A stretch of 64,000 bases of DNA from Stylophora pistillata. Lineage: Eukaryota. How positions within the stretch are numbered: the stretch's first letter is position 1; each line of letters starts with the position of its first letter. Below, piece after piece: positions 1 through 64,000 of the stretch. Location: the NCBI RefSeq assembly GCF_002571385.2, contig NW_019217863.1, forward strand, positions 255,371 to 319,370, given 5' to 3'. The translations under genes were made by a program, and so were the position numbers. The notes under the pieces were generated by a model, which worked only from the letters and a program-made list of their open reading frames with translations, had not been told where the DNA came from and ran no database searches.

Positions 1-14447: not shown

Positions 14448-15720
14448 GTCTGGATATAAAGATTATTCGAAATGTGCTTCCCAAACTTCAAGACTCCACT
14501 AGTTCACGCATGCCATTTCAGATCTTTGTCTCAGACGAAGTTTAGAGGAAAATAGTTGGTACTAATTCAAAATGAAAAAATCAAAATCGATCTCATTTGT
14601 AACCTACATGTCCAAATCCCGCCGTGGGTGCGACGCTGGGAAGCCGTGGCACGCAGGACTTGCGGAATGGTACAAGTTATGCGGAATATGAAACTTGTAG
14701 AGTGACGTCATGAAATAAATTTCAATCCACTCTCGTTTCCAACCTTTCCCATAAGTTACCTCAAGATGTCATTCTGCAGAGTTGTAGTTCCTTTTGGTGT
14801 TGCGATTTATTAATTTGGCAGTGTTTTACTCTGCAGACCGCCTAGAGCTAACAAATGGTGATGGTTGGGAAAGGGTGTGGGTTAAAATTAGTCCCATGAC
14901 GTCATTCCGAATGTACGGTCTCTTGAGCCATCACCCTTGAAGAAATTAAAGGGTCCAATCTAACAAACATTCTAGAAATATTTTAACGTTCATACTGAGG
15001 AAAGAAGACGTTTCCAAGGTTGTATAAGAAAGAAAGTCTTGCCCGTTCGCTGGTTACTTCTTTCATATCTTCGACATCGTCCCTCGACGTTGTTTAAGGT
15101 GAGCACTGTTCAAAATATATAGTTATCGCAATTGCTAGCAAGTTGTAATTGGTGACAAACTGTTATTACGAAGTTAACTGATGTTTATTGTACCAATCGG
15201 TGGTATCAACTATCAGTCAATCTTCTCCAGCTAAGAACTTTGAAATATACATAACTAATCAGTACAATTGGCGGTATCTTTTATCGGTCAATCGGCTAAA
15301 GTATTATCTGAAGTAAACTAAGTAAAGGAGTTTGTTTTTTCATAAACTATTACCATAGCCTGAGGAATATTCTCTACATAATTATAACACTTTGAAATGA
15401 TCCTTTGAACTGACGCACAGTTTTTTCATAATTCATAATTTTGCCTGCCATGAAGCATGGAACGACTGAGGCCAATAGTTTCCAACTGAACCATCCAAAA
15501 ATTTAGCACTTAGGTTGGTACGGGGCTTGACAAAAGTGCTTTCTAAATACAGCAGTGAGTTCGCGGTCAAGTTTAGGTCAATGAATGCACTTTAAATGAA
15601 TGGGTGCATCTGTCAGTGTCATCTTCGTACGCCATGCTGCCATCATGGTTCAAATCAAGTTCTTAAGTCTGCTTGAAACGTCGAACTTCTCATGTGCTGA
15701 ATCTAAGACTTATTTGGGTT

Positions 15721-15955
15721 AACCCAAATTGATCAAATTCGACGTTGATTCCTGTGAAGCTTTATTGGGCCAACCCAAATTGATCAAATTTGACGTTGAT
15801 TCCTATGAAGCTTCATTGGGCCAACCCAAATTGATCAAATTCGACGTTGATTCCCATGAAGCTTTTTTGGGCCAACCCAAATTGATCAAATTTGACGTTG
15901 ATTCCTATGAAGCTTTATTGGGCCGACCCAAATTGATCAAATTCGACATTGATTG
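15721..15955. repeat. 51-bp minisatellite, about 4.6 copies
   Basis: Unit AACCCAAATTGATCAAATTYGACGTTGATTCCTATGAAGCTTTATTGGGCC starts at 15721, 15772, 15823, 15874 and 15925. Confidence 0.95.
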
Positions 15956-17057
15956 ATAGGGTCAAACTTAGAATACAAACTATGTTATTGCATGAGGGGT
16001 TATATTCCGAAGTTTCACTGAATTATGATGTTCGATTCGCGGCTCTTTTTCATTATATCCGGACTGGTCTGAGTAAAATTTAAGGCACGATAGTAACGGC
16101 GAACAAATCAAAGTGGCTGCGAGCTGCTGAACACGGAAAACGAATTATTCAGGGTGAGATGTTGAGGCTACGGAAGTGACGTCATACTTTGCTTTTTATT
16201 AAGAAAGGTCACGTTTTAACTCTCTGGTCTATTCCATGAAAAGTACTTTTGAATAAATGAGTAAAACTTGGCGCGATGGGTAGCACTACTCCTCCCAAGC
16301 GAGGAGTCCAGGGTTTGGTCCTTTGCGATGGCAACCTTTTTTCATTTTCTTTCATTTCTTTTTTATTCTTCCCCTACCTGTATCAAGGTTATTAGCCTTC
16401 TACTTAAAAAATAACTGGAGCGTAACCCTAATTGCACAGCAATCAATATGTAATAACCCAGCTATCGAAGCGTAGCTTTTTTCCCTTTTATCCGAAAGTC
16501 AAAGTTTAACAGTTTTTCCGGCGGTCAATGTTAATCTTTGGGATCAACAAGGTTTATACAGAAAGCCTAGAGATGCTGAAATGCGAGACGCCCGAGTTTG
16601 TCATTGACGACCAGCAAATCAATTGGAGCATACTCTTTAACGAAGTATTGAAAGTAATTCGGGTTAGGTTGGTTTTGCTTAATTTCCCTCTTCGATTGGC
16701 TCAGAAGACCTGCATCAGTTTAACAACCGATCAGATTCAAAACAAAAACCAATCGTTACTCGGCCACTCGCGTTTTTAAGGAATTTTGCGTGTTTTGGCT
16801 TTCAGTTCTCATTAGCTCATTGTAAAATTTTTTCCGAGTTCTGATTGGCTGCTGATAACTTTGGTTGTTAGTTTACGACACTCATTTAAAATACCCTCTA
16901 TTTTCCAAAGCGAATAACAAACCAACGAATTGTAGGAAAAGAGATTATGATGGTTTCCCAAGGGATATTCTTTTAACATTTTTTACGTCAAGTTCTAAAC
17001 CTAAACATTTTAGTTCACAGAAACGTAATTACCAGACACCACTGTCGATTTTGAGCA

Positions 17058-18535
17058 ATGGAAGATATCACTTATGCTTGTCCTCGCCAAAAATTCATGG
17101 AGGATCCGGGAATTCAATGGCGTGAAGGGAAACCTGATTTCACCCAGGTTAATAAAGCTTATTTAGAGGGTAGGACAAGAATTCATAAGGAAGGTTCGTT
17201 AGAAAAGATTGTTGAGGATCTGGTGAAATCATGGGAAATGGAAGCTTCGCATAAAACTAACACTGAGGTAAATATAGATGAGAATTGTTCTGATTCACAA
17301 TTACCGAAAAGTTACTGCTAAAACGTCTTTCCCTCAAAAGAGCAAAATCGTCCTTTTTCTCTCAATGTTGTGATGTGTTTAAAATTCAATTAAACTTCAT
17401 TCTGATGTCAACTATTTGGCGTGTTATGTCTAGTAATCATAGCACAAAAGAGAATCATAAATTTTGAAATCTGAGGTAAATAAATGAAACACTGATTGTC
17501 AGCATGACACAACGTATTTGTGAAACTCATTTAGAAATACAAAATCAAATGATATTTAACCTCTCAGTCAGAATTGGTGGATATCAGAACACACCAACTG
17601 AACTGTGACGACAACGCATTAAAAGCCAACTGAAGTTTTTTAAGTGCCTACTTAGAAAATAAATGGATGATATTAGTGCGTTTGATTTTAATTTATGTAT
17701 GTACAGTGACTGTTGTAATGAAAACATTAACTAGATTATTTTCGTTGCGGAGGCAAAGCTCATGAGACGAACCTGCAGTTAGATTAGTTTCGATTAGTAA
17801 ATCTATAATATTGTATTTTAAGCACGAACGCAACTTGGACTATCATTGAGAAAAAGTTCAATCATTTTCACTGTCTCTGTTCATTCTATTTTTTTCTTTT
17901 TCTTGGCTACAGGATTGGCAAAGTGTTGACACAGAGGCTTTCACCATTAGGGCAAACAACCAGCGCTCGTTTTGCTTGAAGGAACTGATTGAGGAGGGAA
18001 ACTACAACGCACTTATGCAAAACCAACCGCTGTACAACTGCAACACTCATTCGTTTCAAACATCACATGATTCGTTCAGGTCTGCATTCAATCAAGGGTT
18101 TCCATGGGAACTGATGGAAGTATTTTCAGGTTAGTGAATGACTTCTGTAAGGTTTGTTCAAGTTGGTGACAACTTACCAAGTCTGCGAGGTATATATTGA
18201 TACTCCTTATTGGCGATGAAACGTCTTATGTGACGGGGCTGCAAAAATCACAAAGAAGCCTTTATGTATCCGTAAGTTCCACTGATGTCGCTTTTTTTTG
18301 TCCCGTAGGACCCCCACGAGTGGCCTTTTCGTGGCGCCATTGGGCCCACTGGACGGGCCCCTACAAAGAAAGGGCCCCAACGGGCGAACTTCTTGAAATG
18401 TATGGAATGGCTGTGGCCGAGGTGGACGAGAACCTAAAAATCAAATCAATTGATGTTCATTATGATCCTAACCAGCTTTTGATGAAGTTGGAAGGAAGGA
18501 GTGTTGAATACCAGCAACAGGAAGGTCGTCGATGA
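17058..18535 (+). CDS. Pathogen-related protein-like (NTF2/SnoaL-like fold), copy 1; exons 17058-17267, 17913-18129, 18309-18535
   Basis: The spliced frame is intact. Motifs WREGKPDF, GSLEKIVEDLVKSWEMEASHK, GNYNALM, SHDSFRSAFNQGFPWELMEVFSGPPRVAFSWRHW match the plant/fungal pathogen-related protein family. Confidence 0.88.
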
Positions 18536-19089
18536 AGCGTCCTCATGACGCTCATAGCTCAAAAGCTGTCGGTTTAATAGTATAATAAAGAGAATAAAAA
18601 CTGCTTTACTGAATAAAAACTGTTGTAGCTTTTGGTTACGGTCAACAGTGAAAAATCTCAACTGAAAGAAGTCACAGTTGCAAATACTAAATTACTTTAA
18701 CCACCATCGTTCCCGGCCGAGCTCTTTCTTAATGGCCCCCCTTATCGACGACAGACGGAAAAGAAACGAGGTAATCCATCACATTGAGTAAAGGAAAACT
18801 AAAACATTATTTATGTTGGTTTTTTTAGCGCCAATATTCAAGCGGCAGCACGTCGTCCTATAGTTTATCAAAATACAGTATCATACTATTCAGTTTCAAG
18901 TCATTTTATTCGCACCGTTTAAGTTCTTGTTTGTTAAGGCACGGAAATGCAAACTAATGTCTTCAATAGGTCGGGGTGCTAGCCTTGGGACTCAGAGGTC
19001 TTAAGCTTGGGTACTATTGCATCGGTGTGGGTCTTACCATACTTTTTCATCGGTTGCTTTGAGTTACCTTCGGGACGACATTCTGTAAT

Positions 19090-19507
19090 CACAGGCAGCC
19101 CAAGCTCACTACTAGAAAAGCGGACGTGACTCTTACAGCGTTGCGCAACATTTTATATTTATAAAGAATTGTATGGTATGTTATCGGTTTGCCTTAAAAG
19201 AGAGAAAAAATGTCTCAGTGTTTTGAAATAAATTGAACTTACCTTATAGCCTGTCTTTTTTTAGCAGTTGAACACTAAAATATCGCTAACTCGCCGAAAA
19301 CGCTTCAAAATGGCCTGAGACGCTGGTAATCAACAAAGAAAACAACAAGGCAATAAGGTAAGCTCAATTTATTTCAAAACAAGACATTTTTTCTCTCTTT
19401 TAAGGCAAACCGATAACATCCCATACAATTCTTTATAAATATAAAACGTTGCGCAAAACTGTAAGAGTCATGTCCGCTTTTCTAGTAGTGAGCTTGGGCT
19501 GCCTGCG
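19090..19507. mobile_element. Foldback MITE with CACAGG..CCTGCG termini and a 7-bp TSD
   Basis: Imperfect TIRs of about 155 bp; CTGTAAT duplicated at 19083-19089 and 19508-19514. Confidence 0.85.
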
Positions 19508-20689
19508 CTGTAATTGATAAATAGATTCCATGTTACCGTGCGTCTATACAAAGATAGACCACAGATGACGTCAAAGTGTGGTAAGAGGAAAAACATTGCA
19601 AGCAAGGCGCAGTCGAGTGCGTCGCTGATGTTCTTACCATGCCACATTTCAACATCTTTTGTGTTCTATTACTGAACAGACCCACGGAACATAGAATCTG
19701 TTTGTTTTATGTAATAAAAAGCAAAAGGTGGTTAATGGTGATTTCATCTCTACGTCTGTCCTCCAATATTCGTAATAATCTGATAATAAAGCAATCAAAA
19801 TGCGTATAAAATTCAGCTTATTATATGAATACAAATAGCCATACTCCATGCAAATAGTCTTCCTCCTGAACTGCCATTCAAGACTAGAGGTATTTGCTTT
19901 AATCTTTTTTCATTTGCCTTTGAAAACTCGCAAATTAGATTATCATTGTGAAATAAACTACTTATCTTCTCCTATTTAATTTTATTTTACTTAATCCTGT
20001 TTTAGTTTGGTGTATTTCATTTTCAGGGGGAACCAGTAGAGTCTAGTGTTTTCTTAAGTGCTAATAAAACTTTTTTTGTTTAATGATAGAAAGTAGTTCT
20101 ACTGTGATTGCATCAAGATAAAAGGGGATCCAATATTACAAACATTCCAGAAATGCTGAGGAGAGCAGCTGTTGGGTGGGCAGTTTAAAAAAGAAAGCAA
20201 TTCCTGTTCTCGAGTTGCGTTTACCAAATCTGTACCATCGTTCCTACACGTCGTTTTAGGTGAGCACTGTTTAAAATACATGGTTATCCCTACCGCCGGC
20301 AAAATTTTCACTGCAGACAAACTGTTTTTAAGAAGTTGGTTGATATTTATTGCGCCAATTTGTGATGATACCTATCAGTCTATTTTCTCCAGTTAACTAA
20401 AGTATGAAATAAGTAAAATACCTCACGTAATTCTCCGTTTGAAATGATCTAAGAAAATGACGAACAGTTTTGTCAGTAATTTCACCGCGCCTCCGCTTGC
20501 TAAGAGAGGAGTATATTGTCAAGACCAATACTGCTTCCCAAATATTACTTCTTAAATGTTCACTAAAATCTTCCGCTGTTTAACACAAACTGTAAAGTGC
20601 AAATTGCAATTGAACATTAGTGTGTTCACAGTTGAGTTAATGCAGCACGATTGATCAAATGAATCCGTGCTGTCATCCTACACACCATA

Positions 20690-22230
20690 GGCCTGATTTT
20701 TTTTCAGGTCTGATTTTCGCTATTGCATAAATAGCGCTATCTACTGCGAAGGATCGTACATCATACGTATTTAATGCCGCAGTTCAAAATATATGAACTT
20801 CATATATTCATTGTAACAAAGTGTTTCTGTTGAGGAACTATTTAAACAATAGTGTTTCTGTGGAGGAACTATCGGCTGATAGTTGCCCCGCGGAAATTTG
20901 ATGTTCTTAAAACGCCAACCTCGTTCCCAGCGCCTTTTCCCTTTGCTGGGGGTGGGGCCCCACCCCCAACGCCACCCTCACCTAAGGGAAAAAGCTGATA
21001 GTTTCTAAAGGGAAAAGCCCCTGGGGAACGAGGTTGTTCAAACGCTTCGAGGGCAAATATGCTAGTTTTAAGAACACCAAATTTCCAAGGGGCAACTATC
21101 CGACCGATAGTTCTGAGACATAAACACTCTATTGTCTTTATTGTTCACCACTAAATTTTCTTCCGCGCGCCAGTTGAAAACATTTAAAACCCACTAAATG
21201 CAGATCAATCAGATATTTATTCATGCGTACAGCCTGTCACAAATGTCAATAATTCGCAACCGTACATCGGCTAAATAATACGTTATACCCGTCAGAATTG
21301 AAAAGTCACTGTTTTTCCGATCTGCCTAACTTGGCGGCCGTCAAACCATTCAAAATTTTTCACGGATGAGTACTAACCATCCGGGTATTTTCCGCGGACG
21401 GGCACTACGGGCTGATAGTAGTAGGGACTTTAGGCAAACCACGACGGTTACGGAAACAAGAACGTGGAAAAACAATAGATCTAATAGGCAGAACAATAGC
21501 CCGACACGTGCGTTTTAAAACTTTGTACATTTCTTAGCCGTCCTTTGCAAAACAACAACATGAAATCACCAAAATTTGCGTCGTCTGCGAAGCGAAACCG
21601 CGGCGACAAATTATTTAAATTTACATTTGGAACTCAACGCTACTTTTATGTGTTATGTTGAGTTTGAGGTCTGGCGCCCTATGAGACGATAAACACATGC
21701 AGCCATTTTCGAAAATCTAACTGAAAGTAGAAACTAACTTTTTAATCGACGTCTTCCGTGGAGTTGCCGTCCTGACTGCTTAAAGTCCCTAACTGTCTCT
21801 CCACGGATGAACACTATCGCGTCACGTGATCAATTTAAACCAATAACGATTGGGGAAAATTTAGTGGTGAACTATAATGAGTTATGGATGCAGGCGAGAG
21901 GTTGCTAAGCACGAAAGAAGCGTAAGAGTCGCGCGAGGCGATAGCCGAGAGCGACTCTAGCTTCTTGAGTGCTTAGAAAACCTCACAAGTACATCTATAA
22001 CTAAATAGTGTACGCCGTAGTGTTTACCATTTGTTTTATAACAAAACATTGATAAATTGTAACAAAAAAGTTCCCTTTTATTTAGCAAACCTTACGTGAC
22101 CACAAAAAAACCAGCGCGCGCGGAAAACTTGTCTTTGCTTTTGTTCAGGTCAGCAGCGTACACCCATGGGCAATTGGTGTACACTGAATTGAACAGTTAG
22201 AGTGTGCGCTTTACTTTGGTTTTGTTATAA
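20690..22230. mobile_element. Cluster of nested and adjacent MITE-like repeats occupying the position of copy 2's missing first coding exon
   Basis: An outer inverted repeat (about 20844-21137) contains an inner element CAACCTCGTTCCC..GGGAACGAGGTTG (20916-21036). A second element has TAGGGACTTTA..TAAAGTCCCTA ends (21422-21791). A palindromic repeat lies near 21880-22010. Confidence 0.7.
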
Positions 22231-22283
22231 GTACCTTCAGATGATTCCTACTTCTGTTCTTTAAATCCTTTTTTAAACCAAAA

Positions 22284-23178
22284 GATTGGCAAACCCTTGA
22301 TGTGCAAGCTTTCGCCATCCGCGCAAACAACCAGCGCTCGTTTTCTCTGAAGGAAGGAATTGAAGAAGGAAACTACAACATACTGATGCAAAACCAACCG
22401 CTGTACAACAGTAACGCTCACTCGTTTAAATCGTTACATGATTTGTTCAGGTCTGCATTCGACAAAGGATTTCCATGGGAACTGATAGAAGTGTTTTCAG
22501 GTAAATGAATGACTTCTGTTACGGTTTGTTCGCGTTCGTCTCTTGGTTTGCAATACTCAGTGTAAACTCCACGTTTTAATGTTTCCTTCGTTTCAGAGTT
22601 TCACAGCGTCGTATGGATTACAGCCTCTCAACCTACGTCGCTTCGAAATTCTCTGAACATTTACGAAAAAATCTTCGCGAACTTTGCGAACTAACTTAGA
22701 TATTCACCCAAGACAAGAGAGTTCAAAAGTACTTTTTCAAAAAAAAAAGAAAAAAAGGTCACGTGCACGTGAACTTGTTGCATCGCTGGAATACAAATAA
22801 AATATTTTATTCTTAAAATATTTTTGGTAGGCACGCATACAAAATAAGACACGACACAGTCTACCAGGCATATATTTATATTCCCAAGTCGAGATTAAAC
22901 ACTTCCATATGAGAAACATGCAGAGTTTTCAAAGCCTAATTTATGATTTGTCCTGATGTGGTTGTTTTTGCCCCCTAGGACCCCCACGGATGGCCTTTTC
23001 GTGGCGCCATTGGGCTCACTGGACGGGCCCGTACAAGGGAAGGACCCCGACGGGCGAACTACTTGAAATGTATGGAATGGCTGTGGCCGCGGTGGACGAG
23101 AACCTAAAAATCAAATCAATTGATGTTCACTACGATTCTAACCAGCTTTTGATGAAGTTGGAAGGAAAGGAGTGTTGA
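22284..23178 (+). pseudogene. Pathogen-related protein-like copy 2, probable pseudogene (exons 22284-22500 and 22979-23178 only)
   Basis: No homolog of coding exon 1 is present upstream. The exon-2 acceptor reads AA|GATTGG where copies 1 and 3 have AG|GATTGG. Otherwise conserved residues are substituted (V>M, E>A, P>S). Confidence 0.78.
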
Positions 23179-25324
23179 ATAGCGGCAATAAGAAAGTTGT
23201 TGATGAAAAGTTCTTATACTCTGACGCTCATACCTCAAAATCTGTCAATTACTTTTAATGAGTGCGGAAATTATGTTTAAGAATAGCAATTCATGTAGTT
23301 TGATAATTGTGGCGAGCAATTAATAAATCTCAGTCAAATGGGAAAAATTTCATAGTAACACGTACACGACTTTTTCAAACTTTCTGCAACCAAAATCGTT
23401 CCAGGGGTTATTCTTAATTTTCTCTCTCATTGACAACAAAAGGAACAGGAACGAGATAATCCATCACACTGAGTATGGAAATGCTAAAATATTTGTTTAC
23501 TTCAGTTCCCTTTGGATCCCTCATCGCAATCACTAAAGGGGTGGAATTCAGTCTGTCAGTTTATCAAAGCCGGTATGTTAGATTTTTGCGCACAGAATAT
23601 TTTCTTATTACAAGGCCCTGTTCGCACTACACCGAAAAATTTGGTTTGGTATTTGCAAAAAATTGAAAATTTTGTAACAACGAATTTCCTGTTTTTGTAA
23701 TAGCGTTTGCACTTGAGACGTGCGAATTATTTGGGTAACCACAAATGTCAAGCAATCGAAAAAGATACCGAGATTTCGTGACAGTGCGTTTCTGTTATGT
23801 CGTTTCCCGTCAAGGACTGATCGCAAAGCAAAATGCCCCCGCGAAATGTCTTAATCGCCCTTCTTTGCTGTTTGCTTACCATGCAAAACCTAATTGGGGC
23901 TAGTCAACAATTACTTTTGGTTTTGTTGGGGAGGATTCGGCTTCTACCAATCATGGAGACTTTAACTCAGTTGCTCAACAAACGTCGACGCCGCTGTCGA
24001 CTCGTAGAATCCTGGTTTGAATTGTAACTTCCTGAAGCCTTTTTCCGTAGAAATTTGAAAATGGGGAGAGAGTCATTCGACAACTTACTAACGCGACGTT
24101 CAATTACGAAATATGATGACCAGTGGAAGGGTATCTGTCAAGGGACAATAGATTTTCTCGCCCGACAAAAAACTGTAGGCCTCCAAAAGTAGTCGACGGC
24201 ATCTTTGAAGTTTGGTGGCTCTTGCGAAATTTTGGTGGGTCAAAAAAATCGTTCGCACTGAAAATGGTTTCGCCTTGACAGATTTTTTTGCAAAAAAAAA
24301 AAAACAAAATTTCGCGTAGTGACAACTTAGTACTTTATTCAAGTTCGCAATGGTCAATAAACTCATAAAATGATACTATTCTTTCGAGTCAGTTCATGTC
24401 CGTTGTTTAAGTTCATGTTTTGTATAAGTACGGCTATAGTTATTTAATTAAAGGTGGATGCGTGGCTGAGCGGTTAGAGAGCTAAACAGATTACGTCAAA
24501 AAGAACTAAAAAGTGGCACACTAGGAGCAGCACTAGGAGTGTGTTACTGATGTTGGCTGATTTTCTTACCGCACCTTAAAATTCTTCTGTGATCTATTTC
24601 TTGGAAGACTAACAGCAACATGGAATCTTATTGTTTTCTATAATGAGAACGCAAGAAGTTTAGAGTGGCGACGTCAACGCTACACCTGTCTTCCAATAGA
24701 TCATGACAAAGAACCAATCAAAATGCTTTAGGATTCAATTTTTCATATGTAAATAGCCATATGGTAAGCCTCCAACCTCTTTAGACTTTTCACCAACTTT
24801 TGTTCATTTGGAGTATTTTTTATTTTTAAATACACTTGCCTTGAAAATCTCGCTAATGAGGTCATCCTATTGGATTAAACATCTCCTTTTCCCCCTATTT
24901 CAAGTCATTGATTGATTTTATTTTCAGACGGAGCTAGTAAGGGGTTTATGAGGCGTTTGGTTTTGTTTTTAATTATAGAAAGGAGTTCTACCGTATTTGT
25001 GTCAGTATAAAGGAGTGGCTGCATCCCAGAAATATTATGACGCTCATGCTAAGAAGAGAGGATGTGTCCTAGGCAAAAAAAAGAGAAAGGCTGTCTTGTT
25101 CACGGGCTGCGCTTATTACATCTGTGCCATGGTCCCTTGACTCTGTTTAAAGTGACCACTGTTTAAAATACATAGCTATCACTAGTGCTGGCAAAATTTT
25201 CTTTGACAAAATTTTACAAGTATTGGGAAGTTACTATTGGTCAATCTTCTTTGGTTAACTAAAAATGGTAGGAACTAAAAAAATCAACACACCTACTTCG
25301 AGGAAATGGTGAACTCAAATACTT

Positions 25325-25540
25325 TGGAGTAGAGTAGAGTAGACATCAATATTTATACAGGATAGCCCCTTCAGTGTAGTAAACACTGGTATCAACGGGG
25401 CTCCTGTTACCCACCCATCCCACTCCAGGGGAGGACATCCATCACACCGGTAATCTCGTGCTTGGGAAATTAATGTCTCCTACCCCTAACCCTGCAGGAG
25501 ACGGGACCTCCATTTATTCGTCCCTATCCGAGAAATGGAA
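25325..25540 (-). mobile_element. SINE fragment with a Nin-domain-like core and a (TACTC)n tail
   Basis: GAGACGGGACCTCC..TTTATTCGTCCCTATCCGAGA resembles the Nin-SINE core as recalled; short GAGTA repeats at one end. Confidence 0.45.
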
Positions 25541-26482
25541 ACGTCTTTTTTGAATTTATGTAATGAAATAACGCTCACTTTTGTTGTGTAAATTCACACT
25601 TTCGTTTGCTTAGAGGAGTGTATGGTCAAGATCACAAGTTCCCAAATGTTACTTCTAATTCATTTTTTTTTAGCGTAAAAGGGACATTTCCACTTAGAAA
25701 TATTCCCTTAAATCATTCGTTATTCAACACTTAAAGAAGTGCGTTACTCTATGAAATTGCTATTTTAACATCAGTGTGTTCGCGGTTAAGTTAATGCGTT
25801 AGGAATGATCAAAGGAATCCACTGAGTAGCCATATGGTATTTAATTCATGATCTTTGGGATATTTTCATGAAGGAGAAATCTATGTTGACGCCCTTCCGC
25901 TGAACTATCTCAGTCTTGTTCAGCAACGCTCAATCATCAATTGTTGCTGTAAATTTAATGAACATTGGGGGTGATTAAAACACGAGTTGCTGGTCTTTCT
26001 CGACCCTGTGGTGTAGAAAAACAGGGTACCGGTGCTGATTGCGACCGAAAAAGAGGCAGAGAGCAAAAGCTGAGTCACGAAAGGAGATTTGAAAAAACAG
26101 TTTAAGGGTATTCTTTTTGCCGCTTTATCTAAATCTCATTCCTTATTAAACAAAATGTTACAGTTGTTGAACGAAGCCAAGCCAATACCGCAATTTGTCA
26201 CTGCTTTACCGACTATCGGCCAACTGTCGGTCTTCTGTCGGCCAAATGTCGGTCAACTGTCGGCCGTTAGTCAGCCGACAGGTTTTTTTAAGGGAGTTGT
26301 TCTTCACGATTACACAATTATATCCAAAGCCAAAGAGCAAAACAACAAGGAGGAAGATCACAAACAGCTCCCGAGGGAAATTAAGTTATTTTTAGTTTGT
26401 TTGTATAAATCCGCTGAAAATTTTGAGCCATCATGATATAGGAACGTAATTAGAAGGCATCAGTAGCCATCCATTTTAAGCA

Positions 26483-27991
26483 ATGACAGATAGCTCTTAC
26501 ACCTGTCCTCGCCAAAAATTCATGGAAGATCCGAGTATTCAGTGGCGGGAAGGCAAACCTGACTATACCAATGCCAATCAAGCTTATCTACAGGGAAGGA
26601 CAAGAAACCATAAGGAAGGCTCATTAGAGAAGATTGTCGAGGATCTGGTTAAATTATGGGAAATGGAAGCTTCGCATAAAACTAACACTGAGGTAAATAG
26701 AGACCTTTTATGTTCTTATACCTAATGATCGAAAAGTTAATACTCAATTAAACGCTTTCTACTTTATCAGTTTAACAAACTTAATCGTCCCTCTCCCGAT
26801 ATAAGATGTGTTTGACCCTCACTTGAACTAAATAAAAATGTCAGTCAACTTCAAGACGTGTTATGTAATAAAGGTACAGGGAGTAAGATAATATCACACT
26901 AAGATCTAGCTACTGATAATGCAGAGAGAAAGAAATAGATTGTCACCACAATAGTACGAATTTTTGCGACTTATTTAGAAAACAAACCCAAATAATTTCC
27001 CACCTCTCAGTCAGAGTAAGCGGATGATATTAGAACACACCAACTGAACTGTGACGACAACACTTTGAAAGCCAAATAAAGTCTTTAAAGTAGTGTCTTA
27101 ATTTATACTTTAAAAGATAGATAATATTTTTAGTGTTTTGACTTTATGTATGTACAGGTAACGTAGGAATGAATATGTAAACAAGATGCAAAGATAACTG
27201 CGATGAAACTTTTTCAGTTTGATTGTCGTTGCAAAAATCATTACACGACCTTGTACGTTAGATTAGTAAATCTGCATTAATTTTATGCACGAACACTCCT
27301 TGAATCCATGCATAAATCTTATCATTAAGACACGTTTAAGTCGTTTTCACCGTCTTTTCTTGTTTTTTCTTATTGGTTTTTCTTTTTTTAAGGATTGGCA
27401 AAGTGTTGATGTAGAAGTTTTCACCATCCGCGCGAACAACCAGCGCTCGTTTTCTGTGAAGGAAGGCATTGAAGAAGGAAACTATAACGTACTGATGCAA
27501 AACCAACCACTTTACGACAGTAATGTTCACTCGTTTAAATCGTCACATGATATGTTCAGGTCTGCATTCGACCAAGGGTTTCCATGGGAACTGATAGAAG
27601 TGTTTTCAGGTAAATGAATGACTTCTGTTACGGTTTGTTCAAGTTAGAGTCTTGGCTGGCAATACTAAGTCTAGCAGGTATATACTGATATAATCCTGAG
27701 TGGAGATTAAACACTTTTGTGGGAAAGGGCTGCAAAAATGCAGAGTTTTTCAAAGTGTTTCATAATTTGTACTGATGTGGTTGTTTTTGCCCCTTAGGAC
27801 CTCCACGGGTGGCCTTTTCGTGGCGCCATTGGGCTCACTGGACGGGCCCGTACAAGGGAAGGACCCCGACGGGCGAACTACTTGAAATGTATGGAATGGC
27901 TGTGGCCGAGGTGGACGAGAACCTAAAAATCAAATCAATTGATGTTCATTATGATCCTAACCAGCTTTTGATGAAGTTGGAAGGAAAGTAG
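26483..27991 (+). CDS. Pathogen-related protein-like copy 3; exons 26483-26692, 27393-27609, 27798-27991
   Basis: Exons 1 and 2 are the same size as in copy 1 (210, 217 nt) with the same intron phases; frame intact; canonical splice sites. Confidence 0.88.
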
Positions 27992-28379
27992 TTTTGATTA
28001 GCGTCTTCCTACCATTGTCGCCCACCTCGAATAAGCGCCCACTCTGTAGGTAACACATGTCAATAGGCGTTCAGCCTCAAATAAGCAACGAGATAATCAC
28101 AATGAGAAAGGGAAACTCAGTTAAAAAACTTTGTCTTTTTGGTTCTGCAGCATAAGTATTCAATAGGTTGAATTCAGTCCAGATGTTTATCAAAATATCA
28201 CAGTTTTATCCTCACAGAATATTTATCTTTAAGCGTATTCAAAGTTGCAATGATTAAAGAATTCATAACATGATATTGTTCTTTCTGGTCATTTTATTTG
28301 CACTGTTCAAGGTCACGTTTTGTAGAAGCTTAAAGGGTTCTTTACACTGTAACAGCTGAATGCATTAAAGACTGCACAG

Positions 28380-28450
28380 AGAAAAGAACTTTACTCGGGA
28401 CTGCTTTACTGACCAAACAGTTTACAAACAGTCCGTCATTAACGTGAGCT
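28380..28450 (-). promoter_or_regulatory. SECIS element (type II) in the GPx 3' UTR
   Basis: The minus strand reads ATGAC-GGACTGTTT-GT-AAA-CTGtttggtCAG-T-AAAGCAGTCC-CGAG: AUGA/GA quartet, 9-bp helix II, unpaired AAA and an apical ministem. Confidence 0.88.
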
Positions 28451-29030
28451 ATATCTACAATAACTTGATTATTTCTAAAACAGTGCATGTTATGTGCCCC
28501 TTAGTTTCATTTACGCCCTAAATTAAGAATATTTCTTGAATATATATTCTTAACAGAAAATTTTAAAATTAGACTCTACACCAATTCGATATTAATTTAA
28601 GGTTACTTATTAAACCTGTTTTTCTCTTTTTCTTCCTTGTGAAACATCAATAAATTTATTTTGAAATAGACTTCTTTTGTTCGCAGAAAAAAAATATTAA
28701 ACAAGCCAGTAGAGGTCGTAAGCAGAGAATGGCATTAGTTCCTCGCTGCTAGAAAGAAAACAACACACTGTACGATAAGTGTGAGATTTTCCATGTATCC
28801 TGCCAGCTTTCGTAACACGTAATTATAAATTGGAAAGGGCTATTCAGTGTATGGACCTGCAATTTTCTTCCCGAAAAAAATTTCCTTTGAACACCATGGA
28901 ACATAACTCTTGCATGTGCGAATGAATAAAATATGAAAATGAGAATTTTGTGAGAAATAAATATAACAAAAATATTAAAAAGTTCAACTAGTAACCCCAA
29001 CGAGTTTCTTTTGTCCAGATCCGTTTTCTT

Positions 29031-31018
29031 TTACAGATTATATTTGCGTCTTCTCTGTCCTTGGCAAGTTAATATCAGTGTTTTGATATCTTCCAACATG
29101 TCGTTTGGTTCATAAGGCGCAGTGTACCGGGCAAATGGCTGGCCATCGTGATCTATTAATATCTTTTCGAAATTCCAATTGATGTCGTCGTTCCGAACAG
29201 GTGACCAGCGGATGTTACTTATGTCATCTATGAACCTGTCAGGGGCGGGACAACGGGACTGAAAAGAGACAAAGATACAGATAATAAGAAATTGTTGCAG
29301 AAATTAATTAAAATAGATTTAGGGCTTTTTCAAGATTTTCTGTACGTCACTGAAAACAAACGGAAGGCTGAGTGAACGACAAACGACGGTTACGGTTGTC
29401 GGGGAAACGACCGCGGAACGAAATGTGTTTTCACACCACTCTTTTTTTTTTTCTTTTCCTTTTTTCTTTTCCTTTTTTCTTTCGCCTGATCCCTGTCGGT
29501 TTTTCGCACTCCTGTTTTCCGCTTATTTTCCCTGACTGTGAACTTGGTTCACTTTTGATTAATGGTTTTGTATTTGCTCTGTTCTCGAGTCTGTCTCTTC
29601 ACGCGAAATATGTTGAGTTCAATAAGGAATAAAACGGACGTCTTTTTTGCTTTAAAGGAAAAGAAGAAGTCTCCTGACAACATATTCAACGATATTATGT
29701 AGCGCTGTGCTCAGATGATAAATTATATATATTTTTTCAATACGATTGCGATTGCGATTGCGGCAATGAGTGTTTTTAATTGAGCGCTTGGCAAAAAAAT
29801 AATTTAAAAAAATTACTATGGTGGGTACCTTTGCATCTGACAGGGTATAGACGAATTACTCAATTGCCCTAACGTTGAAATCAAATGTCAAGTGAAAAGG
29901 GAAATATAAACGCCTTTCTTTCTTTGAACTGTGACTGCTGACAATCTGCTTGAGTACCGAAGTAACCACAAGGATTGAAACAATAGCTGAATGCTCTGAA
30001 ATCCTTATGAAGGAAAATCACAAAACGAATCACACGTCTGCAATGAACTCAGAGGCCATGTAGCGTACGTTTCCTTTCCTAACTGTAATTAGGGACGAAA
30101 ATATCGTATTGCTAGAGTTGAAGATATATAATAATACGAGTGCTTTCTGCATGAGTGTATGAGGTTTATTTTGATATTGAGCATATGTTTCTCTTTGAAG
30201 AATAATGTCTTTCATAATGAAATATTCACGACTACAGGTTGGTTAACTTTGGTTTTGAAATGATCAGTTCGTAGATCATGTTATGATTTAGTGATTTAGC
30301 TTTTTCCTCAGTATGTGTTGCGTCTAGTGTGACTTTAGCTTCCCTAAACGAAATTCTCTTGCGCCATTTCTCAAACTTATATCTTAGCGCTTCACGCTCG
30401 GGTAATCCGCGGGCAAAACAATGCTGATTTCTTTAGATGCCATGAATGTCAAATCTTTCGACGCCTAACAACATTGTTCTTTGATTATTGATGGATTACA
30501 ACTTTACTAGCCAAATAGAAATAAAGCATATACCAGCCTACCTTAAAAAAACTATAAATTTCGTCTTCCTTCTCGCCATTCACGTCTCGTTTCTTGTACA
30601 ATGGGAAATTGGGAACAAAACCGTGTCCAGGCCGAACATATTTCAATCCGTTCATAAGCTCGTATGAGTTTTCCGCCGGCTCTTGGGAACCAAACTGGTT
30701 GCATGGAAAACCAACAATTCGCAGTCCACAAGCATGTGGGTTTCCATCTTCTGATCTCCAAAGTCGTTCTTGTAATGCATTCAGTTGATAATATTGTAAA
30801 GTGTAGCCTCAAAAGGTAGCGACATTCACAGCCACTACAACATGGCCGTGAAATTCGCTCATAGAGACATTTTTCCCATCTAGATCTTTCGTAGTGAAGT
30901 CGTAAAAAGACTCGGCGCTGTTAAGATGACAAAGCGATCTTGATTTACGTCTTTGGGAGCCGTTCAGCCCGCCTATAAAAAGGCAAAAAACGGCAAAGAA
31001 CGACCAAAGATCTCTCAT
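29031..31018 (-). CDS. GPX: Secreted selenocysteine glutathione peroxidase (GPx3-like); exons 31018-30542 and 29258-29031; Sec UGA at 30811-30809
   Basis: Signal-like N-terminus; [40 protein letters not shown] and [12 protein letters not shown]. The frame stays open after the TGA and a SECIS lies downstream. Confidence 0.93.
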
Positions 31019-31916
31019 CGTACCCACTCATCCGCAGAGATGTGGCAGATGGTTGAAAACATGGGGCGGTTATTTTTATGTAAATGACCTAGGCTACATT
31101 AGAGATCAAAGCTCTCTTCACCTGTCTCAAAATTTGACAAATAAACTACATTGGTCTTTATTTTTCCTTCCTCCTGAATGGACAGTTAATTTTCTTCGGT
31201 GATGTTAATTCTACTAAACATTAAACAGACATCTACTGTGGCAATAAGATAGTCACCGGGAAAAAAATGTAAATTCTCTCGGAGATGAAGTAAAAAGGGT
31301 CTAGTCAAGTAATGTCAAATTCCACCTTCAGTAAAATCGATCCTACAATATTTAACGAAAAGATTGGATTACACTTTAAAAACATTTAAGCAATTAATGA
31401 ATATTTGCTCGATCGGCGTGTCTATTATTTTCGCAAGTAACAAACTAGTCTGCTGTCCAGCCGACCAATAAGAACTTAGGACTAAGAAAAAGTAATTGTC
31501 TCTCAAGAAAAGATTCACGTAGCTTCAACCAATAAGAATTTTCCCCGTCCAATAATCAAGTAAAATCAACTGAGCTTTTAATTTTTCCCCCTAACATCCT
31601 TTTATTTCAAATTAGTCAATAATTGGCCCCGAAAGATCCTGCTTTTTTGATATCGCACTGAACTATTTTTTCCATCTGCACTGTAAATAGAAAGTTCGAT
31701 TTCCGAGCCTGAGCGAGGAGCGCGAATAGCGCCACTCTTTTGTAGGCACGAAGCAAGGACTGTGTTTTATTTTACCTAATTTTTTGTCTTTCTGGTAATG
31801 CGTAATGGCTTAGATGACGATGGAAAGTGTTTTAATTCTCATTCGCGAAAACAAATAGTTATATTAAAAAAAAAAGGAAAAAAAAAAAAAAAAAACAGCC
31901 GCAAACCCTTCCGGTG

Positions 31917-32777
31917 TTAAAAGCATTTAGCGTTTGTCATGGCTAATATCTCTGATGCTTGTTTTCTTGCTTCCTTGTCTATCACTAGAAACATTTCATT
32001 GCCAAGCCGAACCCTTGGTATGTTTTTTCTCTTTAAACCAACTCTTCTTTTAACGCCGATCTTCTCGTAAAAGGCAACCAACTTATTTTTGCAGCCTCCG
32101 ATAATTTCGATTGCTCCGAGACCGGAAGCTACTTGTAGTGCATATGCACACATGCTCTTGCCCAGGCCCTGACCACGAAACTCGGGCTTTACAACAAGGG
32201 AGGACAGTGTAACGTTATGAACTATACTTGATGTAGGCGTCTCCACAATTTCAGACTCGCTGATATCTTTCGCACTTAGCACCGATGAATCTAAACCTGC
32301 AACCTCCATAGACTGTTGAACCGCGGGAAGCGGCAGTCTCATCCTCAGCATTCTTAAAAATTTATTTAAGTCAGGTGACCTGGAGGCGGAAGTCTCTCGT
32401 AAAACACAATGAGCGATAACTTGCTTCACTCCACCGAACGTGGCCAAAGCAACCAAATGACAGGGGAAGGTATCACGTGATTCGATCATACTGGATGTCC
32501 GCACATAGTTGGGTTCCTCGATACCCTCCGCGGTCACAGGGACGGACCACTCTGACGTCACGAGAGCTGTCGCAGCGTTGGTGTACTGTGGCACGGTGTG
32601 AAGTTTGTAAAACTCTACACTGCTGATACGAGCAACATGGCAGTGGTCATAACAAAACCAGGAGATGGCTATGGTTAAAATGGCCACACCCCAAGGGACA
32701 CTGTACCGCATGACTATAGCCACACTCACAAGTACCACACAAAACATCAAAAACGACAAATGTTTGCTGGTTGCCAT
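31917..32777 (-). CDS. GNAT-family N-acetyltransferase, NAA80-like, with N-terminal hydrophobic segments; CDS in one exon (alternative in-frame ATG at 32810)
   Basis: Acetyl-CoA-binding motif VVKPEFRGQGLG and AFYEKIG; accATGG Kozak context at 32777; splice acceptor just upstream at 32825. Confidence 0.8.
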   Translation of the reverse strand: MATSKHLSFLMFCVVLVSVAIVMRYSVPWGVAILTIAISWFCYDHCHVARISSVEFYKLHTVPQYTNAATALVTSEWSVPVTAEGIEEPNYVRTSSMIESRDTFPCHLVALATFGGVKQVIAHCVLRETSASRSPDLNKFLRMLRMRLPLPAVQQSMEVAGLDSSVLSAKDISESEIVETPTSSIVHNVTLSSLVVKPEFRGQGLGKSMCAYALQVASGLGAIEIIGGCKNKLVAFYEKIGVKRRVGLKRKNIPRVRLGNEMFLVIDKEARKQASEILAMTNAKCF

Positions 32778-35700
32778 GGTGCGATTTCCAGGTGTATACC
32801 GCCACTTCATTTGGCACAAGATTCCTGGAGAAGGGAAATAAAAATGTAGAATAAAGAAACCAAATGTTTTGGTTTGGAACTGTTCATTTTTTATCGTCTG
32901 TGCTGGCCCCGGTGGGATGCGAGGGTAGGGGAGGGGCGGGTGGAGGATATTGGTTGTGTCACAATCAATTTACATGATCCCCCCTCTATAAAGCTCTGCA
33001 ATGGCTTATGATATCAACTTATTAGCAGTTCACTAGCAGTCAATTATTTATAGTCCCCCTTTATAATCTGTCGGTGATGACTGTTCCCCTTCTCCGCTCC
33101 CCCTGAGAACCATGTGATCACCGAAACCTCACCCAGGTGACAAATAATATCAGTTCCTTACGACAACAACTTTTAATTGACACAACACGTGCGTCTGCGG
33201 AGAATAATTCGACTCACGTGCAACCAAAACTTCTCCTTACTAATCTGAAGTTGTGATCCTCACTAGAAAGGCGATCTCGAAATCTCACTCATAGAAATAG
33301 AAAGTAGTACAATAATTCGACTTTTTCGAAAAATCTCGTGCATTTCCTCGACGAAGTTATTTGAGGTCGTCTTTCGAATGTTACATGTTGCAAGCTCGTG
33401 CACGCATCTAAAATTATTTTGCGCAACTTCTGTGCGGAGAAGAGGAAAGCCGGATAAACTGGCATCCTGATTCATTCCTAGGCGTGGCTGCTCAAGTCGG
33501 AGTTTTCGTGTGGTAACAGAAAGACCCACAAGCCATGTAACTTTTCCACACACACACACACACACTACAGACACTGGCAACGTTTTTCTATGAGAAGAGT
33601 TCTTAAACCGCTTTGGATTGTCTGAAACAGTTACTCAACACGAACGTATCAGTGCACTGGGGATGACCAAGGTTTCTAAGAGTAGCCACCGAAGGTTTGC
33701 ATGCAATTTTTGTTTTTCACATGTATAAGATGAAAGATAGAAGTTTTTCTAGAAAAGACCACGTCAGTGCCGCACGAAATTGCGTGCATATTTCCTGGCT
33801 ACGCCTCCCTTGGCTCTGCTTGTATCTTACACCCGTCTTCATGCCTGGGGGGGGGGGGGGAGGAGAATCTCCCTCGACTAAGGAAGGGGTGGGATAGAAA
33901 CTAAGAGTCAAAATTTTTCGTAAAAATGACCCTAATATGATACATTCCTGGTGTATAAACAAAGTTAAATCAAACAAAATCACACTTATGATGTTCTCCG
34001 AACTTCGCGTAACTTACAGACAGTCCTTACAAAGTAGTTTTGGGCAATTTGGGAAAAGGGAATCCATGTATCGATAGTGCCGACAAAGGTTTCATATTTC
34101 TACACAGATATTAACCTGTGACCGATCGGCTTAACGGTTAAGTTTATTTCTGAGACAAAATGTGTCAAAAACCCTTTTTGTTTCATTAAGTTTAGTTAAG
34201 CTTTTATGAACCAGCTTTTTAAATGACAAAATTGTACGAGACAAGCAAAAGTCTGATTACTGAATAGAAAGCGGCCGAGAAATTAAGGATCTTGAACACC
34301 ACGCCATAAAAATGACTTGACAGTGGCCGGCTACCTTCTACAACAACGGATTAAGCCAAAATAAAAATCACTTCCGACGCGTCTCAAGAATTAAGAATTA
34401 CGGTTAGCTGGCGCAATACACTCATTTCCTGGATTAACGACAAATTGGGCTTGTCGCAGTAAATAATAAACTTTCCTCGTTTACTGAGTAAACTAAAGGT
34501 AACTTACTTCTGTGAATCTAACTTGCACAAATCAAATGAACATGAAAAAGAGAAGCAAGAACTTACTTCTCTTGGTTCCAAATATACCAGATTTCTATAA
34601 GAAATTTCTGAGCATATGGTTGAGAAACCGAAAAACAAGCGAGGAATTATGTGTTTGGATAGTGCTTTGGATTTTATTTTAATTTGAAGCAAACGTCTGA
34701 CTCTAAGTCCTGTTTCATGACCTCCTCTGCAGGCCCTCCCTGCTTGAGGAAAGACTCGGATTGCACCCCTCATGTTCTTACATGTAAACAACAGACGTAA
34801 CAGTATCAAATCTTCATCTACTATCCTTCTTAGGTTCTGTCGTTGACAGTTTCATGGGTGAAATAAATACCCAGTGGACGTGACCACTAATCTATGAGGA
34901 AAACAGATGACTTTTTAGCTAAACAATTACAGCATAAAATCCACTAGGAGAAAGCCCTTATCTGTCCCAAGTTTTAGCTCCGCATTTCTTTTATTTTTTT
35001 TATCTTTCGTTCTCACGACGGTTAATAGTTAATACTAGCGAAGAGGGGAACTCACCGAGTGTTCTTTTAAACTGACTGAACCCTGGTGCAAGAGAGAGAG
35101 AGAGAGAGAGAGTATTCGGTCACATGCCACACAAGGGCTTTATTGTGACTCACATGGCGTTGCTGGAGGTTCTGACTGAGTTATTGTTTTTGGCTTTGTT
35201 TGAAAAAAGATTAACAGCTAAGCCTCATTTGAATAAAGTCTGTTGGGACAAAAATTATAAAGACTGCTTTTTAAAGAAACACTTTAGCATTATGATAATA
35301 ATAAGAGAGTAAGTGAAACGTTATTGCGGTTTATGGCTAAGTTGAAAGTGTAAACAAGCTTCATCAGAGCGCGCGCCTTTAGGGGCCTTCAGGGGCCCTT
35401 AGCGGTTTTATACATTAAGCTAGATCACGTAGCATCCCTTAAAACTCGGAAGATCTTATCCGGAGCTTGTTTTTTCTTGTCTTTTCTCTTTCCCTAGTAC
35501 AATTGTGGGGCATACTAATCCCGCCGAAAGCACTGGGTCTTTGAAAAATGAAATAAAATAAAGTACATCAAAACGTAAAACATTTTCCTTTTCCTTAACA
35601 GAGGGCTATTTCACAAGTAAAAGAAACAAAACGCGCGTGACAAAATAATTCCTTTTCCGCGTCGTTTATTGGATTTCCTTAGCCATCTTTACCGACTCCG

Positions 35701-36520
35701 CAAATGCCCCCCCAGATGTCCGGCAATGGGTAAAGTTTGTTCGCAACAGAAAGTCGAACTGACTGACCCCCTGATGAGTAGGTTATGAAATGTTTCCGAG
35801 TGTCTGGCGGGTTTCGACATGCCTTTGAAAAAATCCTAATGCGATTACTGGCCTATCCTCTAAAGTTCATGCGCAGGAAAAGAAAGGAAAAATGAACAGC
35901 ACGATGTCAGAAAAAAACATTTCCTCTTCTTGCGGTCACAAGACACTGCATAGATATTGACGCACGCGAGGACAGGAAATGACTGTATTGATCTACGCCA
36001 ATTCTCAGACAAAATGCATCGTCGAACAGTGCATCAGATTTTGTTGACAAAAAAAAAAAAGAAAAGAAAAAATAAGAAAATTGCAACGAACTCTTGTGAA
36101 TAGAAGTTAACATTTTGAAAAATTCCAAGACCCGTCCTTTCCCTTTGAGGCATAAATCGCGAATCTCACGTGAAGGAAAAGGAAAAGAAACCAGCAGGTA
36201 TTTTTTGTCACTTCTAGTCAACTTGTCATAAAACCGGTTTGACGATCTTGTTTTTTCGTTTTCATCAACTGAAAGAACAGCTTTGTCATGCTTGTATCTG
36301 ATTGGTTACCTGAAAAACTCTTTGGGTGACAGCCAATCAGAAAAGGGGCGTACGTGGGATTGAGAGGGGCGGCAACTAGGCGTACAACACGCAATTCGAA
36401 AGTATATTTATCAACGCAATCGAAGAGCCCACCATGAATTTTATCGGCTTCTTCCTCGTTTTCTTGTAAGATTTCGCCTGAAATTCCCATTGTGAAAAGT
36501 CAAGAGGATAATTTTCAGTC

Positions 36521-39500
36521 ATGACTGAAGCTCAAGATCTAAATTTGACGTTTTCTGGATGTGGTTTTTTGGGAATTTACCATCTAGGAGTTGTGTCGTG
36601 TTTGAAAGAAAACGCTCCGGCGCTCTTGAAACGAGTAAAATGTTATGGCGGCGCGAGCGCGGGTTCCTTCGCCGCGATTGCGTTGCTTTTAGACTTAGAT
36701 GTTAGTGACAGTGCTGAGTTTGTAATCAGACTGGCTAAAAGAGCGAATTCATTGACGCTTGGACCCCTTCATCCAAGTTTTAATGTCGTCAGAACACTTC
36801 GTCGATCATTCGAAAGGATTCTGCCACCCAACGCACATGAACTCGCCAGTGGAAGACTTCATCTGTCGTTAACAAGAGTTTCTGATCTCAAAAACGTTAT
36901 TGTGTCTGAGTTCTTCTCTAAAGAAGATCTTGTTGAGGTGAGTTGTTTCGTAATAATCATCTATGTCGCAAATTCATTATCTTCAAACGGATTTATAGTC
37001 GCTCGCGCTGAAGGGAATTTGCATAGAGTAAAGCCACGGTCGTTCCCAGCCAGTTGTTCCCCTTCAAAACAAAAAATCGTCAACAGGGACCTTTTATCGA
37101 CCTACTTTTCACGGCTATAAAATTCTGTAAGGTTTCTCGCGTGCTTTTCGTTCGGAGCGTGGTATTTTCCAGTTGCGTAATATGAAACTCTGTGATGAAA
37201 CTCCGTAAGAGCGACTCTACGATCCTATTTTCATGAAAAGGATATGTTAATTTTTCTTTTTTTTTTTTTGAGTTAAGGAACTATTTCTGTAATGAAGGCT
37301 CAGCCGATGTCTGTTGCTCACATAATTTATTCGCGCGGCAAGTTGGAGTTTGTCTTTGTGATGATTGTGTGTAAAATAATAATGAGCTAAACGCGTCGCA
37401 TTTTTTGAGGATTTGTTATGGCTACAAGAGTATTGTCGTGCTGTTGAAAGAGGATTTGGAAATATTTTAGAGCACAAGCCCCACCATATCGATCTATTTC
37501 CTACATTACGGTAATAAAAACTTTTGCTGTATAAGGCACTCAGTTGCTTATTTATGCTAACTTTTCAATGTTCCTGACAGTCCAGTATTTGTAATGATAT
37601 TAATCATTCATTTGCTTGGTATTTGGATGGCATGCTGTAACTTGCCAACGGTTAACTTGATACTAGAGAAATTACAATCTGTCTACCTATTGGAGGTGGA
37701 AAGTTCTGCTCACATCTGTTGAATTGTTATTGGTCTAGTGCGGCACATGCCAAAAGAGATTTGATGCATATATGAATAAACATGTAGTCTCATCTTCGTA
37801 ATTTGCATCATCTCGTTTTAAAGTGAAAATCTCAAGCAGTGTTTATGACAAATACAGTATAATTTGTAGATAGTGCAAGAAATTTGATGCCATCAAAGGC
37901 AGTCTCATGGACTATCACCAAGAGAAAAATAGATTGTAGGAATTTTAAAAAGACTGTATACCTTGGTATTGGGTGGTCAAAACCCCCCACAATCTCATCT
38001 CAAGTTGCATTCCATTGCCACCTCTAAAACTCAAGTTATGTAACTGACAAATTAGCTGGTTGATTTTGGATTATCACCAATCTGTAGACATCTAGGAGTT
38101 GTTCCCAGCTCTAAACTGTTGATTCGAAGCATTAAAATCCTAACAAACCATTTCAATTAGAATTTCCTTAGTCAGACAGTACTCATGTACACCTTATACC
38201 ATCTGTTTCCAACAATGTCCATTTTTCTTTTTCTTTTTTTTTGTGTGTGTGGGTGTGTGATGAATTTTGCTATCAAGGATAGGTGTCATTTCCAAAGACA
38301 GTTCTGAAACAGACATTTTTTAAAACAACTACTGCTGTAACAGTTATAAAGCGAAATATCTCTGACAGATTCATAATTCCTAAATGATGAATCAATGCCT
38401 CCTTGTGCTTAAATCAACAGAAGGGGGATCTGTTGCATCACCTTACTGATGACCTCCCACCCAAAACTCCTCATTTATGTACAAGTACCTGTATATAAAT
38501 TTTAATTATTCAAGACAATGACTGTTAGGTACTTTATCTTTTGTTTCAGGCATTGATTGCTAGCTCCTATGTTCCGTTTTACTCCGGAATCTTTCCTGCA
38601 AAATTCAGGGGAAAGGTAAATATTAACATGATGTCATGTGCTTTTATTAAAGTTTCCTGTTTTTCCTTAATGTTGAGTGAGATAAGGTTACAGGATTAAT
38701 TATCTTAACTAAATATGTGGGGCTCAGACATATTTATTGATAGGTATTAAACAAGATTTTCTTTTCAGTGGACAGTCAATCACATAAAAGAAAATAAAGT
38801 TAAAAGATTTATTTGGAGCACAGTCAGTGTCTTGTATCATGGATGCACAAGGGCTGTAATGTCAGATGCGCACTGAATTCTATTTTTTAACTTCTTTTAA
38901 AAGTGTAAAGGGGATGATAATGGAAGATCTACATCTTGAAAATCTAATCTCTATGATCAGCAGTACAACTACAGAAAATTTCCTTTTAGTGGCAATATAT
39001 ATCTTGTGTAACAGAGTTATTTCAGGCAGTTTCAGATGGCTATTGCCCACCTAAATCCCATAAACAAATTGAAATACTGAAGAGATTATTTATAATAAAA
39101 TTATCTGTTAGACAAGATGTTATTGTTCAGAATACTCTTCTGTTTGTGGAGTTCAGCTTGCACATTACTAGACACCAAAACTTGTTTCTAATTGACTGAA
39201 TTGTGTTTTCAGTACTATGTAGATGGAGGAATTTCAGACAATCTCCCACAGCACTTCAAAGAAGGAGAAACCATAACAGTTTCACCTTTCAGTGGAGAGA
39301 GTGACATCTGTCCCAAAGACAGTTCTTCAAATGACGTTCACATTGAACTTCGAAATACCAGCATGCAGTTTACACTACAGAACCTCTACAGGTGTTCCCG
39401 TGCATTCTTTCCTCCACAACCAGATGTACTCTTTGATATGTGCAAGCAAGGATACAGAGACACATTGAGATTTGTGAAGCAGCATTGTAAGTGGATGTCT

Positions 39501-41251
39501 CTAAATGCACTGTTTCAATTCAAAGTATTCTTTGTTCGTCTTTTGTTAATTAGTTTAGGAACTTGGGGGGTGAGGTTTGGTAATTATTATAATTTTACAG
39601 CCATCCTCATTATCATCACTACTGTAAAGCTGTAGAAGCCTTGAATTTGAGTTGTAACATAGGTATGACAACTTGAAGCAAGTTTACAAGTGCATTGCAA
39701 GCGGTCAACAAGTAAATGTAACACATTGACAGATAATAGACAGTCAATCAAGGCATTATGTATTGTTCTTGTAACTAGTTCAGTTGAAACTAAGTGGACT
39801 GGTGATTTTTTTCCAGATCCAGAGACCCTAAAGAAGGTACCAGTGCACAGGCCTTCCATGTCTCAGTATCTTCCCTCATCTTGGTCTAAGTCAAGTCATG
39901 GAATAGACAAACGACAAATCAGTGTCAGCACACTGTCTGCTTACACCTCATACAGTAGTGGAGAGGGAGATGTTTTTACAAGTTCCGAAAGTGAGGAAAC
40001 TGAGAATGAGGAAGGAGAGTCGAAGCTGACCATCAGTAAGTTCATGTTACCTGTTACCTTTAAGTTGCTAATATCAGTATGCTTATTCTCAGACTGTTCT
40101 TCACACATTTCCCATAGTACCACAAGGAGAATTTGTGCAACATGAATAACTGCTTTAGTTGGTGATCATTTCCTTTATTCTTTTGACCTCAATGTGTGAT
40201 ACAGGGTTGATGTTAGATGCTAGTCACTTTTAGAATTTTGAGAACTTCAAACAACAGAAGAATGTGGAATTACTTCATTAAACTCCTGTAAGAAGTAAAT
40301 CAATAATACGTACAGTTAAATTTCACATGTATATAATATGGAGAACCATTCTTTTAATTCTTGAATATCTATTTTTTTACCAGTACTTCATCGCACAAGT
40401 GAGGCTGTAAATGAGGCAGAACTTTGGTCATGCTTCTTCATTCGCCGAGTGTTTTGGGTGTTAAAACTTGCAACAAAACCATGTGTGATTTCTCTGAAAC
40501 AGATCTCGCATCTTGCAAACATGTAAGTTTTTCTTGGTGTGCACTGCCAATATTTGGTTGGAGACTTTGAATAAATCTAATTCTTGTTATTTTTCTTTCC
40601 TTCAGAATCCTAGAATCACTACCAAAAGTGGAGAAAACAGGAAATGAGTTCCTTGATGAACTGTTATCTATGGTCTACATGGTGATACATACTTATCAGG
40701 ACAAACATCAAGTCCAGTGCTGGTAGGTATTCTTTGGATTGCAAACAAAATATTGCCACTCTCATATGGACACCACCATTCAGCAAATGTGTTTATTTCA
40801 ACCTCTGAACACTGGACTTAAACTGTGCTTACATTGGAGATGGATTAACTAATTCTCTTCTGTTTTCTTTAGGAAAAAGCCTGGATGTGCCATAACTTCA
40901 GGACAGTGGCAGAAGGACATCAGTCCCATAGATGAAGAAAGTACTAGTGACATTGATGTAAGGCAAGTCAAGCATCTTGATGATGATAGTGACATCGAAG
41001 TTTTGGATGCAGAAAATGCAGAAAGCTTAATCCAAAGTGCAATGAGATGGGAAGATAATGTCAATAACAGCCCTTTTATTACTGCCAGTGATAGGCGCCG
41101 CAACCGGAATTTGGAAAGAAGACAGAGCCAAGGATCAAGTAATGTAGAGAAAGCACTTGAGGTTTCCTGTGATTATGTCATCTTAGATGGTTATGAGACT
41201 GATGTTGAATCTGAGTTCAGTGGTACTGAAGAACTCCAGGAGTGCTTTTAG
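36521..41251 (+). CDS. PNPLA2: Patatin-like phospholipase / ATGL-like lipase, copy A; exons 36521-36937, 38550-38615, 39213-39486, 39817-40035, 40384-40522, 40606-40722, 40873-41251
   Basis: GCGFLG oxyanion loop, GASAG nucleophile elbow and YVDGGISDN; continuous spliced frame with GT-AG introns. Confidence 0.88.
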
Positions 41252-43267
41252 TGCCTCTTGCACAAACTGCTGTGGTCTAATTACCGAGAGCTATTGATGA
41301 GAATTTTTATTTTTATTGAGTAGAATCATAGTGGTCTTTGACATGATTTTGTAATCATGGGTAAAATCACTGAGGGTTCTTCCCTTAAAACAAAAAAGAA
41401 AAGCAAAATAAAAAAACAGAAACAAAAAACAGACAGCATCAGGCTTATTTTGTCCACAATGTGTATGGGATACTAAACTCAGACATGAGATCAACACATA
41501 TTTATGGAAAAAATATAATATGTATTAATAGTCACCAAGGTAACTCAGATCTCAGTGGAAAAACAAACCTATTTAAAATTGGCAAGAAATTTTTTATATG
41601 GTTTAATAATTCTTCGCTGGGCATGCCTTTGCCAGCTTATGCTTTAGTGTCGATGACTGAGTATTGTCATCTAACTCATGCAATAACTAAGCACATTATG
41701 TGAGAGATTTATTTTGTTAACAAAAAAAATTACAATGGGTCTTGTTTCAATTTTATTGAGAAATATACAGAGGGTAAAGATGTGTCCATTTTATTAAGAA
41801 TGCAAAGGGTAAAGTTTTATCCAAATGCTTTTTCCATGGTGTTGACTGGAAAGGCAAGCAATGTTGATGTACAGAAATTAATTTATTGTATAAAGATATT
41901 TGATTTTATTCTTCAGACTAGACTGCCGTTGAACAAGAATCATGATAGAATAGATTAGAAAAGTTTAAGTGATATATTATTGATAAAACCACTCAAATTT
42001 GAATTTGAGTGAGCAGCAAATAATTATGGCCTTGTTGCTGTAGTTCTTAAAAGTTTGCCAATGTTTTATGTATTTTATACTGAAAGGAAAAAGAAAATTT
42101 CCATTATTTTCATGTGATGTACAGTACTAGTCCCAGTAATGTATATAATTAAATAAAGAAAATTGCTTTGTGAATGAGAGTGACTTGACCTACTTTGCAA
42201 TTGTGAAATAGTTCAGAGTGCAAGCAAATCATTAATTAAAATAGTATTCAGGGGGTCTTTCCCCTGAGACAAGATGGGACCAATTTATCTCGAGATCATC
42301 TTTCTCAGGTAAAGAGTATTTGTGATGGTGTTACTCTATCAAACCCACATGCAATGCTTGCTGATTTGGTCTGTCTGCACAAGNNNNNNNNNNNNNNNNN
42401 NNNNNNNNNNNNNNNNNNNNNNNNNNNNNNNNNNNNNNNNNNNNNNNNNNNNNNNNNNNNNNNNNNNNNNNNNNNNNNNNNNNNNNNNNNNNNNNNNNNN
42501 NNNNNNNNNNNNNNNNNNNNNNNNNNNNNNNNNNNNNNNNNNNNNNNNNNNNNNNNNNNNNNNNNNNNNNNNNNNNNNNNNNNNNNNNNNNNNNNNNNNN
42601 NNNNNNNNNNNNNNNNNNNNNNNNNNNNNNNACCACACACACACACACACACACAAAAGAAAAAGAGTAAAAATTCAAGAACAAAAACGGTATTTGAAAA
42701 TGTTACATCATCAAGGATGAGAGTTGGAATAGTACAATAAGCCCCTCTTCTCTAGTATGGTACAGGGCTCTTGAAACGGTTCAAATAACCCACTAGGCTT
42801 CTAAACATACATAGCGTAAGTTTGTATGATTCTTGATTTTCAATATCTTGCAATCTATATCTCGCCTTGTTTTTCCACCGACCTTCAATGACCTATCTTT
42901 CGTTGAATACTCTTTCTGTGACCTTTAGACCTTGATTAACCTTCGCTGACCTTTACTCCTTGATTTACACAATACCACTGAAGTCGCACTCACAAAGAAC
43001 TGAAACGAGAATTTGGTAGTATCGGAAGCAAAATTTCACAAACAGACATGCGGTACCGGTTCATAAAAACTGGCGCGAAATCACAAGGTCGGTAAAGGTG
43101 ACTTCCGGTCATGTGAACAAATACCGTGATCCTCATTTATGATGTCATAATAGGCGGGCGATTCGCCCGATCGGCCCAGGAGTTATTCATTGCACTTGAA
43201 AATTCAGTATAGAATACATTCAGACACCTTCAACGGACAAACTGATGAAGATTGAAATTTTCTAACC

Positions 43268-46200
43268 ATGTCTAAGGTTCAAGATTTGAACCTGACTTTT
43301 TCGGGTTGCGGATTTTTGGGAATCTACCACATTGGAGTAATGTCTTGTCTAAAACAAAACGCGACCAGCCTTTTGGGTCGGGTGAAATGTTTTGGAGGAG
43401 CAAGTGCAGGTGCTTTTGCAGCTGTCGGTTTAGTGATGAACTTGGATGTCTCTGACATTGTAGAATCGGTACTAAGACTCGGGAAAAGAGCAAATTCTCT
43501 TTCACTAGGACCTTTCCATCCGAGTTTTCAGATCGTCAAAACTGTCCGGAAAGCGTTTGACCAAATGTTGCCTGACAACGCACACGAGATAGCGACTGGA
43601 CGATTGCACATTTCACTAAGTCAAGTCACTCTCACTGGCTTTAAAAATGTCATCATTTCTGAATTTTACTCAAAAGAGGATCTAATTGAGGTAAGCTAAG
43701 ATTAAAAGCTATATTGATGCTTGATGAACGAAGTATGTTCAATAGATTAAAAGAAAAAAAAGATCGCAGTGCACGATTTCGTTTGTTTTAGTTTAAATGT
43801 GCTAAATAACTCGTGTAACGTTCACCATGTGTATGTTTTGTTAATTGTTAGTTTGCTTTATTTTATCAGCTGAATAAAGATCGATCGTGCTATCAATCAA
43901 TTTTCAAGTCGATATTTTTCTGTCGATCTGAAAGGTGTTGAGGTCGAGAGTATTGAAGTTCAGAGCTGTTGACACTTTTATACACGAAATTGTAAAGTCT
44001 CCATACCTAATCTCTTCTTTTGATTGTCTTTTTTTAATGATTATTCATATTATTCATGAACGGAGTTATGTACCCCCACTCCAATTAAGCGACAACAAAA
44101 GTAAAAAACAGGTGACAATATCCTTGTTTTAAAATGCTCGTCGAGTCCAAACGTTTATAGTTGTCCGGAGTGAGATTTAGGCAGGGGGGAAGGGTAGGGG
44201 AAGAGCAGGGGAGTGGCAAGACGTTTTGTTTACCTCGGAATAGATGCCCAAACCATTATCGTTTTTTTCCTAACGAAATAATGACATTGTAGAATTTGAT
44301 GTCTCCTTTTTTGTTTTAAACTCTAAGAGTGACTAGCTAGCATCTAATTTCTCCTTACAATATCACCCCTAAATAACATTAAGATAACAAGAATAAAGAA
44401 AATGATCACCAGCTAGACAAGCTCTTGACTGGTAATCCTCCTTATTAAAACCATAGGAAATGAATGGAGAAAAGTATGAAGAATATGCTTTGTGATGTCA
44501 GGGTGTATAGGGTTAAGGATACAAAGATAACACTTATTTCGAGTCATTTTCAGAAGAACAACTCATTTTTTATTTAAAAAATTTAAATTAAATTACACAG
44601 TAATATTGAGTTTTATATTTGATTTTGTAAATATTACAGGCTCTTGTAGCCAGTTCCTATGTGCCAGTATTTTCTGGAATGTTTCCAGCTGTATATAGAG
44701 GGAAGGTATGTAACTGTGACTAACATACATAAAAAATTATGTTAAATATCAGTTAGGTGATTAGTCACCTCTACATATGTTGTACAAGATTGTCACACAA
44801 TACAAATCCTCTTTAAAATGTGAGACAAACCCAAAAACTGCTCTGTAAGGGACCATAGAGGAATATATTCTCTGGAGTGAAAATTACTTGAATTTTTACA
44901 ACTGACCAATTGCTAGATAATATAAATTTTATTTCTCTCAAATGTATGGTATACATGCATTATTTTCATTTAATTTCAAACACTAGAAATGAGTAGGTAT
45001 CACTAGAAAATAGAATTTACTCTTCTATTTACAGTACTATGTGGATGGAGGAATTTCTGATAATCTTCCACAACACTTCAAAGAAGGAGAAACTATCACA
45101 GTGTCCCCATTTAGTGGTGAACATGACATTTGTCCCAAAGATGTTTCATCAAATGAATTTCACATAGAATTACGAAATACAAGCATGCAGTTTACTGGAA
45201 GTAACATTTGGAGATTGTCCCATGCACTGTGGCCTCCAAGTCAAGAGGTTTTGATTGATATCTGCAGGCAAGGTTATAGGGATACGTTAAGGTTTCTCAC
45301 AGAGCATTGTAAGTTTCAATCAGTTGATATGTTTTCACATACTTCTGTTGGTTACCATTATGACAGTAATTCAATTAAGCACCCAACCATGAGTAAGTCC
45401 CCACCCTGTAGTTAGGAAAAGTAAGTAAGCACCCAGTCTTAAATAAGGGCCTTTCTAGTAGAAAAAGGACACTTCTGGTGTACCTGGCATGTTCAAGTAA
45501 ACCATTTCAAAAGCCTGGGAAAATGTTGACGAGTGGTCGATAAACCCTGTTGCAGTGGATTTTTCCTCCCTAAGTTCTAAGTTATGTTCACTCTGTATAT
45601 ATGCAACTCATGTATGAACACAGACAACCATTTTTAATCATAGATTGAAATGACTGTAATTTGCAATTAATTTTATTTTCCAGACCCTGATACACTAATG
45701 CTTGAGTCACTAACAACAGCTTCTATGGTGTTTGATATTCTGCCATTACACAGCAGTTCTCCATCTTATTGTCAAGGATCAAGCATTATTCAGGGAGCAA
45801 GCCAGAGTTCTGATTTATCATTTAATGACAACAATTTATCCTGTGATTATAAGGAGACTGGCTTGTGTCTTGCTCCAGGAAGCCATTGGGCTGAAACTGA
45901 ATTGGAGGAAGGAGAATCAAAATTATCCATGAGTAAGTGAGTCTTTTTATGTAATAATGCCCTTTTATCTGGGTATGAGTATCTATTGCTGCTGAATCAT
46001 AATTGCTAATGTTTTCTCAACTCTCAGTACTTTTGGATGCCAATAAAAGTGCAACAGAAGCTGAGCTTTGGTCATGCTACTTTTTGCGCAAGTCATGTCA
46101 CATCTTGGATCTTCTTGCCAGACCGTGCATCATAACTTTCAAGCAAATCTTGGTAATGCTCAAAATGTGAGTATGAATTGCAATTGATTTTATAAATTTA

Positions 46201-47878
46201 ATTGTTTATTAAATTGTAGTTGTACATGAAAATAATACCATTTTGTTTCAATGTTTAGCATAGGAGGACATTACTTTAATTTTAGTTAACTCAATTAGTT
46301 TATATAATTATTATAAGAAAAAGTTCACAATTTAGTTTTGGTTTTTGATTTGTTGCTTGATTTTCCAGAATTTTGCAAGCTTTGATTAAGATTGAAAAAA
46401 CAGGGTGCAAGTACTTTGATAACATGCTATCAGTTGTTTCCACAATGCTGCAGACATATGAGGACAAACATCAGGTTACAATACACTGGTATGACTTATT
46501 TCACTCTTTCAAAAATTCAAATTTTGTCTATCTGTTATACCCCTCTCACAGAGATATTTTTTTAGAGGTTCACCGACCCCTTTCCTGGAAATTCCACCTA
46601 TGCTTTATATCTTTCTTTATAAAGGTCTCATTTGGATTTTGAATTGATTGTCATTGAGAGCTGTGAACAACCTAGCTTTAGCAGTTAGGCTTCATTGTCT
46701 TAAACCCTCTAACTCTCAGAGGTTATAAACATGTCACTTCTTTCTATGATATCCATACATTATCCACTAAAAGGTAATGAGAATACTCACACTAATCTGG
46801 TAGAAGTTTCTATCTTGATCTCTTACCAAATTCTCATAGCTAATCTGAGTTCTATTTGTTGCCATTATTTTTAGGAAATCTAAATCTTTTATGAACTTGA
46901 CAGAAGAATCAACAGATGGTAAGATACATTTCTTGAATCATTGTTATTCTTTTTTCCAGATAAATATTAGAGTAGAATAAAATAAATGTTCAACTTGATC
47001 CTTTAACTCCATTTATTCTATCTCACTTGGTACAATCTGACTGAAAATAATAATCTGACTAGACGATCTGATTTAGTTTGGTATTAATCATAAGATCTGA
47101 TTCAATAACAAACTAGACCTCATGGTCCATACCATAATATGCAAACTAAACCCAGTGCCATGTGGGTAGGGCAGAAGCTAAACATGACGTATAGCAATCA
47201 ACAGTTAGTTGTTGAAAAACTACAGCAGGATGCCATGAGCTATTACTAAAAATATTAATATTTCTTTTTCATTTCTTCTCATTACCATCAAATCTTGATG
47301 ATCCAGACTCAAGGAAACTGGACTTAATAGTCTGGATACTCAAGAGTCTGCATAATCAAAAAATATAATATTAACAAGCCAAAAATAAAACTAAATTAAT
47401 TTTTCCAAAATTCCTTACAAAAAGTTATTAAAGCTTATGTTTGTTTCAAGTGGCAACAGTGTGTGCACATAGCTTTCACTGAAAAGCATTCAACAGCTTT
47501 CGGAAAGCCAGAGTTCCAACAGGAATTCCATTACATTAATCATGTGCCTTGTTTGATGGGAAAAAGTTGTTATGATAGTCAAATGTGAATAATTAATGTT
47601 CACAAAAATTTGGGAGCAGAGGAGTAAGTCCAGGTAATCTAAAAAACAGGATAATTTAGGTCTATGGCAGATAATCAAGGTTTTACTGTACTTTTATATT
47701 TTTAACAGTTGGAGAATCATCCCTTATTTTGTATGACCAGACACAAAAAGTTATCTCTGATGCCATGGAAGGACTTAGTACTGTTTACCAGAATGAACCA
47801 AGTATCTTGGTTAATGAATTCCAAGAAGGTTTTGATGAGAACATGGATGCAACAGAACATCCTGTTGACAATAGTTAG
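43268..47878 (+). CDS. PNPLA2: Patatin-like phospholipase / ATGL-like lipase, copy B; exons 43268-43690, 44640-44705, 45035-45308, 45684-45932, 46028-46166, 46369-46488, 46875-46918, 47709-47878
   Basis: Same catalytic motifs and the same first six intron positions as copy A. The last two exons are less certain. Confidence 0.82.
44318..44515. repeat. Dispersed ~200-bp MITE-like repeat; related copies near 10803-11005, 46702-46840 and 57518-57720
   Basis: Shared core CATCTAATTTCTCCTTACA..ATGATCACC..AGGAAATG..AGGGTTAA recurs in the window. Confidence 0.7.
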
Positions 47879-50109
47879 ACAAGCAAAAAACCAAGAGACA
47901 AGGATGATGATAGGGGAACACCTCTTTCTCTGTAATTAATGATGAAAGAAGCTCCCATATTGAGAGCAATGATGAGTATGTGATTCTTACCAGCTGAATG
48001 GACAAAAATTTTTGTCAACAATTTCTTATTTTTAATAGGTGACAAAAGCACCAACAGCAGAGTATGTAATTTATGAACAATGAGACCAAGAATTATTTTG
48101 ATTATCCTTTTGCATCAAGACAAAAATATTCATTCAGTATTTAAAATGACTTCTGCTTTTATTTGTTCAGAAATATCAAATCTTTTGGAAGGAAGTATCC
48201 TCTTAAGTTACTTTGACTTATACCTGATAATTTAGCAAGACAATGTGACTTGTGTTTTGTGTGTTCATTAATTAAAATAATTCTTCTATAAAGCCAGGTT
48301 AATGGTTATTATAAACTGTAAAGAAATCAAAATAAAGACAATACATATTATCTGAAATGGCTATTGTATATATAGGAAGGTAAATCATATTTATAAAGAA
48401 ATTGTGGCAATCAGTACTATTTCACAAAATGTTGTCTTTGTTCGGGCTGATTTACTGAAGGGAGAGCATTTATATCGCTGTTAGAATAAAGTGGATGGAT
48501 AACAGTACTGTAATAATGTGAATAAAATTGTTGCGACTTTCCTTTCAACTGAGTGATGTGATGATTTGTAAGAGATCAGTTATACAATGTTTATCACAGT
48601 TTTCTCAGCAGTAAAAGTATCTTGACAATTGTATGGTTAAGGGAGGGGGTTGGGCAGGTTGATGTGCATGTGATTCCTCTTTGCTGTGAAAACTAAAAAA
48701 TGTTTGTGATTAAAACATCCTATATGAGTTACTGACCAAGCATGAGGTCAAGATGGACCAAGAACAAGTCCAGGTCCATGAAATTGCAAAAAAAGAACAA
48801 AATATCCAGCCATCCAATGCAACTCGATCATAGTCATTGTCAAAAAACTGAACTTTGTTAAGTCATGCCACTCAATCTTTTTCTTGCACAAGATAAAAAC
48901 AGCCAAACTCTAGTGGGCAAGACTTTTTACTTTGCCCACTCAGATAACAAAGGATTTGCTTCATATTGCCCATGCGTGTCGCTGCCTGTATTATAAAGAA
49001 TTATCACCTCTAATAAGAGTTTGGTATGGGCACTCATAAAGTGGTCCAGCCAGCACTTAGTAAACCTAGCCATCTATAGCCGTACTTAGGAATACCCTGC
49101 CATCCTTAAGGACTGTGCTTAGAAATGACTACCTGTCTGGACCATATATATGTTCCTTCACCAAGTAGTTTAACCCCTCCCGGTTTCCATCAGTAAGTTA
49201 TTGTGGCAATCAAAAATTAATGGTGTTTGTAGACCTCTTTTAACCACTGTTACACTTAAAACCAATCATAATAACCCTGAATAACCTCGTTTCGAGAAAA
49301 AAATTTCGTTTCGAGAAAAAACCACCAAGTACCCTGCCATTTATTTGGAGATGATCATGCAAAGGCCATCCAGTGTATCTAAGCTAATTCTTCTAAGATC
49401 ACCGAGAGGAGGCAGGTTATGATACACATAACATTGTAGCAGTGGACGATTCTAGAAAGCATACAGCATGTACTTACAGGGTTTTGTCACAGCCTTCGCC
49501 ACCCTCTTCGCATAAGTAACCCTGAAACTGCAACAGTCATCAAGAGTGGTGGACTCTTTGATCTTCGCGTCTTGTTTGCACTGCATTCATCGTTTTCTGA
49601 AACCAAAGCTACTTCATTATTCACAGAGTATGCTGATAAAAAAAAATTACAGATCTATCATGCACAGGCAACATACTCAACATACTTTAGTATTGTAGTT
49701 TGCCGCTTTTCTGAAGAAGGTGTGAATTAACCCTTCCACTGCTGCGGACGGGGAGTAAAAAAATAAATAAGTAATTCCTTACCAGGGTAGCGAGGGGTGA
49801 ATGTGTCACTTTGGAGGAAATCATAATTTCTCACAAATAATTTCGGTTTAGGTCTCTTTGCTGCGGAATATTTAACATTTTGAGCAAAATAAGAATCAGT
49901 GGAATTTTATTTCACGAATTTTCGAAGAAGAGTGCCTCTCAGTCCCGTGGGGAGTAGGGTTAGGTTGGCCGTAATTTAAAAAGTGTTCAGCGGCAATTTA
50001 GTTCAGTAATGTTCCCGCCATTTTCGATATATACATTGGTTGAAATATTTGGTATCGAAAAGGTCATTGTGGTTGTGCAAGATTTCCCTTTTAGCTAGGT
50101 TCAAACGAT

Positions 50110-53100
50110 ATGGATAACGCTCATAAACGCAAAGGAAGCGAGGAGGTTGGTAGCTCTGCAAAACGATCCCGCCATGATGGGGGAAACCCGCGAACCTTCG
50201 AAGAAGAGTTAGCTTTGCTCGGTGAAGTAGCTGACAAACATCCAGCTCACAAGTGGTCCAGACCAGCCGCGCCAAAGTTAAATCCAACCACTGAAAGCCT
50301 CATATTTCAGCAGTTGGAGGTTGACAATTACATCGGTTTGTACCTTAAAGTGTTGGAATAAGGACAGTTTTTTTTCCATTCTAAAAATTGGAGCTTTTTT
50401 GACAGAACAGAAAGGATTGTACAAGCTTACATTAGCTGATATACGTAGATGCATGGGGTTTGATTGTTAAAACTATCTGAGATATGTGACCGAGGCAGGT
50501 TCTGATGTTATTATTTGAACAACGAGACAGACTTATAGCCACAATAAAATTTATTTATACAGGAAAGTACAAAAGAAATACTGATAAAGAGAAAGGGTGA
50601 TTGCAAGCTAAAAGAAATAATAAATGACAAATAACAATTCAATGATTTAAAATAATGAAATAAAACAATTAGTAAAAATTACAATCGATTGTAATACAAT
50701 AGCAAGGCACTAACAAGACAATTGTAAAGCATTGCATGACAGAACAGTAATCATTGTGTGACACTTAAAAGACTTAATCCAATTAACCAAACATAGAACT
50801 ATTGAATGGCAGGCTCTTAGAATTATACATGAAATGACTGAAAACAAGTCAATACTGATAAAACAATAGCTCAAAACAACATAACATTAGATAAGACTAA
50901 TTTCAATCACAATTTCATATTGTCCTTCGACTTAAAACTAGGAAGACTGGCAAAATCTCATTCAGTGACAGGACAACATCTGTCATTACTGATGAACTAA
51001 ACAATGAAGACTGTAGTGAAATATCTGATTTCACCAATGAACTTTAAGTCAAGTATACAGATAAATGCAAGGTTCTGAAAGCTGAATGCAATCTTGACAC
51101 ATTTTGAACATGAATCAACTAATATAAGGACTCAAGCAAAGACTAAACAATTGGATTGAGATAAGTACACATGAAGCATATTATTCTTGAACTCAAACTG
51201 TAAGACATGCAATAATAGGTCAAATGTGACATACCAAATCCTCAGTAGAATAGGTCACTACCTTGAGGTTACATGTACTGGAGTTACTTTTTCTGTGACC
51301 AAGAGGTTCTGAGCTAGTAAGTGCTGGTCTGGACACTCTGAACTACTGAGTTAAACTAACTAACTGTACTTCTTTTATAAGGAATCGAGCAATAGCAGGA
51401 AATTCTCTAGAATTTTGGAAGTTAGGTGTGATCATTCTAAAGGAAATTTATGATGCAAATCCTGTGTGTATGATAATTTGGTTATCATAGGAAATAGTTT
51501 CTGAAGATGTAATTCTAAAATTCTAACAAAAAATATTGCAATGTCATGCACAATTGTTAGCCTGCTCACATGTAGACTATATAAAGTTTTAAACTATTAT
51601 AAAAATGACTTTTCCAAACTCGGTGAAGAGAAATTTATCAATGACTTAATTTTCACGTCTAGATCTGGAATAACATCTCAAGTGATCGTTATAGATGCCA
51701 ACACTAGATTCAATATTTTGCTATGATCAGATATCTCANNNNNNNNNNNNNNNNNNNNNNNGGTCTACGAGAGAGGCCATCTTTTTTTCCTCATCCTGAG
51801 TCCAATGATTTCTTGCTAATGCTAAACTCCTTTTCTCTTGTACCTTGCATCTCACAATCAACACGTATTACTTAAAGATCAGCAACCTTCATTGATAATA
51901 TATTTGCAAATAGTCATGCTATGAATGCCATCAGTGGTAATCTAGTCTCTAATCATCTTCCTCAATTCCTGATCGTACACAATCTCAGACTGAATTATTT
52001 CAATCACAATTTCATATTTTCCTTGGACTTAAAACTAGGAAGACTGGTAGAATCTCATTCAGTGACAGGACAACATCTGTCATTACTGATGGACTAAAGA
52101 ATGAAGACTGTAGTGAGATATCTGATTTCACCAATGAACTTTAAGTCAAGTATACAGATAAATGCAAGGTTCTGAAAGCTGAATGCAATCTTGACACATT
52201 TTGAACATGAATCAACTAATATAAGGACTCAAGCAAAGACTAAACAATTGGATTGAGATAAGTACACATGAAGCATATTATTCTTGAACTCAAACTGTAA
52301 GACATGCAATAATAGGTCAAATGTGACATACCAAATCCTCAGTAGAATAGGTCACTACCTTGAGGTTACATGTACTGGAGTTACTTTTTCTGTGACCAAG
52401 AGGTTCTGAGCTAGTAAGTGCTGGTCTGGACACTCTGAACTACTGAGTTAAACTAACTAACTGTACTTCTTTTATAAGGAATCGAACAATAGCAGGAAAT
52501 TCTCTAAAATTTTGGAAGTTAGGTGTGATTATTCTAAAGGAAATTTATGATGCAAATCCTGTGTGTATGATAATTTGGTTATCATAGGAAATAGTTTCTG
52601 AAGATGTAATTCTAAAATTATAACAAAAAATATTGCAATGTCATGCACAATTGTGAGCTTGGTCACAGATAGCATTGCAAATCGTACTGTTTTTGGCTGG
52701 TACCATCTTTGCAAGTAATCAACGGTACAATCCCTTAAGCCTGATTTCAATTCGTGTTAGGAATGATAAAATGAATGCTAAAAAGAAACTAGTCATATTA
52801 TTAAGATTAACATTTCCGTTATGGTTCTCCATTGCAGGTAAACCCTTGCAGGGAATGCCAGGCTCCAAGGTTGGTCCAGTGCCGATAGTTCAGATGTATG
52901 GAGTGACAATGGAGGGGAACAGTGTCCTTTGTCATATCCATGGGTTTGTACCATATTTTTATGTCCCTGCTCCTCCAGGCTTTCAGCAGAGTTACTGCAG
53001 TGTATTTCAGGATTGTCTCGATAAAGCTGTGTTGGTAGACATGAGATCCAATAAGGATAATGTGACTCAGGTAAGTGTCATGCATTTGAGAGGCTTTACC

Positions 53101-56100
53101 CAAGAGGAGGGGTAAATTAGGGGGTTCTGGAAAGTGCAATGCTGCCAAAAGTTTGGCTAATACCACAATACCATCGAAAAAAGAAGCCACTACTCTGTAT
53201 GTTGCGTTAAGAGAAAATAACAGAAATAATGATAAGGAATTTGTTAATGAAAGTTAAGTCAGTTGTGATTAAAAAAAAAAAAAATTAAACACTAATGGTT
53301 GGCTGAAAACAAGTACAATTATCATGTAACACAAGTGAAAAATTGTAACAGTAGTGCAAATTACAAATAGAGGGTGCTGTCAAAACTTCGTCTGTCTTGA
53401 CTTTCTGTGACGATTTTTTGTCTTGATTGTTATTTATATGATTTCTCTTTTAATTGGTGAAAATAAAAGCTTGTAAATTTAAGGTCCAGTTGTGGTCTTT
53501 GAAAAATTTTCTGGTGCTCAAAATGGATTTTGGACAATGTAAAAAACAGTGGAGGACTAGGAGGATAATTTTTTGTAAGTGGTCCAAAATGACTTGTTGA
53601 TAAACTGTGTCCCATAATGCCAGAGAATAATGCAATACTGCAATTCAGGATAAAAATTACTGAAATACCCCAAAAGAATTGTCCAATACCACAAACTCTA
53701 ATTTCCCCCACCAAGAGGATCTGATATGTTATTCAATGGGAATTACTATACAACTTCATCTTGCCAGCTCAGGAGATAAAAATAAAAACTACCATGCAGC
53801 CAGGAATCTGCTATCAAACTCTAGCTCTCCATTGTAACTTTGTCCAAAATTATATGCAACAAAAACAAGAAGGGGTTTTTTTTTTATCCAGATGAGACCG
53901 TCCTATTAGTTTTGTAACTCTTTCTAGCTGTTCAGTTTGGGTGACTTTTGATGTTAGTGGTGTAATGAGATATTAACTGCACTACTTCATTACCCAGGCT
54001 GTCCTTGCTGTTGACTGTGAGATGAAGGAGAGTATTTATGGATATCATAGCAACAGAAAGATCCCATTCCTTCGCATCACCATGGCACTGCCAAAACTTA
54101 TTGCACCAGCTAAACGGATTTTGGAGACAGGCTTTAAATGTGCAGATCTTCCAGAAAGAGGATATTCCACTTATGAAAGCAATATTGATTATGAGGCAAG
54201 TTACAATCTTTTTAGAACTTTGATTTATTACTGCAAGAAGAACCCTCTTAAGAAAATGTATCAGTTAGTGTAAAATTGTTACCTTAAGGTCTCCAGGTGG
54301 GCACTTTGCATCCAAAATAACACTATTGATTATTTATTACACAATTCGGGCAGTCAGAGGGCCAATAACTAAAATCAACCAATCAAAATGCTCTATTGCC
54401 GGTCAATATTCTCTCAGTATTGGACCGGGCACTGTCCCGAATGGTCCCGAATGATACCGCACTTGTGTCCCTTTGAACTTCAGTTGTATAATAAATCTCT
54501 TATTAACCAAGCTTGCTCGGGACCGTACTGGAAGAATATCGGCCCTCNNNNNNNNNNNNNNNNNNNNNNNNNNNNNNNNNNNNNNNNNNNNNNNNNNNNN
54601 NNNNNNNNNNNNNNNNNNNNNNNNNNNNNNNNNNNNNNNNNNNNNNNNNNNNNNNNNNNNNNNNNNNNNNNNNNNNNNNNNNNNNNNNNNNNNNNNNNNN
54701 NNNNNNNNNNNNNNNNNNTAATTTGCCCAAAGACTATTGGAGTTTTGTGAGGTGTAATCAAGGCTTCTAATTTGGAGTTTGAGGAGTTGGATCCTTTAAC
54801 TGCTAAGGGTGGCTGTAACATCTAATTTCTCCTTACAGCGTCATCCCTGAATCTAACTAAAATCAACCAATCAAATTGCTCTATTGACGGTCAATATTCT
54901 CTCAATATTGGACCAGGCACTGTCCCGAATGGTTCCGAATGATACCGCACTTGTGTCCCTTTGAACTTTAGTTGTATAATAAATCTCTTATTAACCAAGC
55001 TTGCTCGGGACCGTACTGGAAGAATATCGGCCCTCAGTCTTTTTTGTATGGACCGAGCTGCACTTGGTCCGTACTGTCAAGACCTCGGGCCGATATTCTT
55101 CCAGTACAGCCCTCATGCTTGGTTAATAAGATATATTTATTAGCCAGGGAATGTCGATTATGAAAACAAGAAACAATGTAAAGAAGAAACAGTTACCCAC
55201 TCCATCAGAGCTCATTGTACCAGTTTTTTACAGTATAAAGGGGTAAGGAGTCTATGTTCCTTGCACTCAGATCACACCTATAATCTTTCCATGTTTGACA
55301 CTACCCATTTTATCCCTTGTTGATGAAGGGGAAAGACCTTGAATATTGTATACTAAACAAACATTGAAAGCAAAGGTACTCACTCATGGGGAATGTGAAG
55401 CTTAAAAGGACACAGATTTAGGTAATAATTCTTCTGTTTGTTTCTTTTTTTTTTTTTTTTTCATTGTTCTTGTTTTGAACATGATAGGTTCGGTTTATGG
55501 TAGACACAGGTGTTGTGGGCTGTAACTGGATAGAGTTACCAGCTGGGAAATACAAAGTGCGTTCACCTTCCATCCAAGGTAGTGGAAAAAGCGAGGTCAA
55601 TCCTGTGTCTCATTGTCAAATTGAAGTAGATATTGCCTATGATGAGTTCATAAGTCACAGCCCCGAAGGTAATTAGTCAATTGTTAACTATTATACATTG
55701 TCTTGTAAATTATCTACAATACATTAGGGAACTAGTTAAAACTAAGCACAATTCTCGATGTGATTGGTTATCATCAGCCCTACTTGAGTGCTTTTTATAG
55801 GACAGTATACATGTATCTGTGTAATTGGACGGCATGCATTATGTGCTATTGTTGTTCATTTTGCCAAGTTAACAGGGTATTTTTTAAGGGAAATGTCTTA
55901 AAGATGGTTACTTTGTTTCTCAAGTTTTGTTATAGTTTCGATTAATTGATAACAGGACTTTAGTGTCTTCCAATTTTCTCCACAGTCATAGTCATTTACC
56001 ACTGGAATTGGACTCAACTCAGTTTCATTACCACTAATTATCATGACTTAGAAAACTATAAAAACACTCAAATATTTTGGCAGTGTTTTTTGTATTATGA

Positions 56101-59100
56101 TCACTCACACTGGCAATAAGGACATGGAAGAAAAATTTTATTGCTTACACTTATTCTGTGCCTGCTTTACTAGTTCTCCTTGGCCCAACTGGCAGCAGCA
56201 TTACAGAAATATTATTTTACATTTCTCTGAGTTTCTCAGCAAGAATTTAGTTCTCTCTGAATCTTCAGAAAAATTGTTTTGTAATATCCTGACTATAATG
56301 GGTAGAGGAATTTTACAGTAATAATCATATTGTTGTCATGATTCCTTTTTGTTCAAAGGTGAATGGTCCAAAGTGGCCCCAGTTCGAATCTTGAGCTTTG
56401 ACATAGAATGTGCTGGCAGAAAGGGAGTGTTTCCTGAACCAGAGAAAGATTCAGTGATTCAGATTGCCAACATGGTTATAAACCAGGGTGATAAGGATCC
56501 ATTAATCAGAAATGTGTTTACACTGAACTCCTGTGCACCAATAGTAGGGTCATATGTTTTCTCCTATAGGGAGGAAAAAGATATGCTTCAGGTGTGTTGC
56601 AGCTAAATATTAAGTCAATTAATTAAAACTAATTCATCAATAGAAAAAAAAGTTTCCCAAGTTTTCTTCAACTGACAAAACAGTTAATTATCTTCAGGGA
56701 ATGTCTTGCAAGACTTGGATGATTGTTACAAGAGCCATATGCTATACATTTGTCAGTGACAAACTTGCATCATAAGTAGCCTGCTATGTAAAGGAAATTT
56801 TACTTTTTTACAATTTCTTTGACTTCTTAAGATTAAGTGTTAAAATAGCACTATATTACAACATTAGTTTTCTTACGGGTTATAGTCTAAGTGAAGTTCT
56901 CAACTTTCTTCTTTTTTTAAAGCAGTGACCAAAACTGTCTGTACCTTTTGATTTATGATGATCCTAAACTGTCATAATTAAACAGGTGAACAGTAATGGT
57001 ACTACTGTTTCTAATTTTCTTTTGCTTATTTTCTTATCCATTTGTTTAAAGGCATGGAGTGATTTTGTCAAAAAAGTGGACCCTGACATCATAACTGGAT
57101 ACAATGTTGTGAACTTTGACCTTCCCTACTTGCTGAATCGAGCAGCAGCTTTGAAGGTTCAGCCCTTTTCATTCCTTGGACGTGTGAGAGATGAAAAGAG
57201 CACCATATCAAACACAGTTTTTCAATCCCGTGCTTACGGCAAACGTGAGAACAAAGTCATAAACATTGCCGGACGTGTTCAGTTTGATTTGTTACATGCC
57301 TTGCTGAGAGATTACAAGCTGAGATCGTACACCCTGAACTATGTCAGTTTTTACTTTCTGCAAGAACAGAAAGAGGATGTACAGCACAATATTATTACAG
57401 ATTTACAGGTACATAGAAAAAATATATTGTGTATTTACCAATAATTTGCCCAAAGACTATTGGAGTTTTGTGAGGTGTAATCAAGGCTTCTAATTTGGAG
57501 TTTGAGGAGTTGGATCCTTTAACTGCTAAGGGTGGCTGTAACATCTAATTTCTCCTTACAGCGTCATCCCTGAATCACATATTAAGGTCCGGGATAAAGG
57601 AGATGATCACCGACCAAAGAAGCTTTTGATTGTTAAACAAATTCTCCTTGCCAGTACCTCAGGAAATGTATGGAGAGCAGTATGGAGTATATGCAAACTT
57701 TTTCAGAGTGTAAAGGTTTAAATAAGTTTTAACAATGGTGAAACTCTGCAGCATAACATAATTATCCTCATTGACCTGTGCATGTCTTTTTTTACTTTTA
57801 AGAATGGAAATGACCAAACCCGTCGCAGACTGGCCATTTACTGTATGAAAGATGCTATTCTTCCTTTGAGGTTACTAGAAAAACTTATGTGCATTATTAA
57901 CTACATGGAGATGGCACGAGTCACTGGTGTTCCACTTAGTTATCTCTTATCAAGAGGACAGCAGATAAAAGTTGTTTCACAGCTCCTCAGAAGGGTGAGT
58001 TCCCTTATACCTGTAAGTGAACTGATTTAGTATTACATTTACATTGACTGAACCAATATATATTTGGCTTGTGGTCATTATGTATAGACCAAGCACAAGG
58101 GCCAAATTTTTTCCCATCTGACCTGCCCAACAGTCATTGACAGTAAGTATTTTATCATAATTATATGACACCAAGAGTTAAAAATTTCAAAAATTTTGTT
58201 TAAATATCTGAATAGGAGGTAATGGACAGGTACATAGGGGACAATCACAAACAAGATTCCACTATAAAAAATTTATGTTTGTATTTTCAGGTCTGAACAA
58301 GAAACTCACAATTCATCAAAAAAATACATTTTTTACTCTAATTTTTCCTTTAACTTTTTGCAACAAAGCCATGTGATTACAACGCTAGACAGCCTTTTTT
58401 CGGAGGCCAGCTCAGGTCAACCCACCCAGCCCCCTACACACGTCAGCTTCACTATGGTTTTCTTTGGGATTGTGTGCCCAGGGCTGTATGGATCATAAGA
58501 TAGTAAACAGTTACAACTTACCTTGTAACACGAGGCTTATCCCCTAGAGCTTGAGAATTTGGCTCCAACAGACTTTTCGTATGTAGGTTTAGTTTGGGAA
58601 AGTTCTTACCATTATAGTGGCTTTTCTGTGTGGGCAAATGATTCCTGCAGTTTTTGATAATGAGTATGGGCTGTGATTAGCTTGTATTTCTCATAGAAGT
58701 GTCAGTCAGCTGATAGACTAGTTAGTTTGCTGCTTTAACTTAATTTTGTGCTGTGCAATAATGTAAACAACAAGGAGTTTGCCAGGAGAGGCTGTAAACT
58801 ACAACTTCACTCTCCTCAAATTAAAATTATGTTGTGCAATTTTTGTAGTCAAAAGAGCAAGATTTGTTACTTCCTGCTCACAAGGCAGAGGCTGGAGATG
58901 AATACACTGGAGCCACTGTCATTGAACCATCTAAAGGGTAAACTCCTCAAATGAATTTAACTGTCTCTGTTTTTTAAATCAATGAATATTTGACCGGTTA
59001 TGTCTGATTGGCAGAAAAATACTCAAGGAAAATTATATCCCTATTAGCAAGTGAAAGTTATTTATTTGTTTGTGTTCCCAGGTACTATGACATTCCCATT

Positions 59101-62100
59101 GCAACACTTGATTTCTCTTCACTGTACCCATCTATCATGATGGCTCACAATTTGTGTTACACCTCTCTTCTGCATCATAGTGATCTGGCAAAGTAAGTAA
59201 ATAGTCATGATCTTGTTAACATGCTTGGCAACATAGATTATACCTCGTTTATAACACACTATTATTGCATGAATAGAGTGAACAGGCAGCCTAGGAAACT
59301 GTAAGTTTTAGTTTCATGTCTGAGGTCAGTCACAGGGTTCAATAAGACACCAAATGGTGACTGAGTACTGTCTTTTTAGTCTCCAGATGGAAAGAATTGG
59401 TCACTAACATATAAGATTCACAAAATATTATATTTCATAACAAAATAGGAAAATGTCAGGTTGCAGAGATCCGGTCACTCTTAACTTGACCTGGCAATGA
59501 ACCTGATAGATTGGAAATTCTAATTCTATCTGAGACCTTTTGCACCCAAAAAGTGCTGGATTCTTTCTATAACACTGACGGAAATCAGCTTCATGGAAAG
59601 GACAGAATGGGGAAATCAGGTGGTGGAATACTTGTTTATGTAAATAATTCGCTTCAGGCTAAGAGACAGGAAGACCTCGAAGCCAAAGACCTAGAAATCC
59701 TGTGGTTAGAGGTCTCCTCCTACAAATTGAGACACTCTCTTTATTGGTGGTGTCTACAGGCCTCCTTCGTTTAGAGTGGCTGATGACAAGAGACTCGGGA
59801 AAAANGATATTCATTGTAAGAATATTTTTATAAGTGTAATTATAGTTTTTACTAAAGTTAGTCCTATTCATACATACCTTTACCTTTACCTTTTACCTTA
59901 ACATACATCTTCTCAACAAGGAAACCATTTTATTGGGAGACATTAACATCGATTTCCTATGCACCATGAAACTTCAGAAACATTCATTCATAAAAACGCT
60001 GCAAAATTTGAATATGTCACAACTTGTAATGGAAAATTACCCGACCATTGTCCAAAACCTGCCTCGATCACATCTGGAGTAGTCACCCTGCGCGGGTATT
60101 AGCTACTGGTATGTCAGATCACCTACCAACCATTGTGACAAGAACATACAAGGGCGTGCAACAAAACAAAACTGAGCATACGACAATCACCTACCGTGGC
60201 ATCAAGAATCTTAATAAGGAACAGTTTATTGCTGCGTTGAAAGAAGCGCCTTGGGATTCTGCGTTTATTTTTGATGATCCTGATGACGTTGTTGATACCT
60301 GGTACGATATTTTCCAAGGCGTAGTCGATAGATTCCTTCCTCTTAAACACAAGCGAGTGAAGCGTAAGTCCCAACCTAACTGGTTCAATAACCACATCTT
60401 CGACAGATTTAAGGAGCGCGATAAACTTCTTACTAAAGCCAAGAAAAGCGGTTCCGTCAACGACTGGCTTAACTACAGGCGAGCGAAAAATTACATGACA
60501 AATTTAATTAGGCAAACAAAGCAAATATACTTTGAGACCAAATTCACTGAAAACAAACATAACTCACGGAAACTTTGGAATCTGATTAAATGCTTGACAG
60601 GTAACGACGGCCCGGAACACGAACTGCAGCAATTAGTTGACGGGAGTGAAATCATTACTAACAATGGTGACCTTGCTGAGACTTTGAATTGCTTTTTCGT
60701 CGATCAGCAGAAAAATCTGACCTCTCAGATTGGTCTTAACAATGTCTCGTCTCCTGGAGCCAGGCCCCCTCCTCCACCTCCCCTTTCCCAGGCCCCTGGA
60801 ACATTTAATATTCCACAAATATCCAAGGAAAAAGTTGTTAATCTCCTTCTCTCTATCCCAGTGTACAAAGCTACAAGCAACAACAGAGTGAGTGCCAAAC
60901 TGCTGAGAATTGCTGCACCTGCTATTGCAGACTCCCTGTGCAAGCTGATCAATTTCTGTATTGAAAAACAAACCCTCCCCACAAAGTGGAAAGTTGGTAA
61001 AGTGACTCCCATTTATAAGGGGCAAGGAAACCGGGACGATAAGAACAACTATAGGCCAATAACCGTGCTTCCTATACTTTCAAAGTTACTCGAGAAGCAC
61101 ATTTGTGATCACCTTTGCGACTTCCTTGAGGAAAACGCTCTACTACACAGGTTTCAGTCCGGTTTCCGCAAATTTCACTCCTCTGAGACTGCCCTTATCG
61201 GCCTAGTCTATCAGCTGCTCATTGACTTGGACAAGAACAAAGTATCGGGGCTTGTGTTTAATGACTATAAAAAGGCTTTTGACCTCATAGACCACGGTCT
61301 GCTCTTAGAGAAATTGAAAGCCTATGGGGTATGTGATAGCGAGCTGGAACTACTACGCAGTTATCTAAGTGGACGCACACAGTATGTACACATCAATGGC
61401 TGTCATTCCTCCCCAAGAGGTATGTCGGCTCGAGTACCGCAAGGGAGTATTTTGGGCCTCATTTTGTTCCTCTTATTCATTAACGATCTGCCATCGGCGG
61501 CACAGCATTCTACCTTTGACATCTACGCAGATGACACTACTCTCAGTTTATCATCAGACATGACTAATCGACTTACTGCCATGTCATCAGCCCTCCAACA
61601 GGACTTAGATGATGTCTCGCGGTGGTCGGTTGCTAACAAAATGGTTACAAACACTGCGAAGATGAAATGTCTCCTTGTTACAGGGAAACGCATACCTTGC
61701 AACTGACAATTGTTCACTGGAGCTCAAACTTGCTAACTCTGACATAGAACAGGTTGATAGTCAGAAACTCTTGGGGTTACTATTGACAAACACTTAAGTT
61801 TTGATGTACACGTTGAGGAACTGTGCAAGAAGTTGTCCCAGAGAATAGCGGTTCTTAGAAAGATAAGGAGATTCATCCCTATTGAACAGCGCATACNNNN
61901 NNNNNNNNNNATTGATTGAGATCATAATGAGTGAGTAAAAAGAAGGCTTTTTGATAGCAATTTTAATTTTGCTCAAACTTTGATTTAGTTCTTATTTCTC
62001 AATCTTTTGAAGGGCCTAGAGTGAATTGGTTTCGGGGCTATACAAGTATTGATTATTGTGTAGTAAAACTAAAGAAAGTGTGACCCTAGCACATTGAAAC

Positions 62101-64000
62101 GTGACTTGTCGTCCTAAGTTTAGGAATAGATCAATTACTAGGTTATTGTAAAGCAGAAATATGATCCTTGTGACATGCAAAACTGTTCAAAGTGTAATCT
62201 TAACAGAGCAGGATTTATGTACCTAAATAGGGTAGAACAAAACATGCTCACATTCGATTTAAGGTGTTTACTAGAAAGGAAACCACGTGCCTTCCCTCTC
62301 ATATTTAATCACATAAAAACTAGCCACCAATATGTATATAAGCACTTTGATTTGGCAATAAAGGTAGATGTAATTAGGACTAGAGTGCGTGCGAGTCTCT
62401 CTGTTGAGGACGCAAAAACTGGCCAAGTCTAGAGTGAAACAAGCAGTTGGCACTTATCTGTTGGCCACAAAACCTTCCCTGTTGTAACAATTACAATTAT
62501 AATTATCATTATTATTGACATGATCATCATCATATGGTTATACTAAGGTTGTCTTTTTTTAATTAAGGTTACCGTGCACCTTCAGGGGTGTCTCGCGTGC
62601 AAGCGATGCAGTGCATCCGGTTTAAACTGTCGATATCTAAACCCCTATATCAAATTAGAGCTTATAGGACTCGCTATCAGACTATACCTTGAAAATTTTG
62701 AAAAAAATTGTCAAATTTTTCACGACTTCTAAATACAAGGGCCCGAATCACCTTTTGAACACTACATGTCAAACCATTTTGTTTTTCGCTTATTTACTGT
62801 GTTCCTCTGTTTCCGGGGCCAAAGCGCTAAAAAAAGTGTCTGCGATTTGCCATATTTAATTTCAGTGAAAAGTTACAGAACATTTTTGAAATAGGATTAA
62901 AAAGATGTATAGTGATTGTACAAAAATTGCTCTTGAAAAAAGGTGTTTAGAAATAAAAAATTCGGAGACTTGTTTTTGTTGTTTATATGTAAAACTAGTT
63001 ACTGCCGAAATTTGAGAGCAATCAAACAAATTCCCTTTGACTTGTAGCTCTTAAAAGATGATTCGGGCACTCACATTTAGAAGTCGTGAAAAATTCGACA
63101 ATTTTTTTTTTTAAAATTTTTGGTATGGTCTGATAGCCGGTCCTATAAGCTTTAATTTTATATAAGGGTTTAGATATCTACATCACTTGCTCGCGAGACA
63201 CCCCTGAAGGTGCACGGTAACCTTAAATAGCTAATTTTGTGTTATATATTTCAGTCTAAAACCTGATGAGTTTATCAAGACCCCTTCAGGAGATTACTTT
63301 GTGAAGGCATCTCTAAGGAAAGGACTGCTGCCTGAAATTCTTGAGAATTTGTTGTCTGCAAGGAAAAAGTATGATGTGATATTATTTACTTACTGCGTGT
63401 TCTTCTGTACTGTTCTTTCCTCCTCTGGATGTCTTAAGTGGTGGACTGTTGAAGCAGTGGGTGTGGATTTCAATGTTAGGCAATTTCATGCATAATTTCT
63501 GGCATAATCTTACCAACCAAAAAATTTAGCTATAAACTCAAACAATGCAAACTGGTGCAACAATAAAATGATATTGTGATTTTGGAGGGCATCGAGAAAA
63601 TAAAATCGGAAAAATTTGGCAACAACAGTCTGAACAATAATTTATGCTAAATACATTTTAGCCTTCCAGAAATCTCCATTGTTTTTGATAAAGGATAGAA
63701 ATAATTTTATTATTTAACTGCAACAAAGTAAATGCACATGCTTGATGATGATATGGTCTAATGCAATGATGCCTGAATCTTCTAACTTAGAGCTAAAGAA
63801 GATCTAAAGAAAGAAACAGACCCATTCAGGAAGAAGGTACAAATTGTGACTCAACAAATATCTATTTTTTCCACTTCAATGATTTGATTGAGAGTATTTG
63901 CCCTTCAGTCAACTAAAATGTTTTTAACCAAAGGTTCTTGATGGACGACAGCTGGCTCTGAAGATTAGTGCTAACTCTGTGTATGGTTTCACTGGAGCGC
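50110..64000 (+). CDS. POLD1: DNA polymerase delta catalytic subunit, 5' portion (continues past the window); exons 50110-50335, 52838-53070, 53998-54195, 55488-55668, 56359-56591, 57052-57408, 57803-57994, 58849-58937, 59082-59192, 63255-63368, 63791-63836, 63934-64000
   Basis: Exo[13 protein letters not shown], Exo[15 protein letters not shown], ExoIII YCMKDA, Pol motif [11 protein letters not shown] and motif [13 protein letters not shown]. Confidence 0.96.
50485..52667 (-). mobile_element. LTR-derived insertion in POLD1 intron 1: an LTR of about 1.09 kb plus a partial second copy
   Basis: TGTGACC..GGTCACA ends with a 4-bp GATA duplication (50481-50484, 52668-52671). 50901-51570 is repeated near-identically at 51998-52667. 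TATAAAA and AATAAA lie on the minus strand. Confidence 0.7.
59450..61896 (+). mobile_element. Decayed LINE ORF2 (APE endonuclease + reverse transcriptase; CR1/L2 group) in POLD1 intron 9
   Basis: [58 protein letters not shown] and YADDTT, with frameshifts and stops; ends at an N gap. Confidence 0.92.
62567..63222. mobile_element. TTAA-flanked MITE (Kolobok-like)
   Basis: TTAA|GGTTACCGTGCACCTTCAGGGGTGTCTCGCG..CGCGAGACACCCCTGAAGGTGCACGGTAACC|TTAA with long imperfect TIRs. GG termini plus a TTAA TSD fit Kolobok better than piggyBac. Confidence 0.8.

What the first reader, a model, noticed from the sequence alone, without database searches (positions are those of the whole stretch)
31917..32810. 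Membrane-anchored NAA80-like acetyltransferase with a WASH-complex (CCDC53-like) motif inserted in its catalytic fold
Seen: an intact ORF with two N-terminal hydrophobic stretches (LSFLMFCVVLVSVAIVM; VPWGVAILTIAISWFCY), a GNAT core, and a ~60-aa insert ahead of motif A containing PDLNKFLRMLRMRLPLPAVQQSMEVAGLDSSVL (32375-32277). Recalled knowledge: the core (LHTVPQYTNAATALVTSEW..SRDTFPCHLVAL..VIAHCVL) parallels NAA80/NatH, the actin N-terminal acetyltransferase (PELLDACADLINDQW..SSDAFPLCLMLL..VVGHARL). The insert parallels the C-terminal motif of WASHC3/CCDC53 (DPRYARYLKMVQVGVPVMAIRNKMISEGLDPDLL), also seen in some protist formins. Canonical NAA80 is soluble and engages profilin through a polyproline loop. 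Inference: two actin-linked modules plus a membrane anchor suggest an undescribed membrane-tethered (for example endosomal or symbiosomal) actin- or WASH-associated acetyltransferase.
Basis: partly seen in the sequence, partly recalled or inferred. Interest (0 to 1): 0.85.

Follow-up and report, generated by a model that had tools for sequence, protein, structure and literature searches.

The report
Membrane-anchored NAA80-like acetyltransferase with WASHC3 insert
A coral gene encodes a membrane-anchored relative of the enzyme that acetylates actin's N-terminus, carrying a small three-helix module otherwise found at the tail of WASH-complex subunit 3 and in arrays where protist formins normally have polyproline; this gives a testable lead on what that unexplained module does.

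Summary
Window 31917-32777 (-) is the single coding exon of an expressed, spliced coral gene of 286 aa, with a 5'-UTR exon 16.6 kb upstream.

**Anatomy**
- An N-terminal hydrophobic helical hairpin.
- A GNAT domain whose closest solved relatives are the actin N-terminal acetyltransferase NAA80 (Drosophila 5wjd E=8e-15, human 6nas E=1e-7, Foldseek ranks 1-3).
- A ~58-aa insert between beta3 and beta4 that matches the C-terminal motif of WASHC3/CCDC53 above Pfam's cut-off.

**Conservation and context**
- The architecture recurs in other corals, Nematostella, an annelid and marine protists, so it is not symbiosis-specific.
- The two DmNAA80 residues essential for binding actin's acidic N-terminus (W36, R43) are kept. 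Polyproline is absent.
- The genome has an ACTMAP homologue and acidic actin N-termini. No second NAA80-like locus was found.

**New here.** The inserted motif is an autonomous three-helix module. It forms arrays of about 6-11 copies exactly where FH1 polyproline sits in stramenopile formins.

**Best reading (about 0.5).** This is a membrane-anchored, cytosol-facing actin N-terminal acetyltransferase that uses the module instead of polyproline to capture (profilin-)actin. Complex prediction with actin gave weak support (0.54 against a best control of 0.21). Activity, partner and location are untested.

The parts
49478..49504 (-). 3' end of the non-coding first exon (5' UTR); its upstream limit is not determined
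   Evidence: The 27-30 nt that RNA contigs carry beyond 32824 match only here in the window. The exon is followed by a gtaagt donor.
32825..49477 (-). Intron 1, about 16.65 kb, GT...AG; it contains a patatin-like phospholipase gene on the opposite strand
   Evidence: The same junction is seen in contigs of three of the four runs laid, including both polyA RNA-seq runs; the fourth contig ends at 32824. Donor and acceptor were read.
31906..32824 (-). Coding exon as covered by RNA contigs; the 3' UTR probably continues below 31906 past a T-rich tract
   Evidence: Contig pieces span 31906/31913/31928 to 32824 in four runs. An in-frame TGA spans the splice junction, so the CDS cannot extend into exon 1.
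31917..32777 (-). CDS, 286 aa plus stop (an alternative upstream ATG at 32810 would add 11 aa)
   Evidence: ORF list; Kozak context and homologue starts; 100% identical database protein P0001.
32709..32759 (-). Hydrophobic helix 1 (aa 7-23 of the 286-aa protein)
   Evidence: The 15-aa-window hydropathy maximum of 3.07 falls here. AlphaFold helix, block pLDDT 82-85. Hydrophobic in all corals.
32649..32699 (-). Hydrophobic helix 2 (aa 27-43), followed by a basic flank in the family
   Evidence: The family consensus after the helix is rich in R/H/K, which by the positive-inside rule places the GNAT domain in the cytosol.
32394..32618 (-). NAA80-type N-terminal half of the GNAT fold (beta1, alpha1-alpha2 substrate loop, beta2, beta3)
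   Evidence: The only PDB proteins matching this half are NAA80s: 5wjd domain score 40.8 bits, and 6nas.
32547..32549 (-). Trp codon aligned with DmNAA80 W36 (contacts actin residue D2; W36A is inactive)
   Evidence: Alignment printed; invariant in 23 corals; role from PMC5924903.
32499..32501 (-). Arg codon aligned with DmNAA80 R43 (contacts D2; R43A is inactive)
   Evidence: Conserved in at least 90% of corals. Lys in Nematostella, not conserved in some distant members.
32217..32393 (-). Insert between beta3 and beta4 (~58 aa) holding the WASHC3-C three-helix module and an acidic/Ser-rich linker
   Evidence: In the profile alignment to DmNAA80, enzyme residues 69 and 70 are contiguous while profile positions 122-175 are skipped. 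AlphaFold helices at 148-156, 161-170 and 175-183.
32277..32375 (-). Core of the WASHC3/CCDC53 C-terminal motif
   Evidence: PF10152 30.2 bits, E=7e-7, the only family hit. Coordinates. Compared with the coral's own WASHC3 exons.
32157..32216 (-). beta4 and motif A (acetyl-CoA pyrophosphate loop, R-G-Q-G-L-G-K)
   Evidence: Pfam GNAT matches; alignments to GNAT structures; invariant G/L/G positions in the family.
31992..32021 (-). Family-specific, nearly invariant basic loop in the beta6-beta7 region (I-P-R-V-R-L-G-N-E-M)
   Evidence: Invariant columns P265, R268-M273. Low model confidence. Function unknown. This is the position of the polyproline loop in vertebrate NAA80.

Best explanation
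**What the protein is.** The gene encodes a membrane-anchored member of the NAA80 (NatH) lineage of GNAT N-terminal acetyltransferases. A short N-terminal hydrophobic hairpin (a single helix in some relatives) holds it on the cytosolic face of an internal or plasma membrane. The GNAT domain has an intact acetyl-CoA site and keeps the Trp and Arg that in Drosophila NAA80 grip the acidic second residue of actin.

**What it most likely does.** It most likely acetylates the acidic N-terminus of processed actin. Coral actin starts M-A-D-E-D, and an ACTMAP-type maturation protease is encoded in the genome.

**Role of the insert.** Vertebrate NAA80 uses an FH1-like polyproline loop to hold profilin-actin. 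This family instead carries, between beta3 and beta4, one copy of the three-helix module that ends WASHC3 and that replaces FH1 polyproline as tandem arrays in stramenopile formins. I infer that this module is the substrate-recruiting element, binding G-actin or profilin-actin.

**Shown and inferred.**
- Shown: gene model, expression, conservation, NAA80 affinity, module identity and its distribution.
- Inferred: topology, actin as substrate, ligand of the module.
For: **Gene model and conservation**
- The gene is real and expressed. PolyA RNA-seq contigs carry the spliced exon junction.
- There are 27 homologues at 52-100% identity, with 69% mean column identity among the 23 aligned.
- The same architecture occurs in Nematostella XP_001634129, Owenia CAH1778766 and MMETSP protists.

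**NAA80 affinity**
- The family profile hits DmNAA80 first among all PDB sequences (E=8.1e-15, 58 bits, both halves) and human NAA80 at E=1.2e-7. The N-terminal half matches nothing else.
- Foldseek ranks 1-3 are NAA80 structures (5wje E=6.4e-7, TM 0.70 on the target).
- W36 and R43 of DmNAA80, whose alanine mutants are inactive (PMC5924903), align to an invariant Trp and a >=90% conserved Arg.

**Pathway context**
- Coral actin begins M-A-D-E-D.
- An ACTMAP-like_C match scores 118 bits.
- No other NAA80-like locus appears, either with profiles that score DmNAA80 at 58 bits or among the 30 best GNAT loci.

**The module**
- PF10152 is matched above its cut-off.
- In this genome the motif occurs only in WASHC3 and in this gene.
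- The family profile (A1) hit 825 library proteins at E<=0.001; most of the best 150 match only its insert region, in several tandem copies.
- 30 of 55 multi-copy proteins scanned carry FH2.
- Arrays end 17-40 aa before FH2. The nine multi-copy proteins checked have no run of four or more prolines, apart from one PPPP in P0040.
- Human NAA80's profilin-binding stretch is itself FH1-like (PMC7864067).

**Topology and complex**
- A basic flank follows the hydrophobic segment.
- Complex prediction with actin: ipSAE 0.54 against a best control of 0.21, partner pLDDT 89, runs agreeing in at least 86% of contacts. The tool's verdict is weak support. The mark was reached by 51 of 78 solved complexes and 2 of 108 mismatches, but scores of 0.60 or under were reached by only 5 of the 78 solved complexes and by all 4 mismatches that passed.
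Against: - No activity, substrate or localisation data exist.
- The complex score is in the weak band and may reflect memory of the solved NAA80-actin complexes.
- DmNAA80 K73 (contact to actin D3) aligns to an invariant Val, and E87 to Ser.
- The R43 equivalent is Lys in Nematostella and is lost in some distant members.
- After removal of the initiator Met the coral actin N-terminus is Ala, a NatA substrate. A dedicated post-translational NAT is needed only if ACTMAP removes Ac-Ala.
- Absence of a canonical NAA80 rests on six-frame profile searches that could miss a gene split into short exons.
- The module's ligand is unknown. Its fold matches only generic three-helix bundles, and no paper was found on its function.
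- A membrane anchor is unprecedented for NAA80, whose substrate is soluble.
Confidence: 0.5

Rival explanations
1. It is an NAA80-lineage acetyltransferase, but actin is not its main substrate. It would be a membrane-resident N-terminal (or lysine) acetyltransferase for other proteins with acidic N-termini near that membrane, comparable in logic to Golgi-bound NAA60. The inserted module would recruit some other partner.
For: - The membrane anchor is conserved across the family, which suits a local substrate pool better than bulk cytosolic actin.
- K73 of DmNAA80 is not conserved.
- The beta6-beta7 region carries a family-specific invariant basic loop absent from NAA80.
- DmNAA80 itself acetylates other acidic N-termini in vitro and in yeast (PMC5924903).
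- The complex test with actin was only weak.
Against: - W36 and R43 equivalents are kept.
- The module's two other homes are both actin-assembly machines.
- The genome has an ACTMAP homologue but no other NAA80-like gene was found.
Confidence: 0.28
2. It is a small-molecule acetyltransferase of the glucosamine-6-phosphate (GNA1) or arylalkylamine type, as the automatic UniRef name of the Nematostella member suggests.
For: The C-terminal acetyl-CoA-binding half aligns well with GNA1-type and plant serotonin N-acetyltransferase structures (3fb3 E=2e-10, 7dai E=5.6e-9, 1i21 E=4.4e-7). The UniRef name is 'Glucosamine 6-phosphate N-acetyltransferase'.
Against: Those matches cover only motif A/B, which is shared by most GNATs. 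The substrate-defining N-terminal half matches NAA80 alone, and NAA80 is the best overall hit by sequence and by fold. A transmembrane anchor and an actin-machinery module have no place in hexosamine synthesis.
Confidence: 0.05
3. It is a catalytically dead scaffold. The GNAT fold would serve only as an actin-N-terminus or CoA-binding platform that tethers actin or another partner to a membrane.
For: The residue aligned to DmNAA80 E87 is Ser. The membrane anchor plus a binding module is an adaptor-like layout.
Against: - E87 mutants of DmNAA80 remain active.
- The R-x-x-G-x-G acetyl-CoA loop and its surrounding positions are invariant across the family.
- Strong conservation runs across the whole catalytic core.
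Confidence: 0.07
4. The CCDC53-like match is a chance or compositional resemblance of an ordinary loop insertion.
For: The match is short (about 39 positions), and the single-sequence E-value in the whole protein is modest (1.1e-5).
Against: - The score is above the curated cut-off in 24 of 27 family members and when the insert is scanned alone.
- The family profile retrieves hundreds of proteins through this segment alone, down to E=7e-73.
- The same conserved positions occur in the coral's own WASHC3 exons.
- The unit folds as a confident autonomous three-helix domain.
Confidence: 0.02

Closest known systems
NAA80 / NatH (NAT6, Drosophila CG8481), the actin N-terminal acetyltransferase
   Same: - GNAT fold. 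It is the best PDB match by profile (5wjd E=8.1e-15; 6nas E=1.2e-7) and by structure (Foldseek ranks 1-3).
- The NAA80-specific alpha1-alpha2 substrate region, with the W36 and R43 equivalents.
- An intact acetyl-CoA loop.
- It is the only such gene found in a genome that has ACTMAP and acidic actin N-termini.
   Different: - An N-terminal transmembrane hairpin; NAA80 is soluble.
- A 9-residue longer alpha1-alpha2 loop.
- A 58-aa insert with a three-helix module between beta3 and beta4.
- No polyproline in beta6-beta7, but an invariant basic loop there.
- K73 replaced by Val.
- About 18% identity to the solved NAA80 structures.
- Also present in protists, whereas NAA80 is described as an animal enzyme (PMC5924903).
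WASHC3 / CCDC53, small subunit of the WASH complex (Pfam PF10152)
   Same: The last ~40 residues of the Pfam profile (positions 108-146). The same conserved pattern (K-M-L-K-x-G-[LV]-P ... G-L-D-P-S-x-L) is seen in the coral's own WASHC3 exons on contig C90.
   Different: Nothing corresponding to profile positions 1-107 is present. By general knowledge of WASHC3, not tested here, that N-terminal part is the coiled coil that builds the protein into the WASH complex. In WASHC3 the module is C-terminal and split by an intron; here it is internal to an enzyme fold and uninterrupted.
Stramenopile formins with tandem WASHC3-C modules (e.g. Hondaea fermentalgiana GBG34259, Lagenidium giganteum DBA02399, Pythium insidiosum GLD93157)
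   Same: The same module, recognised by the coral family's profile at about 20-35 bits per copy.
   Different: In the nine multi-copy proteins examined there are 7-12 copies with a period of about 60 aa. In the five where FH2 was located the arrays end 17-40 aa before the FH2 domain, in the place of FH1 polyproline. They have no GNAT domain.
NAA60 / NatF, the Golgi-associated N-terminal acetyltransferase
   Same: It is a precedent for an N-terminal acetyltransferase held on the cytosolic face of an organelle, acting post-translationally.
   Different: It belongs to a different NAT lineage (Foldseek rank 18 only). By general knowledge, its anchor is a pair of C-terminal amphipathic helices rather than an N-terminal hydrophobic hairpin. 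It has no inserted module.

Membership tests
NAA80 / NatH | GNAT fold with a functional acetyl-CoA (Q/R-x-x-G-x-G/A) loop | tested here: met
   Pfam Acetyltransf_1 and Acetyltransf_7 above their cut-offs. R-G-Q-G-L-G-K at aa 200-207, with invariant glycines. GNAT topology in the model.
NAA80 / NatH | Specific sequence similarity to validated NAA80s, especially in the substrate-binding N-terminal half | tested here: met
   The family profile against all PDB sequences gives 5wjd as top hit (E=8.1e-15) and 6nas at E=1.2e-7. The N half is matched by NAA80 only.
NAA80 / NatH | Closest structural neighbour is NAA80 | tested here: met
   Foldseek ranks 1-3 are 5wje, 5wjd and 6nas (E=6.4e-7 to 1.6e-6). 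The model is only moderate (mean pLDDT 65.6).
NAA80 / NatH | Residues that bind actin D2 (DmNAA80 W36, R43; alanine mutants inactive) | tested here: met
   They align to an invariant Trp and a >=90% conserved Arg in corals. The Arg is Lys in Nematostella and variable in distant members.
NAA80 / NatH | Residues that bind actin D3 (DmNAA80 K73, S88) | tested here: not met
   K73 aligns to an invariant Val. S88 aligns to Ser in this protein but Ala in most corals. The alanine mutants of these residues only raise Km.
NAA80 / NatH | Profilin-binding polyproline stretch in the beta6-beta7 loop (most animals, not insects) | tested here: not met
   4% Pro and no PP dipeptide. The feature is described in PMC7864067.
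NAA80 / NatH | Soluble cytosolic enzyme | tested here: not met
   Two N-terminal hydrophobic helices, conserved in the family.
NAA80 / NatH | Binds actin and acetylates its processed acidic N-terminus | tested here: inconclusive
   Complex prediction ipSAE 0.54 against a best control of 0.21, the tool's verdict being weak support. Enzymatic activity is not testable with these tools.
NAA80 / NatH | Orthology (single NAA80-lineage gene in the genome; position in a phylogeny with validated NAA80s) | tested here: inconclusive
   No second NAA80-like locus was found.
WASHC3 / CCDC53 (PF10152) | N-terminal part of the profile (positions 1 to ~100) | tested here: not met
   Only profile positions 108-146 match. 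The true WASHC3 gene lies elsewhere, on contig C90.
WASHC3 / CCDC53 (PF10152) | Conserved C-terminal ~40-aa motif | tested here: met
   26.3 and 30.2 bits against a cut-off of 24.6. Present in 24 of 27 family members.
Glucosamine-6-phosphate N-acetyltransferase (GNA1) | Similarity over the whole domain, including the sugar-binding N-terminal part | tested here: not met
   GNA1 structures align only to aa ~181-244 of the profile (motif A/B).

The most novel reading that the evidence does not exclude
The C-terminal motif of WASHC3 is an autonomous three-helix domain that binds G-actin or profilin-actin. On this reading it is a second, non-polyproline solution to monomer delivery: used as arrays in place of FH1 in stramenopile formins, as a tail on the WASH complex, and as a single insert in an ancient membrane-bound NAA80. 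The membrane-anchored, module-bearing enzyme would be the ancestral actin N-terminal acetyltransferase, already present in protists. The soluble polyproline-bearing NAA80 of bilaterians would be a derived form.
Probability: 0.3. Interest if true: 0.85.

Novelty: new variant of a known kind. Interest (0 to 1): 0.7.

Why it matters
**For actin N-terminal acetylation.** NAA80 is described as a soluble, animal-specific enzyme that finds actin through profilin and polyproline. A conserved membrane-anchored relative would bear on three open points: where actin maturation takes place, how old the pathway is, and how the substrate is captured. This relative lacks polyproline, has a different recruiting module, occurs in cnidarians, an annelid and protists, and is apparently the only NAA80-like gene in a genome that has ACTMAP.

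**For the WASHC3 tail.** No function for this motif was found in the papers searched. Finding the same module in the FH1 position of formins and inside an NAA80-like enzyme gives a concrete, cheap hypothesis: it binds G-actin or profilin-actin. That can be tested with pulldowns and actin elongation assays, and it would bear on how the WASH complex and FH1-less formins feed actin assembly.

Tried and rejected
- **Symbiosome-specific role.** Rejected, because the family is in non-symbiotic Nematostella, Owenia and protists.
- **Membership in the WASH complex.** Rejected as an inference, because only the appended C-terminal module is shared.
- **ESM Atlas look-alikes.** Only generic bacterial GNAT clusters at 0.89-0.90; uninformative.
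- **PDB sequence search with the insert alone.** No hit at E<=10.
- **Fold searches with a confident model of three tandem modules.** Foldseek best E=4.7 and VIA-align best Z=4.7, all generic three-helix or HTH-like bundles. I looked for a villin-headpiece, UBA/CUE or WH2 relationship and found no support in Pfam at E<=10 or in the fold searches.
- **Literature.** No paper holds both CCDC53 and FH2. A formin-evolution paper does not mention the repeat. A 2026 CCDC53 preprint says nothing on the C-terminus. No paper names the family's accessions.
- **Word-indexed search with the broad family alignment.** It added no new taxa and no canonical NAA80.
- **The one other locus hit by the family profile (contig C227).** It is a NAT8/camello-like protein with a central hydrophobic segment, not an NAA80.
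- **Complex prediction.** Reported only as weak support. No interface was returned, so nothing can be said about whether the insert touches actin.
- **Exons kept apart.** For the complex test a database actin (P0211, N-terminus as in the coral exon bar one residue) was used instead of a joined model.


Full report
**1. The gene**

The minus strand of the window carries an intact ORF ending at 31917.

- **Transcripts.** Contigs from two polyA RNA-seq runs and two further runs of other studies cover 31906-32824. In three of the four runs, including both polyA runs, they leave the genome at 32824 with the same 27-30 letters.
- **First exon.** Those letters occur once in the window, at 49478-49504. 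There the minus strand continues with a gtaagt donor. A pyrimidine tract and AG precede 32824.
- **Gene model.** The gene has a non-coding first exon, a 16.65-kb intron and one coding exon. A TGA formed across the junction closes the frame upstream.
- **Start codon.** Of the two ATGs in the exon, the second (32777) has an accATGg context and coincides with the start of every homologue. This gives a 286-aa protein.

**2. A conserved family**

- The word-indexed search found 27 proteins of about 242-329 aa at 52-100% identity. One is named, from the stony coral Oculina patagonica.
- 23 of them align with 69% mean column identity and 58 invariant columns.
- A full profile search of 1.84 billion representatives added more distant full-length members:
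  - Nematostella vectensis XP_001634129;
  - the annelid Owenia fusiformis CAH1778766;
  - unnamed assemblies;
  - marine protist transcripts (MMETSP and metatranscriptomes).
- All the distant members aligned keep the insert, and most keep a hydrophobic N-terminus (absent from P0030, which starts later; below the hydropathy threshold in the protist P0135).
- In one distant member the neighbours, a patatin gene on the opposite strand and a glutathione peroxidase downstream, are the same as in the window.
- The family is therefore old and rare, and it is not tied to symbiosis.

**3. The catalytic domain belongs with NAA80**

- **Single-sequence searches.** These recognise only the acetyl-CoA half.
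- **Coral profile.** It matches Drosophila NAA80 (5wjd) through the N-terminal half, which no other PDB protein matches.
- **Broader family profile.** It puts 5wjd first of all PDB sequences (E=8.1e-15, 58 bits, both halves) and finds human NAA80 (6nas) at E=1.2e-7.
- **Fold search.** The AlphaFold model has moderate confidence (mean pLDDT 65.6). Its best Foldseek matches are 5wje, 5wjd and 6nas.
- **Substrate-contact residues.** In DmNAA80, W36 and R43 hold the second acidic residue of actin, and their alanine mutants are inactive. K73 and S88 contact the third residue. E87 is dispensable (PMC5924903). Using the printed alignment with an offset of +9:
  - W36 aligns to an invariant Trp;
  - R43 aligns to an Arg kept in at least 90% of corals;
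  - K73 aligns to an invariant Val;
  - S88 aligns to Ser or Ala.
- **Other differences.** The alpha1-alpha2 loop is nine residues longer than in the fly enzyme.
- **Acetyl-CoA loop.** It is intact.

**4. The insert is an autonomous WASHC3-type module**

- **Position.** In the profile alignment, residues 69 and 70 of DmNAA80 are contiguous while about 52 profile positions are skipped. In the model the insert lies between strands 128-139 and 198-207.
- **Identity.** It matches the last 40 positions of Pfam CCDC53 above the curated cut-off, in the whole protein and alone. Nothing else matches it.
- **Occurrence in this genome.** The family model finds only the true WASHC3 gene, as exons on contig C90 with the motif split by an intron, and this gene. 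The exon translations, read separately and not joined, show the same conserved positions.
- **Occurrence elsewhere.** The family profile (A1) hit 825 library proteins at E<=0.001. Most of the best 150 match only its insert region, with 3-12 matched stretches each.
- **Link to formins.** Of 55 such proteins scanned, 30 carry an FH2 domain; others are fragments. The named ones are stramenopile formins from Hondaea, Lagenidium, Pythium and Pinguiococcus.
- **Layout of the arrays.** The units repeat about every 60 aa. Where FH2 was located the arrays end 17-40 aa before it. The nine proteins checked have no run of four prolines, apart from one PPPP in P0040. The arrays therefore occupy the position of FH1.
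- **Fold.** A model of a three-unit protein gives each unit as a confident three-helix mini-domain, with block pLDDT 84-96. Fold searches return only generic three-helix bundles. No solved structure shares the sequence.
- **Literature.** I found no paper describing this repeat in formins or a function for the WASHC3 tail.

**5. Membrane anchor and topology**

- Residues 7-23 and 27-43 are strongly hydrophobic and are modelled as a helical hairpin.
- Some relatives have one helix only.
- The segment is followed by a cluster of basic residues in most members.
- By the positive-inside rule this places the GNAT domain in the cytosol, whether the anchor is a hairpin or a single N-out/C-in span. This is inference; no predictor or experiment was available.

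**6. Pathway context in the same genome**

- Actin exons encode an N-terminus M-A-D-E-D.
- A strong ACTMAP-like match is present: PF21646, 118 bits.
- Two family profiles, one of which scores DmNAA80 at 58 bits, find no other NAA80-like locus. The only extra hit is a NAT8-like ORF.
- An HMM of the NAA80-type N-terminal half, run without filters on six-frame translations of the 30 best GNAT loci, scores 113 bits on this gene and at most 9 bits elsewhere.
- A gene split into small exons could still escape these searches.

**7. Complex test**

- The cytosolic part (aa 55-297 of the longer form) was folded with a cnidarian-type actin from the database search, P0211 without its first Met.
- The score was ipSAE 0.54, 0.54 and 0.51, against 0.21 for the best control. 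Partner pLDDT was 89, and the runs agreed in at least 86% of contacts. The tool's verdict is weak support.
- The mark was reached by 51 of 78 solved complexes and 2 of 108 mismatches. Scores of 0.60 or under were reached by only 5 of the 78 solved complexes and by all 4 mismatches that passed.
- Because NAA80-actin complexes are solved, a pass may reflect likeness only.

**8. Mechanism**

- **Most likely (about 0.5).** This is a cytosol-facing, membrane-anchored N-terminal acetyltransferase of the NAA80 type acting on processed actin.
- **The parallel that motivates the module's proposed role.**
  - Human NAA80 holds profilin through a stretch that resembles the mDia1 FH1 motif (PMC7864067).
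  - Here, both an NAA80-type enzyme and formins lack polyproline and carry the same three-helix module instead.
  - I therefore propose that the module binds G-actin or profilin-actin (about 0.3-0.4).
- **Rivals.**
  - A membrane-local NAT for other acidic N-termini (0.28).
  - A scaffold without catalysis (0.07).
  - A GNA1-like small-molecule enzyme (0.05).
  - A chance motif (0.02).

**9. Novelty**

- The fold and chemistry are known.
- The combination appears undescribed: an N-terminal membrane anchor, an NAA80-type core and a WASHC3-C module inserted in the beta3-beta4 hairpin.
  - NCBI calls the members uncharacterised.
  - UniRef's automatic name is misleading.
  - No paper names them.
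- The formin arrays and the domain nature of the WASHC3 tail are by-products that may interest the actin field more than the coral enzyme itself.

Noticed in passing
window 30809-31027 (-): This is the first coding exon of a glutathione peroxidase with a signal-like N-terminus. It has an in-frame TGA exactly at the active-site position (V-A-T-F-TGA-G-Y-T), so it is a selenocysteine GPx. It lies directly downstream of the acetyltransferase on the same strand. The same neighbour (PF00255) follows the distant homologue P0029 in locus L016.
   Followed up: partly
window 36521-37120 (+), RNA contigs 36407-36938: A patatin-like phospholipase ORF (G-x-G-x-x-G and G-x-S-x-G motifs) starts inside the 16.65-kb first intron of the acetyltransferase gene, on the opposite strand. 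It is covered by RNA contigs in all four runs, with a splice-like break at 36938. A patatin gene is also the upstream neighbour in L016, so the trio patatin / acetyltransferase / GPx is syntenic.
   Followed up: partly
window 49505-49600 (-): The sequence just upstream of the evidenced end of the 5'-UTR exon holds several ATGs. At least two of them open short frames ending in a TGA before the splice site, so upstream ORFs are possible. The transcription start was not mapped.
   Followed up: no
window 32499: All four RNA data sets read G instead of C on the + strand. This is the third base of the Arg codon aligned to DmNAA80 R43 (CGG to CGC), so it is synonymous. One run has two further differences, at 32266 and 32747.
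   Followed up: partly
G000 contig C90, 402332-407934 (-); loci L002, L004, L005: This is the coral's true WASHC3 gene. The C-terminal motif is split by an intron at Pfam position 125, unlike the uninterrupted copy in the acetyltransferase.
   Followed up: partly
G000 contig C231, 119574-224053; also C347 and C227 (L015 1033-1821): At least seven GNAT ORFs of 236-260 aa are clustered within about 105 kb of C231, with more on C347 and C227. The C227 one is NAT8/camello-like with a central hydrophobic segment. This looks like a tandemly expanded acetyltransferase family.
   Followed up: no
G000 contig C28, 57138-58700 (-): Two actin matches (profile 2-82 and 114-410) are both reported with a 546-aa open frame, about 180 codons apart instead of about 30. 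This could be an actin gene whose intron stays open in frame, or an actin with a large insertion.
   Followed up: no
G000 contig C109, 407433-407798 (-); locus L017: A strong match to the ACTMAP-like C-terminal domain (118 bits). The coral therefore encodes a homologue of the actin maturation protease.
   Followed up: partly
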